Assembly: GCA_016699085.1 (NCBI GenBank) | Contig: CP064958.1 | Coordinates: forward strand, 131,785-195,784 | Reading direction: 5' to 3' | DNA length: 64,000 bases | Source: Candidatus Nomurabacteria bacterium | GTDB taxonomy: Bacteria > Patescibacteriota > Minisyncoccia > Phycocordibacterales > UBA9973 | Notes under the pieces: generated by a model | What the model was told of the DNA's origin: nothing | Databases searched by the model: none | Seen by the model: the letters and a program-made list of their open reading frames with translations, nothing else | Made by a program: the position numbers and the translations under genes | Part shown: piece by piece, positions 1 to 64,000 of the stretch | Position numbering within the stretch: position 1 is the first letter of the stretch | Layout: every line of letters begins with the position of its first letter

Positions 1-253
<253 letters not shown>

Positions 254-264
254 CTACCAATAAC

Positions 265-1389
265 CTATGTAGAATAACCTAAAAACTCCCTCCCAACATC
301 ATTGCGATGGACCGATCTAGAATAGCCTCGCATGCTCATCAAAATACCGAGTGCAGCAAATGAACCAAGTAAATGCGACCCACCATAGCTCATAAATGGA
401 AGTGTTATACCTGTGACTGGCATAAGCCCAATATTCATACCAACATTAATGACAAAATGACTAAAGAAAAAGATAGCGACACCCATGCCATAGAGTATTT
501 CAAAATTGGAATGTCCAACAAGTGCGATTTTCAATATTCGCCAAATCACTATACCGTACAGTGTGAAAAGAATAATCACACCAACAAATCCCCATTCTTC
601 AGCAAATGCAGCAAAAATAAAATCAGTCTGGTACTCTGGCAAAAATTGTAAACGTGACTGTGTGCCATAGCCAACACCTTTGCCAAAAATTTTACCTGAA
701 CCAACAGCAATGGTAGATTGATACGCGTTATAGCCTGAGCCATGAATATCAGCAAGTGGATGGATAAAGTTCACGATGCGATCTCGTTGATACTGTTGGA
801 AAACAAAGAGCCACAATCCAAGGAAAACTATTAGTCCGCCGCCAAGCACCAAGAGAAGATGCTTCTTTGAAATTCCAGAGACTAGTATCATGCCAAACCA
901 AATCAGAAAGATAATGATCGCACTACCAAAGTCAGGTTGTAAAAACACAAGCAAGAATGGTACGAGCGCATAGATGCCAGAAATAAAAATATGTTTAAAA
1001 TGCGCTATCTCCACATGCCGACGCGAGAAATATTTTGCCAAAAGAAGAATGACAATAACTTTCATAAAATCAGTCGGCTGAAATGAGAAACCGCCAAAAT
1101 CAAACCAACTTTGAGCGCCATTGACGACACGACCTACAATAAAAAGTGTTGTGAGTATGGCTAAGAAAAAAATAAAGAGGAGTACTAAGACTTTTGTATT
1201 TTTTAAAATCCGCACATCAATAGCTGAAAGCGTAAAAAAAATAATAATTGAAATCAATATCCATAAAAGCTGTTTATCAAAGAGTGATGTATCCCCTGTG
1301 AACGACCGCATCGTAATAAGCCCTGCGCCTAAAATCGGCATAAGGGCAATAAAAAGTACCCAATCAATTTTTCGAAAAAAAATGCGCAT
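265..1389 (-). CDS. SEDS-family peptidoglycan glycosyltransferase (FtsW/RodA/SpoVE family)
   Basis: 374-aa polytopic membrane protein with a SEDS-like C-terminal block (GVGYGTQSRLQFLPEYQTDFIFAAFAEEWGFVGV...). Confidence 0.85.
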   Translation of the reverse strand: MRIFFRKIDWVLFIALMPILGAGLITMRSFTGDTSLFDKQLLWILISIIIFFTLSAIDVRILKNTKVLVLLFIFFLAILTTLFIVGRVVNGAQSWFDFGGFSFQPTDFMKVIVILLLAKYFSRRHVEIAHFKHIFISGIYALVPFLLVFLQPDFGSAIIIFLIWFGMILVSGISKKHLLLVLGGGLIVFLGLWLFVFQQYQRDRIVNFIHPLADIHGSGYNAYQSTIAVGSGKIFGKGVGYGTQSRLQFLPEYQTDFIFAAFAEEWGFVGVIILFTLYGIVIWRILKIALVGHSNFEILYGMGVAIFFFSHFVINVGMNIGLMPVTGITLPFMSYGGSHLLGSFAALGILMSMRGYSRSVHRNDVGREFLGYST

Positions 1390-1394
1390 AGGGA

Positions 1395-2174
1395 TTATAT
1401 GAGCGGCACACTAAAAATATCGATAAGTGGACGAACGATGGTAAATGCTACTGGAGCAGGAAATGCGTGTGGCCAGGTAAAGAACACTGGCTCAGTCTCA
1501 TTTGATGCTATGTTTTCTAGGTATGTTTTACTCGCCCCGACGAGCGTATTATCTTTATCATACAAAAGTGCAATAACATCAGTACGAGGCAAATCATAGA
1601 GCGATGTATTTTTGATATTTGCAGTAAGCTTGGGTTCAACGCCTTCGTTGGTAAGTACAATATCTAAAGGCACCAGATCAACATCGATCGCTCGTGGATC
1701 AACACGATACCAGACGAGGGGTGTTGTCCAAGCAAAGACGGTGTATTTGGGCGGACGTGTGCCAATATCAATAATAGGTTCAACGATAGTTGTCTCACGA
1801 TTAGGTGGTAGTGTGATACTACCCTCACGTTTGACGATAAATTTATTGGCTTCGTCATAGAGTCTGAATTCATAGGTAGCCTTATAGAGTGCTGATGTAC
1901 GGTTTTGATTCGTCACACTTGCAACAGCCGTATAGAGTGTCGTCGTCACAGGCACTGACCTCGCCCAGACAATAGTCGGTGGTGTTTGGAGATTGGTACA
2001 CTGTATAGCGCAACTACCTCCACAATCAGCGCCTTCTTCGGTGCCATTTTGTTTACCATCAAAACACGTCCCTGGCTTAGTAACCTTAGGTACAATAATA
2101 AGTGCTGCAACGATAAGTCCTGCTGCAGCCAAGAGTGCTAAAACAAAAAGTTGCCTTCTGAGTCTCCAATTCAT
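1395..2174 (-). CDS. Hypothetical membrane-anchored protein (N-terminal TM, then an extracytoplasmic domain with a Cys-rich stretch)
   Basis: 259-aa ORF. A hydrophobic N-terminal helix is followed by a CxxxxC-rich region. Co-directional with and immediately upstream of the SEDS gene. Confidence 0.4.
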   Translation of the reverse strand: MNWRLRRQLFVLALLAAAGLIVAALIIVPKVTKPGTCFDGKQNGTEEGADCGGSCAIQCTNLQTPPTIVWARSVPVTTTLYTAVASVTNQNRTSALYKATYEFRLYDEANKFIVKREGSITLPPNRETTIVEPIIDIGTRPPKYTVFAWTTPLVWYRVDPRAIDVDLVPLDIVLTNEGVEPKLTANIKNTSLYDLPRTDVIALLYDKDNTLVGASKTYLENIASNETEPVFFTWPHAFPAPVAFTIVRPLIDIFSVPLI

Positions 2175-2223
2175 GAAGTAAGTATATAGTATTAGGCTGG
2201 AAGTATAAAGTAAGAAGTATGAA

Positions 2224-2260
2224 AAAATAAAAAACGGAAATAGTTAGTTTCCGTTTTAAA
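2224..2260. terminator. Bidirectional rho-independent terminator hairpin
   Basis: aaaaacggaaa-tagttagt-ttccgtttt: perfect stem with an A-run on one side and a T-run on the other. Confidence 0.5.
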
Positions 2261-2271
2261 ATAGTTCAATA

Positions 2272-2649
2272 TTATAGATATAAGTCTTGCAGTAAAATCC
2301 TAAAATGGGTTTCTTCACCGTTTGAAAGAGCAGAGTATTCTCTGATTCCCAAGGTTCTTATTGATGACCATCCTTCTCTAAGAAATTTTACTTCAAGCTG
2401 GCAGGGAAAAAGTTTTTCGATTTTCTTCACCGCATCTTTAATTACAACACTTTCCTCTTGATACCAGCCATATGGAGATTCATTTTTCCATTTAAGTCGT
2501 CCCAATTCATGGTCACTTTTCCCATCTGTATAAATTAAGACTCTATCGGGGATAATATCATTTTTATGAGTTTCAGATGTATGATCTTGAACCCAAGCAA
2601 TTTTTATTTGGTTTGCCATCAGTGCTTTTGTTTGAATAGAATATAGCAT
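2272..2649 (-). CDS. Hypothetical protein (125 aa), monocistronic between two terminators
   Basis: The ORF is flanked by hairpin terminators at 2224-2260 and 2670-2701. No recognisable family. Confidence 0.35.
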   Translation of the reverse strand: MLYSIQTKALMANQIKIAWVQDHTSETHKNDIIPDRVLIYTDGKSDHELGRLKWKNESPYGWYQEESVVIKDAVKKIEKLFPCQLEVKFLREGWSSIRTLGIREYSALSNGEETHFRILLQDLYL

Positions 2650-2669
2650 ATTTATTAATAAAAGTCAAG

Positions 2670-2701
2670 TAAAATAACCTTACAGAATAAGGTTATTTTT
2701 G
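2670..2701. terminator. Rho-independent terminator following the 5S rRNA (bidirectional)
   Basis: aataacctta-cagaa-taaggttattttt stem-loop with flanking T/A runs, directly 3' of the 5S gene on the minus strand. Confidence 0.55.
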
Positions 2702-2715
2702 AGTTTGAATACTTT

Positions 2716-2823
<108 letters not shown>

Positions 2824-2847
2824 CAAAACATTCAAATGTATTTCGCT

Positions 2848-2947
2848 TCCAAAAAGTATATTTAAAAATGCTCTGTGAGGTACAACGGTACCGAACAAAG
2901 AAAATTTCTAGCAAGAAATTTTTGTGCATTTTTAAATATACTTTTTG
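2848..2947. repeat. 22-bp inverted repeat in the 23S-5S spacer (likely processing stem)
   Basis: ccaaaaagtatatttaaaaatgc (2848-2870) is the reverse complement of gcatttttaaatatactttttg (2926-2947), enclosing ~55 nt. Confidence 0.5.
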
Positions 2948-3183
2948 AATATATTATATGTGATTTCCACATTTCCTAATAGGAATCGAATAATTAGTAC
3001 GTCTCGGCTCAACGCATTACTGCGCGTACACCTAACGCCTATCAACGTGATCATCTCTCACGATTCTCAAACGATTCCTCATCTTGAAGATGGCTTCCCT
3101 CTTAGATGCTTTCAGAGGTTATCCATGCCTGACATAGCTACCCTGCGTTGCCTTTGGCAAGACAGCAGGTACACCAGAGGTCA

Positions 3184-3215
<32 letters not shown>

Positions 3216-3359
3216 ACTTCTCAAGAATCAACGAGTGCAGTAGATAGGAGACCAACCTGTCTCACGACGGTTTGAACCCAGCTCGCGTACCTTTTTAATT
3301 AGCGAACAGCTAAACCCTTGGCAGCTTCTCCACCGCCAGGATAAGGTGAGCCGACATCG

Positions 3360-3665
3360 CTGTCGTTGTATTCTGGGGAGAAATAAATTTTACTTCTCCC
3401 CAGAAGCTTCTATCACTAGAAGGATCGGACTATATCTTCTTCCTCTTTCATATAAATATGAGTAGGAGATTGGCGTGTAGTCTCTGAGGGTTCCACGTGA
3501 GATGGCCGGCTTCGCCTATCTCATGTGGCCTTCCCTGCTGATTGTCTTATCAATGACGATAAGAGTTCCAGCATATAGCCAATTATTTTATTTTCCTCAC
3601 CGCGCTATCTACAACGCGATGAGGAAACGCTAATGACATTACTGTCATGGCACCCCGATATGTTA
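3360..3665 (-). other. Group I intron (ORF-less, ~306 nt) inserted in 23S domain V at the GGCACCU|CGAUGUCGG site (near E. coli position 2500, peptidyl-transferase region)
   Basis: The conserved exon sequence GGCACCT...CGATGTCGGCTC is interrupted by 306 nt. The 5' exon end GGCACCU can pair with the intron-internal GGGUGCC (P1 with a U-G wobble at the splice site). The insert ends in G (omega-G). A P7-like GACTA...TAGTC pairing is present (CAGAGACTACACG / ATATAGTCCGATCC). Confidence 0.6.
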
Positions 3666-3887
3666 AGGTGCCGAACTGCGCCGTCGATATGAACTCTTAG
3701 GCGCAACTAGCCTGTTATCCCCGGAGTAGCTTCTATCCGTTAATCTTCGGCCGCATCTAATGCGGACCATCGGTTCACTATGTTCTACTTTCGTACCTGC
3801 TCGGGATGTACCCCTTACAGTCAAGCTAGCTTGTGCCATTACACTATCGGCACGGTTTCCATACGCGCCTAGCTAACCTTAATAAAC

Positions 3888-3928
<41 letters not shown>

Positions 3929-4229
3929 ACCCACCAGATACTGTTTCTTTGCGTTTTTGCCGCAAGGATTAGAATATGCCACATGAAAGAGTGGTATTGC
4001 ACTGTCGACTCCACAGAAACCGAGATCTCTGCTTCAAAGTCTCCCACTTATGCTACGCAGCCACAAAACATACTCAATACCAAGTTGTAGTAAAGCTTCC
4101 GGGGTCTTTTCGTCTATCTGCACTTAACCGGCATCTTCACCGGTATTGTATTTTCACCGAGCTATTCCCCGAGACAGTTCTCCAGTCATTACACCATTCG
4201 TGCGCGTCGGAACTTACCCGACAAGGTAC

Positions 4230-4271
<42 letters not shown>

Positions 4272-4429
4272 AGGGCTTATATCAGTCAGCTCTTCACAGC
4301 CTTGCGGCTATGAAGAACCGCCGATATTTGACCTTCTCGCATTGGTCAGGTGTCACCCCCTATACATCCTCTTACGAGTTCGCAGGGAGCTGTGTTTTTG
4401 ATAAACAGTTGCCAGAGATACTTTCGCTG

Positions 4430-4748
4430 CGCCCCTTCCTACTTTAGTCTCAATAATTTTAGAATCATTGGAGGCTAAAGAGCATTCAACAATCTTACTC
4501 AATTGTAACTGTTACTTTTCTTTTAGGATCAGATAGGAAAGTTTTGCTCTTCAGAGCATTTTCTCTTTGAAAGAAAATTTCTTTTCCTTGCTTAACTATA
4601 ACAGTATCAATTAAAGTATTGTTTTCATCATAAATCTCAACTTTTGGAGATGTATGATTTTTTTCGCCAATGAATTTTATTGTAATCATTGTTTCCTCCT
4701 TTGTTAATTTTTGAAAAAAAAATTGAGAACAAAGTAGGAAGGGGAAGC
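4430..4748 (-). other. ~270-nt expansion of 23S helix 63 containing a translatable small ORF
   Basis: The region between the conserved CCGTAACTTTGG (E. coli ~1685) and GAAAGTATCTCTGGCAACTG (E. coli ~1750) is ~320 nt versus ~45-60 nt in E. coli. Its two ends are complementary (CCCCTTCCTACTTTG / CAAAGTAGGAAGGGG), forming the helix base. Confidence 0.55.
4495..4689 (-). CDS. Small ORF (64 aa) with a perfect Shine-Dalgarno, embedded in the 23S rRNA helix-63 expansion; function unknown
   Basis: The minus-strand sequence AACAAAGGAGGAAACAATG places AAGGAGG 5 nt upstream of the ATG. The ORF is MITIKFIGEKNHTSPKVEIYDENNTLIDTVIVKQGKEIFFQRENALKSKTFLSDPKRKVTVTIE. No homing-endonuclease motif is evident. 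Confidence 0.35.
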   Translation of the reverse strand: MITIKFIGEKNHTSPKVEIYDENNTLIDTVIVKQGKEIFFQRENALKSKTFLSDPKRKVTVTIE

Positions 4749-5299
4749 CTTATTCCAAAGTTACGGCTGCTTTTTTGCCGAGTTCCTTGGGGAACACTCA
4801 CTCGTTCGTCTTGGTCTTCTCGACCTGATCACCTGTGTCGGTTTGCGGTACGGTTTCTATATCATTAAGCTTAGAAAATTTTCTTGGAAGCGTGCTTTGT
4901 CTCATTGACAGTGGCGAACCACCATCTTTCTACTAACCTTGCATGTGCCATCAAAGGCAATGTGCGGATTTTCCTACACACCACGCTCAGCTCCTAAACA
5001 GAAATCCAATAATCTGCGAGACATACTACCCTTCGTCCTCTCATCGCATAATACAGAAGTGCAGGAATATTAACCTGCTGTCCATCAGGTCCGGCTCTCG
5101 CCATCCCCTTAGGCCCGACTAACCCTTGGCTGATTGTCATAGCCAAGGAAACCTTGATCTTTCGACGGGAGGGACTCTCACCCTCCTTGCGGTTACTTGT
5201 GCCAACATTCTTACTTCGCAACGCTCCACCGTGGGTCACCCCTTCGGCTTCAACGCGGTTACGAATACTCTCCTACCACTCGCGAACTTCATAAAGGAG

Positions 5300-5497
5300 A
5301 CAAGGTGCGTTTGTACACACCTTGCTCTAGAAAAGAAAATTGTATCGGGCACTTGCCTCATGTCGAGTGTCAACATGCGACTCGGCTGGAAGTATTTACC
5401 ACCAATCAAAATACAATCTTCTTTCCAATCTTCCAAAGAACATGGAGTGAATGATCAAATGAATCATTCTTTCTTTAATTTTCAACAAAGAAATTTT
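5300..5497 (-). other. ~190-nt AT-rich expansion segment at the tip of 23S helix 45
   Basis: Conserved ACCGAAACTGAGGATTCGTGAACTTCATAAAGGAGA and TCTCCTTTATGAAGTTCGCGAGTGGTAGGAGAG bracket an extra ~190 nt. The flanks ttcataaaggag / ctcctttatgaa pair as the helix base. Confidence 0.5.
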
Positions 5498-5596
5498 TCT
5501 CCTTTATGAAGTTCACGAATCCTCAGTTTCGGTAGTATGCTTAGCCCCGATTATCTACGGCGCGAGATCTCTTGATGAGTGAGCTGTTACGCTTTC

Positions 5597-5628
<32 letters not shown>

Positions 5629-6134
5629 TCATTGTCTAAGAAATTTCACATCCTCGACTTGCACTTAGCATACATTTAGGGACCTTAAATTGAGATCTGG
5701 GCTGTTTCCCTTTTGACTAACGGAGCTTCGCCCCCGTAGTCTAACTGCCATATTTTTAACTCTTGGTATTCGGAGTTTGATAGATGTCGCGAGATTGCTC
5801 CCTGTCGAAATCTTCCAGTGCTCTACCCCCAAGAGGAACACATGACGCTAGCCCTAAAGCTATTTCGGAGAGAACCAGCTATTACCAAGTTCGATAAGCT
5901 TTTCACTCCAACCCACAAGTCATCCGAGAGTATTGTACGGCTCACCGGTTCGGACCTCCAGCGTGATTTCTCACACCTTCATCCTGCTCATGGGTAGCTC
6001 ACCTGGCTTCGGGTCTCTAGTAGACTACCAATTACGCGCTATTAACACTTGGTTTCCCTGCAGCTCCACTCGTAAGAGTTTAGCTAAGCAGCATACTAGA
6101 ACTCGTTGGCTCATTCTTCAATAGGCACGCCGTG

Positions 6135-6390
6135 ACGGACTGCACACTATGTACATCAAATTTGTATTCTCTGTAATAAACAGGGTCTGATATCAAAACC
6201 CTGTCTTAATGAATTCAAAAAAAATCTATCCGTATATTTTAGGCACTCTCAGTAAATTGCTTCTACGTTTCAATACAATCGAAACATCCACAATTCGCCG
6301 ATATACCTTAGAACACGCACGTTCTAAATGTACGAACCTTTTAAATTCATTACAGAAAATACAAAACGATCTACACAAAGTTCAGCCCGC
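6135..6390 (-). other. ~230-nt AT-rich expansion in 23S domain I/II (between the CCTGAAACC...GGAGC block and the GACCCGAAGCC block)
   Basis: The distance between these conserved blocks is ~380 nt versus ~150 nt in E. coli. The extra sequence includes the hairpin acagggtctgatatcaaaaccctgt. Confidence 0.4.
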
Positions 6391-7201
6391 TCCGACTCCT
6401 TGTAAGCATATGGTTTCAGGTCTATTTCACTGTCCTTATCGGACTACTTTTCACCTTTCCCTCGCGGTACTAGTTCACTATCGATCTCTACACGTATTTA
6501 GCCTTGGCAGTTAGTTCTGCCGGATTCCTCCAAGCTATTCATGTCTTGAAGTACTCAAGAATGACAATAAAAAAGATATACTAATTTCGCTTACCGGGCT
6601 ATCACCGTCTGTGGCGTTGCTTTCCAACAACTTAAACTATTAGTACATTTTGTAACTTTCCACGTAATAAAACGTCATTGTCACCTTACAACCCCGACTT
6701 TATTTCTTGCGAAATAAAATTGGTTTGGGCTATTTCCATTTCGCTCGCCGCTACTTCGGAAATTTTGTCCTTGCGGACTTTGTTTTCTTTTCCTCCAGGT
6801 ACTGAGATGTTTCACTTCCCTGGGTATACTCTCTATTCATAAAGAACAGAGTCATCGAGGTTTACTCGATGGGGTTCCCCCATTCGGAGATCTTCGGATC
6901 AAAAGTTGCTAGGCACTTCCCCGAAGCTTATCGCAGCCTGCTACGTCCTTCATCGCCATGTAGAGTCAAGGCATCCACCATATGCTCTTACTTTCCTATT
7001 AGGAAATGTAAAAACCACATATATGACACATACACACTGGTTCTCAACATGTATGTGTCGGCGTACTCGCTTACTGTATTGCTCCGACCGCTCGTAGTTG
7101 CAATAAGGTTGTACGTTTTCTGTTTCCAGCGATTGAAAAGACCCCTTCGAACTACCCAGGATGAGTAAGTCCGAAAAAATAATTTTGCTGTAACAGGATT
7201 G

Positions 7202-7229
7202 GATTATTAAAGGTTAACCGTACAGTCAA
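7202..7229 (-). promoter_or_regulatory. Candidate sigma70-type promoter of the 23S-5S operon
   Basis: The minus strand reads TTGACT-16 nt-ATAATC, ~185 nt upstream of the mature 23S 5' end. A hairpin terminator (7240-7262) lies just upstream and insulates it from the epimerase gene. Confidence 0.4.
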
Positions 7230-7239
7230 TTTTTAGACT

Positions 7240-7262
7240 AAAAAAACCGCCTTTTGGCGGGT
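7240..7262 (-). terminator. Rho-independent terminator (minus strand)
   Basis: gacccgcc-aaaa-ggcggttttttt on the minus strand. Confidence 0.45.
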
Positions 7263-7371
7263 CAAACTAAAACAAAAGAGTTTTAGATACCCCGCTTTTG
7301 GTTGGTTAATTTAGTCATCTTCATATCAGTGGGGATAGTATATATGAAGCCAAAATGGAAGTCAAGTATAA

Positions 7372-7402
7372 GAAAAGCCCTTGTATTTCAAAGGGCTTTT
7401 AA
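7372..7402. terminator. Terminator hairpin after the aldose-epimerase gene
   Basis: aaaagccctt-gtatttc-aaagggctttt with flanking A/T runs. Confidence 0.5.
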
Positions 7403-7411
7403 GTCCAATAT

Positions 7412-8251
7412 TTATTCTACAGTCACCATCATCCATGCAGAAACACTAGATTCATCCGGTAATAAATGAGGCGATCCAAGTTCAGCAAAGTCACCTGCTT
7501 CACACACTATGGGTTCAATACAAATATATGGAGATTGGTGATTATGTCTCCAAATTACCAGTTGTGAAGTCTTGCAACTTTCAAACATACCACCATACTT
7601 TACTTTTACTGACTTTCCTTTTAACAACACCTCAATTTCCGTATTTGGATTTGTTTTATTCCAAAGCGGGTAATGAGAATTTTCAATTTTTTCATCTTGA
7701 GGTCCTATGTGTAAGTACTCCGGCTTATTTCCAAATGTAATTCTCACAAATCTACCCTCTGTATTGAAATACGGATGCAACCCAAGCCCGATAGGAATTT
7801 CATCATGATTTCTTTTTCTGCGCACAATGATTACTTGTTGCAAGAATCCGTTTTCCAAAAAAATATAGTTGCTTACAAGCTTGAATGGATATGGGAAGTC
7901 TTTTTCAATTTCAGGTCCTTTATATTTGAAATGGTATTGAACATATGGAGTAGCTCCATTAGTTTTGACGTTGTAATACTTCTCAACATCACCAGGTTCT
8001 ATTATCGAAGATTTTATTTTACCTGCAGAATCACGAACAAAACCATGCCGAGGTAATTCGTACGGATGACCATCTATTAGTTGACCCGAATTTGGAAAAC
8101 AAATATGACTTCCGCCTCTGACTTTCAACTGGCCATCTTCTTTAATAATTTGCTGTGGTAAAAAAATGTGCTCTCCACTGACCTGGAAACTAGTAATATT
8201 GCCACCTACAGTATCTATACCAAGGCTGACATTGCCATGAGTGTGTATCAT
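7412..8251 (-). CDS. Aldose 1-epimerase family protein (galactose mutarotase-like / hexose-6-phosphate 1-epimerase-like)
   Basis: 279-aa, beta-rich. The HGFVR motif and overall pattern resemble the aldose-epimerase superfamily. Confidence 0.55.
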   Translation of the reverse strand: MIHTHGNVSLGIDTVGGNITSFQVSGEHIFLPQQIIKEDGQLKVRGGSHICFPNSGQLIDGHPYELPRHGFVRDSAGKIKSSIIEPGDVEKYYNVKTNGATPYVQYHFKYKGPEIEKDFPYPFKLVSNYIFLENGFLQQVIIVRRKRNHDEIPIGLGLHPYFNTEGRFVRITFGNKPEYLHIGPQDEKIENSHYPLWNKTNPNTEIEVLLKGKSVKVKYGGMFESCKTSQLVIWRHNHQSPYICIEPIVCEAGDFAELGSPHLLPDESSVSAWMMVTVE

Positions 8252-8351
8252 TATTTAGTTTTGTTTTTTTCACCTTACAATTTAAAAAACTTTTTGTCAA
8301 TAAAACACAAAACTCCCCTTTCGGAGAGTTTTGGTATTTGAAAAATTGAAA

Positions 8352-9041
8352 TTAGTGCATTGACGATGTTTCTGCACGAAGCTTCTCGATTGTCTTTGCA
8401 GCAGCATCTTTGCCGCCCAAGCCAAATGCGAGTCCACCTGCGATCGCAAGCATAGCGATCAAACCAGTGAAGAGTATCTGCATAAATTGTGCAGCGATAC
8501 CAAGCTGTGACAATGCAATGATGAATGCAAATGTCCAAATTGCGTATTTCACGATACTACCCAAAAGTCGTGCTGAATGGATGTTCGCAGCGCGAGCAGA
8601 GCCTTCAACAATTTTGCGCATAGCATCAGCGATCACTGTTGCAACAATAAGAACGAATGCTGCAATGATAACGTTCGGCAAGTAGTTAAGGACTACTTCA
8701 CGAAGGAAGCTGTTGACTTGCGTAAGGCCAATGATCTCAAGAGATGTCATCAAGAAGACAACAACGATGAACCATTTAACCAAGCCTCCCAAAAATGCAC
8801 CAACATTGAGCCTAATACCAGCGCGAGCCAATACTTCATCAGCACCAGCGCTTTTGAAAAGAGAGTCAATCTTGATGGCTGCAATTACTTGTTCGATAGC
8901 ATGTCCGATGACAGCACCGACAATCCAGCCAAGGATAAAAATAATAATCGCAACGATTAGGTTTGGAACGAAATTAATGAAACCCCACCAGAGATTCTGG
9001 AGAGACGCGCCAAATACCTCGCCCCATGTTTGTATTAACAT
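8352..9041 (-). CDS. Membrane protein with repeated conserved TM-helix motifs (mechanosensitive-channel-associated type)
   Basis: 229 aa with several hydrophobic helices and an internally repeated I/L-A-x-x-I-x-A pattern. Assignment is by general shape only. Confidence 0.3.
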   Translation of the reverse strand: MLIQTWGEVFGASLQNLWWGFINFVPNLIVAIIIFILGWIVGAVIGHAIEQVIAAIKIDSLFKSAGADEVLARAGIRLNVGAFLGGLVKWFIVVVFLMTSLEIIGLTQVNSFLREVVLNYLPNVIIAAFVLIVATVIADAMRKIVEGSARAANIHSARLLGSIVKYAIWTFAFIIALSQLGIAAQFMQILFTGLIAMLAIAGGLAFGLGGKDAAAKTIEKLRAETSSMH

Positions 9042-9155
9042 AAATATCTATCTGCTTATGTGTTTAAAACAAAGCAGAACACTTGCTGAAAACAGCAAAA
9101 TTATTAATAAAATAACTACTTAAAAAGTTTCGACCTTTCAAAAGTACTAACCTTA

Positions 9156-9827
9156 TTATACCAATTCTACTGGAGAATGATATGGATAACCCACCTCTGG
9201 TTTTTTAGGACTTTGGGCTATTACATTTAAACTATTAACCAACGTTTCGTGCGGAAAATCAAGCACGTCAGCAATCAGCTTGTCATACATATTGAGACGG
9301 TAGACAAATTCTGGTGTATCAAATAATGCATACGAGAGTTCCCTGCCGAGCTCTGACTCGAGTGTATGTAATGATCGTTCGATGAGGTTACGCTTGAGGT
9401 TATCACCGACTATCATGACATCGAGTCTACTGTCACTGTCTTTGGTGAAGATACCGGCAATAACAAATAGTTTTATTTTACCGACACCTTTGAACCGACG
9501 CATAATTTCACTACGATCCATCGTATTTGAATCAACGAGCAAATTCCGGAGCGCCTCGAGATACGGCAATGTCGCATTGAGCTGCCAGCCAGAAACCTTT
9601 TTCTTTTTATGTTTACCAGAACTCAGATGGATTTCTTTAATAAATGTTTTTTTCTTAATAAAATCTGCAGCTGCCAGTACCGCAAGTTCACGGCGAGCAG
9701 CTGGTGGCGTACTTTTGCTCCGCTGCGCAACATCTTTTGCGTCATAGCATGTTTCACTATTCAAAAGGAAAAGTCGCATGACTTTTACACGAGTTTGGCT
9801 ATTGAAGAGTTTGCCGAGAGTTTCCAT
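9156..9827 (-). CDS. Hypothetical protein, N-terminal winged-helix-like region plus a possible degenerate nucleotidyltransferase-like domain
   Basis: 223-aa ORF. No strong motif. Confidence 0.25.
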   Translation of the reverse strand: METLGKLFNSQTRVKVMRLFLLNSETCYDAKDVAQRSKSTPPAARRELAVLAAADFIKKKTFIKEIHLSSGKHKKKKVSGWQLNATLPYLEALRNLLVDSNTMDRSEIMRRFKGVGKIKLFVIAGIFTKDSDSRLDVMIVGDNLKRNLIERSLHTLESELGRELSYALFDTPEFVYRLNMYDKLIADVLDFPHETLVNSLNVIAQSPKKPEVGYPYHSPVELV

Positions 9828-9917
9828 AGATAGGCAAAAGTATACGCCAACATATTAGATATATCAAGCAAGAAAAAATGCCCCCAAATGAGAGAGCATT
9901 AAAATTCCAGTTCAAAA

Positions 9918-10562
9918 CTACATGTATTTTTCTACAGCCGGAATAAAAAATTGCTGAGAAAAATATTTAAAAATAACAGCATCGTAAATCGAAGTGATGT
10001 TAAACGCAATTCCGGCATACAGAAGACGCACATGCTCTTCAACTTCATTACCTTTGTCTAATATCTCAATAAGTTTTGGATAATGATCCCTTCCAGAGAT
10101 GACAAAAACATCGTTGTAATTTTTTGCTGCTGCACGGATAAGAGAAACACCACCAATATCAATCTTCTCAATAATTTTTTCATGAGTACTTCCATTTGCA
10201 ACTTCTTCTTCAAAAGGATACAAGTCAACCACCACAAGGTCAATTCCGATAATCCTATGTTCTGCCATCTGCTCCCTGTCGCTTTCATTGCCTCGACGAC
10301 TAAGTATGCCAGCGAAAACGAACGGGTGTAAAGTTTTTACTCTACCACCTAGGATTTCCGGGAATTTTGTAAGCTCTTCCACTTTTATAACTTTAATTCC
10401 AAGCCTCCAAATGTACTCAGCAGTTCCGCCGGTAGAAATTATATGCACACCTAATGCATGTAATCGACGCACAATTGGCTCTAGTCCTTCTTTGTTGTGG
10501 ACTGAAATCAGGGCATATTGAATTTTTTTATTCATGTTAAGTTGTTTTAGAATTTGCACCAC
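9918..10562 (-). CDS. Stand-alone IMP cyclohydrolase (MGS-like) domain protein, homologous to the N-terminal domain of PurH; no AICAR-transformylase domain
   Basis: ALISVHNKEGLEPIVRRLHALGVHIISTGGTAEY...ELTKFPEILGGRVKTLHPFVFAGILSRR...IDLVVVDLYPFEE...IDIGGVSLIRAAAKNYNDV matches the PurH IMPCH signature blocks (STGGTA, GGRVKTLHP, VVVNLYPF, IDIGGP..RAAAKN). The protein ends at 214 aa. Confidence 0.65.
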   Translation of the reverse strand: MVQILKQLNMNKKIQYALISVHNKEGLEPIVRRLHALGVHIISTGGTAEYIWRLGIKVIKVEELTKFPEILGGRVKTLHPFVFAGILSRRGNESDREQMAEHRIIGIDLVVVDLYPFEEEVANGSTHEKIIEKIDIGGVSLIRAAAKNYNDVFVISGRDHYPKLIEILDKGNEVEEHVRLLYAGIAFNITSIYDAVIFKYFSQQFFIPAVEKYM

Positions 10563-10593
10563 TCTACCACCTACCCACTACTTTGTCGAGCAA

Positions 10594-10622
10594 ATAAAAA
10601 ATCCCCGTACGGGGATTTTTTA
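10594..10622. terminator. Rho-independent terminator downstream of rplL
   Basis: aaaaaatccccgtacggggatttttt. Confidence 0.6.
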
Positions 10623-10638
10623 TTTGCTGTATTGTGTA

Positions 10639-11031
10639 TTATTTCAATTCCACTTTTCCGCCAGCTTCCTCAATCTTTTTCTTGAGGTCTTCTGCTTCTG
10701 CTTTCTTCATGCCATCTTTAAGTGTTGCAGGAATATTGTCTACCATATCCTTAGCTTCTTTAAGTCCGAGACCAAGAGCTTCTTTGACAACTTTCATAAC
10801 GCCGATCTTTGCCTCACCAGCTGCGGTAAGCACAACGGTGTATGAATCTTTCTCTTCTTCTGCTGCACCAGCTCCAGCACCTGCTGCTGGACCAGCAACA
10901 GCTGCTGCTGAAACACCGAACTTTGCTTCGAATACTTTTACTAATTCGTTGAGATCAAGGACTGACATAGCTTCGATACTTGCCACGATGTCTTTGAACT
11001 TTGCTGGAATTTCTACTTTTGTTTCTTCCAT
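10639..11031 (-). CDS. rplL: 50S ribosomal protein L7/L12
   Basis: 130 aa with an Ala/Gly/Glu-rich hinge and a C-terminal domain ([24 protein letters not shown]...[13 protein letters not shown]). Confidence 0.95.
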
Positions 11032-11042
11032 AATAATTTTTA

Positions 11043-11531
11043 TTAAGCCTTTGCCTTGCTTATCTGATCGAGAGCGATCACCAAGCGTTGGATAGGCGAG
11101 TTGATAATATTGACGAACATACCACGGAGCGTATCAACACCCGGAATAGTTGCGATAGCCATCATTTCTTCTTTACTCTTGAAGACGTTTTCAAATACTC
11201 CACCTTCGATCGAAACAACTTCTTTGTGGGTTTTTTGAAATTCATATACTTCGCGAGCTGGTGCCAACATATCGCTACCATAGGCAACTGCAATTTCTCC
11301 TTCGAGATTTGGCAACGTACCTGTATAGCCATTGGTTTCAAGTGCGCGTTTGAGAAGCGTTTTCTTGGCAACTTTATAACCAATATCACTTTTTTGGAGT
11401 GTACGACGCATAGCATTTGCATCAAACACGGTAAGTTTATTGAATTTTACAAATACAATAGACCCAGTGCCCTGCAAAGCTTTCGTCAAACCATCCAATA
11501 ATACTTCTTTCTTTTGTTTTGAAATAGCCAT
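11043..11531 (-). CDS. rplJ: 50S ribosomal protein L10
   Basis: 162 aa, [35 protein letters not shown]..., immediately upstream of rplL. Confidence 0.9.
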
Positions 11532-11876
11532 AAATAATGTGTTGTATAGCTAAAAATAAAAATCGACCACTTGGGCCATAGTGCAAACTTATACTATAAG
11601 TATGCTCCTCGGTCGGTTGGACAAATATGATTTGCCCGATTAAAGCTTTCGCTACCAACTGTCTACAGCGCTAGTGCTACTCTAGCAAAAATTCTTCTTT
11701 TGTCAATTTTGCTATTAGCGAGGTGAGATTGCCTGATCAAAAATCTGCTCTGTATTACTGGTATTATTCTTAGATTTTTCGTAGGCATTGATAATAAATA
11801 AGCATCCGATTCCCAAGAGAATCATGCCAATAAGTCCAAGGACCATTTTAAAAAAGTGGTATGTGAACATGTCGAA

Positions 11877-13493
11877 TTATATAAGTGGTGGATTAGTAAT
11901 GATTCGATCGCCACTTTGAAGTCCTGTAACAATCTCTACCAATGCACCATCAAAGTGTTCACCGATAGTCACCAATTGCTCAGTAGTTTTTTTACCTTTT
12001 TCATCTGTTGCTACGAGCACATAATACGCACCGTCTCTTTCGATTAGCGCACGCAAAGGGATAGCAAGCACAGCAACTTTTTTTGACGTAATGATTGTCA
12101 TGTCAGCAGTGAGACCTGGACGAATGTTTTCACCTGGCTCAATGAGTTCAATAACAACTTTATAATTAACAACGCCTGAAATAAGTGTTGGAGCAATATC
12201 TACATCAGCGACAGTACCTAAAAGCTTCGTCTCTCCGTTTGATGCAAAAGCAAGTTCAACTGCCTCACCAGGAGCAATATCTAAAATATTTGCTTCATTA
12301 ACATTGGCATCGACATACAGATTCGCCACGTCCTCAAGTGTTATCATGTTCTCAAATGGCTGCACGGGCGCACCTAGTTTTGCGTCAATTTTTGTAATGG
12401 TACCATCTGCCGGTGCAATTATTTCTGCGTCAGCTAGATCTGCTTGTGCTCGTTCTAACGCACCGACAGCAACCACGACTTGGGCATTAGCAACTTGTAT
12501 ATCACTTGCACTTGCTTGAGCTTTTTTAAGATCGAGTGCTGCCTGTTTTTCATTGACCGCACCTTCTTTACTACTTATAACCTGATCATGCGTTGAAAGT
12601 GCCAGCTGATATGCATTATAGTTGGTTGCATACGAGACACTTCTTGTATTAGGTACTTCGATAATCCACACTGCACCTGTTTTAAAATCAGTTGGAAATT
12701 GAATGAATAACCCTCGAGAGCCAAGCGGCACTGAACTCCCCGTACTTATAGCTACACTATAATTATTCTCAAGACCGCTGATTGAAAACGCACCACCAGA
12801 AGCTGAGCTTGAACTATAAACAGTGACTGTATAGCCACCAACTTCATCGCTCATATATGAACCTGTAATTGTTGGTGCCGTATCGGTCGTTGATCCTGTT
12901 GCTGGGACAGCTTCAAGATCAGAGCTATAAAGAGTACGCTTAGCATTTGCAACGAGCACATCTTGTGCAACCTTTGTATTCTCAAGATCATTAATCGCAG
13001 TTTGTAATACGGCTTCAGCTAATTTAATATCCTTATCTTGGTTAATCGAAAGCACCTTTGCATAGTTAGCTTTTGCTTCCAAGAGTCTCCCTTCGGCCTC
13101 CGTGACTGCAGCAGCTTCTTGTCCAGCTTCAAGTATTGCGAGCACTTGCCCTGCCTTGACCATATCGCCCACATTTGTTTTGATTTCTGAAATAATACCT
13201 TGTTTTTGGAAACTCAATGTTAGGTCTGTCGTACTCGTCACAGTACCACTAGTAAGTACAGTACGTTGCAAGTCTCTGGGTGTAATTATTTCTGTCGCAA
13301 GTGTCGTCTTTTTGCCGCCAGTTAGGAGTACTACTAGTACAACCACTATAACCACTACAATACCCCAAAATACCCGCTTCCTTGCATAAAGACGTTTAAA
13401 AAAGTCTATAGTTTTTGCCCGAAAGCCAGGCGGTTGCATATTCATGGGACCAGTATATAGTGTTTTTGTTGCGAACACAAAACCGAACTTCAC
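11877..13493 (-). CDS. HlyD/membrane-fusion-protein family periplasmic adaptor with an internal Ser/Thr-rich insertion
   Basis: N-terminal TM, coiled-coil-like Ala/Gln/Glu-rich segments, and a C-terminal beta-barrel/lipoyl-like region (AEIIAPADGTITKIDAKLGAPVQP). GTG start in the ORF track; alternative ATG starts exist at Met16 and Met18. Confidence 0.5.
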   Translation of the reverse strand: MKFGFVFATKTLYTGPMNMQPPGFRAKTIDFFKRLYARKRVFWGIVVVIVVVLVVLLTGGKKTTLATEIITPRDLQRTVLTSGTVTSTTDLTLSFQKQGIISEIKTNVGDMVKAGQVLAILEAGQEAAAVTEAEGRLLEAKANYAKVLSINQDKDIKLAEAVLQTAINDLENTKVAQDVLVANAKRTLYSSDLEAVPATGSTTDTAPTITGSYMSDEVGGYTVTVYSSSSASGGAFSISGLENNYSVAISTGSSVPLGSRGLFIQFPTDFKTGAVWIIEVPNTRSVSYATNYNAYQLALSTHDQVISSKEGAVNEKQAALDLKKAQASASDIQVANAQVVVAVGALERAQADLADAEIIAPADGTITKIDAKLGAPVQPFENMITLEDVANLYVDANVNEANILDIAPGEAVELAFASNGETKLLGTVADVDIAPTLISGVVNYKVVIELIEPGENIRPGLTADMTIITSKKVAVLAIPLRALIERDGAYYVLVATDEKGKKTTEQLVTIGEHFDGALVEIVTGLQSGDRIITNPPLI

Positions 13494-13517
13494 GGTATAC
13501 TAAAGATACTTACTCAT

Positions 13518-14795
13518 ATGAGAAAAATAATACTTTTTTTGGGAGATACAATCATGTTTGTTTTGGCTGGTTTCGCCATGCTCCTTTTGCGTTTTGGTAT
13601 CCATGTCAGCAGTCCTATTATCGAAGCCCACATCCAGGCTTTCATAGCTCTCTATGTGCTATGGCAGATTATCCTCTATATCTGCAACCTGTATGATTTT
13701 GAATTCATCAAGCCATCATTTGAAAGCATTCGAAATCTACTGCTCGCTATAAGCATTAGTCTCGTGAGCGGGTTTTTACTTTTTTACTTTGTACATTTTC
13801 CTGTCACTCCAAAAACTAATCTACTGCTCTTGGCACTCTCGTATGGTGTACTACTATTTGCATGGCGAAATATTTACTTTTCTATTTTTGCTCATAATTT
13901 CAAGAAACATATCGCTTTTATTGGTAACGCACCACTTGCCAATACTCTCATAGAAGAAATCGGACGTCACCCACATTTGGGATATGCCTACGAAGGAACC
14001 TACGAGTCTGTAGCCGAACTTATTGCAACAGGTCGTACGATAGATATTGTTGTCTATGGAAAACAAATCGAAAGCTCGGAGCTTGCGCATTTGATTGCCA
14101 ATCAATCACACGTACTTGATCTGAGGCAAGCATTTCAAAACATATTGCATCGCGTTCCTGTTGTACTTATGAACGATACGCTTGCGCTTCGTATTGTTGA
14201 AAATCGCGACACTGATCTTTATGAGTTTCTAGTACGCGGAATAGAAATAATTCTGGCACTTTGTATTCTCGTACTTACATCTCCATTATTACTCCTTGCT
14301 GCGATTGCAATACGAATAGAAGACTCGCGCAGTATTTTCTATAAACAAGAGCGCGTCGGACGACACGGCAAGCGATTTAGTATCATCAAACTGCAATCAA
14401 TGTATACCAATGCTGAAAAAAACGGTGCACAATGGGCAACACACAATGATAGTCGCATCACGCCAGTTGGAAAAATTTTACGCATTACCCATATCGATGA
14501 GATCCCACAAATGTGGAATGTGCTCAAGGGGGACATAGCCTTAGTCGGTCCGCGACCGGAGAGACCAGAGTTTGTGGAGAAATTAGACAAAGAGATACCC
14601 TACTACTTCTTGCGCCATACAATCAAACCAGGCTTCACAGGCTGGGCGCAAATCAAATTTCGTTACGCAAGAAGTGTCATGGATTCACAAGAAAAATTTG
14701 AGTACGATTTATACTACGTCAAAAATAGAAATTTCTTCCTCGATATTGGCATTATCCTAAAAACAATCCAGATCGTTTTTACCCACGGGGTTTAG
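13518..14795 (+). CDS. Polyprenyl-phosphate hexose-1-phosphate transferase (WbaP/WcaJ-like initiating 'bacterial sugar transferase')
   Basis: Multi-TM N-terminus, then a C-terminal catalytic block: RVGRHGKRFSIIKLQSM...NVLKGDIALVGPRPERPEFV...KPGFTGWAQI. An alternative start at 13554 has the SD GGGAGA. Confidence 0.85.
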   Translation: MRKIILFLGDTIMFVLAGFAMLLLRFGIHVSSPIIEAHIQAFIALYVLWQIILYICNLYDFEFIKPSFESIRNLLLAISISLVSGFLLFYFVHFPVTPKTNLLLLALSYGVLLFAWRNIYFSIFAHNFKKHIAFIGNAPLANTLIEEIGRHPHLGYAYEGTYESVAELIATGRTIDIVVYGKQIESSELAHLIANQSHVLDLRQAFQNILHRVPVVLMNDTLALRIVENRDTDLYEFLVRGIEIILALCILVLTSPLLLLAAIAIRIEDSRSIFYKQERVGRHGKRFSIIKLQSMYTNAEKNGAQWATHNDSRITPVGKILRITHIDEIPQMWNVLKGDIALVGPRPERPEFVEKLDKEIPYYFLRHTIKPGFTGWAQIKFRYARSVMDSQEKFEYDLYYVKNRNFFLDIGIILKTIQIVFTHGV

Positions 14796-16732
14796 AGATA
14801 TTTTTCTAATCGCTCAAGTGCTATCCAAAATCCTTCACCGCCGTTTTCATGACCTTGCCATATTTCTGGAATAAAAGAGCATGTAATACCTAGAGAATCT
14901 AAATTTTTTCGTAATTCATTAAAGTCAATTTCACCTTCTCCTACTTGTATCCCTTCTCCATTTACATCTTTTGCATCCACGACATGCAAATGAGCAGTAT
15001 ATTTTAAAATTTTCTTTGTAAATTCAGAGAAATCCCATCCGTAGGTATTGCAAGCCAATTTGGAATGTGAAGTATCAAAACAGATTCTGTACTTATACTT
15101 TTCACAAAAAGCAGCAATCTCATCTGGATCAAGGAAAAGATTGTGGTAGAGCTGTCCACCTAAAAGCCATGGGTACGGCGGCATTGTTTGAATGATAATT
15201 TCTACACCATCTTGATTAATGTTTGCGAGTCCATCTGCAATTCTTTCATACAATACTTGCCGTTCTTCTTTCGATAGTGGCTTGTCTTTTGTAAAACCAC
15301 CGGCATTGACCACAATAAGTGGCTTGTTTGCTTTACTAAAATGTTTTTTTAGCTCATTCGTAATAGAAACAACTCTCTGCAGTTCAGCAATTGAGCGTCG
15401 CCAATATATTTCATCTGAAGAAGCGAGGTTAAGTAAATGATCATCAGCAAATGTCTCAGGACTATGGACGATGAGATCCATTGCAAGTGGTTTAGGAAAA
15501 TGACTACTAATATCTTCAGTAAGATCGTTATAGCTTAAGTGAAATTCAAGCAAATCAGGATTAGTAAATTTATGCAATTCTTTATAATCATAGTAACGAA
15601 CAGGAATGCCCCAAGGTCTATTGAATGTGTAGCTCCGTGGTTCAAAATTTTTATCAAGTAAATCATTAAGATAAAAAAAATCTCCTTGACGCAAGCTGCG
15701 ACGAGCTTTACGATTGATAAGTTTCTCTTTCTGGTCTGGTTGAAGCCCTCGGCCAGGACTTTTTACTTCGATCATCTCCGGTGTAATCATGTCACCTTTT
15801 TTAATATCCCTTGTTGCAACCAAGCTTTTTGCCAAATTCGCTCTGTTCATTTTTTCCCCTTGGGTTAACTCTCTTTTTTTTGCTGTACCGAGTGATGCTT
15901 CCACTTGTCGAATTCCCTCAATCATTACCTTGAATTCATCTGGGGTGAGGCTAGCTTTATGGTCCGAACCTTCCATCGTACGATCAAAAGTTATATGCTT
16001 TTCAATTATTTTTGCGCCCCTTGCAACTGCAGCAATAGCAATGTTGATCCCCCGTTCGTGCCCGCTATACCCATACAATGCTGTTCCAAGTCTGCTCATA
16101 TATTGCAAATTAATATCTTGGAAAGGTGCAGGGTAGGTTGAATTACAGTGTAGCAGTATGTATTTTGCATTAAGCCTTTTTAAAAGATTATTTACTGCAA
16201 TGATCTCAGATTCTTGAGACATGCCAGTTGAACAAATGATTGGTTTTTTTGTTTTTACGATTTCTCTAATCAAATCATGATTTGTTAGATCGGCAGATGC
16301 TACTTTATACGTATGCATACCGTATGCTTCTAATTTCTTTAGGCTTTCCAAATCCCAGGGTGTGCAAAGTGGAAACATCCCAACCTCGCGTGCATAATCA
16401 AAAAGTTTAAACATTTGCTCATCTGCTAATTGGAATTTTGAAAGCAGATCAAGTGTGTACTGCGATGTTAAATTTTCTTTAATATCATTTGTTGTTCCCT
16501 TGTTAGCATAGAGTGACTCTATATCTCTCATCTGGAATTTCACACAATCAACCCCGGCTTCTTTGGCGGCATCAATCAATGCTTTGGCACGGTCGAAACT
16601 ACCATTATGATTGAGTCCAATTTCTGCAATGACAAAAACGGGCTCGCCGAGCCCAACATATCGGTCACCAAATTTAATCTTCTTGGGTGAACCAAATACA
16701 AAACGTTTCAACCTATCTTTAAGTGAAGCCAC
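14792..16732 (-). CDS. Nonulosonic-acid (sialic-acid-like) synthase, NeuB family with SAF domain, fused to a C-terminal xylose-isomerase-like TIM-barrel (sugar-phosphate isomerase/epimerase) domain
   Basis: N-terminal ~350 aa: PVFVIAEIGLNHNGSFDRAKALIDAAKEAGVDCVKFQ...ICSTGMS...YILLHCNSTYPAP... plus a SAF-like TRDIKKGDMITPEMIEVKSPGRGL. C-terminal ~270 aa: CFDTSHSKLACNTYGWDFSEF...HLHVVD...EGEIDF... resembles the AP-endonuclease-2 / sugar-phosphate isomerase fold. Confidence 0.75.
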   Translation of the reverse strand: MASLKDRLKRFVFGSPKKIKFGDRYVGLGEPVFVIAEIGLNHNGSFDRAKALIDAAKEAGVDCVKFQMRDIESLYANKGTTNDIKENLTSQYTLDLLSKFQLADEQMFKLFDYAREVGMFPLCTPWDLESLKKLEAYGMHTYKVASADLTNHDLIREIVKTKKPIICSTGMSQESEIIAVNNLLKRLNAKYILLHCNSTYPAPFQDINLQYMSRLGTALYGYSGHERGINIAIAAVARGAKIIEKHITFDRTMEGSDHKASLTPDEFKVMIEGIRQVEASLGTAKKRELTQGEKMNRANLAKSLVATRDIKKGDMITPEMIEVKSPGRGLQPDQKEKLINRKARRSLRQGDFFYLNDLLDKNFEPRSYTFNRPWGIPVRYYDYKELHKFTNPDLLEFHLSYNDLTEDISSHFPKPLAMDLIVHSPETFADDHLLNLASSDEIYWRRSIAELQRVVSITNELKKHFSKANKPLIVVNAGGFTKDKPLSKEERQVLYERIADGLANINQDGVEIIIQTMPPYPWLLGGQLYHNLFLDPDEIAAFCEKYKYRICFDTSHSKLACNTYGWDFSEFTKKILKYTAHLHVVDAKDVNGEGIQVGEGEIDFNELRKNLDSLGITCSFIPEIWQGHENGGEGFWIALERLEKYL

Positions 16733-16771
16733 AGAACGAATACTACTATTTTTTTAATTTTTGTAAACTAA

Positions 16772-17521
16772 CTACGCAGCAAATTCTTCAGGCTTTGACA
16801 AAATAATCTGTTCAGCAAGTTTGATTTCATACACCGAATCAATATCTACGTCTCGCCACTTCTCAAAATAAAGCGGTATAATCTTGGTACCACTCATAGA
16901 ATTTTTTTGAGTTATAACTCTAGGCCGAATAACATCAACATAACCTGAATGGCGTAAAACTTTTGGAAGGAGCTGGCGAGGCATATTAAATGCTTCAGGA
17001 TATTGCGCAAATACTTCTGGAAAAACATTCGTAAGTAGTGGCTCCAAATATCCACCACTTTCTGTATACATTTTAAATGGCGTATGTAGCGGCTCACAAA
17101 CAGATCGCACTGATTCTGCATCTGGATTATCTAAAAGTAATTGGACCCCTGTATCAATATCCTTGCCTTTTTTAAGTGGCGTTGTAGGTCGTAAATGTAC
17201 CACAACATCTGGCATATACCCTTCACTGTCATATAAATGTTTGAGTGCATGAATGAAAACAGGTAAATCTGGAGTGAGATCTTCTGCTAATTCTTTAGGG
17301 CGTAGGAATGGAACTTCAACTCCATATGAACGCGCAATTTCAGCCATTTCCTCATCATCAGTTGAAATAATAATTCTCGTTAATAATTTACTTTCTTTGG
17401 CTGCCTTGATGGTGTAGTACATCAAGGGCTTGCCAGCACAAAGTGCAATACTTTTCTTTGGAATTGATTTCGATCCACCTCGAGCTAAAATTATTCCTAA
17501 TATATGTTTGGGATTATCCAT
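16772..17521 (-). CDS. CMP-nonulosonic-acid synthetase (acylneuraminate cytidylyltransferase, NeuA family)
   Basis: ILGIILARGGSKSIPKKSIALCAGKPLMYYTIKAAKESKLLTRIIISTDDEEMAEIARSYGVEVPFLRP matches the CTP-transferase-3 family N-terminus. Confidence 0.8.
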   Translation of the reverse strand: MDNPKHILGIILARGGSKSIPKKSIALCAGKPLMYYTIKAAKESKLLTRIIISTDDEEMAEIARSYGVEVPFLRPKELAEDLTPDLPVFIHALKHLYDSEGYMPDVVVHLRPTTPLKKGKDIDTGVQLLLDNPDAESVRSVCEPLHTPFKMYTESGGYLEPLLTNVFPEVFAQYPEAFNMPRQLLPKVLRHSGYVDVIRPRVITQKNSMSGTKIIPLYFEKWRDVDIDSVYEIKLAEQIILSKPEEFAA

Positions 17522-18899
17522 GCTGAGTCAATGATACAAGTAAATTTCCTAACCGCAAACTAGCTTTGCCGTCAAATGGGTCTACCATAAGTTGAAGTCC
17601 TGCATTGCGACCTTCTTGGTCAAGTAAAGGATTAGTTACATACCGATTGATAGCAAAGGCAAGCTCTGGATCATTTTTTACTACACATACTGCTCCAGTT
17701 TCGACTAAGGCTTCAAAGTGTGTGTAGGTATCGTAGAAGCGTTTTGCTGATTGCCAATATGTAATGTTAGATAAATTAAGGTCATAATCGATACAGATAA
17801 CTGGCTTACCAAGCGCAATCGCATCAATGGCAAATGTCGACGCACCAGTAATAATTATATCTGAGTGAAAAATAGTATTTATAAGGTGTGCTGTCTCATG
17901 TATGTCTATTTCTTTGCCCGCTTGATCTTTGCCGACATGAAGCGCAACAGTATCTGGAGTCACATGAGGAAGTGATTTAATTGCTTCAAGCGGACTTAAA
18001 AAACGTGGATGTGCTCGAAAAAAGAACTGAATATTATCTGGAATTTTTTTCTCTACAACTAATTTATTAAGTACAGGAGCAACTGCACCTTCGTGTGGAA
18101 ATAGAAAATCCCCCATCGCACCATAGGTTATAATTTTTTTGTTTTGATCGATACCTAATTTCTGAAGAAATATTTCTCTCGGAACAATTAGTGATTGATA
18201 GTTTTTATAAATATCATAGTGAGGCAAACCCACAATGTGGATATGCTCTTTTGGTAATCCAAATTTCTGAATAGCAAATGCCATGTCAGATAGGTACTGA
18301 TTCTGGACAATAAGTTCATCGGGCACCATTCGTATCAATCCATGGCTCGTAAAGTTATCCCAGCTTCTCGGCATGCCGATGAGTGGAATTTTTCTTTTTT
18401 TAGCAACAATGGCGATCCAGACATCAAACTCGCGATTGGTCAGTGATGTTGCAAATACATGGGTGGGTTTGTAGGTATCAAAAAGTACATCGAGCTCTAT
18501 AGGAGATGGCTGTAAGAGATACAGATATCGGATGAATTTTTTCCAAAACGAAATATTACCAAATATCTTTGTGTAAATTATTTTAAGCGTTGTAGAAATA
18601 AAACTCGCATCACTTCTCGTATAAGCAAACATTTTCTCCCATGTGTTTGTATGAGTATCAATACCATTGAGTGCCATCCAGTCAATCAGTCGACGAAAAT
18701 ATCCAAGTGGCCTGTAATTCACTGCTACAACTATAGTATCTGGACTTTGAAACAAAGCTTGATACGTTTCAAGTTTTTCTGGTTTTACAAGAAGAATAAT
18801 TTTGCCTTTGTAATTATCTCGAAATGTTTTCCAAAAATCAGTAAAGAAAATATTTCGTGCAATAAAGGTCTCAGGAAGAGTGATAAATATTGTCTGCAT
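17514..18899 (-). CDS. Putative CDP-glycerol glycerophosphotransferase-like (TagB/TagF-family) or sialyltransferase-like transferase
   Basis: 461 aa. The C-terminal block HSDIIITGASTFAIDAIALGKPVICIDYD resembles the glycerophosphotransferase-family C-terminus. Sits between the CMP-sugar synthetase and the glycosyltransferases. Confidence 0.4.
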   Translation of the reverse strand: MQTIFITLPETFIARNIFFTDFWKTFRDNYKGKIILLVKPEKLETYQALFQSPDTIVVAVNYRPLGYFRRLIDWMALNGIDTHTNTWEKMFAYTRSDASFISTTLKIIYTKIFGNISFWKKFIRYLYLLQPSPIELDVLFDTYKPTHVFATSLTNREFDVWIAIVAKKRKIPLIGMPRSWDNFTSHGLIRMVPDELIVQNQYLSDMAFAIQKFGLPKEHIHIVGLPHYDIYKNYQSLIVPREIFLQKLGIDQNKKIITYGAMGDFLFPHEGAVAPVLNKLVVEKKIPDNIQFFFRAHPRFLSPLEAIKSLPHVTPDTVALHVGKDQAGKEIDIHETAHLINTIFHSDIIITGASTFAIDAIALGKPVICIDYDLNLSNITYWQSAKRFYDTYTHFEALVETGAVCVVKNDPELAFAINRYVTNPLLDQEGRNAGLQLMVDPFDGKASLRLGNLLVSLTQHG

Positions 18900-18926
18900 A
18901 TCGTAACTATAGCATACAGGAATTTA

Positions 18927-18955
18927 TTGACAATATATAATATTTATGCTAATAT
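18927..18955 (+). promoter_or_regulatory. Candidate sigma70 promoter (TTGACA-17-TAATAT) in a divergent intergenic region
   Basis: ttgacaatatataatatttatgctaatat lies ~25 nt upstream of the ATG at 18980. Confidence 0.4.
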
Positions 18956-18979
18956 ACTTTCAAACAAAATTGAAAAAAA

Positions 18980-19963
18980 ATGAAAAAAGTTCTCTTGGTT
19001 ACAAAAGATCTCATGCCGTTCAAATTATTATTTGAGACCTATTGTTGGATTAAAGATAATACGGATTTTATTGTTGCGATTGTCGCAGAAGGCAAATCTG
19101 CTGAAGAATGGAGAGAGAAAAATGTTCCCCTACTGACTGAGGGAGATATCTCTACGGAACAGGTTTATGCAATTATGGCAGCCATGAAACCCGACTGTGT
19201 CGTGACAGGACTCTCGAGCCCAAATAATCTCGAGGATAGTATTGGTTTGATTGCTAATACTACTCACACAAAACTTGCTGTTATTTCTGACACTTGGGGA
19301 GCAATCTCAAGGGTCGACAAAGCTCAACCTGATTTCATATTTGCTATGGATGCATTTGATGCAGGGTTGTGTGCAGCAAAATTTCCTGATGCTCATATAT
19401 CCGTAATAGGCGACATCACGAGAAAAATAACACCGCCCGAGGACGTATCGAGAGTTTGCGACAAAATACAAAGAACAGGAAAAAATTTGATCCTAATCAC
19501 AGGACAAAATCCGGGGTATACTGACGATATAATCCGAATCATCCGTGACTCTGTTGCAATGGAACCACAAAATTGTGCAGTTGTCGTTCGTCTCCATCCA
19601 AAATTCAAAGGACTTCCTGAAGAAAAACCTCTGCGAGATTTGATTGAGACATTTCCTCCCGGAACAGTAGTAGAAATTGACGGCAGCACAGATGAAATTG
19701 CAAGCTGCGCAAGAATCGTAGTTAGTGTTTTTAAAACTGTGCTACGTGTTGGCTCAATAGCACATCGGACAGCAATATCTGTTGTAACACCAAAAACTGT
19801 TGCTGGCATGAAAAAATCAACTGGACTTTCTCAGTACCCCCTCGCAATGATGGGTAATTGTCTCGAAATTTCCAAACCGACATTACTGTCAAAAATTCCA
19901 AGGCATGATGCATATGTACCTAAAGAATTTAACCCAGCAGTCGTGCTGGAAATATTCAAATAA
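18980..19963 (+). CDS. Hypothetical protein, possibly a GT-B/epimerase-like fold, within the glycan locus
   Basis: 327 aa with alternating beta-alpha character. No confident motif. Only by location is it a candidate for a missing nonulosonic-acid pathway step. Confidence 0.25.
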   Translation: MKKVLLVTKDLMPFKLLFETYCWIKDNTDFIVAIVAEGKSAEEWREKNVPLLTEGDISTEQVYAIMAAMKPDCVVTGLSSPNNLEDSIGLIANTTHTKLAVISDTWGAISRVDKAQPDFIFAMDAFDAGLCAAKFPDAHISVIGDITRKITPPEDVSRVCDKIQRTGKNLILITGQNPGYTDDIIRIIRDSVAMEPQNCAVVVRLHPKFKGLPEEKPLRDLIETFPPGTVVEIDGSTDEIASCARIVVSVFKTVLRVGSIAHRTAISVVTPKTVAGMKKSTGLSQYPLAMMGNCLEISKPTLLSKIPRHDAYVPKEFNPAVVLEIFK

Positions 19964-19982
19964 AAATTAAATTTAAAACATC

Positions 19983-20012
19983 AAAAACCAACGTCTAACG
20001 TTGGTTTTTTAT
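19983..20012. terminator. Bidirectional terminator between convergent genes
   Basis: aaaaaccaacgtctaacgttggtttttt. Confidence 0.55.
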
Positions 20013-20761
20013 TTTCGTTTAAGAACAACAAAAAAGGTTTCAGTTAGCCAGTTTTTGTAGCGTTCTTCAGAAAAAAGAACTTTTAATATTGCGTAGCGTA
20101 CCTGGTGGTGCCATTCTACTCGTGGCACATGGTAACCAACAGCGGCAACCTCAAAGCCATGCTTGGCTGCATTATAGAAAAGGAAATTCTCAGCATCTGA
20201 TGTATTGAAGTACCACTTATGCCGATCTTGTGATTTCTCGGGGGGGATACCGTAGCTCGCAGGACCAGCTGTACCTTTGAGCATTGGTTTTAGGAGTTTT
20301 CGCCAGCAATTCGGAAGCGATATGATAAGGTATTTTTCTGTTACCCGAGCAAGGTCAGCAAATGAACTATGAATATCGTTAACATGCTCAAGTGTATCGA
20401 GACAGAGCACAGTCTGGAATGATTGATTAGGAAACGGTATTGTTGTCTTTTCCCAATCCCAAACTGTATTGTTGAAATTATTCTTATCGATAAGTGTACA
20501 TGGCAAGCCCAAAATTTTCTCTGCGCGATCATCACGACTACCCACATCAAGCACATTTTCATGCACGTATTCCATGAATTCATCGTAAATCAAATTGTAT
20601 CGCTGTAATGATCTCGGTACATAGCGAGTTTTAATTTCTTTGAAAGGAAAATTTTCTTTCGTTTTTACAACTTCGTTAAAAGCATCTTTGTCATACTCAC
20701 CTTTGAAGTACAGCCCCCCGCCGGCATACCGATTACTAATTGTTTTTGTAAGGTTATCCAT
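20009..20761 (-). CDS. Class I SAM-dependent methyltransferase-like protein
   Basis: VLDVGSRDD...LDTLEHV resemble motif I and post-I of Methyltransf_11-type enzymes. Confidence 0.45.
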   Translation of the reverse strand: MDNLTKTISNRYAGGGLYFKGEYDKDAFNEVVKTKENFPFKEIKTRYVPRSLQRYNLIYDEFMEYVHENVLDVGSRDDRAEKILGLPCTLIDKNNFNNTVWDWEKTTIPFPNQSFQTVLCLDTLEHVNDIHSSFADLARVTEKYLIISLPNCWRKLLKPMLKGTAGPASYGIPPEKSQDRHKWYFNTSDAENFLFYNAAKHGFEVAAVGYHVPRVEWHHQVRYAILKVLFSEERYKNWLTETFFVVLKRK

Positions 20762-20768
20762 ATAAGTA

Positions 20769-21626
20769 TTAAATCTTTAAAGATTCTAATTTTTCATACA
20801 CTATCTCTGTCTCCTTCTCCAAGGGATACATAGTAGCCAATGCTTCAAATTCTTTGCTTGATCGATTAAACTCAGGTTTGATCAAATTTTTCAGTGTTGT
20901 AATATCACCTGCCCCTATAAAAGCAACGAGCTTTGTAAGTACTTTATCTTGGGCACTAGGATTCACAAGATCATCATAGGCAATCAACATACTTTCATGA
21001 GTTGCTAGATGATAGAGCAAATTTTTATTGCTTGCAGTCCAATGTTCTAAGAGCGAAGTAAATGTTGCAGCGCCTGCACCCCAGCTTCGCATGATTGACT
21101 GCGCACCAACGAGCGGATGACGATAGACGCCAATCACTTTAGTGTTTTTCGGCATATAATGTTTCCAAAAATAAAAAAATATTGGCAATGACTTAAACCC
21201 GAATCGCTTCTGACTGTGACCAAGATGAAGCAGAAGCTTAATCATCGATCTCCGGGTAAATGCCCGACTCACTTGATGGAAAAAAGTATCAGCCCGAAGT
21301 ATGCCTGCGTCATTGTATAAATCATTGCGGTTATACTGTCCAGCTTCACGCATCAGTTTACGGTTTAGAGCAAACATCTGATTATGCTCAAAAAAGCCGT
21401 TGTGATTGCGAGCATCGCCCGCTTTGAGTTCCTGATCTCGTCCAAAATACACACCACATTGAGAGACGAGATTAGATACGAGACTCGTACCATTACGCTG
21501 GAAGCCAATCACCACAAAGGCATCACCTGAAATTTTTTGAAATTGCTCAAGCTTACCTTCAGACGCAAAAAGCGTGCGCCAGACTGGCCGGAGCATCTTT
21601 TGGTAGATAGGTTTCATATACATCAC
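20769..21626 (-). CDS. Putative sulfotransferase-family protein
   Basis: An N-terminal P-loop-like 5'-PSB-type motif (FVVIGFQRNGTSLV) and an Arg/Ser-containing 3'-PB-like region. Assignment is tentative. Confidence 0.35.
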   Translation of the reverse strand: MMYMKPIYQKMLRPVWRTLFASEGKLEQFQKISGDAFVVIGFQRNGTSLVSNLVSQCGVYFGRDQELKAGDARNHNGFFEHNQMFALNRKLMREAGQYNRNDLYNDAGILRADTFFHQVSRAFTRRSMIKLLLHLGHSQKRFGFKSLPIFFYFWKHYMPKNTKVIGVYRHPLVGAQSIMRSWGAGAATFTSLLEHWTASNKNLLYHLATHESMLIAYDDLVNPSAQDKVLTKLVAFIGAGDITTLKNLIKPEFNRSSKEFEALATMYPLEKETEIVYEKLESLKI

Positions 21627-21682
21627 ACTTTAGCATATGACTATCTTTTTGAAAATGTGTCTCACCTGCTATACTTTGCTAT

Positions 21683-22558
21683 ATGCGATTTAAACTTTTT
21701 TTAGTGCATGTATTTTACAAAATCAAAACGTGGTGGCCGCTTTGGTTCTACGTTGTTAACTACAAGGCAAGAAAGAAATTCAATACTCATAAACCTGATC
21801 TTTCATCGCTTGGGAAGCGAATACACGACGAACTAAAACATGAAGGTATTGCCACGACCACACTCGATGAACTTTTCCCTGGCGAACATATGCTTGATAC
21901 CCTACTGACCTATAAAAATTCCCTAGATCTGAACAATGTTTCTACGCATTGGAAAAAAGAGTACCTCAAAAACTACTGGGATAAACTGCCTGTATTTGAT
22001 GCAGCAAATCCGTTTGTACAATTTATTCTGTCGGAAAAGATTATCTCAATAGTTACTAGCTATATGTCTATGTGGACGAAGCTCGGCTACTATGATTTAT
22101 CTCTAACGCTCCCTGTCGGCAAAGGTGCAGATCCAATTCGTGCTCAAAGGTGGCATCGGGATCCTGATGAAAAAAGATTGCTCAAAGTTTTCATATATCT
22201 TTCTGACGTTGATGAAACAGCCGGACCGTTTACTTATATCAAAAAATCTACCTATGGCAACAAATATGGAAGCTTATTTCCTCAAAAAAGCCCTGCAGGC
22301 ATATACCCCGACGAACATAGATTACTTACTAAGATCAATCAAGATGACATCAAAGAAATGACTGCTCCTAAAGGCACCGTCATATTTTGTGATACGAGCG
22401 GCTTTCACAAAGGCGGCTATGCAACCGAGAAAGAACGGCTTATGTTCACTGGATTTTATTCAGCACCCTCATATCATGAAGCAAGATACTATACCCTTCC
22501 TCCGTCATTTGACTCCAAACAATTCAGCCCTGAAGTATCATTTGCTTTAGGTAAATAA
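21683..22558 (+). CDS. Putative Fe(II)/2-oxoglutarate-dependent dioxygenase (PhyH-like)
   Basis: WHRDPDE (HxD) with a later FHKG, separated by a beta-rich core, fits a 2-His-1-carboxylate facial triad. A candidate promoter TTGAAA-15-TATACT ends ~7 nt before the ATG, so the mRNA may be leaderless. Confidence 0.4.
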   Translation: MRFKLFLVHVFYKIKTWWPLWFYVVNYKARKKFNTHKPDLSSLGKRIHDELKHEGIATTTLDELFPGEHMLDTLLTYKNSLDLNNVSTHWKKEYLKNYWDKLPVFDAANPFVQFILSEKIISIVTSYMSMWTKLGYYDLSLTLPVGKGADPIRAQRWHRDPDEKRLLKVFIYLSDVDETAGPFTYIKKSTYGNKYGSLFPQKSPAGIYPDEHRLLTKINQDDIKEMTAPKGTVIFCDTSGFHKGGYATEKERLMFTGFYSAPSYHEARYYTLPPSFDSKQFSPEVSFALGK

Positions 22559-22562
22559 AACT

Positions 22563-23987
22563 TTAGTCAGATACTTCATCTACAAGCACTGGCTGCCCAA
22601 CTAATCTGCGAGTAAATGCAAATTTATTTGTCAGTGGAGACAGCTTCTTTTTGACGATTGCAAGAATTGTTTTATCATCTTCATCAAATGAAAAGAAGTT
22701 GGCAACATGAATCTTAAATCCAGGCATATCATGGGCCAATACTTTGTAGCGTAGCAAGCTAAATAACGTAATCGTAAGCACTAATTCTACTGAGGGTCCA
22801 TATACACCAAAAACTAATATTGCAATAGGACAAAGTGCAAGAATGAGAACTGTTTTAATTGCAGTAGCTATAAATAAATCTTTTTGAGCTCCGATAGCTT
22901 GGAACAGTGCAGTAAACACGACCGCAAATGCACTCGACATAACTGCCAAGAGCATAATAAAGTAAAGCGGAAGCACCGGAATATACTTGGGCAACAAGAG
23001 CTTTAATAGCAGTGGACCAAAGCTTATCGCCAGTAGCCCCGTCACCACAAAGAAAATTAATTGATATTTTATTGCTTTATGTGCAATTCGATATAAATGT
23101 TTCGGCTCGTGTTTATACCTCGACAGTACAGGTAAAATAGCAGTTGAAACATTAAAGAGCGACTGGGTGTGATTATACAAACCAAGAGCGAGTGAGAACA
23201 GACCTACTGCATCAGGTCCAAGAAATACTCTAATAATCCAGAGACGCGCACTTTGCCCAAAGGTAGTTGCATAACTTGTAAGCATAGCAAAAAATGACTG
23301 ACCTTTAATATATGAGAATATGTTCACATGCGTACGAGCAATATTCCATTTTTTTATAACTCGTAAGTACATTGGAATAATTATGGGGTACTGCACGAGT
23401 GAAGCCAATATAATGCTATACGCCACTGAAACTGGGCCATGTTGTTTCAATATTAAAAAAAATAAGATAAGGAGCAAGCATTTTGCTGTTTCTTCAACAA
23501 TACCAGCTACGACTTTATGTTTAAAATGGTACGTTGCTGCGAGTATAGTATTGGCAGTTTGTCGAAGTGGTGAGAGCAAAAAACCAAATGCCAGTATGCG
23601 CATAATTTGACGTGATACATCCCCCACATGCACAATCGGTATATACGATAAACCAATAATCACAATAAAGGCTACAATCGATAGGAGCATTTGAATACGA
23701 AAAAAGCTACGCGTGATAGCTCGGGCATGTGAGGTATCATTGTTCGCAATCGCTTTTGAAATATCGACAATCACCACCTGTTGCACACCAGGCAGGAAGA
23801 AAAAATTAAATATCGCAATAGTAGCAAGTGCAAGCTCAAGCAAACCATACTCAGAAATACTCATGTGCTTCAAAATAAGGAAGGTTGAAGCAAAACCGAC
23901 AAATTTAGATGCGATCGTGCCAAATGTCGTCCAAGCCAAACCCTTGCCAACAACAGCTATAACAGTATTTTTATTTTCTCCATTCAT
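22563..23987 (-). CDS. Polysaccharide/oligosaccharide flippase (Wzx-like, MOP superfamily)
   Basis: 474 aa with ~12 predicted TM helices. The N-terminus AVVGKGLAWTTFGTIASKFVGFASTFLILKHMSISEYGL is typical of Wzx/polysaccharide-biosynthesis proteins. Confidence 0.7.
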   Translation of the reverse strand: MNGENKNTVIAVVGKGLAWTTFGTIASKFVGFASTFLILKHMSISEYGLLELALATIAIFNFFFLPGVQQVVIVDISKAIANNDTSHARAITRSFFRIQMLLSIVAFIVIIGLSYIPIVHVGDVSRQIMRILAFGFLLSPLRQTANTILAATYHFKHKVVAGIVEETAKCLLLILFFLILKQHGPVSVAYSIILASLVQYPIIIPMYLRVIKKWNIARTHVNIFSYIKGQSFFAMLTSYATTFGQSARLWIIRVFLGPDAVGLFSLALGLYNHTQSLFNVSTAILPVLSRYKHEPKHLYRIAHKAIKYQLIFFVVTGLLAISFGPLLLKLLLPKYIPVLPLYFIMLLAVMSSAFAVVFTALFQAIGAQKDLFIATAIKTVLILALCPIAILVFGVYGPSVELVLTITLFSLLRYKVLAHDMPGFKIHVANFFSFDEDDKTILAIVKKKLSPLTNKFAFTRRLVGQPVLVDEVSD

Positions 23988-25129
23988 AGTGTAGTACCAT
24001 CAATAAAAGTAAGTATTCGTTTTGCTCTTTTCTTCCATGTCCATTCTTGCACCCGTAGGTATGCTCCACTACTCCGCTTTTGAGCTTCATCTGGAGATTG
24101 TAACACGGTACGTATCATCGTGGCACAAGCTTGAGCATCATCAGGTGTAAAGAAAAAAGCAGTACTTTCATCAATTAATTCCAAAATAGAAGGCAGCCGA
24201 GACGCAACAATAGGCACCCGGCTTGCCATATACTCAAAAAGTTTCATTGGTGAGGTATAGTATTTTGAAATTGCCTCTTTCCCGCTATTTGGCAATACCA
24301 AGACATCTGCAGCTTTCTGCCATAATGCAATTTCTGCATGAGGTTTAAATCCAATGACATGTAAATTTTCAACTCCAGCATGTGCAGCATTGAATATTGT
24401 AATATCACTTTCCGTTCCACCAATAATATATACCGCCGTATCTGGTGGAAGCATAGCGACAGCCTCAGCTAATACATCAACACCCTTCCATGTATAGAGA
24501 TGCCCTGTGTAGACAACCACATATGTAGAAGTAATACCTAGCACCTGTCTTGCCTTTGCTTTTGATTGTGCTATATCGAACATACTCAATTCAACTGCAT
24601 TTGGTTCGTAAAAAATTTTTTCTTTTGCAATTGCAAAGTTGCTTACTAATGCTTCACATTTCCAATGTGTATGGGAAATAATACCAGCCATGCGATCAAA
24701 AATACGCTGATACCAGGCTTTTTTCTTTTCCGGAAAATCATGAAGCTCATAGAACACATTTTTAAAAAAGAAACTTATAAAGTAAAGTGGTAAACTTTCA
24801 TTTGAGTATACGATTGATCTTTGGTTCGAATAAAAAAGCATATACAAGAGAGCTGAAATCGAAAACACAATGAAAGAAACCCTAAAAGCAACATATTTTA
24901 TTATTGGGATAGAAAAAAGATCTATTGTTGGCAAGTATATAATTTCAAATTTTTCTTGCAATTGATAGTATGAAAAAGGATCCTGTTTGAAACGCCCTAG
25001 TCGTCTCGGGACAAGCAATGTAACCTTCATGCCTTCGTGAGCAAAACTTTCAGCGCTTTTCGCCGCAAAAAGCGCTGCGGCTTTCTCGCTTGGAAATCGT
25101 CCGTGAAAAATAAGGTACATTTTTTTCAT
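23984..25129 (-). CDS. Glycosyltransferase family 1 (GT4-type, GT-B fold)
   Basis: C-terminal EX7E-like block ...SPMKLFEYMASRVPIVASRLPSILELI. Confidence 0.8.
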   Translation of the reverse strand: MKKMYLIFHGRFPSEKAAALFAAKSAESFAHEGMKVTLLVPRRLGRFKQDPFSYYQLQEKFEIIYLPTIDLFSIPIIKYVAFRVSFIVFSISALLYMLFYSNQRSIVYSNESLPLYFISFFFKNVFYELHDFPEKKKAWYQRIFDRMAGIISHTHWKCEALVSNFAIAKEKIFYEPNAVELSMFDIAQSKAKARQVLGITSTYVVVYTGHLYTWKGVDVLAEAVAMLPPDTAVYIIGGTESDITIFNAAHAGVENLHVIGFKPHAEIALWQKAADVLVLPNSGKEAISKYYTSPMKLFEYMASRVPIVASRLPSILELIDESTAFFFTPDDAQACATMIRTVLQSPDEAQKRSSGAYLRVQEWTWKKRAKRILTFIDGTTL

Positions 25130-25130
25130 A

Positions 25131-25931
25131 CTATACAGTAAAAATTTTCTTTGTTAATACTTTTGCGATATATATTTGTGAGTATATTCTATATAGCTCA
25201 TACCGTAATGGTACCAGGTATCTAGCTTTATACCTTAATCGAAGATAAAACATTCGTAGAAAAATTTTTAAAATCATAAAAAAAGGTACGAGCCATGCAG
25301 TGTATAATGCTTTTGAAAGCGAAGGTGGTTTCCAATCGTAAGCAATAATTCCCAAGCGATGATGCACTTTTTCTTTGTACACTCTAAATGCAAGTTGGAC
25401 ATCAAGTGGCACTAGCCACGGACTCGATAAGGTACCAATTATTTCTTTCGTCGGGTCAAAGTGTATCTTCTCGTGTACTCTTTTTGCAAAACGAGCACCT
25501 GTGCTTTTTCTAAAAAGCCTGACTTGATACAGCGGGCGAATCGATTTATACCAAACTGTGAGATCGGGTGACGTAAGCACATATGGCACGTTATAAAATG
25601 ACGGACCACTAGCATTCTCTACTGCTTTTTCTATTTCATATGCTAATGCTTCTGTCATGACTTCATCCGAATCAAGATAAAAAAACCAATCAGTTACTGC
25701 ATGGTCAAGTAAATTATTTCTTTCAGACGAGAAATCATCTATTGGCTTACCTACAGCAATTTGCGAAATAATCTTTGCTCCATATGCTTTAGCAATGGTA
25801 ATGGTACTATCAGAGCTCCCGCCGTCAGCAATAATAATATCAGCAAAATTTTTTACACTTGCAAGCGAACGATCCAAGGTCGCCTCAGAATTTTTGGTTA
25901 GTATGCCTATTGTGCAGTTAATTTTTTTCAT
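25131..25931 (-). CDS. Glycosyltransferase family 2
   Basis: N-terminal GILTKNSEATLDRSLASV...IIIADGGSSDST plus a DxD-like YLDSDE. Confidence 0.8.
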   Translation of the reverse strand: MKKINCTIGILTKNSEATLDRSLASVKNFADIIIADGGSSDSTITIAKAYGAKIISQIAVGKPIDDFSSERNNLLDHAVTDWFFYLDSDEVMTEALAYEIEKAVENASGPSFYNVPYVLTSPDLTVWYKSIRPLYQVRLFRKSTGARFAKRVHEKIHFDPTKEIIGTLSSPWLVPLDVQLAFRVYKEKVHHRLGIIAYDWKPPSLSKALYTAWLVPFFMILKIFLRMFYLRLRYKARYLVPLRYELYRIYSQIYIAKVLTKKIFTV

Positions 25932-25936
25932 TTTTA

Positions 25937-26488
25937 TTACTTATGAATTCTCAAGATAATCCATTTCACACCTTTGTAATTGCGGACATACCTACCTATT
26001 CTTGCCCTATGCAATATCTTTAACGCAAAAAAAAGAATAATGTTCCTCCATGAACGATAGAGTGACACAAGAAGCTCACCATCAGAGGCAAGTGCCTGAC
26101 GAGCGATACTAACTACATGCTGCCAGGAAACATAGTAAAGAATTTCTCCTAAAACTACAATATCGAATTTCTCGCCATCAGGAATCGGATTTTCATCTAA
26201 ATTGCCGCATATAAATTGTCCTTTTGGATAAAGACTCTTTGCTTTATCGAGAGCGACTTGGGATATATCAATACCTGTATATTTAATACGGACATCATTA
26301 GCGAGTAATGCTGCTAGTCCACCATTACCGCAACCAAGATCAAGTACTCGAATTTCTGATTTTTCTATATGTTTTATGATTGTTGCTAACGCTTCCAAGT
26401 TTGGCTGTCCTTTTACTAAATAATCCCATTTGCCATTAGCAAACATAGCATCCCATTTTTCTTTTGGATATTCTAATTTAAATTTCAT
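25937..26488 (-). CDS. Class I SAM-dependent methyltransferase
   Basis: VLDLGCGNGGLAALLA (motif I). Confidence 0.7.
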   Translation of the reverse strand: MKFKLEYPKEKWDAMFANGKWDYLVKGQPNLEALATIIKHIEKSEIRVLDLGCGNGGLAALLANDVRIKYTGIDISQVALDKAKSLYPKGQFICGNLDENPIPDGEKFDIVVLGEILYYVSWQHVVSIARQALASDGELLVSLYRSWRNIILFFALKILHRARIGRYVRNYKGVKWIILRIHK

Positions 26489-27258
26489 AGTATATGTCGA
26501 ATACGGTAGTAAAGTGTAAGACCATGTGATAGATACGATTTAAAAATCGGTAGTGTTACCCCCTGATCGATACCAATACGAGGTAATGCAAAAATGTTCT
26601 CTTTTTGACTTACACCTTTTGGCCTGACCGCACACGCAGCTTCAAAACCTAAACTATTGAGTGAATCTTGTATTTGTTTTGTCCTTCGACCATATGGGTA
26701 AGAAAAATAACGACACATGTTTCCTGTTAGTTTCTGTATTTCGTATTTCGATTTTTCAATATCACCTATCGCCTCTTCATATGTCATCTGATCGAGATGT
26801 GGATGTGTATGCGTATGAGATCCGATTGTAATATGTGGTTGTTGAGACAAAAAAATAATATCATCTACCGATGGTCGCTCTGTCCCAGCAAAATATTCAG
26901 TAGAAAAAAGATCTGTCGTGAGGAAAAGCGCAGCTGAAAAAGAATACTTGCTGAGAATTGGCAGAGCATTTTCTCTTGTATCACGGTATATATCATCAAA
27001 TGTAATGGCAACTGTTTGATGAGAAAAATTTTTTTCACCTTTACTATAGGAAACTATATCCTCAAGCGGTACAACAGAAAAATGTTTAGCTAAATACGCC
27101 ATTTGCTGTTCGAATGACTCCTTGCTTATAGCATGTTTCCAGGAGGGATTATCTCCAACAGAATGGTACATCAAAATACCAACAAATGGCCTATGGACAA
27201 ATATTTGAGCTAAAAAACTTAGCACAGATAAAAGTAACGTTTTAGGGGTGTTCTTCAT
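26485..27258 (-). CDS. Polysaccharide deacetylase (NodB-homology domain)
   Basis: VAITFDDIYRD...ALPIL...TLFL plus the His-rich GSHTHTHPHL, characteristic of NodB-domain metal sites. Confidence 0.75.
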   Translation of the reverse strand: MKNTPKTLLLSVLSFLAQIFVHRPFVGILMYHSVGDNPSWKHAISKESFEQQMAYLAKHFSVVPLEDIVSYSKGEKNFSHQTVAITFDDIYRDTRENALPILSKYSFSAALFLTTDLFSTEYFAGTERPSVDDIIFLSQQPHITIGSHTHTHPHLDQMTYEEAIGDIEKSKYEIQKLTGNMCRYFSYPYGRRTKQIQDSLNSLGFEAACAVRPKGVSQKENIFALPRIGIDQGVTLPIFKSYLSHGLTLYYRIRHIL

Positions 27259-27821
27259 ATCAAAATTTTTGCTTCATTGCTGGTTGTAACGATCACGCGA
27301 GTACCCATTTTTGATTTGAGCATAGGCATTGCTGTAGCATAATTCGCTATCATGTTTTTCCACCAAATACCTCGACCTTCTACAGAAAGTGCTCTGCGTG
27401 GCTTTATAAGTCGGGTAGCATCTCTTGCTTTAATAATTGATATCGGTTCATCAATCACAAGCAACGTATCAGGTACCGGGAGTAAAGAAACATATAATTT
27501 CAAAATCTTGTGGGGTACCTGATGTTCAAATAAGGATAAAATATTTTGATATAAACCTTCATCAATTATACCCCCTCTCCTTTTTTTTGCCTTCATATAT
27601 CGACCACCTCGATCAAAAATACACACACGGATTTTATGAAAAACATACCGCAAGCTTGTAATTGCAATCAGCACTGTTATGACCGCAACTAGTGGATAGC
27701 GCACTATAAACATGAGTCCATATTTCCATTTTTCCTTATATGAAAGCCGGATTAGGTTTGGATTATCTTTAACTAACGCAGACTTGCCTGCTCCAGGTAA
27801 GCCATAAAGTTCGTACATCAT
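27255..27821 (-). CDS. Small P-loop NTPase (Walker A GLPGAGKS, Walker B-like LLVIDEP) with a central hydrophobic segment; possible nucleotide/sugar kinase
   Basis: Motifs only. No confident family. Confidence 0.3.
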   Translation of the reverse strand: MMYELYGLPGAGKSALVKDNPNLIRLSYKEKWKYGLMFIVRYPLVAVITVLIAITSLRYVFHKIRVCIFDRGGRYMKAKKRRGGIIDEGLYQNILSLFEHQVPHKILKLYVSLLPVPDTLLVIDEPISIIKARDATRLIKPRRALSVEGRGIWWKNMIANYATAMPMLKSKMGTRVIVTTSNEAKILI

Positions 27822-28606
27822 AATTTCTCAAACAAAATCGCATACGATTCTGCAAATAGGGCTGTTATTGGTCCTAAAGCTTTGCAGCCTAACATTTTCG
27901 CAACCAATCGATTTATCTGTGCGCTCTTTAATAAAGGAAACGCAAAGGTAACTCCGGTAATTTTAATAACCTTACAACCATTTGCCTCAAAATGGTCTCG
28001 GAGTTTCCATGGGGAAATTTGGGTGCTATGAAAATCTGCAGTCGTACGTCCTAAAAGTCGTGCACGGCGATAATGTGGCATTTTAGTAACAACATAGCCA
28101 ATACCACCAGGGGCGAGCAAAGCCGCACATTTTTTTGCCACTCTATCTTTGTCAGCAATATATTCAATAATTCTTGATGCAAAGAGGAGATCAAATTTTT
28201 TTGAAGGAGTAAATATAAGCAAATCTTCTTCTATGAATGTAAATGAGGCATTATCTGAAAATCGTTTTCTGGATAGCGCTAGCATTTCTCGCGAAATATC
28301 AAGCAAGGTAAACTCAGCCCGTGGAAATTCCTTTAAAAGTTCGGCAGTCCACGTGCCTGCACCAGGTCCAATCTCAAGAATTTGATTTGCATCTGGCATT
28401 ATAGGAAAAAGTACACGATGTAATGCTCGCTTAGTCATTGCATATTGAGCCTTACGGAGCGGACTAGAAAACCAGCGTTCGTGCTCATATGAATCTTGAT
28501 ACACAGTACCTATGACGGTATTGTAAAAATTTTTTACTTCATTATTTCTCATTTTTTTTGCAACAAAATAGATAATGACTCGGATCATCAGCGTCGACAG
28601 TAACAC
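27818..28606 (-). CDS. Class I SAM-dependent methyltransferase
   Basis: ILEIGPGAGTWTAELL...FTLLDISREM. Confidence 0.65.
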   Translation of the reverse strand: MLLSTLMIRVIIYFVAKKMRNNEVKNFYNTVIGTVYQDSYEHERWFSSPLRKAQYAMTKRALHRVLFPIMPDANQILEIGPGAGTWTAELLKEFPRAEFTLLDISREMLALSRKRFSDNASFTFIEEDLLIFTPSKKFDLLFASRIIEYIADKDRVAKKCAALLAPGGIGYVVTKMPHYRRARLLGRTTADFHSTQISPWKLRDHFEANGCKVIKITGVTFAFPLLKSAQINRLVAKMLGCKALGPITALFAESYAILFEKL

Positions 28607-29180
28607 TTTCTATTGTTAAACCAGCATATGTAATATCTTTTTTAATCCGCGCAATACTATATCCTTTTTTACCAAGTTCCCAATAATGTTCACCATTAAA
28701 TGTATGCTTCTTCCAAAAGAAAGGTAACTTCCAGAAAAGCGTTAGGTGTGGCAAAAGCGGCAACTTACATTTTAATAAAAAAACTCCTCCTGCATGTGGT
28801 AACCCTATAACAACATACGAACGTGTCACTCGCGCAAGCTCAGCAATTGCTACCAGGGATTCATCGTATGGCAAATGCTCTAATACTTCCGAACAAAGAA
28901 CTGTATCGAATGATGCATCTGGTGCAGGAATTTTTTGCACAGATCCTACATAGGTCGGCGAAAGCTCTGGATCAATATCAAGTGTTGAAACATCATAGCC
29001 ATATATGCGTAAAAGTTTTGTCACTGTACCATCACCCGGACCTACTTCGAGCACGTTCGTAGGCTCTGTTGCCATAACAGCGTGCAGCTGTCGCCAGTAA
29101 TTAATCCACCTATCTTTTCTTACGTAGTTCTTGAAATCGTAGTGTTCTTTATCTACTTGGATTCGCGCATCAAATGTCAT
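28542..29180 (-). CDS. Class I SAM-dependent methyltransferase (Methyltransf_11-like)
   Basis: VLEVGPGDGTVTKLL...VSTLDIDPEL. The ORF-track start overlaps the downstream gene by ~65 nt, so the true start may be internal. Confidence 0.65.
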   Translation of the reverse strand: MTFDARIQVDKEHYDFKNYVRKDRWINYWRQLHAVMATEPTNVLEVGPGDGTVTKLLRIYGYDVSTLDIDPELSPTYVGSVQKIPAPDASFDTVLCSEVLEHLPYDESLVAIAELARVTRSYVVIGLPHAGGVFLLKCKLPLLPHLTLFWKLPFFWKKHTFNGEHYWELGKKGYSIARIKKDITYAGLTIESVTVDADDPSHYLFCCKKNEK

Positions 29181-30232
29181 GTAAGTAAGTGGGTTATGGT
29201 AGCGATCAGGCTTTGAAGTCCGTGATTTTTTTTAATAAAAGGCGGCAGTATAGCAAGGGCATGTGTACTATATGTCTTATATTCTGTTATTATATTTTCG
29301 ATTTTTAGAGCCAGTGAGTCAGTATCTCTAAATATCCCTTCTGTATAGCCAGACTGGACAAGAACCTCTACCCCGGCAGGATTAGTAACAAGAACAGGAA
29401 CCCCCATAGCAAGCGCTTCAAGCAAGGCTTTATCGAGACTTCCTGTATCACTCATAGTAACAAAAAGATGTGAATTCTGTAAGTAACGAGGAATAGCATC
29501 GTGTGCCTTACCGCCAGCAAATGTAATAGCGTTCGGTGGATTAACAAAGCTTGCTTTCTCTTCTAGAAACTTTTTACATTTTATATCATTTGCCGTAATA
29601 GCTTCTCCAACAAACACCAGGCCAACCCGAATCCCCTTTTTTGTCACTTCAATTATTGCATCAATTATTCTATCGTTACGTTTAATAGATGACAAACGTC
29701 CAACAACTAAGATTTTAAATGATTCAGTAGATTGATAGGATAAAGGTTCAAGTGCTGGAGAAAAAAGTGTCATGTCGATACCGTGACCAACAATTTTCAC
29801 TTTCTTACTTTTTATACGAAAGCTTTCGGTTGATGCTGTAAAAATAATGTTAACGAGGAAGGTAGCTAGTCGGAGTTTCAGATCTACACTTTTGTGTGTA
29901 TACCAAAGAGAAATTTTTTTTCCAAGGAGAAACCAAACCTTCCATCCCAAAATCACATACACTGGATTCATGTGGACAAAAACAGTATCATACTCTTTTC
30001 TGTATTGCCAAATATATTTATAAAAACGTCGCAGGTAGTGGAATTTAGAAATAGAATCTTCTTTGCCGAGAGACAAAACTTGTACATTCTTTGGCAAATC
30101 GAAAGTGCCTTTTTTGAGACAAATCACCGTCACTTTTTCATATGTTTTTGCAAATTCTAAAATCCATGCATGGAAAAAACCAAGCGACGGATCTGTACTA
30201 TCTACTACCTGAGTAATAATAAGAAGTTTCAT
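29177..30232 (-). CDS. Glycosyltransferase family 1
   Basis: C-terminal ...SLDKALLEALAMGVPVLVTNPAGVEVLV. Confidence 0.7.
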   Translation of the reverse strand: MKLLIITQVVDSTDPSLGFFHAWILEFAKTYEKVTVICLKKGTFDLPKNVQVLSLGKEDSISKFHYLRRFYKYIWQYRKEYDTVFVHMNPVYVILGWKVWFLLGKKISLWYTHKSVDLKLRLATFLVNIIFTASTESFRIKSKKVKIVGHGIDMTLFSPALEPLSYQSTESFKILVVGRLSSIKRNDRIIDAIIEVTKKGIRVGLVFVGEAITANDIKCKKFLEEKASFVNPPNAITFAGGKAHDAIPRYLQNSHLFVTMSDTGSLDKALLEALAMGVPVLVTNPAGVEVLVQSGYTEGIFRDTDSLALKIENIITEYKTYSTHALAILPPFIKKNHGLQSLIATITHLLT

Positions 30233-31326
30233 AGAAGTTTTTTAAATGCGTCTTGGTATGCTTGCATATACGCTTCAGTATCAAGAACATTAAGTGAAGC
30301 CCGGACATCTGAACGATTAAACGCAGAATCATACAAAACATTGGCAAGTCTTTCTGTTATCATATCTTGATCTCCAACATTTACCTTATACCCATTAACA
30401 CCGTCTTCAATAATTTCTTCAACACAACCGACCGTCGTTGCAACAACTGGCGTGCCAGAAGCAATTGATTCAACTACAGTCATTCCCCAGCTCTCATAGT
30501 TTGATGTAAGTAAAAAGACATCCGCAAATTGATACCATGGCCTTAGATCATTCACCCAAGGTAGAAGAATAACTTTATTTTCGATGTGCAAGCTGGTGAC
30601 CAAATTCTTTATTACACTCTCTTGACTTCCTCTACCAATAAGAACAAGAAATACACTAGAATGTAGCTTTACAAATGCTTCTAGTCCAAGTGGAATATTT
30701 TTCTGCTTCTCGAATCGTGATGCCATAAGGACCACCTTTGCTTTTTCAGGAATTTCTTTTGGTCGTGGTAATTGCATGACTTCTGAAAAATAACCAATAT
30801 CTGTTGCAATAGGGAGAGTCGTAATCTTCTCTGGACTGATAGCTAGTTGTGTCACGAGATACTTTGTAATTTGTTCAGAAACAGATCGGATTCCTGTTGC
30901 TTTTGGGAGGATATAGTTGGCAATTCTTGCTTGCCAAACATGTCGAATTGATTCTTGTTTAAATTCTGGAGTAAAAAAATTAATATGGATTTGAAGCTGT
31001 AGTGGCACAGCAAAACGTTTGGCGACAAAATATGCCAAAAAACCAATTTCAAAAGGATCTTGCGAAGTAATCACAGTATCTCTTTTTGGTTTATCTTGTA
31101 TAATATTCTTAATTTGTCTATAAGCTTCAAGTAGTGCTCTCACTTTATTTTTTGCAAAAATCGGGTATATACTAACATTTGCTATCTGAGATTTTTCACG
31201 CTTCGTCTTTGTGAAAGCAATAATATGGTACTCATCAAAAAGTTTCCCATAGGAAAGTATCCGCTCGCGCACTTTGGAGCTTTCATCAAATAGTCCTTCT
31301 TCAACGCCTAGAGAAATTATTTTCAT
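30229..31326 (-). CDS. Glycosyltransferase family 1
   Basis: ...SNYESWGMTVVESIASGTPVVATTVGCVEEIIEDGVNGY. Confidence 0.8.
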   Translation of the reverse strand: MKIISLGVEEGLFDESSKVRERILSYGKLFDEYHIIAFTKTKREKSQIANVSIYPIFAKNKVRALLEAYRQIKNIIQDKPKRDTVITSQDPFEIGFLAYFVAKRFAVPLQLQIHINFFTPEFKQESIRHVWQARIANYILPKATGIRSVSEQITKYLVTQLAISPEKITTLPIATDIGYFSEVMQLPRPKEIPEKAKVVLMASRFEKQKNIPLGLEAFVKLHSSVFLVLIGRGSQESVIKNLVTSLHIENKVILLPWVNDLRPWYQFADVFLLTSNYESWGMTVVESIASGTPVVATTVGCVEEIIEDGVNGYKVNVGDQDMITERLANVLYDSAFNRSDVRASLNVLDTEAYMQAYQDAFKKLL

Positions 31327-32351
31327 ACTATTGATAAATATTTTTTTACTATGTCTACTTCTGTATGTACATACAAAATACTCTGAGCTTTTTGTTTATA
31401 CGTATCATAATTCTCTATTAAATTTTGCAGACCTTCTTCTATTGAAGCTTGATTTGTTGGATCAATAAAAACACCACAGGCATGGAAGCGCTCATGAAGA
31501 CCTGTTTCTTTGGTTAAAATAAATGGCTTACCATACTCTAAACCTTCAAGAACGAGGTTGGGACTTACCTCTGAAAATGACACGACAGCAGTAGCATATA
31601 TATTTTTCATAAGGTGAGGTAATTTTTGGTGAGTAAAAGGTGTAGTATAGAGTTCTACATGTATACCTTTTTTTTGTACATTTGCCACAACGGTTTCTAA
31701 CATTTTATTATTTTTAAGTGGTATATTTCTGTTTGATGCTAAGAGCATAAAGTTTCCTTCGGGATTTTGAGCAGATTTCGGCTCAAAAACATTTTCAATG
31801 ACAACTATTTTCTCTTGTGACACACTGTATGTTTTTTCAATAATAGCACCATACCATGAGGTATTAACGACGACATACTTTGCATTTCGAAGTACGAAGG
31901 CTGTCATTTTTATAAGCATACTCTCTTTGAAAGAAAGAGTTTGTATGTTTGTATAGAAAGTTTTAAGCGATAGTGGATTCCCAGTGCGATTTACATATGC
32001 TTCCCATGTTGAGTCACCACCTACACGAACGACAAATGGTATCCCAGTAATAGAAGATACCAGAGCAGCCGGAAACCCAACACTTGTAGCATCAAAACAT
32101 ACTATGCTTGTAGCACCATGACACTTCATAAGTAGCCTAAAGAAAAAGATAACGTAGCGCAATAGTGTCGGCAATCTTTTCTCAATTTTCCACTGCACAA
32201 GCCTCACAGGAATCCCTTGAGCTTCTAAACCTTTGTAAAGCATGGAAGCATATTTTGCTGGACCACCAATATTAGGAGGGAAAAGCCCTGTGGCAATTAC
32301 AATAGAGGCTTTTTTCTGCATAGGATTAGAGTAGCCTTTTTTATTGAACAT
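31323..32351 (-). CDS. Glycosyltransferase (GT-B fold, GT1/GT4-like)
   Basis: N-terminal IVIATGLFPPNIGGPAKYASML with a C-terminal GT-B-like half. Confidence 0.55.
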   Translation of the reverse strand: MFNKKGYSNPMQKKASIVIATGLFPPNIGGPAKYASMLYKGLEAQGIPVRLVQWKIEKRLPTLLRYVIFFFRLLMKCHGATSIVCFDATSVGFPAALVSSITGIPFVVRVGGDSTWEAYVNRTGNPLSLKTFYTNIQTLSFKESMLIKMTAFVLRNAKYVVVNTSWYGAIIEKTYSVSQEKIVVIENVFEPKSAQNPEGNFMLLASNRNIPLKNNKMLETVVANVQKKGIHVELYTTPFTHQKLPHLMKNIYATAVVSFSEVSPNLVLEGLEYGKPFILTKETGLHERFHACGVFIDPTNQASIEEGLQNLIENYDTYKQKAQSILYVHTEVDIVKKYLSIV

Positions 32352-32367
32352 CGCAAATACATACTTG

Positions 32368-33528
32368 TTACAGTAGGTTGCTCATTTTTTGTGTAACTGC
32401 ATCCCAATCAAATTTCTTTATAACGAGTTCTTTGGCATTTATAATAATTTTTTGCTTAAGTTTTATATCTTCATATAAACGAACTGCTTTAGCGATTGAT
32501 GCAGGATTTTCTGAATCGCAAAAAATGCCAGTTTCCCTATCAGTGAGGAAGTCTGGTATACCACCAACAGGTGTGCCAACAACAGGAATACCTGCTGCCA
32601 TGGCTTCCAGGAACGAATTTCCAAGCCCCTCAGATAATGAGGGTCTCACAAAAATATCTGAGGCTTTCAAATACAGCGGCAATAGTTCATGTGAAATAAA
32701 GCCAACAAAAATAACTCTATCTTCCAACTTTAGGTTTGTAACTTTAGACTTTAGACTTTTCTCAAGCTTCCCTTGACCAGCAACAACTAATTTATATTGT
32801 TTTGGCAAGAATACCAATGCTTCAACAATATCTTTTACGCCATTTTTCTTTACTAATCGCGAAGCTGTCATAATAAATATATCTTCTGGCTGCTTACCTA
32901 ATTTTTTTTGTAGCCCAACTATTTCCTCTTCTGGAATATCTTTACTAAAATGCTCTATCGTAACTCCATTTGGAATTACTACAGGTTCATTTGAGTAACC
33001 CATATCTTTAGCGAATGTTGCCAGATAGTTTGAAATTACTTGTATCGTATCAGCCCTGCGGAAAATTTCGACAAATAATGGATAGACTAAAAATGCTCGT
33101 CGTTTTATATATGCAATTGGATCACCTTCTTGTAGTGTCAAAAGAAATAGAATTTTTGGATAACGCCATTTAAAAAAGAGTGCTGCAAAACCGGCATAGC
33201 TTGCCATGATTGACCACGTGTGTGTATAGCCGTATTCTCTATGAAGTTTTGTTGCTTTTACTAATGCTAAAAATGGATAGATATGTTTTATGATTGTTCG
33301 CAATATTTTTTGCAAAATCCCACTGCCACCACAATACGGACCAACGCCATAGATAGTCACATTACCTACCTGCATATTTCGATCATGTTCCGTTCGAAGC
33401 GTTACCATATCAAAAGAGGCATCAGGTATACGATCAGTAATTTCTTTGACCGCAACCTCTGCTCCGCCGATAAATCGAGGGAAGTATACCAATGAAAAAA
33501 TAAGTATCCGTTTAGACTTTTCTTGCAT
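32368..33528 (-). CDS. Glycosyltransferase family 1
   Basis: EGLGNSFLEAMAAGIPVVGTPVGGIPDFLTDRETG. Confidence 0.85.
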   Translation of the reverse strand: MQEKSKRILIFSLVYFPRFIGGAEVAVKEITDRIPDASFDMVTLRTEHDRNMQVGNVTIYGVGPYCGGSGILQKILRTIIKHIYPFLALVKATKLHREYGYTHTWSIMASYAGFAALFFKWRYPKILFLLTLQEGDPIAYIKRRAFLVYPLFVEIFRRADTIQVISNYLATFAKDMGYSNEPVVIPNGVTIEHFSKDIPEEEIVGLQKKLGKQPEDIFIMTASRLVKKNGVKDIVEALVFLPKQYKLVVAGQGKLEKSLKSKVTNLKLEDRVIFVGFISHELLPLYLKASDIFVRPSLSEGLGNSFLEAMAAGIPVVGTPVGGIPDFLTDRETGIFCDSENPASIAKAVRLYEDIKLKQKIIINAKELVIKKFDWDAVTQKMSNLL

Positions 33529-34630
33529 ATGATTTTAAAATAGATACATAGAGTGCAAATACTTCTCTACTCATGATTTCTCCAGTATATTGCATACCAC
33601 GCTCTTTAGCCTTTATTCCTTTTTGATGCCGAAAATCATCATTTGAAATAAGCTCAATAAGCGCAAGTGCTATATCTTCAGATGTCACCTGCGCAGGCAA
33701 AAGCGCACCTACAGTTGCATCAATTGCCTCACTCATACCACCGACATTATTTGCAATAACAGGTATACTAAGTTGCAAAGCTTCTAAAATTACCATTGGG
33801 AAACCCTCCCAATCAGATACAAGGACTAAAATATCACCTTCTGATAACTCAGCCAATGCTTTAGCTCTATCTAGAGTCTCAGTAATATATATACTTTTTT
33901 CTACATGCAGTGCTAGTATTTGTGTATTGAGCTTTGATTTTTTTGGTCCATTACCGAGCAATCGCACTTCTACCTTTGCCTGCAAAGCTTGAGGCAAACG
34001 GGCGAAAGCAGCAATCAGGAGATCCTGACGTTTTGGTTCTGCAAACCTTCCTAAAAACACAATTCGCAATTTCTTGTTTTCATGCTTTCGGGTAATATTG
34101 CTTGGGATGGTTACGCCATTATGAATAACATTAATCTTTTCCTTTTTGGCAATGGCGTACGACAATGCAATCTGCTGATCAAACACTGATACGCATATGA
34201 TTTTTTTGCAAAAGTATGCCGCAATCTTTTCTGCAACAATGGCAATAATTTTTTTAGGCAATGATACACCATTGATGAATCCCCAACCATGGGCTGTATA
34301 TACCACAGGATATCTATTCAATAGCCCTATGCGCCCAATAAATCCTGAAAATGAGCTATGTAGTGAGACGATATCGGGCTTAAATTCTAGTACAGCGTTT
34401 CGATATACAAAAAGTGCTCGGAGAATAAGTATCGGATTAAGTGTCTTTTGAATAAATCGATTTGGGATAAATGAAAATCCAAATGCTTTTGTTTCATCTG
34501 CAAGCCATCCACTAGTAGATGCCATTACAATAACTTCATCCCCATTTTTTTTATGTGCTGAAAGAAGTTCCCAAATGACGCTCTGGGCACCTCCGCATTC
34601 CGATTTTGTAATAAAATAAAATATTCGCAT
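33512..34630 (-). CDS. Glycosyltransferase family 1
   Basis: EGFPMVILEALQLSIPVIANNVGGMSEAID. Confidence 0.85.
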   Translation of the reverse strand: MRIFYFITKSECGGAQSVIWELLSAHKKNGDEVIVMASTSGWLADETKAFGFSFIPNRFIQKTLNPILILRALFVYRNAVLEFKPDIVSLHSSFSGFIGRIGLLNRYPVVYTAHGWGFINGVSLPKKIIAIVAEKIAAYFCKKIICVSVFDQQIALSYAIAKKEKINVIHNGVTIPSNITRKHENKKLRIVFLGRFAEPKRQDLLIAAFARLPQALQAKVEVRLLGNGPKKSKLNTQILALHVEKSIYITETLDRAKALAELSEGDILVLVSDWEGFPMVILEALQLSIPVIANNVGGMSEAIDATVGALLPAQVTSEDIALALIELISNDDFRHQKGIKAKERGMQYTGEIMSREVFALYVSILKSYARKV

Positions 34631-34647
34631 AGATTGGGATATGCGAC

Positions 34648-36753
34648 CTAAAACGGAATAGTGTACACGAAACCAGGAATTTCATTTTGCGCCTTCACTA
34701 ACGCCGTGTTGAAAAGATCGTCTTGGTTGCTGATTAAATATAAATTAAGCAATAACGAGCGAGTTTCCGACACAGCAGGCTGGAGAATAATAGCTTTGTT
34801 GACCAGATCAATTGCTTCATTAAATTTACTTGCTCCAACATATGTTTCAGCAAGCGTTAGATAGCCAAATACATTTGATGGTGAAAGTGCGAGTAATTTT
34901 TTTCCATACACCTCTGCAAGTGCATTTGCTTCAGCATCTTTGGCCTTGCTAATTTCATAAATCAAATTATTAATACGTGCAATTACAAATGGATTTTGAT
35001 AGTTATCTGGATCTTTTGCTTCTATGGATTGCAGAACTTTGACTTGAGCCTTGAGGTCAGTGATAGCGCGTTTTTCTCCATCTTCTGCAGACATAATAAT
35101 TGAGAAGTTATTGGCATATGACTGGTATAGTGCATCAGCAAATTGAGCCGTTGTTCGCGAAACTCCGACTGGTGACATGTGAGTAACATGCTCTAACCTG
35201 TTTACCCTCGTCGTAGGATCCGAGGTAACTAATTTTGACAATGCATGGAGTTTTGCAATCGGTAAAATTACTATCCATATAAGCACGCCAACATATAGCA
35301 ATTTTATTCCTACACTAAGTGCGATTTGTTTCGGTGGCAATATGACACCTTTCTCTTCTAAAGTCTGTTCAGACGTATCTTGTGTATTTTTATATATTCC
35401 TACGTATATACATGCGAGCACAACAATCCATATAACTGCAGTGGCCGGTGTATCAAAAAGAAAAAGATTTTGAAAAAAGTAGGCAATAAGTGCAGCAATA
35501 CCAAAGAGTACAAATAATGGTGTCTGTCTCATTTTCCAAGAATATCGCACCAGTACAACAAGCGGAAAGAAGAAAAGACAAAGATATAATACCAGTGCAG
35601 GCATACCGGCAACTGCTCCCCATTCCAACACTTGATTGTGTGGTTTATCTACCCATGGCTCAATAAGTGGGCTTGAGAAAAGCGCTGTATCAAAATATTT
35701 TTCAAATGCAATAAAATAGTTTTCTGGACCAAAACCGAACAAGGGTCTATCATGCATTGCTTGCAATGAAACTTTTGCATACGCCAAACGATTACCACCT
35801 GTCGTCTCAATAAAATATTTATTTAATGCTGTATTTGTTTGAAATGTTTTTACAATGCCAATTGTAGAGACAACAATCGCCATAAGCATAACCACCACAA
35901 TGCTATACCGCACCCATTTCTTTCCTTTTACAAATGTCACCCACATTCCTGCTGCAATCAGTCCGACGAGCATACCGAGCACTGCAGCACGAGCCTCACC
36001 CAAAAAAAGAGCTGGTTGATGGAGTATCTCTCCGATTGAGACTCTACCTAACCAAATGTTAAAGTTAAATAATGTTGGACTTACGGCAATCACAATACTT
36101 GTGATTGCATAGAAAATTCGCTTTGCTTTTGATGAAGTTGTAAACAGTAGATATATGTTAGCCAAAAGTGCAATGATTAAATATCCACCTAAAAATGATG
36201 AGTTGCCGAGGGTTGCACCTGAGGTGTCGGCAGCAATTTCGAGTGATTTAATACCCAAACCAGATGTACCTACATAGGTTTGTAGTGCCATTAAAAGTCC
36301 CGTACTACCTACAAGGACTAGCAATCTACGGAAATTTTCGATTGATGGAAAAACTGATCGAATAAGGATGAAGAAAAGATACAAGTGGATATAGAAAATA
36401 ACACCAAGTCCACGCATATAGTATGACCAAAATGAGGTAACAGGACTGGTACCGAAAATTGCCGAAAGAATTATCCACCCCAAAAAACCAATAAAGATCC
36501 AATCAATAATTCCAATTTTGTAGCGATAGCGTTCATCCTTGATAATAACACGTAGGTATATCCACAACAGAAATGCAGTAAGTGTGAGCCCTTCAAAGAT
36601 ATATACTTTAATCGCACCAATGCCGACATATGGACCTGGAGTCGTTAAGACAAAAAGTGGTACAAGGAAAATGGTTATTTCAATAATTCGCTTTAAAACT
36701 TTTCCTAGTAGATTAATTTTTTTTGCAGAGATTTTCATGGGTCGTAATGACAA
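34648..36753 (-). CDS. Wzy_C-domain (O-antigen ligase / O-oligosaccharyltransferase-like) polytopic membrane protein with C-terminal TPR repeats
   Basis: Multi-TM region with a ...VDKPHNQVLEWGAVAGMPALVLY... block as in the Wzy_C/WaaL/PglL family. The C-terminal ~200 aa are soluble and helical, TPR-like. Confidence 0.6.
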   Translation of the reverse strand: MSLRPMKISAKKINLLGKVLKRIIEITIFLVPLFVLTTPGPYVGIGAIKVYIFEGLTLTAFLLWIYLRVIIKDERYRYKIGIIDWIFIGFLGWIILSAIFGTSPVTSFWSYYMRGLGVIFYIHLYLFFILIRSVFPSIENFRRLLVLVGSTGLLMALQTYVGTSGLGIKSLEIAADTSGATLGNSSFLGGYLIIALLANIYLLFTTSSKAKRIFYAITSIVIAVSPTLFNFNIWLGRVSIGEILHQPALFLGEARAAVLGMLVGLIAAGMWVTFVKGKKWVRYSIVVVMLMAIVVSTIGIVKTFQTNTALNKYFIETTGGNRLAYAKVSLQAMHDRPLFGFGPENYFIAFEKYFDTALFSSPLIEPWVDKPHNQVLEWGAVAGMPALVLYLCLFFFPLVVLVRYSWKMRQTPLFVLFGIAALIAYFFQNLFLFDTPATAVIWIVVLACIYVGIYKNTQDTSEQTLEEKGVILPPKQIALSVGIKLLYVGVLIWIVILPIAKLHALSKLVTSDPTTRVNRLEHVTHMSPVGVSRTTAQFADALYQSYANNFSIIMSAEDGEKRAITDLKAQVKVLQSIEAKDPDNYQNPFVIARINNLIYEISKAKDAEANALAEVYGKKLLALSPSNVFGYLTLAETYVGASKFNEAIDLVNKAIILQPAVSETRSLLLNLYLISNQDDLFNTALVKAQNEIPGFVYTIPF

Positions 36754-36759
36754 ATAACT

Positions 36760-38835
36760 TTACTTACTGACACTATTGTCATTAAATAGTAGCCCCGTAT
36801 CAGCCAATGCTTGAGCTTGGGCTTCTTTTAATAACGTTTCATTCTTTGTAAGTACTGCTAAATTAATAATAATCTGGTGTGATTCTGGAATTAATCTATC
36901 AATTGCCAATCCCTTTTGAAAAGATACCAATGCATTTTCATAATCACCTTCGTAGATATATCTTTGCCCTAGCAACCAATAACCTTGCGGCATTGTTGGA
37001 GATATGGCAATAGTTTTATCAGCAGCATTTTGCATTTCAGTAAGCGCATCCGAATCTAATTTATTTAAAATTGCAATTTTTAAACTTGCAATACGCCCAA
37101 GCGCAAGTGTCGCCTGCGTGTTTATCGGATGTATAAGGAAACTATCATTAAGCACTTTTGCCATTGCATCAAGATCAGTAATAATAATATCTTTCTGCGG
37201 CTCGGCTAATACTACAATCTCATCTATGTGCGCCTGATATAGCTGGCTATACGTATCTACTCGTTCTGCTATAAATATGCCACTACCAAATGGAGATATG
37301 GATTCAACTCGAGCATAGGACAGCTGTCTATCTTCGATTGGCATTTGTGATTCAACAAATGCATGCTTGAGCTTGCTCATTTCAGGAATCATAATAACGA
37401 GCGTGACTACAACAAGCACAACGCCGCATACAGCACGACTTATAAAATTAATATTTGTAACAGGCTTTGTTTCGATTCCTAGATTTACACTTCTTAAACT
37501 ACCTTCAGAAGAAATGACCCAGGCCATAACTGCAAATAGTAACAAGTAGCTCGTTGGTGTATCAAATACAAATACATTACTTATAAGTGCAGTAAAAAGA
37601 AAACCATTGATGCTTGCAAAAAACCAACGATGCTTAGTCAAGCGGTAAACTCTAAATGATCCCCACGCAATACAGCCAAGCATAAACATATAAGCAATAC
37701 CCCCAATTATACCTGTCGTCGAGAGCCATTCCATATAAGCGTTGTGGGGTTTATCACTCCACTGCTCTTTATTATATGCTGCAAGCATCATGTCTGGATT
37801 GAAATATTTCTCATAGGTATATCGATATGTTTCAGGCCCGCTACCTAGGACAGGATGGTCCTGGATACCTTGAAGCGCAATATCCCAATAGATAAAACGA
37901 CTACCAGTAGCTTCTTGGATGAATGCTTGATGTATATATGTCTGTGGCAGCACAAGGAGTATAAGAGACACCAGAAATCCAACTATGGTACAAAAAAGAA
38001 TAATACGTCCTGACCATTTTTTTATCGTACGCTGTGATGTTGACCAGATAATGCCCCACACTATGAGCAAGCCTCCAATAAGCGCAATAACATCGGCACG
38101 AGCATTTCCAAGCACGTCAACTACTCGGGTAATGGAGCCATGAAATATCGCAAAATTAACAAGCGTTGGATTAACAAGTATGGTAGCCCCAACAATACCG
38201 AACACGATTCGACTCGTCCGGGTCGTTGCCGTGGCAAAAAGATATATAGCAATGAATAATGCTTCAGCAAGATACGTACCAGTAAATGAAGAGTTACCAA
38301 TAAGTCCGCCGCCTGAACTATTTTCCAAAACTTGACTTGTAATGATTCCAAATCCGCTCGGACCAAGAATAACCGAGAGACTCACAATGACTGCAGCCCC
38401 AGTAATTGGATAAAGCAAAAAACGTCTGATCTTTTTTGGATCTTTGAGTGCTACCCCAATTGCAATAGCCCCAAGTGCTACAAGCAGTATAAAAAAAGTA
38501 CCAGTTCCCCGTTCCGGATGTCCAAGCCATGACAGTACCCTATCTACACTACCAAGCATTGCCACTACCAAAACAATAAGGAATGCAACAATACCCCACG
38601 TCATTCTCGTATACAATAGATTCTTGAGCGTTGCCCATGGCACAGCAAACAATACAAGCGCTATCGTACAAGCACTACCGATGGCTATAATAAATGTCTT
38701 CGAATTTATATAATTGAACCATATCCCAGAAAATACAACAGTAGATCCAAAAAATAATGTACAGGCAATAATATACGGCAAAACAGGCAAAAGCATACTT
38801 GTGCATTTTTGCTGAAAAATTTCTATAGTTTTCAT
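36760..38835 (-). CDS. Second Wzy_C-domain (O-antigen ligase / O-oligosaccharyltransferase-like) membrane protein with C-terminal TPR repeats; paralog of the upstream gene
   Basis: ...SDKPHNAYMEWLSTTGIIGGIAYMFMLG... block. Same architecture as 34648-36753. Confidence 0.6.
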   Translation of the reverse strand: MKTIEIFQQKCTSMLLPVLPYIIACTLFFGSTVVFSGIWFNYINSKTFIIAIGSACTIALVLFAVPWATLKNLLYTRMTWGIVAFLIVLVVAMLGSVDRVLSWLGHPERGTGTFFILLVALGAIAIGVALKDPKKIRRFLLYPITGAAVIVSLSVILGPSGFGIITSQVLENSSGGGLIGNSSFTGTYLAEALFIAIYLFATATTRTSRIVFGIVGATILVNPTLVNFAIFHGSITRVVDVLGNARADVIALIGGLLIVWGIIWSTSQRTIKKWSGRIILFCTIVGFLVSLILLVLPQTYIHQAFIQEATGSRFIYWDIALQGIQDHPVLGSGPETYRYTYEKYFNPDMMLAAYNKEQWSDKPHNAYMEWLSTTGIIGGIAYMFMLGCIAWGSFRVYRLTKHRWFFASINGFLFTALISNVFVFDTPTSYLLLFAVMAWVISSEGSLRSVNLGIETKPVTNINFISRAVCGVVLVVVTLVIMIPEMSKLKHAFVESQMPIEDRQLSYARVESISPFGSGIFIAERVDTYSQLYQAHIDEIVVLAEPQKDIIITDLDAMAKVLNDSFLIHPINTQATLALGRIASLKIAILNKLDSDALTEMQNAADKTIAISPTMPQGYWLLGQRYIYEGDYENALVSFQKGLAIDRLIPESHQIIINLAVLTKNETLLKEAQAQALADTGLLFNDNSVSK

Positions 38836-38875
38836 ATTGCCTTATAGTAACATATAATTTTGCCTTCCTAAAAAC

Positions 38876-38906
38876 ACAAAAACCACCCCCGAGGGGGTGG
38901 TTTTTG
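38876..38906. terminator. Strong rho-independent terminator after the surface-protein gene
   Basis: aaaaaccacccccgagggggtggtttttg. Confidence 0.65.
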
Positions 38907-38943
38907 TTATCTTTAGCAATTGCTTGCTTTGGATGCCTCTCGC

Positions 38944-40938
38944 TTAGTTAGCGTTTTGGTAGTTCGTAGTGAACGCCGCATTCGTTGGACCAAGGTTGAA
39001 GTTGTATAGACCAGTGAATGTACCAGCCGCAGCTATATCAGTTGAATCCCAGTTGATGCTTGAAAGGTAAGCACGGTAGAGACCAGCTGTATTAGTAACA
39101 CCATCAGTAACACTTACAGTAAGAGTGAAGTTTTCACTTGTACCGCTGTTAATAACGAAGTTACCATTTGATGAGAGTGAAGGACTGTATGGTCCTGTAT
39201 CCACTACAACACCAGAAACTTGAGCGTTTGATACTGTAACTCCAGACTTATCAACACCAAAGATTACTTTCTCGCCTGATGTACCAGCAAGTGTTGGCAT
39301 GTAGATTGTACTGCCGAATGCTGTTACCTTGAAAGCGATAGTAAATGTTTGGATGTCATCATTTGCAGATGTACCTGGTGTAAGACTTGCTGTTGCAGAG
39401 ATTGGATCAACCATGATGCCCTTATCGTAGAATGCTACAGATTCACCTGTTGCAGAACCGATAAGTTTAGTAGCACCAATAGTATTACCAGTTGCATCAG
39501 TAATGTCATATCCAGCAACCCCACCAGCAATCGTTGCACTCATGGTTGAACCTGCAACAAATGCAGTTGTACCAGGAAGTGGAAGGATGTCAGCAGAGAC
39601 GATGAAGTCAGCTGATGAACCATTCGTGATTGTCTGATTAAGATTCTTGAATGTGTACGCTGTTGATGTACCAGTTGCTTGAACAGTTGTTGAGTCAAGA
39701 ACTACTCCACTTGCGTTTTGAAGGTAGAGAGTACTTGCCATCAAATTCAATGCTACACCTGATGTGATCGTAACTGGGATCTTATCAATTTGTAGATTTG
39801 AACCAACTGCCTTGAAGTTAGCCTTCAAGAGCTGTACTTTGTTTGTGTTTGAAGTTGCATCAACGTCTTTAACGTGTGCCTTCATGTCATCTGTTGCGCG
39901 TGAAATAGCAACTTCAACACTGTTTGCTGATGCTGCACTTGCAAAGCTAAATGAACATGCACTTGTTGAAGAACAGTTCGTAGGATTGTAGGTTAGTGAA
40001 GCGCCTGTTCCATCCGTAAAGCGGATGTTAGAAACGATCACTCTCCATGTGTTTCCACCAGAAACTGTGTTTGCACTATCGATTACTGGAAGTGCTGAAA
40101 CGCCGACGTAGAAGTTTGACTTCTGGCCTGCAAGAATCTTAGCACCACTAAGAGTTATTGTCTTAGAGTAAACGTAGTTTGTGTACGCAGAGTTAGTGTC
40201 TTGACTGAATTCAGACGCAAGCGCTGAACCAACCTTTGTGCCTTCTTCCCAGAATGAAACATTTGAGAAGTATTTATCCATCTTTGTGTCTGTACCAGTA
40301 CCACTAGTCATCACGAATTGAAGACTAAGTGAGGTAAGAGTCACATCAGAGCCACCAGAAGCAGCCTTAAGCTGGATACCAGCAACTTGATGATCAGCAT
40401 CACCTACGCCGACAAGTTCACTAGCGTAACCGCCAATCAACGTATCGCTTTCGATGCTACCAACACCAGTTGGATTGCTTACAACACTACCGCTACATGA
40501 TGCACCGGTTGTAACGCTGTAAAGCTGTCCAGGCATTGTACAGCCAGGAACACTTGATACACCGCCTGTACATGGAGCTCCAGTAGTTGAACTATAGAGA
40601 GCACCAGCCATACAGCCAGGAACACTTGATGGTGTACCACCCAAAGTATTGATTGATGAAGCAGTCATAGGACCAACAACACCATCAGCACTTAGAGCGT
40701 GAGCACCTTGATACCAAACAACAGCTGCTTTGGTCATAGGACCAAAAGCACCATCAACAGTAAGTGCTGGAGCATAACCAGCAACATTGAGTGCTGCTTG
40801 AAGATCCATCACTTCTTGTCCACTTGAACCTACAACGAGGTTCGGAGGAACACTAACTTCTGCGCGAGCTACGTTTACAACTATGAAAGCTGCAAGAACG
40901 AAAGCTGTTGCAAAAGCGAATTTTGTAAATTTTTGCAT
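38944..40938 (-). CDS. Secreted Ser/Thr/Gly-rich surface (S-layer-like) protein with an N-terminal signal peptide, a peptidoglycan-binding domain and two Cys-loop repeats
   Basis: Signal peptide MQKFTKFAFATAFVLAAFIVVNVARA. PG_binding_1-like SSGQEVMDLQAALNVAGYAPALTVDGAFGPMTKAAVVWYQGAHALSADGVVGPMT. Tandem VPGCxxxGxLYSxTTGAxCxG repeats. The remainder is ~45% S/T/G/A. Confidence 0.6.
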   Translation of the reverse strand: MQKFTKFAFATAFVLAAFIVVNVARAEVSVPPNLVVGSSGQEVMDLQAALNVAGYAPALTVDGAFGPMTKAAVVWYQGAHALSADGVVGPMTASSINTLGGTPSSVPGCMAGALYSSTTGAPCTGGVSSVPGCTMPGQLYSVTTGASCSGSVVSNPTGVGSIESDTLIGGYASELVGVGDADHQVAGIQLKAASGGSDVTLTSLSLQFVMTSGTGTDTKMDKYFSNVSFWEEGTKVGSALASEFSQDTNSAYTNYVYSKTITLSGAKILAGQKSNFYVGVSALPVIDSANTVSGGNTWRVIVSNIRFTDGTGASLTYNPTNCSSTSACSFSFASAASANSVEVAISRATDDMKAHVKDVDATSNTNKVQLLKANFKAVGSNLQIDKIPVTITSGVALNLMASTLYLQNASGVVLDSTTVQATGTSTAYTFKNLNQTITNGSSADFIVSADILPLPGTTAFVAGSTMSATIAGGVAGYDITDATGNTIGATKLIGSATGESVAFYDKGIMVDPISATASLTPGTSANDDIQTFTIAFKVTAFGSTIYMPTLAGTSGEKVIFGVDKSGVTVSNAQVSGVVVDTGPYSPSLSSNGNFVINSGTSENFTLTVSVTDGVTNTAGLYRAYLSSINWDSTDIAAAGTFTGLYNFNLGPTNAAFTTNYQNAN
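40490..40640. repeat. Tandem ~72-bp direct repeat inside the surface-protein gene (encodes the duplicated Cys-loop motif)
   Basis: cagccaggaacacttga occurs at 40541 and 40613 with similar flanks. Confidence 0.5.
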
Positions 40939-41509
40939 AATTTTTATCGTTTATAATTGCCGCATCACATTTCTCTTTATCAGAAATGTCGCTAGCTTTT
41001 GATGCACATTACTAATGTTTTAGTTTCGACAAAACTAGGTGTGCATATCACTCGTAATAATCCTCGAAAAGAATTATCCGAGAAGTATTCAGGCACTTAA
41101 TTAAGGTGTCTGAATCGTGATCTCCCCATTGGATAAGTGGGAGTATCGTGCTGCCTTGTCGACAGGGCATACTAAATGAGCCGACAAGAAAATAAAAGGC
41201 CGAAATAGGAAAAACCTATCTCGCATATTTTATTTTCAAAGATCGTCCCATCTAGATTAAGCGCATATATCGTAGCCTATCCGCTCTAATAAATGCGCTT
41301 GTGCAGTATAGCATAATTAAAAAAATATGCTATGTGCATGCACGTATTATATGGCTTGCAATAACTATCGCAAATTATAATGTGGATAACCTCTCTACTA
41401 AGCATTTATGCTTAGTTTTATGAAAAAGAATATCCTCGTGCAGTAATTGCAATACAAAGCAATTACACAATATATGACGATATATAAACAATATTCTTAC
41501 AATGTAACT

Positions 41510-42409
41510 TTACTTCAAAGAGTATTTTGACCAACGTTTTTCACCTATTTTCTTAAGGACACCTTCTTTAACAAGAGACATCAATTCACGTTGCAATGTC
41601 TTTTCGCTACAATTTTTTATAACTTGTGCAATGTCCTTTATCATAATTTCTGGCTTGTCTTTTAGAAGAGCAAAAATATTGTTACGCCTATCATTTTTCA
41701 AAGCTAATTCGATTTTTTTTGATTGGCCTTTTAATTGCTCTTTTTCAATAAGACCTTGTGATTTTTGCTGAGGGTTTATTTGATGTCCTTTATTAAAGGA
41801 CAGATACTTTTTCAATAACTCTTCATGTCCTTTATCATTTTGTAGACTTACTGTAGGTGAAGAAGCATTAGATTTTTGGTCTTGCAAGCTATCGGAATGC
41901 ATAGCATCCCATTGCAACATATCAGCCGGAACTGTAAATTTTTCAAGCGACTGGGAACGAAACAGTGTTGTTGTGTATTTTCCTTCCCTATTTTCTCTAG
42001 TTAAAGCATCAAAAGAAGTTGATAATAACGTAAGCTCTTTCATTAAAATACTGCCATTCATTTCCCCAATACTACCAACGGTATGGCCTAATTCTATTAA
42101 CCCAAGTAGGTGGCAAAGATCATTTTCAATTTCTTCAAGGACTATGCTTGTTTTTACGCCCGTTAACATGTCAATGCTTGATACTTTTTTTAATAGATTT
42201 AGACACTCTGTCCTTAATGAATGCTTTAAGTAATCAGTGTCATTTATGCACTCAGTAACCATATATAGTGCCGTAGATATTTTTAATGTCCTTTTAAACA
42301 AAGAATTACTCGTAGATTTATTGTGAAATAAACCAATTTTCATATTAGAATTTTCTTGGTGTCCATTAAAGACTTTACCATCAGTTGTACTCTCTTTTTT
42401 GTGTTCCAT
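41510..42409 (-). CDS. Hypothetical protein with a C-terminal winged-helix DNA-binding-like domain
   Basis: C-terminal ...IFALLKDKPEIMIKDIAQVIKNCSEKTLQRELMSLVKEGVLKKIGEKRWSKY resembles DeoR/MarR-like wHTH. The N-terminal 230 aa are unassigned. Confidence 0.3.
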   Translation of the reverse strand: MEHKKESTTDGKVFNGHQENSNMKIGLFHNKSTSNSLFKRTLKISTALYMVTECINDTDYLKHSLRTECLNLLKKVSSIDMLTGVKTSIVLEEIENDLCHLLGLIELGHTVGSIGEMNGSILMKELTLLSTSFDALTRENREGKYTTTLFRSQSLEKFTVPADMLQWDAMHSDSLQDQKSNASSPTVSLQNDKGHEELLKKYLSFNKGHQINPQQKSQGLIEKEQLKGQSKKIELALKNDRRNNIFALLKDKPEIMIKDIAQVIKNCSEKTLQRELMSLVKEGVLKKIGEKRWSKYSLK

Positions 42410-42559
42410 GTCTTTTATAAGATTAACTGTCCATTACTATGAAAAATCAAGATTTCGTATGTCCATTATATCAAAGACATTGGTCTTGTAAAGCTACAGT
42501 AATTAACCGTATATTAACAAGGGGTAAAAATCTATACCGTATGGTAAAATAATGCTTAC

Positions 42560-44716
42560 ATGGCAAAAAAAAATACTAAGAAAGAGACAAGCACAAAGAA
42601 AACCAAAGATGACACAAGAGGTACTACTTCTACTGCACTCAAGCAAGAAACAAGATATGGTGTCTATGCGATTATTGCTTTTGCGGGAGCTGTTTTCTTT
42701 TTACTATCACTTTTCCACATAGCTGGCGTAGCAGGAAATTTTATCTATACAATACTATTTTTACTTTTAGGAGTCGGGTACTACCTATTGCCTATTGTGT
42801 GTGCAATCTTAGGATTTTCTTTTTTGCAAACTAACAGACCTAATATTGCACTTACCCATACGATTGGTGTTACACTTTTTTTTATTTCACTGCTTGGAAT
42901 GATCCACGTGTTAAGCAGTAACCCAGAAGCTGGTGGCTATATTGGTAACATAGTCTCCTGGCCTTTTCTAAAACTTTTTGATACGTATGTAAGCATCCTG
43001 TTTTTGAGTGCAGTTTTAATTATTTCACTATTTGTACTTTTTGATACTCGCCCAAATATTGCACACCTAAGAGACAAATTTCGATCATTTCGAAATACTG
43101 ACGAAGATGAGGAAAATATTGTTAGCTACGGCACAGAGGCACCAGTCGCTATAGTTCCAGAAGTAATCAAACCAGAAGAAATCACTGGAAGTGCCCCAGA
43201 AGTCATACCCCAACGAGAAGAAGAATTAAATCTAGGAGAAAAACTAACGAAACCAAGGACTGACCTTACCTATGTACCACCACCGCTTTCATTACTTGAG
43301 AAAGATCAGGGCAAACCAAATGTTGGCGACATTAAAGCAAATGCAAATATTATTCAAAGAACACTGGCGAACTTTGGCATCATTGTTGAAATGGATGAAA
43401 TTACGATAGGACCAACAGTTACTCGCTACGCGCTCAAACCAGCCCAAGGTGTTAAACTTTCACGAATTGCTGGATTACAAAACGATTTAGCGCTGGCACT
43501 AGCAGCTCATCCGATCCGTATGGAACTCCCTATTCCTGGTAAGTCACTCGTCGGTATTGAGATTCCAAATAAAACAAAAGCAACTATTAGTCTTGGCTCA
43601 TTGCTCGGAGATACACAATTCACCAATGCACAAAAGCCTCTCTTTATTGCACTTGGACGAAATGTTGCTGGACGTGCTATGTATATCAATCTTGCCAAAG
43701 CACCACATGCACTTATCGCCGGCACAACAGGCTCAGGTAAATCTGTTACTATTCATGCACTCATCAACTCACTGCTCTATCGCAACAGCCCTGAAGATTT
43801 AAAATTTATCATGGTTGACCCAAAACGTGTTGAGCTCACTCTGTACAATAAAATTCCCCATCTCTTGACGCCAGTCATCACCGAAGCCAAGAAATGCATC
43901 CTTGCGCTTAAGTGGGCCGCAAAAGAAATGGATAGGCGCTATGACATATTACAAAGCCACTCTGTACGCGATATTGAGTCATACCATGCCAATATTTATA
44001 GTAAAAAAAGCGCCGGAGGTACTGAAGATCGTATGCCATATATTGTTGTCATAATCGATGAGCTGGCAGATATTATGCAGTCATACCCCCGAGAGCTCGA
44101 GGCTGCGATCGTCCGTCTCGCACAGATGTCACGCGCTGTCGGTATCCACTTAGTTCTCTCGACCCAGCGTCCTGAAGTCAATATTATTACGGGACTTATC
44201 AAGGCTAACGTACCGACACGTATCGCTCTTCGAGTGCCTACACAAATCGATTCGCGCACGATATTAGATAGCGGTGGCGCAGAAAAACTCTTAGGTGCTG
44301 GTGACATGCTCTTCTCCGGCGGTGAAGGACAGCCGGAACGTCTACAATCAGCATTTATTTCAGAAAACGAAGTGAAAAAAATCGTAAAGTATTTAAGCGA
44401 CGCATACAAAGATGAAGTCACCGAAGATATTGCACTTTCTGGACCTATCGCTGAAAGCAATAGTATATTCTCAGCAACATTAGATGACGAAGCTAACGAA
44501 GAAGATGAACTCTATGAGGAAGCACGACAGATTGTTATTGAATCAGGCAAAGCATCAACATCGTATCTTCAACGGAAATTAGGCGTCGGCTATTCGCGAG
44601 CAGCCAAACTGATCGACATGCTTGAGGAGCACAGTGTTGTCGGAGCTGCAAATGGTGCTAAACCGCGAGAAGTATTAGAGAAAAATGTAACGGTGGAGAA
44701 ACAAGAATACGTATGA
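42560..44716 (+). CDS. ftsK: DNA translocase FtsK/SpoIIIE
   Basis: N-terminal TM helices, a linker, then a motor domain with Walker A AGTTGSGKSV, ...VVIIDELADIM..., and a gamma-like C-terminal wHTH. Confidence 0.9.
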   Translation: MAKKNTKKETSTKKTKDDTRGTTSTALKQETRYGVYAIIAFAGAVFFLLSLFHIAGVAGNFIYTILFLLLGVGYYLLPIVCAILGFSFLQTNRPNIALTHTIGVTLFFISLLGMIHVLSSNPEAGGYIGNIVSWPFLKLFDTYVSILFLSAVLIISLFVLFDTRPNIAHLRDKFRSFRNTDEDEENIVSYGTEAPVAIVPEVIKPEEITGSAPEVIPQREEELNLGEKLTKPRTDLTYVPPPLSLLEKDQGKPNVGDIKANANIIQRTLANFGIIVEMDEITIGPTVTRYALKPAQGVKLSRIAGLQNDLALALAAHPIRMELPIPGKSLVGIEIPNKTKATISLGSLLGDTQFTNAQKPLFIALGRNVAGRAMYINLAKAPHALIAGTTGSGKSVTIHALINSLLYRNSPEDLKFIMVDPKRVELTLYNKIPHLLTPVITEAKKCILALKWAAKEMDRRYDILQSHSVRDIESYHANIYSKKSAGGTEDRMPYIVVIIDELADIMQSYPRELEAAIVRLAQMSRAVGIHLVLSTQRPEVNIITGLIKANVPTRIALRVPTQIDSRTILDSGGAEKLLGAGDMLFSGGEGQPERLQSAFISENEVKKIVKYLSDAYKDEVTEDIALSGPIAESNSIFSATLDDEANEEDELYEEARQIVIESGKASTSYLQRKLGVGYSRAAKLIDMLEEHSVVGAANGAKPREVLEKNVTVEKQEYV

Positions 44717-45084
44717 GAATGAATATGAAGCAAAAAATTAGTTGGGGCGCTGGAGCGCTTTTTGGCATTATCATTCTCTCATATGCTGTATGGCAATTTC
44801 ACGACATTATCTTTGGTATCCATCTTAAGATACATGGGGTTACAGATGGAGCAGTATATGACGGCAATAGACTTACCATAAGTGGAACTGCGACAAAAGC
44901 AAGAGAAGTTACGTTAAATGGTAGAGGACTCGGTATTAGTAAAGATGGCTCATTTGCAGATGAATTGCTGCTTACCTCTGGGTATTCTATAATTACTATT
45001 AAGGTAACTGACCGGTTCAAAAAAGAAGAAGTACGATCCTACCGTGTATTTTATAAACCTCAACCTGTCTCGTTTACTAGCTAA
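44713..45084 (+). CDS. Hypothetical small membrane-anchored protein
   Basis: 123 aa, N-terminal TM then a beta-rich domain. The start overlaps the ftsK stop by 4 nt (ATGA). Confidence 0.3.
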   Translation: MRMNMKQKISWGAGALFGIIILSYAVWQFHDIIFGIHLKIHGVTDGAVYDGNRLTISGTATKAREVTLNGRGLGISKDGSFADELLLTSGYSIITIKVTDRFKKEEVRSYRVFYKPQPVSFTS

Positions 45085-45096
45085 TAAATAAATTAT

Positions 45097-46152
45097 ATGG
45101 CATTTAAAAAAACAGCTCCAAAAGCGTTAAAAGAAATAGGCGCAGAAATCGACGACACAATAAAATCAATCCAAACAAAATTTGGTGAAGGTGCCATTAT
45201 GAAACTTGGTGATGCACCTAAGGTGGACATCAGCGTAATCCCAACAGGTTCGATCGGACTCGATATGGCACTCGGTATCGGCGGTGTCCCCCGTGGCCGA
45301 ATCATAGAAATATTTGGACCTGAATCTTCCGGCAAGACAACCCTTGCTCTTCATATTGTTGCAGAAGCCCAAAAGAAAGGCGGTGTCTGCGCGTATATCG
45401 ACGCAGAACATGCCATGGATCCAAGCTATGCTAAAAATCTTGGCGTTAATATTAATGATCTCCTTATCTCACAACCAGACACGGGTGAACAAGGATTAGA
45501 AATCACAGAATCTCTCGTGAGATCAGGAAAAATTGATGTCATTGTTATCGACTCAGTGGCAGCTCTCACGCCAAAAGATGAAATCGAAGGCGATATGGGT
45601 CAACAGCATGTGGGAAAACAAGCACGACTAATGTCACAAGCACTTCGAAAACTTACTGCTATTGTTGCCAGGTCAAAAACACTCGTTATTTTTATCAATC
45701 AAATCCGTATGCAAATCGGTGTGATGTTCGGCAATCCTGAAACAACTCCAGGCGGCAAAGCCCTCAAATTCTATACCTCAGTTCGTCTCGACATTCGCCG
45801 TATTGCACAAATCAAGAAAGGCGAAGAGGTCGTCGGTGGCCGTACACGAGTCAAAGTCGTTAAGAACAAAGTCGCTGCCCCATTTAAACAAACTGAGTTC
45901 GATATCATTTACGGAGAAGGTATTTCTCGCGAAGGCGAAATTATGGCTCTCGGAGAGAAGCTCGGCATCATAACCAAGTCTTCTGGTGGCTCATATGAAT
46001 ATAAACCAAAGGAAGGCGAAAATGTTAAACTCGGCCGCGGCTACGATGCAACAAGAACATTTCTCAAGGAAAACAGTAAACTTACGAATGAAATCTTGAA
46101 GCAAGTGAAGGCTCGCTTTGGTGAAATTCAAATCTCAAGTGCAGGCGAATAA
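45097..46152 (+). CDS. recA: Recombinase RecA
   Basis: ...[18 protein letters not shown]...IDAEHA...[10 protein letters not shown]... Confidence 0.95.
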
Positions 46153-46170
46153 TTTCTACAGTGACTTGTA

Positions 46171-46869
46171 ATGAATGAAAATGCACAACCAAAAAAAGAA
46201 GTTCGCTCCTCTTATGCTCGTAATCGTGCAGATACTGCACATATTCCTTATGAGAAAATAATAAGACCAAGCGAGCAATTCCCAAGTACTCACGAATATG
46301 ACGATTCTTCACGCAAAGGACGAATTACAAAAAGTATTGATAGTGAGAGCGAAGAAGAGGAGGAAATAAAGAAGCCTATTCCCCGCAATACATACACAGA
46401 ATTAGAAAATATTGCTGATTCTAATGACTGGGAAGCATTTGGAGAAACAGATACGGAGCCAGATACTGCAGACAAAGATGAGGAGCAAATTGAAGACAAA
46501 AAATTTTTGGATGCCCAAGAAATACATAAACAAAAGCTGAATGATGCTTTCTATACACTCATACAAAAATATGATGAATACGATGGCTGGCAATGGGATG
46601 AGGAAGATACAGAAAAAGCATTAGAGGATACAGGACTCAAAGACAAGGTTACTGATGGAGAATCAAAAGCAGAAATGATTACAACGCAATTAATCAGTGG
46701 GGATTTCCAAGGTATGCGAAAAACCATACTAACAGAAATTAAAAAATTTGCACAAGATAAAACAAAACCTTTAAAATTTGTACGCAGAGAAATAAGAAAA
46801 GAAAAAAACAAGCGATCATTTAAGAGAAAGCCTAAAAGTAAAGAGGTTGAACGAAGAAAGATTGTCTAA
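46171..46869 (+). CDS. Hypothetical highly charged protein (acidic core, basic C-terminus)
   Basis: 232 aa, low complexity with E/D-rich and K/R-rich segments. Immediately downstream of recA. Not RecX-like by composition. Confidence 0.3.
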   Translation: MNENAQPKKEVRSSYARNRADTAHIPYEKIIRPSEQFPSTHEYDDSSRKGRITKSIDSESEEEEEIKKPIPRNTYTELENIADSNDWEAFGETDTEPDTADKDEEQIEDKKFLDAQEIHKQKLNDAFYTLIQKYDEYDGWQWDEEDTEKALEDTGLKDKVTDGESKAEMITTQLISGDFQGMRKTILTEIKKFAQDKTKPLKFVRREIRKEKNKRSFKRKPKSKEVERRKIV

Positions 46870-47087
46870 GATTCATACAGATTTCTCAATCAATATATAG
46901 CTTGCAAAATAAGGCTTCCTGGGCTAAAATCTCCCTGTTACTAAAAACTAACCACTATCTATGGCATTACTTGAATACAACGACCCCGGTACGCAACTTG
47001 TTCATCGAATGCATTCACAAGTTCATACGGGGCGAGATATGGTTATATAGACAGTATCTTTATTTATTCACTAATCAAAGGCAACCT

Positions 47088-47666
47088 ATGGCACTTTTGG
47101 AATACAACGAAATACGCGAGCGCAAGATCATCATCTACAATAATGAGCCGTGTGAAGTCCTGGAATCCCATGTCGCACGCACTCAACAGCGCAAACCCCA
47201 AAACCAAGTCAAACTTAAAAGCTTAGTAAATGGCCGAACCTTTACTGAAACATTCAGAAGTGCTGATACTGCCGATGAAGCCGAACTTGAAAAGCGTGAC
47301 GTTAAATTTCTCTACATGAACCGCGGTGAGTTTTGGTTCGCAGATCCATCGGATCCAAAGAATCGCTTCATGCTCGATGAGAAATTGATCGCCGAATCAG
47401 CAAAGTTTCTCAAGCCAAATGAAAATGTTACTGCACTCGTTTGGGACAATGATGGTGACGAGGTGATCATCCGTGTTGCGCTTCCTATCAAGATGACTTT
47501 TACCGTCAAAGACGCTCCCCCGTCAATCAAAGGCAATACTGCCCAAGGTGGCACCAAACTCGTCACACTTGAAAACGGCACCATGATCGACGTTCCCCTT
47601 TTTGTTAGTGCCGGGGATAAAATTATCGTCAATACTGACAGCGGTGAATACGTTGAACGCGGGTAA
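47088..47666 (+). CDS. efp: Elongation factor P
   Basis: MALLEYNEIRERKIIIYNNEPCEVLESHVARTQQRKPQNQVKLKSLVNGRTFTETFRS...VPLFVSAGDKIIVNTDSGEYVERG. The start is moved from the ORF-track 46902 to the ATG at 47088, which matches the canonical EF-P N-terminus and length (~192 aa). Confidence 0.85.
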   Translation: MALLEYNEIRERKIIIYNNEPCEVLESHVARTQQRKPQNQVKLKSLVNGRTFTETFRSADTADEAELEKRDVKFLYMNRGEFWFADPSDPKNRFMLDEKLIAESAKFLKPNENVTALVWDNDGDEVIIRVALPIKMTFTVKDAPPSIKGNTAQGGTKLVTLENGTMIDVPLFVSAGDKIIVNTDSGEYVERG

Positions 47667-47716
47667 GTAAATTAAACATAAGAAAACCGTTTCGATATAT
47701 CGAAACGGTTTTTGAT

Positions 47717-49474
47717 TTACATTTGATTATGAAGAGAAAACTGCTTGTCCCAAAGAGATCGATATATGCCACCCTTTTCAAGTAACTGATCATGTGTACC
47801 ACGTTCAAAAACAGATCCATCTTTAAGCACAATAATCTCATCAAGTTTTGCAATAGTCGTCAAACGATGAGCTATTACAATCATGGTTTTACCTTTCATA
47901 TCACGCAAGATTGCCTGAATTGAGCTTTCTGTCTCAGCATCAAGTGCTGATGTTGGCTCATCAAGAATCACAATTGGCGCGTTTTTGAGAAATGCTGCAG
48001 CAATTGCAAGACATTGTCGTTGCCCACCAGAAAGTATAATACCTCGTTCTCCAACTTTGGTTTCATACCCATGTTCTAAAGAATCCATAATGAAATCATG
48101 GCATGAAGCTTTTTTTGCTGCTTCGATCACATCCTCTTTAGTTGCATGCGAATCACCTAGACGAATAATATCCATGACTGACCAGAATGGAAATTGTGGA
48201 TCTTGCGGTACGAAACTTATCGCTTTGCGTAGTGTTTTTCTTGAAAAAGACTGAATATTCACCCCTCCGATAAAAATGCCTCCTGTTTTTTGTTCAAGAT
48301 TAAATTGTTTTAATAATAATCTTGTAAGTGTCGTTTTACCAGCACCCCGAACTCCAACAATGCCATAACGTTTACCTGCTTCAAAATCCATCGAAAAATT
48401 TTGTAAAACAATTTTGTCTTTCTTTGGATACGAAAAGGTTACATCTGAAAATGCTATGTCGGTTGTGACTATCTGCTCATTACCACTTTCTATATCTTCT
48501 TCATCTTCCTCATCGAGAATCATTGCCATTTCGTGCGCATCAGCAATAAAGTGCCTAATACGCGTGACACTTTTGCCAAAGTTCCACATATACATTGCAA
48601 CGTTTCCAATATACGACTGAATCATCACAACAGTACCAATACTTATTTCCTTTGCTAGTGATTTTTGTATCACCATATACATTACGACTGATTCTAAAAT
48701 AAGAATTAGTGATGCCTGGATAGAAGACTGCGTGTTATCACGTAACCATGCTCGTAACCGATGACCATATTCATCACTTGTCGTCTGAGTGAACGAATTA
48801 TATTCGCGTTCCTCACGTGCATACGTATGAATCGTGTGAATACTGCCAAGAATGTCACTCATGTGGCCAGTAGTAAACGAATCTGCATTTGATGAACGTA
48901 AATCATACGGTGTACGGAGGTGGCCTAAATACCATGCACTGATTCCATAGATAACTACCCAAATGCTCAATATTACGCCAATTATTGGCAATGTCATAAA
49001 GATTACAATGAATACACCAACAAGCATTATCCCCACACGGTATATAGTAAAAACAAACTCGTCATAGACATTCTCTGATGTGCCTGCAAATCGTTTAACT
49101 TTTGCTACTAATGAACCCGAGAATGAATTGAAGAAGAAATTTGTATTCCGCCATATCAAATGCTGCAATGCGTAATCCTTGAGGTACTTAATAATTTTTG
49201 TCTGAGATTTGACGACAGTGTAATCACCTATCCGACCAGAAACCCATCCAACGAGACTCAGAACTACTATTAAACCAAATAACCAGACCGATGCTTTTGC
49301 ATCATTTGTTGTTAACATATCGAAGATACTTTTCCATATTGCTGGTTTATATACCGTGTCAATAAAAGTACCAACGCCATAACATACAAATGTAATAATG
49401 ATCAACTTTCGTTGTGCATGAAATGCATGCTTCCAATGGCGCCAAACAGGAGCAAAGAGTTTTTTCTTTTCCAT
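47717..49474 (-). CDS. ABC transporter, fused permease/ATP-binding protein (type I exporter, MsbA-like)
   Basis: Six-TM N-terminal domain, then an NBD with Walker A GVRGAGKTTL, signature LSGGQRQ and Walker B IVILDEPTSALD. Confidence 0.9.
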   Translation of the reverse strand: MEKKKLFAPVWRHWKHAFHAQRKLIIITFVCYGVGTFIDTVYKPAIWKSIFDMLTTNDAKASVWLFGLIVVLSLVGWVSGRIGDYTVVKSQTKIIKYLKDYALQHLIWRNTNFFFNSFSGSLVAKVKRFAGTSENVYDEFVFTIYRVGIMLVGVFIVIFMTLPIIGVILSIWVVIYGISAWYLGHLRTPYDLRSSNADSFTTGHMSDILGSIHTIHTYAREEREYNSFTQTTSDEYGHRLRAWLRDNTQSSIQASLILILESVVMYMVIQKSLAKEISIGTVVMIQSYIGNVAMYMWNFGKSVTRIRHFIADAHEMAMILDEEDEEDIESGNEQIVTTDIAFSDVTFSYPKKDKIVLQNFSMDFEAGKRYGIVGVRGAGKTTLTRLLLKQFNLEQKTGGIFIGGVNIQSFSRKTLRKAISFVPQDPQFPFWSVMDIIRLGDSHATKEDVIEAAKKASCHDFIMDSLEHGYETKVGERGIILSGGQRQCLAIAAAFLKNAPIVILDEPTSALDAETESSIQAILRDMKGKTMIVIAHRLTTIAKLDEIIVLKDGSVFERGTHDQLLEKGGIYRSLWDKQFSLHNQM

Positions 49475-49757
49475 TATTTTTATTTTTTTAATGAACTGAT
49501 TATTTAGATTAAGAACAACACACCTCGCGCAAGGCGAGATGTTTCAAATGTTCAAGCTAGAGGCTTAAACCCTTATAACATCCTGCCTTGCGGGCAGTAG
49601 AAGTGAAGTAAAGACAGATACGTTGGATCGAGATCCGCATGGAATAGACGCCCACATATATGTGCGCTTCGTGTTCGTATTCATTTGTGTATCTGTTTTA
49701 TTCATAACAAAATCATAGTATCACGTTTTATGTAATAGTCAATAACACCTGTGGAAA

Positions 49758-49787
49758 ACAAAAAACTCCTTTGCTAGGAGTTTTTTG
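49758..49787. terminator. Bidirectional terminator downstream of rpsR
   Basis: aaaaaactcctttgctaggagttttttg. Confidence 0.6.
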
Positions 49788-49909
49788 TTGATTGTTATAC
49801 GAGAACCAAAGCAGAAGTAATTTTTCATTGTCTGGCCTGCATAGCAAGGAGAACCGAGGACCATGAAAATTATTTCTGCTCTGGTATTTACTATTTGGAT
49901 AAAAAAGTT

Positions 49910-50110
49910 TTATTTTGCTATATACGGTAGCAAACCCATAAATCGTGCTCGTTTGATTGCCATAGCAAGTGAACGCTGGTTCTTGGCTGTCATACCAGTT
50001 TTCTTGGCAGAGAGCATGCGAGCATTTGGATTCAAGAATTTCTTGAGGACTTCTATATCTTTATAATCAATATGCTTGATATTGTTTGCTGAAAAATAAT
50101 CTTGTTTCAT
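49910..50110 (-). CDS. rpsR: 30S ribosomal protein S18
   Basis: ...IDYKDIEVLKKFLNPNARMLSAKKTGMTAKNQRSLAMAIKRARFMGLLPY. Confidence 0.9.
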   Translation of the reverse strand: MKQDYFSANNIKHIDYKDIEVLKKFLNPNARMLSAKKTGMTAKNQRSLAMAIKRARFMGLLPYIAK

Positions 50111-50140
50111 GTTTTAATATATCTGGTTAATTTCCTAATG

Positions 50141-50587
50141 TTAGAATGGTATATCTTCGGCATTGATGTCGTCAGCTGGATATTCAATCGTATCGACGTC
50201 ACTTTCGTCTTTAGCTGGTTTGTCATTTCGCGGCGTATCACTTGCACCTCCGGGCGCACCTGAAGCTCTCGGACCAAACTGAAAGTTTTCAACGACGATT
50301 TCTGTGCGATACTTTTTCTCGCCGTCTTTTTCCCAACTCCTTGTTTGCAATCGCCCATCAATATAGAGACTGCTTCCCTTTTTACAATACTGAGCTATGA
50401 GCTCCGCTGGCTTGGCAAATGCGACTGCATTGTGAAATTCTGTTGCTTCTTGCTTGGCACCATTTTGATCCTTCCACGAACGATTTGTTGCCAAACTAAA
50501 ACTAGTGACTTTGACACCTGATGGGAGTGACTTGAGTTCAGGATCTCGGGTGAGATTCCCGATTATCATTACTTTATTGAGATACAT
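50141..50587 (-). CDS. ssb: Single-stranded DNA-binding protein
   Basis: MYLNKVMIIGNLTRDPELK...OB fold...Gly/Pro-rich tail ending in the acidic DDINAEDIPF. The start is trimmed to the MYLNKV Met (the ORF track extends to 50638). Confidence 0.85.
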   Translation of the reverse strand: MYLNKVMIIGNLTRDPELKSLPSGVKVTSFSLATNRSWKDQNGAKQEATEFHNAVAFAKPAELIAQYCKKGSSLYIDGRLQTRSWEKDGEKKYRTEIVVENFQFGPRASGAPGGASDTPRNDKPAKDESDVDTIEYPADDINAEDIPF

Positions 50588-50755
50588 GGCTGTTGTATAA
50601 GGAGCGGAGCGACTATATACATCGCCACCCCGTACCAAATTTTTGATTACTTATAAATTTTCGACATAAAGAAAAGTATTACATTCTTTCCACTAGATTC
50701 ATCATAGAACAAAATTTGGTTCTGGGGTAGTGGTTACTAAACAGTAAGAATAAGA

Positions 50756-51256
50756 CTACTCTTTTACCATTGCTTCAATCTGTGCATCAACTTCTTCTTT
50801 GTTTAGCTCTACCTTTGGTTCATCCTCACTGCCACTTCGCTTTTTACCTATATCGCGATTTACAGGACGCTTTGAGACGAGAGTGTTCTCACGGACGGTC
50901 TTGATCAAGAGGTAACGAATAATCTCTTCATTTCGCATAAGGATTGCATTTAATTCTGCAATCTTTTCTGGCTCGAGTTCAAACTTAATCCAGCCAAAGT
51001 ACGCACTGGTAAACTTTTCTTTCTTGTTGGTAATGACTCGCTCCATACGATACGCGAGCTCTATGTATCGTGCGAAATCTTCAGAGATAAAGACACCACC
51101 ACGATCATTCACGAGATCTTTGAGACCTGTTATTTTACCTGCGATTTGCTCTTCAGGTATAGTTGGCACGAAAAGGTATGAGAGTTCATAGACCTTTTTA
51201 CCTTCACCTGCCTGTACGACTTTTTGTTCTGTTTCTTCCATAAATAAAACGCGCAT
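50756..51256 (-). CDS. rpsF: 30S ribosomal protein S6 (with N- and C-terminal extensions)
   Basis: ...KVYELSYLFVPTIPEEQIAGKITGLKDLVNDRGGVFISEDFARYIELAYRMERV... Start ambiguous between the 51292, 51256 and 51241 Mets. Forms an rpsF-ssb-rpsR operon. Confidence 0.7.
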   Translation of the reverse strand: MRVLFMEETEQKVVQAGEGKKVYELSYLFVPTIPEEQIAGKITGLKDLVNDRGGVFISEDFARYIELAYRMERVITNKKEKFTSAYFGWIKFELEPEKIAELNAILMRNEEIIRYLLIKTVRENTLVSKRPVNRDIGKKRSGSEDEPKVELNKEEVDAQIEAMVKE

Positions 51257-51352
51257 ATGCGCGGTCCAATAGTAATAAAGCCTTCTTGTCATGGACCGAA
51301 GCGATATAGCGTCAGAGCCATATCGAACAAGAAGTAGCTACATATTACCAAA

Positions 51353-52162
51353 TTATGCCTCTATGTCAAACTGTTTCTTAATGTTTGAAATTAGTGCAGT
51401 GCGAACCAGTTCTACATCCATTTCTTTTAATTCTGCTATTTTCTTGTATACCTCCTCTACCATCCAAGGCTCGCATTCTTTGCCGCGGTATGGCACCGGC
51501 GCAGCAAACGGCGCATCAGTTTCGCACATGATTGATTCGAGCGGTAGAAACTTGATTAACTCGTCATAATCTCGAGAAAACGTGATCGGCCCATCGAAAG
51601 ACATAGTAAATCCAAGATCAATGATTTTCTTTGCAATCTCAATATTGCCGACAAAGAAATGAAAATTAGCCTTGATACCTCTAAAATCTTTCAATATTTC
51701 TAAGACATCTACATAGGCATCTTGGCTACCTTTTGATGGTCTCGCATGTATCATGAGTGGTTTACTTGTCTCAATCGCAAGTTCGATATGCTGTTTAAAT
51801 AGCGCTTTCTGTTTTTCTTTTATACTATTCACTATTTCCTGCTCACTATTTACTAGTCTAAAGTAATCAAGTCCACATTCACCGATCGCAACCACAGATG
51901 ATTGCTTAGCAAGTTCTCTATATGCACCTATATCAAAAACCTCTTTGTCGTTATCTGTTGGATGAAGACCTACTGTTGCACCCAGGACTACATCTGGATA
52001 AGCAAGCGTAAGTTCGATAGTACGCTTTGATGTTTCTTTATCAACACCGATAACAATAGTCCCGACACCTTTTTCACGCATACGAGCAATAACCTCTTCC
52101 CTTTTTTCCCATAGTGGCGAGAGATTAAGGTGGGAGTGAATATCGATGTATTTAATTTCCAT
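51353..52162 (-). CDS. tatD: TatD-family metal-dependent hydrolase (DNase)
   Basis: MEIKYIDIHSHLN... plus conserved His/Glu/Asp positions across the TIM barrel. Confidence 0.85.
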   Translation of the reverse strand: MEIKYIDIHSHLNLSPLWEKREEVIARMREKGVGTIVIGVDKETSKRTIELTLAYPDVVLGATVGLHPTDNDKEVFDIGAYRELAKQSSVVAIGECGLDYFRLVNSEQEIVNSIKEKQKALFKQHIELAIETSKPLMIHARPSKGSQDAYVDVLEILKDFRGIKANFHFFVGNIEIAKKIIDLGFTMSFDGPITFSRDYDELIKFLPLESIMCETDAPFAAPVPYRGKECEPWMVEEVYKKIAELKEMDVELVRTALISNIKKQFDIEA

Positions 52163-52189
52163 GTACCTACTATACTAATTTTTTGTAAA

Positions 52190-52216
52190 AGAAAAACCCC
52201 AATATGTGGGGTTTAT
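52190..52216. terminator. Terminator hairpin
   Basis: aaaaaccccaatatgtggggttt. Confidence 0.5.
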
Positions 52217-52221
52217 ATTTA

Positions 52222-53163
52222 TCATACGACTTTTGCTCTTTGAGACTTTATAGAGAAGAGCGACTTGATTCCATATAGCGCAAGACCGAAGGCGCTTGCA
52301 TATATTGGAATCACAATAAGAACCTTTAGGTCTTCAGTAAAACCCGCAATACATATTACAAAACATGCGATTTGAATAAACAGCATCATAATTATTCTTG
52401 GTTTTCCTTTATGAATTATGGCTATCTTTCCTAAAATAAAGCGATAACGTATGAGCATATTACCAATACTTACAAGTACCGATATACTCACTAGTGTCAT
52501 TCCAAGAAGACTTTTGGGAACACTTTCTGTAACATAACTTTGTACAGTAAAAAATGTACTTCGGCCTATGATGTAGAATATTAACACCCCAATAATCAAT
52601 ATAGTTGAGAAAGTTACAATAGAATTGTATATACCTTTAATTCTTTCCGGCTCATAACGTGCAAACACAAAAATGATAAGCAAGATAATTATACAGACCA
52701 ATTGACCAGAAACTCCAAACGCAGGGAAAAATGTTTTTGAATAAGGTACATCTTTTGCAATAACCAGTGTTTTAGAATTTTGATCATACGTAACCGTATT
52801 GGCATGTTTTGTTCTTTCATACATGAGCCAAGGTGCTTTTTTGTTTTCCTGTGTACGATACAAATATTCGTACGCATACGGTATACCAGGCTGCTTGTAT
52901 GCAGCAAGATAGAAGGAATTTTCAATCGATGCATCTGGATTTGGAATGACATCTGCTTCATTAACGAATGAGCGATGAACAAAGCATTTCTTCTCCAATG
53001 AATCACAAGTTAGGCTATCCAATTTTACTTGGGTTATAAAAGCCAATTTTTTGCCAAAATTTTCAACCTCAATACTGCTTGTATTAGAAGTTCGTAGTGT
53101 TTCCTGGCTAAATCCAGTTAAAGTAGCAACAGCCAAAATGACAAGGAGCAAGAAATTTTTCAT
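52222..53163 (-). CDS. Hypothetical membrane protein (signal peptide, ~150-aa extracytoplasmic domain, 4 C-terminal TM helices)
   Basis: Hydropathy pattern only. Confidence 0.3.
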   Translation of the reverse strand: MKNFLLLVILAVATLTGFSQETLRTSNTSSIEVENFGKKLAFITQVKLDSLTCDSLEKKCFVHRSFVNEADVIPNPDASIENSFYLAAYKQPGIPYAYEYLYRTQENKKAPWLMYERTKHANTVTYDQNSKTLVIAKDVPYSKTFFPAFGVSGQLVCIIILLIIFVFARYEPERIKGIYNSIVTFSTILIIGVLIFYIIGRSTFFTVQSYVTESVPKSLLGMTLVSISVLVSIGNMLIRYRFILGKIAIIHKGKPRIIMMLFIQIACFVICIAGFTEDLKVLIVIPIYASAFGLALYGIKSLFSIKSQRAKVV

Positions 53164-53221
53164 CTGAGTTAAGTTTTATTTGATTTTACAATATCATATA
53201 TTTATATAAAGTCAATTAAAA

Positions 53222-53248
53222 AAGAAAAAGCTCAATATGAGCTTTTAT
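53222..53248. terminator. Terminator hairpin
   Basis: aaaaagctcaatatgagcttttat. Confidence 0.45.
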
Positions 53249-53568
53249 AATTTCTTTTGATGCATATACCCATACTGCAGTCGTCTTACATTGTGTCTGC
53301 TGAGATGCATATTCGTTTGTACGCTGCAATTTTTAGGATGTACCCTTCTGTGCCTTGCTTGATACAAGATAACTTTTTCAGGAGTAAAAAACTCTTGTAT
53401 CTTTATTTGCATAATCGGCAATTCCCTTTTAGCAACTTCCTGGTGATTAATATCTTTGCATTCAAGCACAATAATTTGTGCTGTTTCCAGTTGAGCATAT
53501 ACAAGTTCATATGACGTGTGACCTATTACACCAAAATCAACATGGGCAATAATTCCTACTTCTTTCAT
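53245..53568 (-). CDS. Hypothetical 107-aa protein. The N-terminus resembles a degenerate translational-GTPase G1 region, so it may be a gene remnant.
   Basis: MKEVGIIAHVDFGVIGHTSYELV versus the canonical VGIIAHVDHGKTTL of EF-Tu/IF2/LepA. The rest is unrelated. Confidence 0.2.
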   Translation of the reverse strand: MKEVGIIAHVDFGVIGHTSYELVYAQLETAQIIVLECKDINHQEVAKRELPIMQIKIQEFFTPEKVILYQARHRRVHPKNCSVQTNMHLSRHNVRRLQYGYMHQKKL

Positions 53569-53676
53569 TAAAAGATTTTTTTATATTATACATATTTTTT
53601 TTAAAAAAGCAATATCAGTATAAAAGAAAGCTTGGATTGGTGCAATTTATGTAGTACATTGTTATAAAAATAACCC

Positions 53677-54147
53677 ATGAAATTTGAATACAAAGGTTCT
53701 TTATACACACTTATTATTACTGAATGCAAAGAGCAACTCAATCAAAAGTGCAGTAAAGAAATCATCATCCGAAAAAAGGATTCCGGGTTTAGATTTGATA
53801 CATTTATGCTTCATCAAGTCATGAATACAGTAGTTTCCCTACTCTATCCACACACATTTCAAGAACCTGGAACCGAAACAGTAGTTAGTTTGTCTTTACT
53901 TAACAAACCTGTCATTGAAAAGAATCCAGTGACCAACAAAGAAATTCATCGTGAACTTGTTGGCATAAATGATGTAATCTACGGTTACATCAAAGACTCT
54001 CATTGCATCTGTTCAGGTGATACCAACAATTTTCAGAGCTTTGATATACGTATTGAATTTTTTGTCAGAGGCGGCAAAATTGCAGCAGGCAGAATGCAAG
54101 TCTACCGATCAAATGATAAATTTGTTCCCTACTTCAATAAAAAGTAA
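53677..54147 (+). CDS. Hypothetical protein (156 aa)
   Basis: ORF only. Convergent with metG and separated from it by a terminator hairpin. Confidence 0.3.
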   Translation: MKFEYKGSLYTLIITECKEQLNQKCSKEIIIRKKDSGFRFDTFMLHQVMNTVVSLLYPHTFQEPGTETVVSLSLLNKPVIEKNPVTNKEIHRELVGINDVIYGYIKDSHCICSGDTNNFQSFDIRIEFFVRGGKIAAGRMQVYRSNDKFVPYFNKK

Positions 54148-54173
54148 AGCGCTCTATAAAATAGAGCGCTTTA
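54147..54173. terminator. Bidirectional terminator between convergent genes
   Basis: aagcgctctat-aaaa-tagagcgcttt. Confidence 0.55.
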
Positions 54174-54194
54174 AATTTTACTAATTTAAAATAG

Positions 54195-55631
54195 TTACTC
54201 TTTCCTCAAGAAAAGCGGCTCTGGCATGGCAAATGCTTTGATTGTTTCCTTAATTTTTTTACTTGTCTCAGGCATCATTGGATGTAGCATTTCCGCTATA
54301 GCATACAGTCGAAGTACTAAATCTTTTATAATTTCAATTGCAGCATCTTTATCAGTTTTTACTAATTTAAATGGCTCTTTGCTTTGAATGATCTGGTCAA
54401 GCTCACTGACATGCCGGAATGTTATATCCATTGCTTCTTTAATATCAAATCGCTCCATAGCATGTATCCAATTTTCTGGCATAAATTCCTTAGGAATTGC
54501 AGGTGTTTTCTCGAGGTGTGTCGTTGCCATTTTCATAATACGACTCGTGAGATTGCCTATACCATTTGCAAGTTTAGCATTGTAGGCATCGCGAAATCGC
54601 TCAATCGTAAACGGACTATCCTCAAACGAACTTACTTCTGACAACAAGAAAAATCTAAGCGCTTCCGTACCATACTCTTCTGCAATAGTTTTCGGATCAA
54701 CAACATTACCGAGAGACTTGGACATTTTTACTCCACCTTCTGCCGTGATAAAACCATTCACTACTATCTGGTCGGAATTCGGTAGCTCTGCGGCCATAAG
54801 CATGGCTTGCCACATGACAGATTGGAATCGTGTATTATCTTTACCGCAGTATTGGGTTGGTGTGCCATCTACCCAATATTTGGTAAATGTTTCAGTGTCA
54901 TTGGGCCAACCAACCGTCGCAATATAATTGACCAGTGCATCAAACCAAACATACATGACTTGTTCTGGATCGCCCGGTACTGGTATCCCCCACTCCATCT
55001 TTGATTTGAGGCGTGAAATAGAGAAATCGCGAAGCCCTCCTTTTATAAATGCTTTCATTTCATTGAAACGAAATTCCGGAATAACAAAATTTGGCTTTTT
55101 TTCATAGAACGCTAGGAGTTTGTCACCAAATGCTGAAAACTTAAAGAAATAATTCTCTTCATTAATAAGCTCAAGCTCGAGATGCGGATGTATTGGACAC
55201 TTACCTTCTACTAATTCAGAATCTGTCTTTTCTTCTTCACAGCCGACACAGTATTTTGTCTCGTAGCTTTTTTTATATATATAGCCATTATCCTTGACTC
55301 GCTTCCAAAATTCCTCGGCAGCTATAACATGTTTTGGTTCAGTTGTACGGATAAAATGCACCGATTCAGTAAGGCCAAGTACTTTGACCGATGCATAAAA
55401 TTTCTCAACATTGTCATCGACGAATGCTTGGACTGCTTTGCCTTCCGCCTCTGCTTTTTTAAATATTTTTGACCCATGCTCATCAGTACCCGAATTGAAA
55501 AAGACATCATGCCCCATGAGCATTTTGTACCGAGCAATTGCATCTGCGCGGATAAATTCAAGCGCATGGCCCATATGGAGCTCCGCATTTACATACGGTA
55601 GCGTTGTCGTGATATAAAATGGCTTACTCAT
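54195..55631 (-). CDS. metG: Methionyl-tRNA synthetase (short form, without the C-terminal tRNA-binding extension)
   Basis: ...LPYVNAELHMGHALEFIRADAIARY... (HIGH-type motif), CxxC...CPxH zinc knuckle, KMSKSLGN. Confidence 0.95.
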   Translation of the reverse strand: MSKPFYITTTLPYVNAELHMGHALEFIRADAIARYKMLMGHDVFFNSGTDEHGSKIFKKAEAEGKAVQAFVDDNVEKFYASVKVLGLTESVHFIRTTEPKHVIAAEEFWKRVKDNGYIYKKSYETKYCVGCEEEKTDSELVEGKCPIHPHLELELINEENYFFKFSAFGDKLLAFYEKKPNFVIPEFRFNEMKAFIKGGLRDFSISRLKSKMEWGIPVPGDPEQVMYVWFDALVNYIATVGWPNDTETFTKYWVDGTPTQYCGKDNTRFQSVMWQAMLMAAELPNSDQIVVNGFITAEGGVKMSKSLGNVVDPKTIAEEYGTEALRFFLLSEVSSFEDSPFTIERFRDAYNAKLANGIGNLTSRIMKMATTHLEKTPAIPKEFMPENWIHAMERFDIKEAMDITFRHVSELDQIIQSKEPFKLVKTDKDAAIEIIKDLVLRLYAIAEMLHPMMPETSKKIKETIKAFAMPEPLFLRKE

Positions 55632-55670
55632 GATAAATATAGGAAATTCTTAAGTAGGAATAGTAAATAG

Positions 55671-55740
55671 TATCACATCTCGCCCCGTAGCGAGCCGAGC
55701 GCGCACCTAGTGCGAGGCTCTGGTTCGGGGTAGTGATATA
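55671..55740. other. GC-rich ~70-nt imperfect hairpin in an AT-rich spacer between the AI-2E transporter gene and metG
   Basis: tatcacatctcgccccgtagcgagccgagcgcgcacctagtgcgaggctctggttcggggtagtgata. Nested complementary arms (atcac/gtgat, cccc/gggg, gagcc/ggctc, cgcac/gtgcg). No downstream U-tract on either strand. Confidence 0.4.
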
Positions 55741-55756
55741 GAAAGGCTTTAACATA

Positions 55757-56821
55757 TTAAATTCCTGCTTTACGTTTCTCTATATCATTGAAGTATTCAA
55801 GCAAACATACAGCCACAGGTACAGCTAAAATAATTCCCCAAAATCCTGCAAGTTTGGCACCGATCAAAAGCGAGATAATAACAACAAGCGGCGAGACGCC
55901 AGTCACCTTTTTTACAATGAGCGGTGAGAGCAAGTAGCCTTCGAATTGTTGGACAATCACATAGAAAAGCATCACCACAAAAGCAACTGATACTCCTCCG
56001 TCCAAATACGCAAAGACTATACCAGGTACCGCTGCGAGCACTACTCCAAATGGGATAAGCTCAAATATTGCAGCAACGATGCCTAGGAGAAATGCATACT
56101 TGACCCCAATAAGTGCAAGTCCGAGGTACACCAACACACCTACGATCAAACCGAGCAATAGCTGCCCTTGGACCCACAGGCCAATTTTGCGCTCAGTGCG
56201 CTGCCAGAGATCTATGACATATGCTTCGTGTTTGTCTGGAATAATAATCCGTAGAAAATTTTCTACCCCACGCTCTTGGATCGATAAGTAAAATGAGACG
56301 ACGACAAGTATGATCAGATTTAAAAGACCACCAAAAAGCGCAGAGGCAGTATTCACAAATCCTCCCGCAAGGCCACCAACAAATAACTGCGCTCGAGTGA
56401 TCAAATCATCAAGAGATAGATTTTGTGATATACCGGTCACAACCGCTTTGGCATCACTAACAGTTGTTGTGTCCAGATTGTTTAAGATACTCCCGCTCGG
56501 TATGTGTTTGGAAATAAGCACAATAAAATTCGATACTTCTGCAGAAAATATCGGCAAAAATGCATAGAACAAGCCTATAAAAACTAGGAAGGTCACTAGG
56601 TAGAGCAAGATCACCGCAAACATTCTTTGAATGCCGTATTTTTTAAGCTTGCGAACCCCCGATTCTACAAATGAGGCGACAACAATCGAGGTCAGAAGCA
56701 CCAAGACGATATCTTTGATATAGAAAAGCATCAAAACAAACAGGACAAAGACCACTGTCTGTAAAATAGTTTTTTGGCTGATATGTATGGTCATTTCTGA
56801 TTTTCCATTTCCTTCTTGCAT
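55757..56821 (-). CDS. AI-2E family transporter (PerM/YdiK/TqsA-like, UPF0118)
   Basis: 354 aa, 8 TM helices, characteristic cytoplasmic loop and the C-terminal GIILAVPVAV block. Confidence 0.65.
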   Translation of the reverse strand: MQEGNGKSEMTIHISQKTILQTVVFVLFVLMLFYIKDIVLVLLTSIVVASFVESGVRKLKKYGIQRMFAVILLYLVTFLVFIGLFYAFLPIFSAEVSNFIVLISKHIPSGSILNNLDTTTVSDAKAVVTGISQNLSLDDLITRAQLFVGGLAGGFVNTASALFGGLLNLIILVVVSFYLSIQERGVENFLRIIIPDKHEAYVIDLWQRTERKIGLWVQGQLLLGLIVGVLVYLGLALIGVKYAFLLGIVAAIFELIPFGVVLAAVPGIVFAYLDGGVSVAFVVMLFYVIVQQFEGYLLSPLIVKKVTGVSPLVVIISLLIGAKLAGFWGIILAVPVAVCLLEYFNDIEKRKAGI

Positions 56822-56857
56822 AGTCGTATCATACCGCTAAAGTTAGTATCCAACAAC

Positions 56858-58126
56858 TTAGAAGCGAAGTTCTTGCTTATACGGAGAAGAGTCCGTATAC
56901 GGACCAACAATAGCCAGATTAAGATGCGAAGAACTAAAGATATTTGTGGCTACTTTTTGTATGTCGCGTACCGTAACTTTTGCGAACTTTTTAGCAACCA
57001 TATCAGCGCTTAAAAGCGGACGATGCATAACTTCTTGCCCGCCATACCACTGCGCAATCGCATCTGATGTTTCGAGCCCAAGCTTGATCGTGCCGATCAG
57101 ATAGTCTTTCACTTTTTTAAGTTCTACATGAGCTACTGGTTCGGATTGTAATTTTCTACACTCTGCCAATACTACTTGCATAACTTCTACAACACGATTT
57201 TTATCAATGCCTGCAGCTATTTCAAAAAATCCATGGTCGCTATGAGTTTCATTATTTGCTCGCACGTAATAAGCGACTCCCATATCTTCTCTAAGCTTCT
57301 GGAAAAGCCGAGAGCTCATACTACCTCCCAAGAGTGTCGAGAGAATGACGAGTGTTGGTATATCTTTATGAGCAATCGGATATGTCCGAACCCCGAGAAC
57401 AACATGTGCTTGGTCAGTTTTTTTGTATTTAATTGCTAGCGATGGCTTTGTTTGACTGTCAGATACTTTCTTCTTGCCTGTTTTCTTACCTCCAGGTATC
57501 GTCTTAAATTGTGATTTGATTTGATTAAGCGCTTCCACATGTGAAATATTCCCTGCCACGACGATCGTTGTAGCAGATGCAACATAGTGAGCATCTTTGT
57601 AATTAATAAAATCTTCCCTCTTGAAACTTTTAACATTTTCTTTGGTACCAGCCACACTCCAACCTGCCGGCTGATCACCATAAAGGAGGCTCGTAAATAC
57701 TTGCTGCACATCACGCGCTGGCATGTCTTCGTACATATTGATTTCTTCGACGATAACACCTTTCTCTTTCTCAATTTCTTTTTCTGGGAACGTCGAATTT
57801 TGGTAAATATCTGAAACGACATCGAGCAATTTTGGGAAATACCGCGCTTCGCCTTTGGCATAGTACCCCGTGTACTCTTCTGTTGTAAATGCATTATAGT
57901 CAGCACCAAGTCCATCGAGCTCATGTGCAATATGGAGTGCTGTCGGGCGCTTCACAGTCCCCTTGAAACACATATGCTCCAAGAAATGTGAGATACCGTT
58001 TAATTTCTTAGTTTCGTATTTCGACCCTGCCTCAACAAGGACCAATACCGTGACGGTTGGATTGTCTTTCATGGGTACAGTTATAATCCGCATACCGTTT
58101 TTTAAAACTGTTCGTTTGTGTTTCAT
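56858..58126 (-). CDS. M16-family zinc peptidase (insulinase/pitrilysin-like)
   Basis: Inverted zinc motif GISHFLEHMCFKGT (HxxEH). Confidence 0.85.
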   Translation of the reverse strand: MKHKRTVLKNGMRIITVPMKDNPTVTVLVLVEAGSKYETKKLNGISHFLEHMCFKGTVKRPTALHIAHELDGLGADYNAFTTEEYTGYYAKGEARYFPKLLDVVSDIYQNSTFPEKEIEKEKGVIVEEINMYEDMPARDVQQVFTSLLYGDQPAGWSVAGTKENVKSFKREDFINYKDAHYVASATTIVVAGNISHVEALNQIKSQFKTIPGGKKTGKKKVSDSQTKPSLAIKYKKTDQAHVVLGVRTYPIAHKDIPTLVILSTLLGGSMSSRLFQKLREDMGVAYYVRANNETHSDHGFFEIAAGIDKNRVVEVMQVVLAECRKLQSEPVAHVELKKVKDYLIGTIKLGLETSDAIAQWYGGQEVMHRPLLSADMVAKKFAKVTVRDIQKVATNIFSSSHLNLAIVGPYTDSSPYKQELRF

Positions 58127-58137
58127 GGTGAAAATTA

Positions 58138-58452
58138 CTATTGCCTAAATGATTGTATACACTGACTCAGTTCCAATGTCTGTGTCCAACCACAAACACC
58201 AGTAATCTGTCGTTCGCAACGAGAATTTGTACTGTTATAACATTGATATTCAGGTAATGCTTCACATGTTGAAAATCCACCACCCATCTCTGGATCATAA
58301 CAAGTAATGCCATTACATCCCCCGAGGACACAACCACCATGATTATCAGCAGGAAATGGAAGATTGTTTTTTAGTGGTGTTGTTTGAAAAAGTATTGCTG
58401 TTGTAATAAGAACTATAGCAATAATCAAAGTGACAAGAATTTCTTTACTCAT
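58138..58452 (-). CDS. Small secreted/membrane-anchored Cys-rich protein (104 aa, 10 Cys)
   Basis: N-terminal hydrophobic helix LVTLIIAIVLITTAILF, then HGGCVLGGCNGITCYDPEMGGGFSTCEALPEYQCYNSTNSRCERQITGVCGWTQ...CIQ. No family recognised. Confidence 0.4.
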   Translation of the reverse strand: MSKEILVTLIIAIVLITTAILFQTTPLKNNLPFPADNHGGCVLGGCNGITCYDPEMGGGFSTCEALPEYQCYNSTNSRCERQITGVCGWTQTLELSQCIQSFRQ

Positions 58453-59754
58453 TTATGTAGTGAGTTTTTCTTTTAAAAATATAGGAAGTTCTTGCTGCTT
58501 TATTCTCTCCTGTTTGCCTGTATCTCGGTCACGAACTGTTACTGTGTCGTCAATAAGCGTATCAAAGTCAATGACAATGCACCACGGAGTACCGATTTCG
58601 TCTTGCCGTCGGTAGCGCTTACCAATATTGCCATTATCATCCCACATGACACGTCCAAATTCAGCCTTGAGGTTACCGTAGACAATCCTCGCTTTCTCGA
58701 CAAGTTCAGGTTTATTTTTTAAAAGTGGCGAAACTGCACAGATAACTGGGGCAATACTTGGCTTGAATTTAAGAAATGCACGAACTTCTTCATTTTGATC
58801 ATCCTCTGCGTAGGCACTTTGAAGTAATGCAAGTATTGTTCGATCCACACCAAACGATGGCTCAATAACATGCGGAGTTATTTTCTCACCTGCTTCTTCG
58901 TCAATATATTCTAGTTTGTGATTTTTGAGATCGAAATCTGTTCGATACGCTAATCCATATAATTCTTTTTTGCCGAATGGATAGTCAAATTCAAAATCAA
59001 TCGTTCGTGATGAATAGTGTGCCCTATCCCCATCTGCAACTTCGAGTTCGTGGACTTTGCTCATATCGAGACCGACAGACTCCATCCATTCAAGCATTTC
59101 GTCTTTCAAATATTCAAAATATTTTTCCCAATCAGAAGGCCGCACGAAGTATTCGATTTCCATCTGCTCAAATTCGCGCACACGGAAAATGAAGTCACGT
59201 GGTGTAATTTCGTTTCTAAATGCCTTGCCAATCTGTGCAATACCAAATGGAAGCTTTGGATGAAAAGAATCGACGATATTTTTAAAGTTGACGAATATAC
59301 CTTGCGCTGTTTCTGGACGAAGATAGACTTTTGCAGAAGAATCTTCGACTGCACCTATCTGAGTTGCAAACATCATGTTGAATTGCCTTGCTTCACCAAC
59401 GGGCGAATTGCATACATCACAACTTCCAGTTTTTTGTAGTTGATCTGATCGAAATCGACGCTTACACTTCGTGCATTCGACCAGTGGGTCCGTAAACGTA
59501 TCGACGTGCCCGCTCGCCTGCCAGACTTCCGGACGCATAAGTATTGCTGCATCGACGCCATACATATCTTCACGGTTATCGACAAATTTTTTCCACCAAC
59601 TATTTTTTATATTATTTTTGAGTGCTACTCCAAGTGGCCCATAATCATACGTTCCAGCAAGCCCACCATATATTTCTGACCCAGGATATATAAACCCACG
59701 ACGCTTGGCGAGTGATACGATTTTCTCCATTAGATTTTCTTTTTCTTCTTTCAT
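58453..59754 (-). CDS. glyQS: Glycyl-tRNA synthetase, alpha2 (archaeal/eukaryotic-like, GlyQS) type
   Basis: ...RRGFIYPGSEIYGGLAGTYDYGPLGVALKNNI... class II motifs. Includes a CxxC...CxxC insertion (CTKCKRRF...CDVC). Confidence 0.9.
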   Translation of the reverse strand: MKEEKENLMEKIVSLAKRRGFIYPGSEIYGGLAGTYDYGPLGVALKNNIKNSWWKKFVDNREDMYGVDAAILMRPEVWQASGHVDTFTDPLVECTKCKRRFRSDQLQKTGSCDVCNSPVGEARQFNMMFATQIGAVEDSSAKVYLRPETAQGIFVNFKNIVDSFHPKLPFGIAQIGKAFRNEITPRDFIFRVREFEQMEIEYFVRPSDWEKYFEYLKDEMLEWMESVGLDMSKVHELEVADGDRAHYSSRTIDFEFDYPFGKKELYGLAYRTDFDLKNHKLEYIDEEAGEKITPHVIEPSFGVDRTILALLQSAYAEDDQNEEVRAFLKFKPSIAPVICAVSPLLKNKPELVEKARIVYGNLKAEFGRVMWDDNGNIGKRYRRQDEIGTPWCIVIDFDTLIDDTVTVRDRDTGKQERIKQQELPIFLKEKLTT

Positions 59755-59796
59755 ATTTTTATTCTGTTTACTATTTACCGTTTACTCTTCACTAAT

Positions 59797-61722
59797 TTAT
59801 TGCACTACCCGCTCCATACCAGAAGTGAAACTTGTATCGTTATAGAGTGATGTGGTAAGTGCTGCCCAAGTGCTTCGTACGATTGTATTCGTATAGGCAT
59901 CTGTTCCTGTGAGTACTGTCTGGAGCAAAATTTGCGGAATACTACCAACCTGCGTCGTTGAAGGAGTAATGCCGATCTGAAACGATGCTTCTCGAAGTGG
60001 CAAACTAATACCAGTTCCCTTGGTAACATTACCTAATTTCCAAGTCACCATACGAGTCGTTTCATTGTAGGTAACGACTTCCTTTGCAGGTGAGGTCGGT
60101 CCAACAAATCTAGCATACGTAGGCAGTGTTGCAACTGCCTCAGCGCCTGTTATGTCATTGACTGAATTTGTTACTGACCACGTTACGGTATAGAGCGTCT
60201 CATGATCGGCTTGTGGTGGCATTGGACCAGTGTTGGTAAATGGTCCTTGGAAATGAAGTGCTTTACCGGCAATTTGTAGATCTGAAGCGAAGATAAGCGT
60301 CTTTGATTCGGTATTCGTCACGTCTGAAACCACGCCACCGAGGGAGGGTTCTTTGCCTTTGATACCGACAGTAACCAGGATTTGCGGATTTGAAATATAT
60401 GAACCGGAAGCATAGAGCGGCAACGGCTTAAATGAGAACGATACAGAGCCTTGCTCACCTGGATCAATAGAAGCAAAGACACCACTTCTCGTCTTATCCC
60501 AAATAATTTTACTATTGAGCGAATCATAGAAACCGGTCGATGTTTTGACAGTACTTTTATCATATGCATTACCGGTTAGTGTTGCCGTCATTTCAACATC
60601 AGTTAGTCTGGTTTCTAAATTATTTTCCCAAATAATTTCTATATCTACTTCTTGATTGCCGTTTAAAATATTGGTTGTACTATCTGCACCATTGACGAGA
60701 ATAGATGTCGAGAGAAATGGGCGCTTGATAATAATCGTTCCGAGAAGTGATGTATATGTTACTGCAAGTGTCGTCCGATCTGTTGCACTTGCTTCGCCAG
60801 AATACACCCTGAAGGCTCGCTCTTCGCCATCTTGACCTTGGAGACTGCCAGTAATTTTTATTTCTTTTGTCATGCCTTTACCCATGTCGCCAAGCTCCCA
60901 CATATTGTCTCCAATAGCTGCGAGAGGTTCTGAAGTATTGACAATAAATCCCGAAGGATACTCCATCCGCACGAGCATATTTGGTATTGGTTTTTCAGCA
61001 TTGGAGAGCACCTTGATCGTCATCGTAAAGAGTTGGTTTGAAGTAACTTGTTTTGGAACATCAAGTGACAGAGCAATCGGCGAGGAATTAATCGTGACCG
61101 AATAGACAGTGTCTTTGATGAAAATAGCATTTGAACCTGCGACTCGATACTCAAGCGATGCTTTAACTGTCTTTTGTGTACCTTGTTCACCATAGAGAAT
61201 GACTTTGACACTTTGTGATGAGGTTTTGCCTGGACCTACAGTACCGAGCGTCAAACGAGGCAATCTCACCTGTTCTCCCTCGCTACCCTCCACGCTTCCT
61301 TTGGGATACGAAACCAAAAGATCAGCAAGCTCTAGTGGAACACTGTTCTTATTCGTTACTTCTATCTCAAGCGTAAGCTCATCGCCACCACCTGTAAACG
61401 AGCTTCCTAAAATGTGCACATCAATATTGTCATTTGATACGGTATTGTTGCCCCGAATAAATGTGTAACCAGCATAAAGACCGGAGAGCACAAAAACACC
61501 TACTGAAAAAAAGAAAATAAATTTAAACATAGATGATGAAGGTTTGACTGACATAGTTTCTGGTGTAATTGCCGGTTCTTCTTTTTTCTCCCAAATTTTT
61601 GAAATCCCATAGTCACGAGGATGCAAAGTGCCACGCTTGCGTTTGCGGAGTAGACTTTCATCTTTGCTATAGAGCCGCCGATTAAGCTCTTCGATTTGAT
61701 TCGGCGCTTCATTACCGTCCAT
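59797..61722 (-). CDS. Hypothetical single-pass membrane protein with a large (~520-aa) beta-rich extracytoplasmic domain
   Basis: Charged cytoplasmic N-terminus, a TM helix (FKFIFFFSVGVFVLSGLYAGYTF), then a long T/S/V-rich region suggesting Ig-like repeats. Confidence 0.35.
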   Translation of the reverse strand: MDGNEAPNQIEELNRRLYSKDESLLRKRKRGTLHPRDYGISKIWEKKEEPAITPETMSVKPSSSMFKFIFFFSVGVFVLSGLYAGYTFIRGNNTVSNDNIDVHILGSSFTGGGDELTLEIEVTNKNSVPLELADLLVSYPKGSVEGSEGEQVRLPRLTLGTVGPGKTSSQSVKVILYGEQGTQKTVKASLEYRVAGSNAIFIKDTVYSVTINSSPIALSLDVPKQVTSNQLFTMTIKVLSNAEKPIPNMLVRMEYPSGFIVNTSEPLAAIGDNMWELGDMGKGMTKEIKITGSLQGQDGEERAFRVYSGEASATDRTTLAVTYTSLLGTIIIKRPFLSTSILVNGADSTTNILNGNQEVDIEIIWENNLETRLTDVEMTATLTGNAYDKSTVKTSTGFYDSLNSKIIWDKTRSGVFASIDPGEQGSVSFSFKPLPLYASGSYISNPQILVTVGIKGKEPSLGGVVSDVTNTESKTLIFASDLQIAGKALHFQGPFTNTGPMPPQADHETLYTVTWSVTNSVNDITGAEAVATLPTYARFVGPTSPAKEVVTYNETTRMVTWKLGNVTKGTGISLPLREASFQIGITPSTTQVGSIPQILLQTVLTGTDAYTNTIVRSTWAALTTSLYNDTSFTSGMERVVQ

Positions 61723-61745
61723 ATCGATAAGTATAGCAGATGGAT

Positions 61746-62324
61746 TTAGAGATTGCTCTCCTTGAGTGCCCTATTAATTTCAAATAGTATTGTTTTCTTT
61801 TCCAATTTTTTGTAAATTTCACTTCCTGGATCTATCGGTGCTTCCAAATAGTCAGCAAAGGTATCAGTCCGACCAATATATCCTAAGTTGTGGAGAATTC
61901 TAAGTACGAGTACAAGTTCAATAGTTTCATAGTTTTCTTGTATATGATCATGAGCAAGATGTGTGACAGTTGCAACCAGGTCATCAAAAATTTCAGGGAT
62001 TGGCTCTTCGCCTACGCATAACCGCTCGAGAAGCTTGGCAACACTTGCGATAATTTTTAGGCTTTGAGGATTGAGGCGCAATCCATATGACTGTATCGCC
62101 ACCCCTGATGTTACACGCCAAATATCTTTACCTTGAACCAGATCAACTGTCGCATGTGAGAAATCTTGGAGGCCGAAACGAAGTTTGGATTTTCCGAGTC
62201 GTATCCCTTGTGCGTGCGCATAGACTAGCCCAAGTTCGCGGGTATAGAGTGAAAGCATTTTATTAGCCTCGCCAACATTACGGCTACCTAAAACAAAAGC
62301 TTCTGTATGATAAATGTGATGCAT
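61746..62324 (-). CDS. recO: DNA repair protein RecO (short form)
   Basis: N-terminal OB fold: HTEAFVLGSRNVGEANKMLSLYTRELGLVYAHAQGIRLGKSKL. Confidence 0.6.
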   Translation of the reverse strand: MHHIYHTEAFVLGSRNVGEANKMLSLYTRELGLVYAHAQGIRLGKSKLRFGLQDFSHATVDLVQGKDIWRVTSGVAIQSYGLRLNPQSLKIIASVAKLLERLCVGEEPIPEIFDDLVATVTHLAHDHIQENYETIELVLVLRILHNLGYIGRTDTFADYLEAPIDPGSEIYKKLEKKTILFEINRALKESNL

Positions 62325-62330
62325 AAAGAT

Positions 62331-63047
62331 TTAATATTTCTTTATCCAATCATATGTTTCCTCAAATAATTTCTTTTCTGCTTCATGGGAATTAAAATTA
62401 TGATCTGCAGAAGTCATTGTAACAGTTGCTTTTGGCGTATTGGCTTTAACAAAATATTTTTTGGCATCTTTCCCATTACCGGTTCCAATAAATTTTATAG
62501 GAATATGTATTTTTTTTACTAGCTCTCCACAGTCAGGAAAATTAAATAACTCACCAATGAATTTCTTGCCAATCCTAATCTTCATTCCCCAATCGATGTA
62601 GTATTCTTTACCACTTTTATATTTCATGAAAAATTTTCTTTCTTCTTGACTCACAACATACGATGCATCCCAAAATACTAGTGCTGTTGCAAATGATGTA
62701 TTTGAAAAAAGCAATGATGTCCCGCCAAAACTGTGGCCAATGACATAGATTTTTTTGTATTGCTTGTGAAAATAGTTCAAGATTGTGGTTATATCGCCAC
62801 CATGCTGACTGAGTGACGTTTCTTCGAAATGCCTTGCATTTTTACCACCGTTATAAAAATCAAAACGAAATGTATCATAGCCTTTCGCTGAGAAAAATTT
62901 TGCTCCATTAAAATGGATATGCTCATTACGATTACCGGTAAAGCCATGACAGAAGATGACTAATTTGCTTGAGGCCTTTTTGTTTTTAACGAGATCACCG
63001 TAGATGAAATACCCATCCGAGGTTTTAATTTTGAGTTCTTTTTGCAT
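62331..63047 (-). CDS. Alpha/beta-hydrolase fold protein
   Basis: ...VIFCHGFTGN... and the nucleophile elbow IGHSFGG. Confidence 0.75.
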   Translation of the reverse strand: MQKELKIKTSDGYFIYGDLVKNKKASSKLVIFCHGFTGNRNEHIHFNGAKFFSAKGYDTFRFDFYNGGKNARHFEETSLSQHGGDITTILNYFHKQYKKIYVIGHSFGGTSLLFSNTSFATALVFWDASYVVSQEERKFFMKYKSGKEYYIDWGMKIRIGKKFIGELFNFPDCGELVKKIHIPIKFIGTGNGKDAKKYFVKANTPKATVTMTSADHNFNSHEAEKKLFEETYDWIKKY

Positions 63048-63111
63048 ACAAAGACTATATCATACAAGCTTAATGGTAATTACATTAATTAGCTTTCCGA
63101 AACGATATACA

Positions 63112-63139
63112 TTGACATATTACTATATTTATGTATAAT
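63112..63139 (+). promoter_or_regulatory. Candidate sigma70 promoter (TTGACA-16-TATAAT)
   Basis: ttgacatattactatatttatgtataat lies 18 nt upstream of the ATG at 63157. Confidence 0.45.
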
Positions 63140-63156
63140 AAAGAAAATGAAAAATC

Positions 63157-63531
63157 ATGGATTTACACACTTTTTCAGCTGGTGAAGTAATATTCTCAAT
63201 TTTTACCATTACATTTGCGATATACGGCTTTATTTGTTTTTTGAGAAAAATATTTCCGTCGCGTACTTCTACTTTAGATGCCGTGGACACATATGAACCG
63301 GTAAATACTGATATTGCAGACTACATGAAAAAATCTGGATTTGATTTGGCGTACGACGGCGATTGGGATGATTATTTCCTCAAAGGTTCTCGGCTCATTA
63401 TTGAAGATGGAGATAAAATAATCATTAACGGCAAAGTCGAATACCAAGGGGAGTGGAATGATTACAAAGTCACCAAGGACGCATTAATGATCGCACGAGA
63501 TGGAGGCCTCTTCCTAAAAACGCTTCCTTAG
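63157..63531 (+). CDS. Hypothetical membrane-anchored protein (124 aa)
   Basis: N-terminal TM (IFSIFTITFAIYGFICFL). Confidence 0.3.
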   Translation: MDLHTFSAGEVIFSIFTITFAIYGFICFLRKIFPSRTSTLDAVDTYEPVNTDIADYMKKSGFDLAYDGDWDDYFLKGSRLIIEDGDKIIINGKVEYQGEWNDYKVTKDALMIARDGGLFLKTLP

Positions 63532-63546
63532 AGGATATAGTGGCAT

Positions 63547-63573
63547 CACCGCACATATATTGTGCGGTTTTTT
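63547..63573. terminator. Terminator hairpin between convergent genes
   Basis: caccgcacatatattgtgcggtttttt. Confidence 0.55.
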
Positions 63574-63889
63574 ATTGCTTTATTTTAAATGCAATCATTT
63601 TAACCATTGAATTATTATTTATATCTGCATAAAATCTCCGTAAATCAGTAAACATTTCTTCTTTAGAAGTATACTTACCTTCCATATCGGCCTTCGTTAC
63701 ATCCGTAATATTTTTATCCACAACACTTGTTATTATCGCCTGAGCAAATATTTCACCTGTTGCAGATTCAATCAAAGCGACCTTATCATCAACCTTTAGA
63801 TCTTTTGTACTGTTGATCCGCCATGTAGAATTTTTCTTCCCTTCAAGAATCCAATTCTTTTTGATTGTCGTAAAACCAAGAGCTTTCAT
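63572..63889 (-). CDS. Small ASCH-like (PUA-fold) domain protein
   Basis: 105 aa starting MKALGFTTIKKNWILEGKKNSTWR..., resembling the beta-barrel start of ASCH-domain proteins. Tentative. Confidence 0.35.
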   Translation of the reverse strand: MKALGFTTIKKNWILEGKKNSTWRINSTKDLKVDDKVALIESATGEIFAQAIITSVVDKNITDVTKADMEGKYTSKEEMFTDLRRFYADINNNSMVKMIAFKIKQ

Positions 63890-64000
63890 ATTGCCCGTAA
63901 TTTTTCTTGCAATGGACTTATTGATTTCAAATCAGTCATATAATTATATTAAATCAAATTCAAGATAAAGAGGATTATGATCAGAAACTACGTCTGCCAA

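What the first reader, a model, noticed from the sequence alone, without database searches (positions are those of the whole stretch)
14792..17521. NeuB-type nonulosonic-acid synthase fused to a sugar-phosphate isomerase-like TIM-barrel domain, next to a NeuA-type CMP-sugar synthetase
The 646-aa protein joins a complete NeuB/SAF module (first ~350 aa) to a ~270-aa xylose-isomerase-like TIM-barrel domain. The adjacent 249-aa gene is a NeuA-family cytidylyltransferase. No canonical upstream pathway genes (PseB/C/H/G, LegB/C/H/G or NeuC) are recognisable in the window. The fused isomerase domain, together with the unassigned 327-aa protein at 18980-19963, may supply the missing 6-carbon precursor chemistry through a non-canonical route.
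Basis: partly seen in the sequence, partly recalled or inferred. Interest (0 to 1): 0.7.

Follow-up and report, generated by a model that had tools for sequence, protein, structure and literature searches.

The report
Sialic-acid-like sugar synthase with fused metal domain
A tiny-genome bacterium (Candidatus Nomurabacteria) carries a three-gene operon that makes, activates and probably transfers a sialic-acid-like sugar; its unusual fused synthase is real, but it belongs to a very widespread family first noted in Leptospira in 2012, and the chemistry of the extra domain has not been tested.

Summary
ORF 14792-16732(-) encodes 646 aa: NeuB + SAF + a xylose-isomerase-fold TIM barrel. ORF 16772-17521(-) is a CMP-nonulosonate synthetase, and no PseBCHG, LegBCHG or NeuC gene is recognisable in the 64 kb.

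The fusion is not rare. The same architecture is found in at least 585 species genomes, including cyanobacteria, Leptospira, Bacillales, Proteobacteria and CPR bacteria. It was described in L. interrogans in 2012 and called a "phosphatase" domain by name only. I found no biochemical characterisation.

New points:
- The NeuB part is closer to animal NANS, which uses sugar phosphates, than to NmNeuB or CjPseI. It lacks the Arg that contacts the N-acetyl group.
- In the TIM domain the canonical beta5 Glu is an invariant Gln515 and the beta4 His is Asn476. A sister type keeps His/Glu and also occurs as a separate gene directly after neuB.
- One close relative has a Kdn-9-P-phosphatase-like HAD gene between neuA and the fusion. 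This points to a phosphorylated intermediate and argues against the TIM domain being the phosphatase.
- The 327-aa neighbour has a GT-B fold with weak NeuC-like resemblance and is restricted to this lineage.

Best reading, at low confidence: the TIM domain supplies the aldose phosphate, as KdsD does in the Kdo pathway. Verdict: a new member of a known but uncharacterised kind.

The parts
14792..16732 (-). Gene for the 646-aa NeuB-SAF-TIM fusion protein (stop codon 14792-14794; GTG start at 16730-16732)
   Evidence: ORF; Pfam NeuB, SAF and AP_endonuc_2; about 60%-identical homologues with the same three domains
15875..16579 (-). NeuB catalytic barrel (residues 52-286). E37, K65, Q67, K143, S146, S168, Y200, S223, H225, E244, H246 and D257 match the NmNeuB catalytic and ligand residues. 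Clade-specific motifs are GYSGHERG (221-228) and GSDHKASL (255-262).
15659..15829 (-). SAF / antifreeze-like domain (residues 302-358). The position of NmNeuB Arg314 is Ser325. The loop reads KSPGRG.
14795..15613 (-). Xylose-isomerase-fold TIM barrel (residues 374-646). Residues at the strand ends are R379, H398, H423, N476, Q515, D553 (+H556), H583 (+D586) and E623 (+H628). The codon for Q515 is 15188-15190 and for N476 is 15305-15307.
16772..17521 (-). CMP-nonulosonate synthetase (NeuA/PseF-like cytidylyltransferase, 249 aa). A homologue lies next to the fusion in 59 of 78 loci elsewhere.
   Evidence: Pfam CTP_transf_3; PseF model 127.7 bits, below its cut-off of 205.7; best PDB matches are CMP-Neu5Ac synthetases; adjacency statistics
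17514..18899 (-). First gene of the operon: a 461-aa GT-B transferase of the CDP-glycerol glycerophosphotransferase / BFO_1060 type. It overlaps neuA by 8 nt. It is a candidate transferase for the CMP-activated sugar. The gene trio is conserved in all 10 CPR-type loci examined.
   Evidence: Pfam Glyphos_transf 1e-9; NCBIfam BFO_1060 family 1.7e-12, below cut-off; synteny
18980..19963 (+). Divergently transcribed 327-aa near-orphan with a GT-B (two-Rossmann) fold. Its role is undecided: NeuC/PseG-like UDP-sugar enzyme or glycosyltransferase. It is not part of the conserved module.

Best explanation
The operon 18899->14792 on the minus strand (GT-B transferase, CMP-synthetase, NeuB-SAF-TIM) is the Candidatus Nomurabacteria (CPR) copy of a very widespread two-gene module: a NANS-like nonulosonate synthase always coupled to one dedicated xylose-isomerase-fold domain, plus a CMP-nonulosonate synthetase. 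It sits in a large surface-glycan locus.

Shown:
- The NeuB active site is intact.
- The cytidylyltransferase is of the CMP-sialic-acid type.
- The pair is conserved across phyla without any conserved amino-sugar genes.

Inferred:
- The substrate is a sugar phosphate from central metabolism. The product is a non-N-acetylated, Kdn-like or still undescribed ulosonic acid, made through a phosphorylated intermediate.
- That intermediate is dephosphorylated by an unlinked (in one relative, linked) HAD phosphatase. The free acid is CMP-activated and added to the glycan.
- The TIM domain most likely acts on the sugar before condensation, turning a ketose phosphate into the aldose phosphate that NeuB needs. 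This would be the same logic as KdsD -> KdsA -> (KdsC) -> KdsB in Kdo synthesis.
- It would do so with a non-canonical active site (Gln515/Asn476 in place of Glu/His).
For: 1. The architecture and intact NeuB residues are shown.
2. The module is conserved. A CTP_transf_3 gene lies next to the fusion (median gap 20 bp, same strand) in 59 of 78 loci. No other family reaches more than 25 loci, and NeuC is in about 5.
3. The TIM subfamily is found essentially only with NeuB. There are 801 cluster representatives, nearly all 600-770-aa fusions. A true stand-alone copy lies directly after a separate neuB gene.
4. The NeuB-SAF part scores higher against verified human NANS (198 bits) than against NmNeuB (168) or CjPseI (164). 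It shares the GYSGHE.G and GSDH.ASL motifs with NANS only.
5. The position of NmNeuB Arg314, which contacts the N-acetyl group (own knowledge: Gunawan et al. 2005), is Ser in 83 of 106 family members.
6. In the related Paceibacterota locus L004, a HAD gene lies between neuA and the fusion. Its best NCBIfam match is Kdn-9-phosphate phosphatase (6e-16) and its next best is KdsC. The TIM domain in that locus is intact. This indicates a phosphorylated intermediate and a TIM role other than phosphatase.
8. Two CPR loci insert a full transketolase, a source of ketose phosphates, directly upstream of the fusion.
9. Most family members carry an N-terminal CBS module, as KdsD-type isomerases do (the KdsD architecture is own knowledge).
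Against: 1. No enzyme of this clade has been assayed; the substrate, the product and the TIM chemistry are all inference.
2. In the window's subtype the canonical beta5 Glu is Gln515. In every characterised isomerase or epimerase of this fold that I know of, that Glu is a metal ligand and catalytic base. The beta4 His is Asn476. A classical two-base epimerase or two-metal hydride-shift isomerase mechanism therefore does not fit.
3. PMI-type cupin genes sit next to the fusion in three CPR loci. They could already supply mannose-6-P, which would make a fused Fru-6-P/Man-6-P isomerase redundant.
4. The HAD phosphatase is present in only 1 of 93 loci plus the window. A phosphatase role for the TIM domain elsewhere is therefore not excluded.
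5. L. interrogans, which has this fusion, was reported to make Neu5Ac (PMC3438082).
6. The similarity to NANS is only modestly higher than to the bacterial enzymes, and the determinants of phosphate recognition in NANS are not established.
Confidence: 0.35

Rival explanations
1. Product tailoring. The TIM domain acts after condensation on the open-chain 2-keto-3-deoxy acid (or its 9-phosphate) released by NeuB. It chelates the alpha-keto-acid to its metal and uses enolisation at C3 to epimerise, dehydrate or otherwise modify the sugar, giving a non-canonical nonulosonate.
For: The closest folds include enzymes that act next to a keto group in sugar acids and keto-sugars: TM0416 (reported as a 5-keto-L-gluconate epimerase; own knowledge), YcjR 3-keto-glucoside 4-epimerase, IolE, AsbF and keto-glucal hydratases. 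Fusion to the C-terminus of the synthase fits consecutive steps. In locus L004 both the phosphatase role and the PMI role are already taken by separate genes. A one-base mechanism through E623 remains possible without the beta5 Glu.
Against: No known nonulosonate pathway has such a step. C3 of the product has no stereocentre, so simple epimerisation next to the carbonyl is impossible. Gln515 replaces the usual metal ligand and base. There are no chemical data on the products of any organism in this clade beyond generic NulO detection.
Confidence: 0.2
2. Phosphatase (Ricaldi et al. 2012). NeuB condenses PEP with a hexose-6-phosphate, and the fused TIM domain, a relative of endonuclease IV, removes the 9-phosphate. 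This would replace the HAD phosphatase of the animal and Bacteroides pathways and make the two-gene module self-sufficient.
Against: Only 5 of the 9 endonuclease IV zinc ligands remain in the window's type: H109 -> N476, E145 -> Q515, and D229/H231 lie in a four-residue insertion that is absent here. To my knowledge no phosphomonoesterase is known in Pfam PF01261. L004 has an intact TIM domain together with a Kdn-9-P-phosphatase-like HAD gene in the same operon of a very small genome. The original proposal rested on the Pfam family name.
Confidence: 0.17
3. Ordinary Neu5Ac pathway in disguise. The 327-aa GT-B protein is a very divergent NeuC (hydrolysing UDP-GlcNAc 2-epimerase) that gives ManNAc, the NeuB domain makes Neu5Ac, and NeuA activates it. 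The TIM domain would be accessory.
Against: The model is of moderate quality (pLDDT 75.8, only one of five models good). TM-scores are about 0.45, and MurG, polysialyltransferase and other GT-B transferases score similarly. There is no Epimerase_2 Pfam hit. The protein occurs in only four close relatives, while the fusion module is conserved without it. Ser325 replaces the Arg that contacts the N-acetyl group.
Confidence: 0.1
4. The TIM domain of the window's 'NQT' type is no longer catalytic. It would be a degenerate, structural or regulatory (ligand-binding or oligomerisation) domain retained from an active 'HEN' ancestor.
For: Two metal-site residues are replaced together by their amide analogues (His -> Asn, Glu -> Gln) in perfect covariation. 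This is a pattern often seen when a metal site is lost.
Against: The other active-site residues (H398, H423, D553, H556, H583, D586, E593, E623, H628) are 97-100% conserved across 128-143 aligned representatives from many phyla. The TIM domain is almost as conserved as the NeuB domain. Gln515 and Asn/Ser476 are themselves fixed rather than drifting.
Confidence: 0.08

Closest known systems
Leptospira interrogans NulO synthase LA_1613 / NP_711794 (YP_002104), the 'NeuB with C-terminal phosphatase domain' of Ricaldi et al. 2012 (PMC3438082)
   Same: It has the same NeuB-SAF-AP_endonuc_2 architecture, is about 57% identical over residues 30-644 (L049), and has a CMP-synthetase gene nearby.
   Different: The Leptospira protein is about 753 aa with an N-terminal CBS module. 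It lies inside a full legionaminic-acid cluster with NeuC and aminotransferases. The window's protein lacks CBS and lies in a CPR glycan locus with none of those genes. The 'phosphatase' label was never tested.
Animal N-acylneuraminate-9-phosphate synthase (human NANS, NP_061819)
   Same: The NeuB+SAF core is 34.9% identical (198 bits), the best of the three reference enzymes compared. The GYSGHE.G and GSDH.ASL motifs are shared.
   Different: NANS has no TIM domain and works with a separate HAD phosphatase (NANP). Use of a phosphosugar by the window's enzyme is inferred, not shown.
Bacterial NeuB (N. meningitidis, 1xuu) and PseI (C. jejuni, 8h2c)
   Same: All metal, PEP and catalytic residues are conserved. 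The fold family is the same.
   Different: Arg314 -> Ser325, Phe288 -> Asn299, Asp214 -> Gly224 and Thr216 -> Glu226, with added Arg227, His258 and Lys259. Scores are below the NCBIfam equivalog cut-offs for both NeuB (321.6 < 399.65) and PseI (244.3 < 340.25).
MJ1311p (3wqo) and TM0416 (2zvr), tagatose-3-epimerase-like TIM barrels
   Different: MJ1311 has Glu where the window has Gln515, and it has the Asp/His pair of the third zinc site that is absent here. Both are stand-alone proteins that are not linked to NeuB.
Kdo pathway KdsD-KdsA-KdsC-KdsB and the Bacteroides thetaiotaomicron Kdn pathway (Kdn-9-P synthase + HAD phosphatase); own knowledge
   Same: The logic proposed here is the same: ketose-P -> aldose-P -> PEP condensation -> dephosphorylation -> CMP activation. 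A Kdn-9-P-phosphatase/KdsC-like gene is present in relative L004. CBS modules occur in KdsD and in most members of this clade.
   Different: Different protein folds carry out the isomerase step (SIS in KdsD) and the synthase step (the KdsA/DAHPS family). No enzyme of the present clade has been assayed.

Membership tests
NeuB-family nonulosonate synthase (PF03102 + SAF) | NeuB barrel and SAF/antifreeze-like domain detected above curated thresholds | tested here: met
   NeuB 274.9 bits (cut-off 22.1); SAF 47.9 bits (cut-off 21)
NeuB-family nonulosonate synthase (PF03102 + SAF) | Metal ligands and catalytic/PEP residues (NmNeuB E25, K53, Q55, K129, S132, S154, Y186, S213, H215, E234, H236, D247) | tested here: met
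   All are conserved as E37, K65, Q67, K143, S146, S168, Y200, S223, H225, E244, H246 and D257. They are invariant or nearly so in the family.
NeuB/LegI equivalog (TIGR03569) or PseI equivalog (TIGR03586) | Score at or above the curated equivalog cut-off | tested here: not met
   321.6 < 399.65 and 244.3 < 340.25
NeuB/LegI equivalog (TIGR03569) or PseI equivalog (TIGR03586) | SAF-domain Arg (NmNeuB R314) that contacts the N-acetyl group of the substrate | tested here: not met
   Ser325 in the window and Ser in 83 of 106 family representatives. The role of R314 is taken from the literature (own knowledge).
Animal-type NulO-9-phosphate synthase (NANS-like) | Closer in sequence and motifs to NANS than to bacterial NeuB or PseI | tested here: met
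   198 bits against 168 and 164; shared GYSGHE.G and GSDH.ASL motifs. The margin is modest.
Animal-type NulO-9-phosphate synthase (NANS-like) | Uses a hexose-6-phosphate and is partnered by a NulO-9-P phosphatase | tested here: inconclusive
   No phosphatase gene is present in the window or in 92 of 93 loci. A Kdn-9-P-phosphatase-like HAD gene is present in the operon of L004. Substrate use is not testable in silico.
Xylose-isomerase-like TIM barrel (PF01261) | Fold and Pfam membership | tested here: met
Xylose-isomerase-like TIM barrel (PF01261) | Canonical Glu(beta5)-Asp(beta6)-His(beta7)-Glu(beta8) metal site | tested here: not met
   D553, H583 and E623 are present, but the beta5 position is Gln515. 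This holds in alignments to MJ1311, to verified E. coli endonuclease IV and to a recalled DPEase sequence. The position is Gln in 112 and Glu in 36 of 148 representatives.
Endonuclease IV-type trinuclear zinc phosphoesterase | Nine zinc ligands (H69, H109, E145, D179, H182, H216, D229, H231, E261 in E. coli Nfo) | tested here: not met
   Five of nine are present: H423, D553, H556, H583 and E623. N476 and Q515 replace H109 and E145. D229 and H231 fall in an insertion that is absent here. The assignment of beta3, beta4 and beta8 positions rests partly on DSSP strand ends.
Ketose 3-epimerase (DTE/DPEase) family | Two catalytic Glu residues on beta5 and beta8 flanking one metal | tested here: not met
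   The beta5 Glu is Gln515. The DPEase sequence used was recalled and could not be verified.
CMP-nonulosonate synthetase (NeuA/PseF/LegF, PF02348) | CTP_transf_3 domain, closest to CMP-sialic acid synthetases rather than KdsB | tested here: met
   Pfam 67.5 bits. PDB matches: 6ifd 1e-26 and 1eyr 2e-22, against KdsB at 2e-9 or weaker. It is below the PseF equivalog cut-off (127.7 < 205.7).
NeuC / UDP-GlcNAc 2-epimerase (PF02350), tested for the 327-aa protein | Epimerase_2 sequence signature and fold | tested here: inconclusive
   There is no Pfam or NCBIfam hit. It has a GT-B fold whose best Foldseek matches are the 2-epimerases, but TM-scores are about 0.45 and glycosyltransferases score similarly. 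I did not see the UDP-binding GGxQEE-type motif by eye.

The most novel reading that the evidence does not exclude
The fused TIM domain converts a central ketose phosphate other than fructose-6-P (for example sedoheptulose-7-P or a rare ketohexose phosphate) into the aldose that the NANS-like domain condenses with PEP. This clade, present in at least 585 species including cyanobacteria, pathogenic Leptospira and CPR bacteria, would then make a so-far undescribed CMP-activated ulosonic acid: a new stereoisomer of Kdn or a ten-carbon acid. The domain would use a catalytic site new for this fold (Gln/Asn in place of Glu/His). Mass-spectrometric hints of unassigned and higher-carbon ulosonic acids in environmental bacteria exist (PMC8157484; bioRxiv 10.64898/2026.04.20.719630) but are not linked to this gene family.
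Probability: 0.15. Interest if true: 0.8.

Novelty: new member of a known kind. Interest (0 to 1): 0.45.

Why it matters
This is probably the most widely distributed nonulosonate-synthase clade with no biochemical assignment that I could find. It occurs in bloom-forming and nitrogen-fixing cyanobacteria, in pathogenic Leptospira (where it underlies the claim of an 'animal-like' sialic acid pathway), in Bacillales, in many Proteobacteria and in ultra-small CPR bacteria.

Two contradictory name-based labels circulate, 'phosphatase' and 'sugar phosphate isomerase/epimerase', and neither fits the active site found here.

Three observations turn the question into a short, well-defined set of enzyme assays:
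- the module is a self-contained pair (synthase-TIM + CMP-synthetase);
- it probably runs through a phosphorylated, non-N-acetylated intermediate;
- its TIM domain exists in two covarying active-site forms.

For CPR biology, the locus shows that a genome represented by a contig of about 0.8 Mb still invests in a CMP-activated acidic sugar for its surface glycan.

Tried and rejected
1. I looked for a stand-alone TIM homologue to read its context. The best short hit, P0122, turned out to be a fusion gene split by an in-frame TAG (L081), so it was rejected as evidence. True stand-alone copies were later found, only in the 'HEN' type.

2. I first read the metal tetrad as E511-D553-H583-E623 from invariant columns. 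This was rejected after strand positions and three alignments showed that E511 lies at the bottom of the strand and that Gln515 occupies the canonical Glu position.

4. Literature searches for a characterised NeuB-isomerase fusion, MJ1311/TM0416/Art22, 'N-acylneuraminate-9-phosphate synthase', Kdn in cyanobacteria and NulO in Patescibacteria found no characterisation. The library lacks most subscription journals, so this is not proof of absence.

5. The afdb50 fold library was unavailable.

6. A scan for PMI-like genes found them near the fusion only in L004, L088/L092 and L059. No general link was found.

7. A cross-tabulation of NeuB pocket residues against TIM type showed no covariation.

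8. Promoter-like sites in the region were no more frequent than in shuffled sequence, so they are not used.

9. The recalled A. tumefaciens DPEase sequence could not be verified and is used only as a lead.

Full report
OBSERVATION

On the 646-aa protein Pfam finds:
- NeuB at residues 52-286 (E 7e-82);
- SAF at 302-358 (2e-12);
- the xylose-isomerase-like TIM barrel family AP_endonuc_2 at 418-630 (8e-22; 78.5 bits against a cut-off of 31.1).

The 249-aa protein is a CTP_transf_3 cytidylyltransferase. Its best solved relatives are CMP-Neu5Ac synthetases (6ifd 1e-26, 1eyr 2e-22), well ahead of the KdsB enzymes. The GTG start is supported by a 95%-identical homologue that starts at the same place.

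SETTING

RecA in the window (45097-46152) is 100% identical to a RecA named Candidatus Nomurabacteria bacterium, found on an 808-kb contig. The neighbours of the fusion match Paceibacterota and Saccharibacteria MAG loci best. The window is therefore CPR/Patescibacteria DNA.

The two genes are the second and third genes of a minus-strand operon. Its first gene (17514-18899, overlapping neuA by 8 nt) is a 461-aa GT-B transferase of the CDP-glycerol glycerophosphotransferase / BFO_1060 type.

Further along the minus strand (20009-40938) lie methyltransferases, a sulfotransferase-like protein, a PhyH-like protein, a flippase, many GT4/GT2 transferases, a polysaccharide deacetylase and two 700-aa Wzy_C proteins. 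On the other side of the fusion (13518-14795, plus strand) is a Bac_transf priming transferase.

Pfam or NCBIfam scans of all larger ORFs found no PseB/C/H/G, LegB/C/H/G, NeuC, sugar kinase or HAD phosphatase anywhere in the 64 kb.

THE FUSION IS WIDESPREAD AND ALREADY NOTED

- A protein search returned thousands of hits. The best 120 all have the same three Pfam domains at 58-62% identity, apart from one at 95%.
They come from cyanobacteria, Chloroflexota, Bacillales, Leptospira interrogans/borgpetersenii/alexanderi, many Proteobacteria, Bacteroidota and CPR groups.
- Of 78 sampled proteins, 65 are about 725-775 aa and, where inspected, carry an extra N-terminal CBS module. The CPR forms, like the window's, are about 650 aa without it.
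- Ricaldi et al. 2012 described this fusion in L. interrogans. [quoted passage not shown] Fouts et al. 2016 repeated this (PMC4758666).
- I found no biochemical test of any member.

WHAT IS CONSERVED AROUND IT

I called ORFs in 80 loci plus the window and clustered them.
- Only one partner is strongly conserved: a roughly 233-aa CTP_transf_3 gene lies next to the fusion in 59 of 78 loci, with a median gap of 20 bp, on the same strand.
- The next families reach at most 25 loci: GT2, Wzt/Wzm, methyltransferases, DegT aminotransferases (18) and epimerase/dehydratases (17). NeuC is in about 5 loci, mainly Leptospira.
- Genes next to the pair are often of sialyl- or ulosonyl-transferase-associated families: polysialyltransferase PF07388 in 7 loci, MptE-like/DUF115 in 8, and Glyphos_transf-like in the CPR loci.
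- In all ten CPR-type loci examined the trio GT-B transferase, CMP-synthetase, fusion is conserved.

THE NeuB-SAF HALF

Every metal, PEP and catalytic residue of N. meningitidis NeuB is present: E37, K65, Q67, K143, S146, S168, Y200, S223, H225, E244, H246 and D257. These are essentially invariant in the family.

The protein nevertheless falls below the NCBIfam equivalog cut-offs for NeuB/LegI (321.6 < 399.65) and for PseI (244.3 < 340.25).

On an equal BLASTP basis it is closer to human NANS than to NmNeuB (168 bits) or CjPseI (164 bits). The NANS sequence was verified as NP_061819 and scores 198 bits at 34.9% identity. The window's protein shares the GYSGHE.G and GSDH.ASL motifs with NANS alone.

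The SAF-domain Arg314 of NmNeuB contacts the N-acetyl group of ManNAc (own knowledge: Gunawan et al. 2005). Here it is Ser325, and Ser in 83 of 106 family members. Phe288 is Asn299.

Inference: the substrate is probably not an N-acetylated sugar bound in the NmNeuB manner, and a phosphosugar is plausible.

THE TIM HALF

- TM0416 (23.9);
- the isomerase Art22 (23.4);
- tagatose 3-epimerase (22.6);
- endonuclease IV (22.1);
- xylose isomerase (21.4).

Fold alone therefore cannot decide between isomerase and phosphoesterase.

The subfamily is narrow and tied to NeuB. A search of 1.84 billion representatives gave only 801 hits, almost all of them 600-770-aa fusions.

The key finding is at the active site. 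Three alignments place the canonical beta5 Glu (endonuclease IV E145, DPEase E150) opposite Gln515 in the motif 'IIIQTMPP': HMMER to MJ1311, hhalign to verified E. coli endonuclease IV and hhalign to a recalled DPEase sequence. The invariant Glu511 lies at the bottom of that strand (DSSP). D553/H556, H583 and E623 are canonical. The endonuclease IV pair D229/H231 falls in a four-residue insertion that is missing here.

Across 150 representatives two types covary perfectly:
- N/S/T476-Q515-T/S516 (about 107 representatives; this type includes the window and, judging by length, all of the CBS-bearing forms);
- H476-E515-N516 (34 representatives with all three residues; Glu515 occurs in 36). This is the endonuclease IV/MJ1311 pattern.

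H398, H423, D553, H556, H583, D586, E593, G594, E623 and H628 are 97-100% conserved in both types.

The His/Glu type includes genuine stand-alone proteins of about 275 aa. One of them lies directly after a separate 349-aa neuB gene, with overlapping stop and start codons (L085/L086). This 'Rosetta stone' arrangement confirms the functional coupling.

PHOSPHATASE EVIDENCE

I searched 93 loci plus the window with a KdsC-type HAD query. Only L004 (Ca. Paceibacterota; NeuA 64% and fusion 58% identical to the window's) has such a gene. It lies between neuA and the fusion. Its best NCBIfam match is the Kdn-9-phosphate phosphatase model (6e-16; 59 bits, below the cut-off of 180), followed by KdsC. 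It carries the DxD and GDxxxD HAD motifs. The TIM domain in that locus is intact.

In a very small genome this points to two things: a phosphorylated ulosonate intermediate, and a TIM role other than dephosphorylation. It is a single locus, however.

ACCESSORY GENES IN CPR LOCI

- A CTP_transf_like gene, with a PMI-type cupin domain in L004, L088 and L092 and without one in L093, follows the fusion.
- A Cupin_2 gene precedes the fusion in L089.
- L088 and L092 insert an SDR, an aldehyde dehydrogenase and a full transketolase between neuA and the fusion.

These genes suggest that sugar-phosphate interconversions feed the synthase. They are not conserved enough to fix the substrate.

THE 327-aa PROTEIN (18980-19963, +)

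- It has no family hit.
- It has four homologues among 5.8 billion proteins, and at least the best-matching one lies in a syntenic close relative.
- The model is of moderate quality (pLDDT 75.8) and has a GT-B fold.
- The top Foldseek hits are UDP-sugar 2-epimerases including NeuC (E 5e-9 to 1e-6), but TM-scores are about 0.45 and transferases follow closely.
- It has an 'RLHPK' motif, which is common to both epimerases and CMP-dependent GT-B transferases.

Its role is undecided, and it is not part of the conserved module.

SYNTHESIS

Shown:
- an intact NulO-synthase core fused to a family-specific TIM domain that is under strong selection;
- an adjacent synthetase of the CMP-sialic-acid type;
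- a conserved upstream GT-B transferase in CPR loci;
- no conserved amino-sugar genes.

Inferred:
- a sugar phosphate from central metabolism is the substrate;
- the product is Kdn-like (non-N-acetylated) or still undescribed;
- a phosphorylated intermediate is dephosphorylated by a mostly unlinked HAD phosphatase. The Kdo phosphatase KdsC is likewise dispensable or unlinked in many bacteria (own knowledge).

For the TIM domain I commit, at about 0.35, to a pre-condensation ketose-phosphate to aldose-phosphate conversion, following the KdsD logic. The grounds are the fold neighbours, the separate phosphatase in L004, the transketolase inserts and the CBS parallel. The rivals are product tailoring (about 0.2), phosphatase (about 0.17), a disguised Neu5Ac pathway through the 327-aa protein (about 0.1) and a non-catalytic domain (about 0.08). 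The Gln515/Asn476 site counts against every canonical mechanism of this fold and is the main unexplained point.

COMPARISON AND VERDICT

In architecture the gene is a member of the clade first noted in Leptospira. It works like a NANS/Kdn-9-P-synthase-type enzyme but is not an equivalog of NeuB, LegI or PseI. Its TIM domain belongs to PF01261 but fails the ligand tests for both endonuclease IV and ketose 3-epimerases.

Novelty: a new (CPR, CBS-less) member of a known but uncharacterised kind.

Interest is moderate (0.45). The fusion itself would not surprise a specialist, but its breadth, the two conflicting untested labels and the non-canonical active site make it a good target for a handful of decisive assays.

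Noticed in passing
window 2975-7001 (-), 3406-3628 (-), 2717-2822 (-): The 23S rRNA gene spans 4027 nt against a 2925-nt model, about 1.1 kb extra. It contains a group I intron (Rfam RF00028, 80.5 bits). A 5S gene follows, but no 16S gene lies upstream; the next feature is a protein ORF at 7412-8251. Interrupted and unlinked rRNA genes fit a CPR origin. Only 223 nt of the extra 1.1 kb is explained, and no ORF resembling a homing endonuclease was evident.
   Followed up: partly
TIM subfamily representatives P0121-P0270; window codons 15305-15307 (N476) and 15188-15190 (Q515): Two perfectly covarying active-site types exist in the NeuB-associated TIM domain: N/S/T476-Q515-T/S516 and H476-E515-N516. 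The second is the endonuclease IV/MJ1311 pattern. It also occurs as stand-alone proteins of about 275 aa.
   Followed up: yes
L004 9358-9921 and 11930-12724 (Ca. Paceibacterota MAG): A HAD gene resembling Kdn-9-P phosphatase / KdsC lies between neuA and the fusion. A gene combining CTP_transf_like with a PMI-type cupin lies directly after the fusion. The HAD gene was found in only 1 of 93 loci.
   Followed up: yes
L088 2724-6968 and L092 2724-6968 (CPR MAGs): An SDR, an aldehyde dehydrogenase and a full-length transketolase are inserted between neuA and the NeuB-TIM gene. This suggests an unusual ketose-phosphate-derived precursor in those genomes.
   Followed up: no
L085 1585-4127 and L086 1904-3798: This is a split version of the system. 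A 349-aa NeuB gene is followed, with overlapping stop and start codons, by a 281-aa His/Glu-type TIM gene. In L085 a cytidylate-kinase-like gene comes next.
   Followed up: partly
L081 1-2136: A CBS-NeuB-SAF-TIM gene is interrupted by a single in-frame TAG (…GLKA*RDFQPGDFF…). Gene callers report a 'stand-alone' 290-aa TIM protein (P0122). This could be a pseudogene, a sequencing error or recoding.
   Followed up: partly
window 34648-36753 (-) and 36760-38835 (-): Two tandem paralogous proteins of about 700 aa have a Wzy_C (O-antigen ligase/polymerase) domain; the second also has a weak TPR hit. Homologues of 700-775 aa lie next to the NeuB-TIM module in the other CPR loci.
   Followed up: partly
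window 20009-22558: Three possible tailoring genes lie between the 327-aa gene and the flippase: a methyltransferase-like gene (20009-20761), a sulfotransferase-like gene (20769-21626; Sulfotransfer_3, 1.5e-6) and a PhyH-like dioxygenase gene (21683-22558; 43% identical homologue in L004). They hint at a sulfated, methylated or hydroxylated glycan.
   Followed up: no
window 19983-20009: A perfect 12-bp-stem hairpin with T-runs on both strands lies between the convergent 327-aa gene and the methyltransferase-like gene. It looks like a bidirectional terminator.
   Followed up: no
window 46902-47666 (+): The EF-P ORF as listed (TTG start, 254 aa) has its first Pfam domain only from residue 69. 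The true start is probably downstream, or the protein has an unusual N-terminal extension.
   Followed up: no

Follow-up and report, generated by a model that had tools for sequence, protein, structure and literature searches.

A candidate surface-glycosylation locus with tandem Wzy_C and TPR-like membrane enzymes in a Candidatus Nomurabacteria bacterium

WsfB from Paenibacillus alvei and WsaB with WsaA from Geobacillus stearothermophilus are S-layer protein O-oligosaccharyltransferases (O-OTases) of Gram-positive slg clusters. WsfB and the general O-OTase PglL have a C-terminal TPR motif, while for WsaB the TPR is on a partner protein, WsaA; the Geobacillus gene for the target surface protein lies near the slg cluster and is separately transcribed (PMC2943079). 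PglS has 13 TM helices and a C-terminal periplasmic domain forming a cleft (PMC12800693); such a domain is found in PglL and PglS, not in TfpO or TfpM (PMC9829042). Within this superfamily, O-OTases, lipid ligases and polymerases are inseparable by sequence or fold (PMC3643930), and no solved O-OTase structure exists for comparison (PMC12800693).

Here we analyse a window of 64,000 nt from Candidatus Nomurabacteria (contig CP064958.1, assembly GCA_016699085.1, positions 131,785-195,784), in which two such enzymes, A and B, lie in an arrangement familiar from Gram-positive S-layer glycosylation and not studied in this CPR group. Our best explanation, to which we give about an even chance, is that the locus is a CPR surface-glycosylation module, with B as a WsfB/PglL-like protein O-OTase that glycosylates its wall-anchored neighbour and A as an accessory enzyme.

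Two paralogous Wzy_C enzymes with an extracytoplasmic tail

A and B had been described from the letters alone (the sequence-only reading) as adjacent ~700-aa paralogs with a Wzy_C domain and a C-terminal tail, and the ORFs, Pfam and BLASTP agree with this description (Table 1). Both exceed the Pfam Wzy_C gathering score of 31.7 (A, 62.7 bits; B, 66.2 bits). The two proteins are 28% identical over 627 aa (E=6e-57) and colinear through the C-terminal domain; by this alignment, they are true paralogs. The true start of A is probably an ATG at position 36738 (696 aa), because the L001 ortholog (90% identical, 696 aa) starts at that Met.

Each enzyme contains 13 TM helices according to hydropathy, DSSP of the AF2 model and the positive-inside count, so the multi-TM architecture of the sequence-only reading stands, but its count of ~10-12 helices does not. 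TM13 of B is predicted to carry the C-terminal domain outside, where the catalytic loop also lies, and all paralogs here have TM13 and the outer domain. The tail is ~200 aa long. Single Pfam TPR_2 matches in the tail are sub-threshold (19.8-22.1 bits versus a gathering score of 27), and its assignment as TPR therefore relies on profile matches to consensus-TPR (CTPR) and OGT-TPR chains and on Foldseek, in which it resembles CTPR designs with a TM of ~0.8. The TPR domain proposed earlier is thus supported by these comparisons, not by Pfam. The predicted structure of B (AF2, pLDDT 96) has a pTM of 0.94, which suggests that the TPR domain sits over the active site.

The DKPHN loop pointed out in the same reading is present, at residues 361-365 of B and 369-373 of A (701-aa numbering), and contains the family-invariant His. 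Residues R246, R313 and H364 of B align with R191, R265 and H313 of CmWaaL, and G180, N181, R313, G331, G333 and H364 show no variation across 90 homologs. Every paralog examined retains the motif set; A keeps Arg/Arg/His and has Ala at the near-invariant Trp317 position. Judging from these residues, the catalytic site of both paralogs is intact, and A is also catalytically competent.

Among solved structures, the profile matches only WaaL 7TPG (E=1.4e-14; 1.4e-9 for the TM-only profile), which Foldseek also finds (7tpg_B, E=6e-7, TMt 0.63). A comparison with E. coli WaaL by hhalign gives E=0.0043 and covers the R288/H338 region, whereas that with E. coli K-12 Wzy (WbbH, 388 aa) is not significant (E=0.18). 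HMM searches with A and B found no match to Wzy-polymerase-specific models, and in Pfam PglL_A (PF15864) and Wzy_C_2 (PF11846) are unmatched even at E<=10. The core of A and B is a WaaL/PglL-type Wzy_C domain, and B belongs to the WaaL/PglL superfamily (GT-C_B). The O-OTase reading of the pair is partly supported: the architecture is the one reported for WsfB, PglL and PglS, but the PglL_A and Wzy_C_2 models give no match.

Table 1 Features of the locus, in window coordinates
Feature	Position	Strand	Evidence
A, accessory Wzy_C + TPR-like paralog	34648..36753	-	701 aa from TTG; ORF confirmed
B, conserved core Wzy_C + TM13 + TPR-like enzyme	36760..38835	-	691 aa, ATG; ORF confirmed
B 'ARA' motif with R246, equivalent to CmWaaL R191	38095..38103	-	alignment
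B extracytoplasmic catalytic loop, aa 296-365	37741..37950	-	R313, G331-x-G333, DKPHN (H364)
B TM helix 13, aa 461-497	37345..37455	-	DSSP helix 461-497; positive-inside count
B all-alpha extracytoplasmic TPR-like domain, aa 498-691	36763..37344	-	~10 helices, AF2/DSSP
Intrinsic-terminator-like hairpin, strong, between surface-protein gene and B	38876..38907	-	14-bp stem, 7 GC pairs, T-run
Candidate acceptor, secreted PG_binding_1 protein, 664 aa	38944..40938	-	Pfam PG_binding_1 E=3.8e-14
Two Cys-loop repeats in linker, C-x4-G-x-[FY]-S-x-T-T-G-x-x-C	40495..40614	-	homolog alignment
Conserved gene of unknown function, upstream of surface-protein gene	41510..42409	-	weak C-terminal HTH signal
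Five GT4 genes, directly downstream of A	29177..34630	-	Pfam Glycos_transf_1 / Glyco_transf_4
Two methyltransferases, unknown 188-aa protein, polysaccharide deacetylase, third methyltransferase, GT2, GT4	23984..29180	-	
Wzx-type flippase (Polysacc_synt)	22563..23987	-	PF01943 E=4.9e-13; seven hydropathy peaks
NeuB-SAF-TIM fusion, CMP-sugar cytidylyltransferase, Glyphos_transf-like enzyme, methyltransferase, sulfotransferase	14792..21626	-	
Unknown ORF inside the preceding block	18980-19963	+	
Initiating phosphoglycosyltransferase (PGT, Bac_transf), conserved far end of island	13518..14795	+	Pfam E=7.6e-65

Neighbouring surface protein and glycan island

The adjoining surface-protein gene noticed at first reading is real. 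Its product contains a signal peptide, PG_binding_1, a linker that is disordered and rich in Ser and Thr, and three Ig-like domains of beta-sandwich fold, and its Ser+Thr content of 24% is the maximum in the window. The AF2 model (pLDDT 82.6) matches integrin leg domains and the Ig-like domains of PrgB, Bap, RbmA and AspA in Foldseek, and there are ~100 full-length homologs. In the second Cys-loop, 65 of 66 homologs keep C133 and 60 of 66 keep T144, G145 and C148; that the repeat is a glycosylation sequon is a speculative reading of this alignment. The signal peptide, the PG_binding_1 anchor, the Ser/Thr linker, the conserved Thr-bearing Cys-loops and the Ig-like domains together make this protein a plausible acceptor. 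Its gene has a strong terminator of its own, which parallels S-layer genes near slg clusters (PMC2943079). The 299-aa gene further upstream is present in each of the ten related loci for which the analysed sequence extends past the surface-protein gene on this side, and the nine diverged copies are 25-36% identical; its NCBIfam HTH matches fall far under the cut-off.

A and B head a ~25-kb Wzx-dependent glycan island with seven GTs in total (the five-gene GT4 block, one GT2 and one further GT4), a block for a nonulosonic-acid branch and decorations (14792..21626), and the PGT. Domain searches and hydropathy found no multi-TM polymerase candidate in the island besides A and B, and HMM searches found no Wzz/PCP, LCP or separate WaaL partner within the window. 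Orthology to Wzy polymerases with such partners, or a loss of the conserved loop residues, would have spoken against O-OTases; neither is seen here. The window shows no LPS genes, and domain searches of it found none of the genes for export of a capsule or its regulation (Wza/Wzc, CpsA-D). Pilins or an HlyD-like adaptor had been proposed as a second substrate, but no pilin gene lies beside the pair. The HlyD-like protein, a putative acceptor, contains a Ser/Thr-rich stretch.

To our knowledge, CPR bacteria are generally held to be without LPS. The earlier step from a lack of LPS to an O-OTase does not follow, as TacL of the monoderm S. pneumoniae is a Wzy_C ligase for lipoteichoic acid (LTA) with a glycolipid acceptor (PMC5727136). 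This precedent opens a tentative alternative, which we hold possible but doubtful, in which one paralog (A or B) polymerises Und-PP-linked repeat units, like Wzy or the teichoic-acid polymerase, and the other, like TacL or WaaL, ligates the chain to a membrane glycolipid or a wall glycan, as for pneumococcal teichoic acid; the product would be LTA-like or a secondary cell-wall polymer, and the PG-binding neighbour would be unrelated or polymer-binding. Such a division is consistent with a Wzx-dependent island that has a PGT and only A and B as polymerase candidates, with the Glyphos_transf-like enzyme and cytidylyltransferase, with the WaaL match across R288/H338, and with the conservation described below, in which A resembles wzy in being island-specific, B resembles a ligase in being conserved, and mreB/PBP2-like cell-wall genes lie beside distant family members. 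However, WaaL (419 and 401 aa), TacL (397 aa) and E. coli K-12 Wzy have no TM13 and no 200-aa outer domain, and the missing Wzz/PCP and LCP genes and the Wzy comparisons above also argue against it. Furthermore, ~9 transferases and capping-type decorations (nonulosonic acid, methyl, sulfate) would suit a defined oligosaccharide better than a short repeat unit.

Conservation across related loci

The surface-protein gene is followed directly by 1-3 family members in 10 of 11 Paceibacteria loci (the window, L001, L002, L004, L045, L046, L048, L049, L051 and L052). This survey included look-ups from surface-protein homologs only 28-37% identical, and the proposed link to a surface protein holds down to 28% identity. 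The remaining locus, L050, retains the surface-protein gene without a family member or an island; therefore, the enzymes travel with the island, not with the surface protein. Of the eight loci that the tree places, seven have a B-clade copy, L002 and L004 with their single copies among them; B is 31-39% identical across the diverged loci that carry this clade, and the A clade is restricted to some loci. In L002 and L045 the PGT retains 56-60% identity but the genes inside the island are not conserved, and GTs and Wzx show no detectable conservation across the diverged loci with a B-clade copy. B and the PGT are thus the conserved ends of the island, and A is an island-specific accessory. A conserved transferase and a conserved initiator with variable glycans fit the behaviour of ligases and OTases, and B is a candidate for the conserved terminal glycan transferase, either an O-OTase or a ligase.

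The copy numbers bear on the earlier suggestion of two substrate-specialised OTases, which becomes one option among others, as copies vary from one to three, B is core and A accessory, and A could be a Wzy polymerase. We consider it unlikely that both are dedicated protein O-OTases of different specificities with no polymerisation, one serving the adjacent wall-anchored protein and the other further secreted proteins or a second glycan form. In both enzymes the catalytic set is complete and a TPR-like tail is present, the variable copy number suggests expansion of one activity, and the two copies in L048 are 63% identical to each other and hard to read as two polymerases. Large Ser/Thr-rich secreted proteins flank some distant members (L006, L007, L028 and L029), and Acinetobacter species are reported to carry TfpO plus PglL/PglS-class OTases (PMC9829042). 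Against this, accessory paralogs vary with the island like glycan-specific genes, A lacks the near-invariant Trp317, no obvious second acceptor gene adjoins the pair, and single-copy loci, such as L049 with its Wzx-containing island, imply that one enzyme suffices.

We note that EF-P, RecA, FtsK and the 299-aa gene are also syntenic around the surface-protein gene, so part of the adjacency may be plain synteny. It is very improbable, in our view, that adjacency is nothing but inherited synteny and that the enzymes assemble or export a free polysaccharide, capsule or exopolysaccharide, that is not covalently bound to the neighbouring protein. The longer syntenic block and L050 agree with that idea, but WaaL-type chemistry transfers to an acceptor hydroxyl and so requires an acceptor, genes for capsule export and regulation are absent from the window, and adjacency persists despite complete turnover of island content. 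Distant family members adjoin mreB/PBP2-like or parA/parB-like genes (identified from N-terminal sequence only), which hints at envelope roles beyond protein glycosylation.

Proposed mechanism and relation to known systems

The results above show the domain content, the fold, the conserved residues, the predicted topology, and the gene order with its conservation. For our preferred explanation, the surface-glycosylation module, we infer which donor and acceptor are used and how A and B share the work, as follows. The PGT would start the glycan on undecaprenyl phosphate and the seven GTs would extend it; a unit of glycerol-phosphate type may come from the Glyphos_transf-like enzyme, a CMP-activated nonulosonic acid would be added, and methyl-, sulfo- and deacetylating enzymes would decorate the chain. 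Wzx would flip the glycan across the membrane to the outside. B would bind the Und-PP-glycan via Arg246 and Arg313 and, using His364 of the DKPHN loop, transfer it en bloc to an acceptor hydroxyl positioned in a cleft that the catalytic loop forms with the TPR-like domain. The PG-anchored Ig-like protein would most likely be the acceptor, through Ser/Thr of its disordered linker, and other secreted proteins may be modified as well. A would be a transferase as well, preferring another donor or acceptor, or else the repeat-unit polymerase otherwise missing from the island. If this is true, a strain-variable sugar chain is attached to a cell-wall-anchored surface protein.

Eukaryotic TMTC1-4 and TfpW of P. 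aeruginosa also combine a membrane GT-C core with TPR and act on protein acceptors, and their TPR domain lies on the non-cytoplasmic side. They belong to the PMT/ArnT-like GT-C class and use monosaccharide-phosphate lipid donors, not Und-PP-oligosaccharides, so we treat the resemblance as analogy only. Wzy polymerases likewise occur in variable Wzx-dependent loci, are glycan-specific as A appears to be, and in some cases have Wzy_C. A and B, however, match no Wzy-specific model and have no Wzz co-polymerase nearby; WbbH has no C-terminal TPR-like domain, and we know of none in other Wzy polymerases.

WaaL (Cupriavidus metallidurans, PDB 7TPG/7TPJ; E. coli) shares the aligned Arg191/Arg265/His313 with B and uses an Und-PP-linked glycan donor, as proposed for B, but it is ~400-420 aa long, has neither TM13 nor the outer TPR domain, and uses lipid A-core as acceptor. 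TacL is also a Wzy_C enzyme in a host with no outer membrane and passes a TacF-flipped Und-PP polymer to an outside acceptor (PMC5727136); it differs in having no C-terminal domain, a glycolipid acceptor and no adjoining surface-protein gene.

With 13 TM helices and an outer C-terminal domain, B resembles the internal-sequon O-OTases. PglL (Neisseria) and PglS (Acinetobacter) have the same architecture and a Wzy_C core with Arg/Arg/His. NmPglL R298/G316/G318/H349 and B R313/G331/G333/H364 have the same offsets of +18/+20/+51, and the outer-loop Asn is conserved (NmPglL N180, B N181). Their acceptor genes often adjoin the enzyme gene (PMC3643930). The differences are the unmatched PglL_A and Wzy_C_2, the longer, TPR-like tail, a neighbour that is not a pilin, and the monoderm-type CPR host.

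In contrast to the one enzyme of the WsfB and WsaB systems, there are 1-3 tandem paralogs here; the neighbour is a PG_binding_1-anchored Ig-like protein and not a proven S-layer protein, and export is by Wzx, unlike the Wzm/Wzt ABC exporter of the Geobacillus cluster (PMC2943079). Compared by published description, WsfB shares the Wzy_C membrane core and C-terminal TPR motif, and both WsfB and WsaB are, like A and B, encoded within or beside a glycan cluster with a Bac_transf-type initiator and methyltransferases in a host without an outer membrane.

Two adjacent Wzy_C transferases with an outer TPR-like tail

ORF calls, Pfam matches and mutual alignment agree on two adjacent genes, here called B (upstream) and A (downstream), that encode Wzy_C proteins with a TPR-like tail, confirming the gene pair described in the sequence-only reading. 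The gap between the two genes is 6 nt. Judged by sequence, the ATG at 36738 (696 aa) is a more likely start of A than the TTG, because its 90%-identical ortholog in the related locus L001 begins there. A and B share 28% identity over 627 residues (E=6e-57), and since this alignment includes the C-terminal domain, they are real, diverged paralogs. Both score above the gathering cut-off of 31.7 bits for Pfam Wzy_C (PF04932), with 62.7 bits for A and 66.2 bits for B, and a protein 100% identical to B is named 'O-antigen ligase family protein [Candidatus Nomurabacteria bacterium]' by NCBI.

Positions of the features discussed, in window coordinates
Feature	Position	Strand	Length or extent
A, Wzy_C protein with TPR-like tail	34648-36753	minus	701 aa counted from TTG
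B, Wzy_C protein with TPR-like tail	36760-38835	minus	691 aa
Terminator hairpin	38876-38907
Surface protein (PG_binding_1)	38944-40938	minus	664 aa
Cys-loop region of the surface protein	40495-40614	minus	residues 108-148 of surface-protein alignment
Protein of no Pfam family	41510-42409	minus	299 aa
EF-P	46902-47666	plus	254 aa, TTG start
Ser/Thr-rich protein without Pfam match	59797-61722	minus	641 aa
NeuB fusion protein	14792-16732	minus	646 aa
HlyD-type membrane-fusion protein	11877-13493	minus
23S rRNA gene	2975-7001	minus	4027 nt
Group I intron in 23S rRNA gene	3406-3628
5S rRNA	2717-2822

The AlphaFold2 model of B, based on 90 homologs, has a pLDDT of 96 and a pTM of 0.94, and contains 13 hydrophobic helices and, between residues 500 and 680, about ten more. 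Lys and Arg residues are concentrated on alternate loops and helix ends, a pattern that fits a topology with the N-terminus inside, loop 296-365 outside, and the tail taken outside by helix 13 (461-497). With this charge-based topology, the TPR-like domain and the catalytic loop would lie on the same extracytoplasmic side. The outer tail (residues 498-691, after the 13th transmembrane helix) matches consensus TPR designs (CTPR) and the TPR of OGT in profile searches, its fold gives a TM score of ~0.8 to CTPR, and single-sequence PDB searches return matches to designed TPR proteins only. For the TPR nature claimed earlier for the C-terminal soluble domain, the profile and fold matches are clear, and the best single-repeat Pfam TPR scores of A and B (19.8-22.1 bits) are below the gathering threshold of 27.

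For the membrane part of B, the only match among solved structures is the WaaL O-antigen ligase of Cupriavidus metallidurans (CmWaaL, 7tpg), with a profile E of 1.4e-14, or 1.4e-9 when the profile covers the transmembrane part only. Foldseek comparison of the B model with 7tpg_B gives E=6.4e-7 and a TM score (target) of 0.63, and FtsW (SEDS) is a weaker match. As a test of superfamily membership, we used the outer-loop Arg, Arg and His residues (CmWaaL R191, R265, H313; EcWaaL R215, R288, H338), which pair with R246, R313 and H364 of B in the profile alignment to 7tpg_B. This set is kept in both window paralogs and in nearly all related-locus members checked, the exception being L004, which has Lys for R246. 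Residues G180, N181, R313, G331, G333 and H364 of B are invariant across the 90 homologs. A is without the near-invariant Trp317 and otherwise carries the same motif set as the other paralogs; judged by these kept residues, it should be catalytically intact. At the PglS positions that align with this WaaL site, arginines are proposed to hold the pyrophosphate and H324 is proposed as the catalytic base (PMC12800693). A and B can be securely assigned as transferases of the WaaL/PglL superfamily (GT-C_B), which move an Und-PP-linked glycan to a hydroxyl acceptor at the extracytoplasmic membrane face.

PglL_A (PF15864) and Wzy_C_2 (PF11846) do not match A or B at E<=10, in the latter case with full-length proteins or tails alone. 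The absence of PglL-specific Pfam models counts against a protein acceptor for B. In an alternative that we consider rather unlikely, the pair consists of a polymerase and a lipid or wall ligase instead of protein O-oligosaccharyltransferases (O-OTases). Polymerase-specific models do not match either, as Wzy_C is the sole Pfam glycan-assembly family and NCBIfam gives nothing relevant in A and B at E<=0.01, which, together with the lack of a Wzz domain in the window, argues against a Wzy polymerase. Residues reported as conserved in PglL and not in enteric WaaL are Q178, N180, G316, G318, H400, E404 and P406 of NmPglL. Compared by residue position, the invariant N181, G331 and G333 of B have a PglL-like spacing to the Arg and His residues, and the H400/E404/P406 region of NmPglL would correspond to the similar but not identical N420/D425/P427 of B. 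The hhalign values of the transmembrane profile against single E. coli sequences (WaaL, E=0.0043; Wzy WbbH, E=0.18) are barely informative, and the PDB contains no O-OTase structures for comparison.

The family is large. A HMMER scan of the B membrane domain against 1.84 billion representatives gave 4651 matches (E<=1e-3), of which 1507 remain at E<=1e-10. Since 132 of the best 150 family matches have at least 600 aa, proteins of the B family normally have the long form, including the extra helix and the tail. Matches in named genomes are mostly from CPR bacteria (Paceibacterota, Uhrbacteria, Woesebacteria, Roizmanbacteria and Gracilibacteria), and tblastn of B against 72,556 plasmids found no match. 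A more distant Wzy_C plus tail subfamily occurs in Microgenomates and Woesebacteria-type genomes and in several MAGs labelled Gammaproteobacteria or Pseudomonadales (~9000-11000 of each of L008-L012, L014, L018, L020, L021, L023, L024, L026, L027, L030, L034 and L036). By N-terminal sequence only, its genes are divergent to an mreB-like gene, often with a ~600-aa PBP2-like gene alongside and def/fmt-like genes downstream, and other distant members (L033, L040 and L043) come after parA/parB-like genes. These neighbors suggest a possible housekeeping envelope role for such distant members, which counts against a protein acceptor for B.

The glycan island and related loci

B and A are the first genes of a compact minus-strand string that extends down to 22563. 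The order after A is five GT4 glycosyltransferases (GTs); two methyltransferases, a 188-aa protein and a polysaccharide deacetylase; a methyltransferase, a GT2 and a GT4; and a Wzx flippase. Beyond Wzx are a PhyH-like protein, a sulfotransferase, a methyltransferase, a Glyphos_transf-like protein, a CMP-sugar cytidylyltransferase, a NeuB fusion and a Bac_transf initiating phosphoglycosyltransferase (PGT). Among all ORFs of at least 150 aa in the 64-kb window, we found no Wzz/PCP, LCP, lpx or waa domain and, besides A and B, no further Wzy_C protein or other polymerase-like multi-TM protein. The NeuB protein is an unusual fusion of NeuB-SAF with a xylose-isomerase-like TIM barrel (AP_endonuc_2). 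At the far island edge, the HlyD-type protein adjoins the PGT and has a Ser/Thr-rich stretch (17/40 residues from ~aa 201).

The 23S rRNA gene is longer than its model (2925 nt). It is interrupted by a group I intron, as is typical of the 23S rRNA of CPR bacteria, and its extra length points to further insertions. The called start of EF-P is probably too far upstream, with orthologs in L001, L050 and L051 having 192-201 aa, ~60 residues shorter.

Related loci were collected from two independent starts, namely homologs of B and homologs, only 28-37% identical, of the surface protein encoded upstream of B. They share a recurring backbone of EF-P, RecA, FtsK, a ~280-aa gene, the PG_binding_1 surface protein, one to three tandem Wzy_C-tail genes, and a glycan cluster with Wzx and PGT. 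There is one Wzy_C-tail copy in L002, L004, L049 and L052 (and in L051, whose contig ends directly after that gene), two in the window, L001, L045 and L046, and three in L048. In L048 (3832-10118), the first and third of the tandem members are 63% identical, which indicates a recent duplication, and there is no clear B-clade copy. A Wzy_C-tail gene directly follows the surface-protein gene in 10 of 11 loci, among them loci found through the 28-37%-identical homologs. Part of this adjacency may be plain synteny, which counts against a protein acceptor.

The exception is L050, in which the Wzy_C-TPR genes, GTs, Wzx and PGT are all absent. In its segment 7001-13424, compared with window 11043-40938, the gene after the surface-protein gene encodes a secreted protein rich in Thr and Ser, and a RelB/YafQ toxin-antitoxin pair and rplJ-rplL come next. 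In the window, rplJ is located past the HlyD-like gene, outside the far end of the island. Because L050 has both flanks without the island, the enzymes are part of a glycan island that can insert between the surface-protein gene and rplJ. Like O-antigen and capsule loci, the island behaves as a hypervariable insertion between conserved flanks. The 670-aa Thr/Ser-rich secreted protein of L050 was considered as a degenerate Wzy_C-tail member and rejected, as its C-terminal region is PG-binding-like.

To assess conservation, all island proteins of the window were compared with the related loci by tblastn. B (31-39% identity in diverged loci with a B-clade copy), the PGT (56-60%), the surface protein, the upstream 299-aa gene and the housekeeping genes are conserved. 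GTs, methyltransferases and Wzx are not detectably conserved in these loci beyond the near-identical strain L001, apart from the NeuB domain, found again in L048, and a weak match of one GT4 in L045. Ligases and OTases read the lipid carrier and the reducing end, and polymerases behave otherwise. A conserved transferase and a conserved initiator flanking a freely changing glycan therefore argue for ligase- or OTase-like behavior. In a neighbor-joining tree, the paralogs form three groups: a B clade, an accessory clade with A, and a second accessory clade. Of the 8 loci in the tree, 7 have a B-clade copy, among them single-copy L002 and L004, and such islands with only the B type argue that polymerization is optional.

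The evidence on A is split between two comparable options. A is island-specific, like wzx and wzy in O-antigen loci, and no other polymerase is encoded in the island, which fits a Wzy role. On the other hand, A is predicted to be catalytically intact and has the same tail as B, in line with a second OTase.

The surface protein and its Cys-loops

The surface protein consists of a signal peptide, a PG_binding_1 domain, a Ser/Thr/Gly linker with two Cys-loops that is modelled with low confidence, and three Ig-like beta-sandwich domains resembling adhesin stalks (integrin legs, PrgB, Bap, RbmA and AspA). Its Ser+Thr content of 24% is the highest in the window. In this family, a 16-residue Cys-loop, P-G-C-x4-G-[FY]-S-x-T-T-G-x-x-C, occurs one to three times in the linker, with spacers rich in Ser and Thr between the copies. 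In the second Cys-loop, C133 is found in 65 of 66 homologs, and T144, G145 and C148 in 60 of 66. No Pfam model matches the Cys-loop, and the strict regular expression hits the surface-protein family only, giving no sign of a general proteome-wide tag; the motif type is also seen in an unrelated secreted protein of L050 (9322-11334).

Just upstream of the surface-protein gene, the 299-aa protein is kept at 25-36% identity in all 10 related loci whose sequence extends far enough upstream. Its C-terminal part has faint HTH-like NCBIfam matches (ArsR/Csa3 type) with scores far under the cut-off, and the protein may regulate the locus. The 641-aa protein elsewhere in the window, with 21% Ser+Thr and one N-terminal hydrophobic segment, is another possible secreted glycoprotein candidate.

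The glycan acceptor and known systems

Sequence does not tell the acceptor type of PglL from that of WaaL (PMC3643930). For B, a protein acceptor is favored by its architecture, neighborhood and conservation pattern, and we give an even chance to B being a protein O-OTase. A frequent, though not universal, trait of O-OTases is that the gene adjoins the acceptor gene, and a Ser/Thr-rich secreted PG-binding candidate acceptor is encoded directly upstream in 10 of the 11 loci. A lipid acceptor has precedent in TacL, a Wzy_C enzyme that acts as a lipid ligase in a monoderm (PMC5727136). The O-OTase reading is plausible and unproven; both the conserved context and published precedent for the architecture support it. 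The sequence-only reading had proposed two substrate-specialised O-OTases; its O-OTase part stands as plausible, and the specialization of two copies is reduced to one of the two comparable options for A.

A more specific and quite improbable version of the O-OTase reading is that B-type enzymes are structure-dependent, their outer TPR domain reading the disulfide-stapled Cys-loop hairpin and a strain-variable glycan being loaded on its invariant Thr. This would give Paceibacteria a serotype-like, fast-evolving coat on their main adhesin or surface protein, with a role in attaching to hosts or evading phages, and accessory paralogs would tune chain length or acceptor range. If true, bacteria would have a counterpart to the EGF/TSR-type O-glycosylation of eukaryotes.

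The A/B pair is an uncharacterised CPR branch of a known enzyme kind. CPR bacteria (Patescibacteria) are very small and mostly uncultured, and many are believed to spend their lives on host cells; attachment, host range and phage sensitivity therefore depend on their surface chemistry. The literature we searched contains almost nothing on their glycoconjugates and nothing relevant on a CPR O-antigen ligase, and a cyanobacterial EPS paper contains nothing on Wzy_C-TPR fusions. The locus gives a testable model: a conserved wall-anchored Ig-like protein, a conserved WaaL/PglL-type transferase, and a hypervariable glycan island bounded by this transferase at one end and the conserved initiating enzyme at the other. 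This three-part locus and the conserved Thr-bearing Cys-loops of the linker are most worth experiment. Given the family size (1507 representative clusters at E<=1e-10), the function of one member would inform the annotation of thousands of genes. If B orthologs serve wholly different glycans, they would be O-OTases of relaxed specificity with possible use in bioconjugate engineering; if the acceptor is a lipid or wall polymer, the family would define CPR surface-polymer anchoring without LCP enzymes.

Compared with known systems, A and B (691-701 aa, with the 13th helix and tail) differ from WaaL, which has ~400-420 aa, 12 transmembrane helices, no extra domain and lipid A-core as acceptor; no waa or lpx gene is found among the window ORFs. 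They also differ in size and architecture from TacL, a ~400-aa Wzy_C protein with no extra domain and a glycolipid acceptor. Unlike B, the lipid ligases WaaL (419 and 401 aa) and TacL (397 aa) and the E. coli K-12 Wzy (388 aa) are without the 13th helix and outer domain. The internal-site O-OTases PglL and PglS have a large C-terminal periplasmic domain (PMC9829042, PMC12800693), and B is predicted to have such an extra domain after its 13th transmembrane helix, as described for PglS (PMC12800693). WsfB and PglL are reported to have a TPR motif at the C-terminus, and the TPR partner of WsaB is a separate protein (PMC2943079). Compared by description, B shares with the WsfB/WsaB type the Wzy_C domain with a C-terminal TPR-like tail and a glycan cluster with a Bac_transf initiator (PMC2943079). 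In Geobacillus, the S-layer gene lies near the slg cluster and is transcribed independently (PMC2943079); similarly, the surface-protein gene at the B locus has its own terminator, a strong hairpin located between this gene and B.
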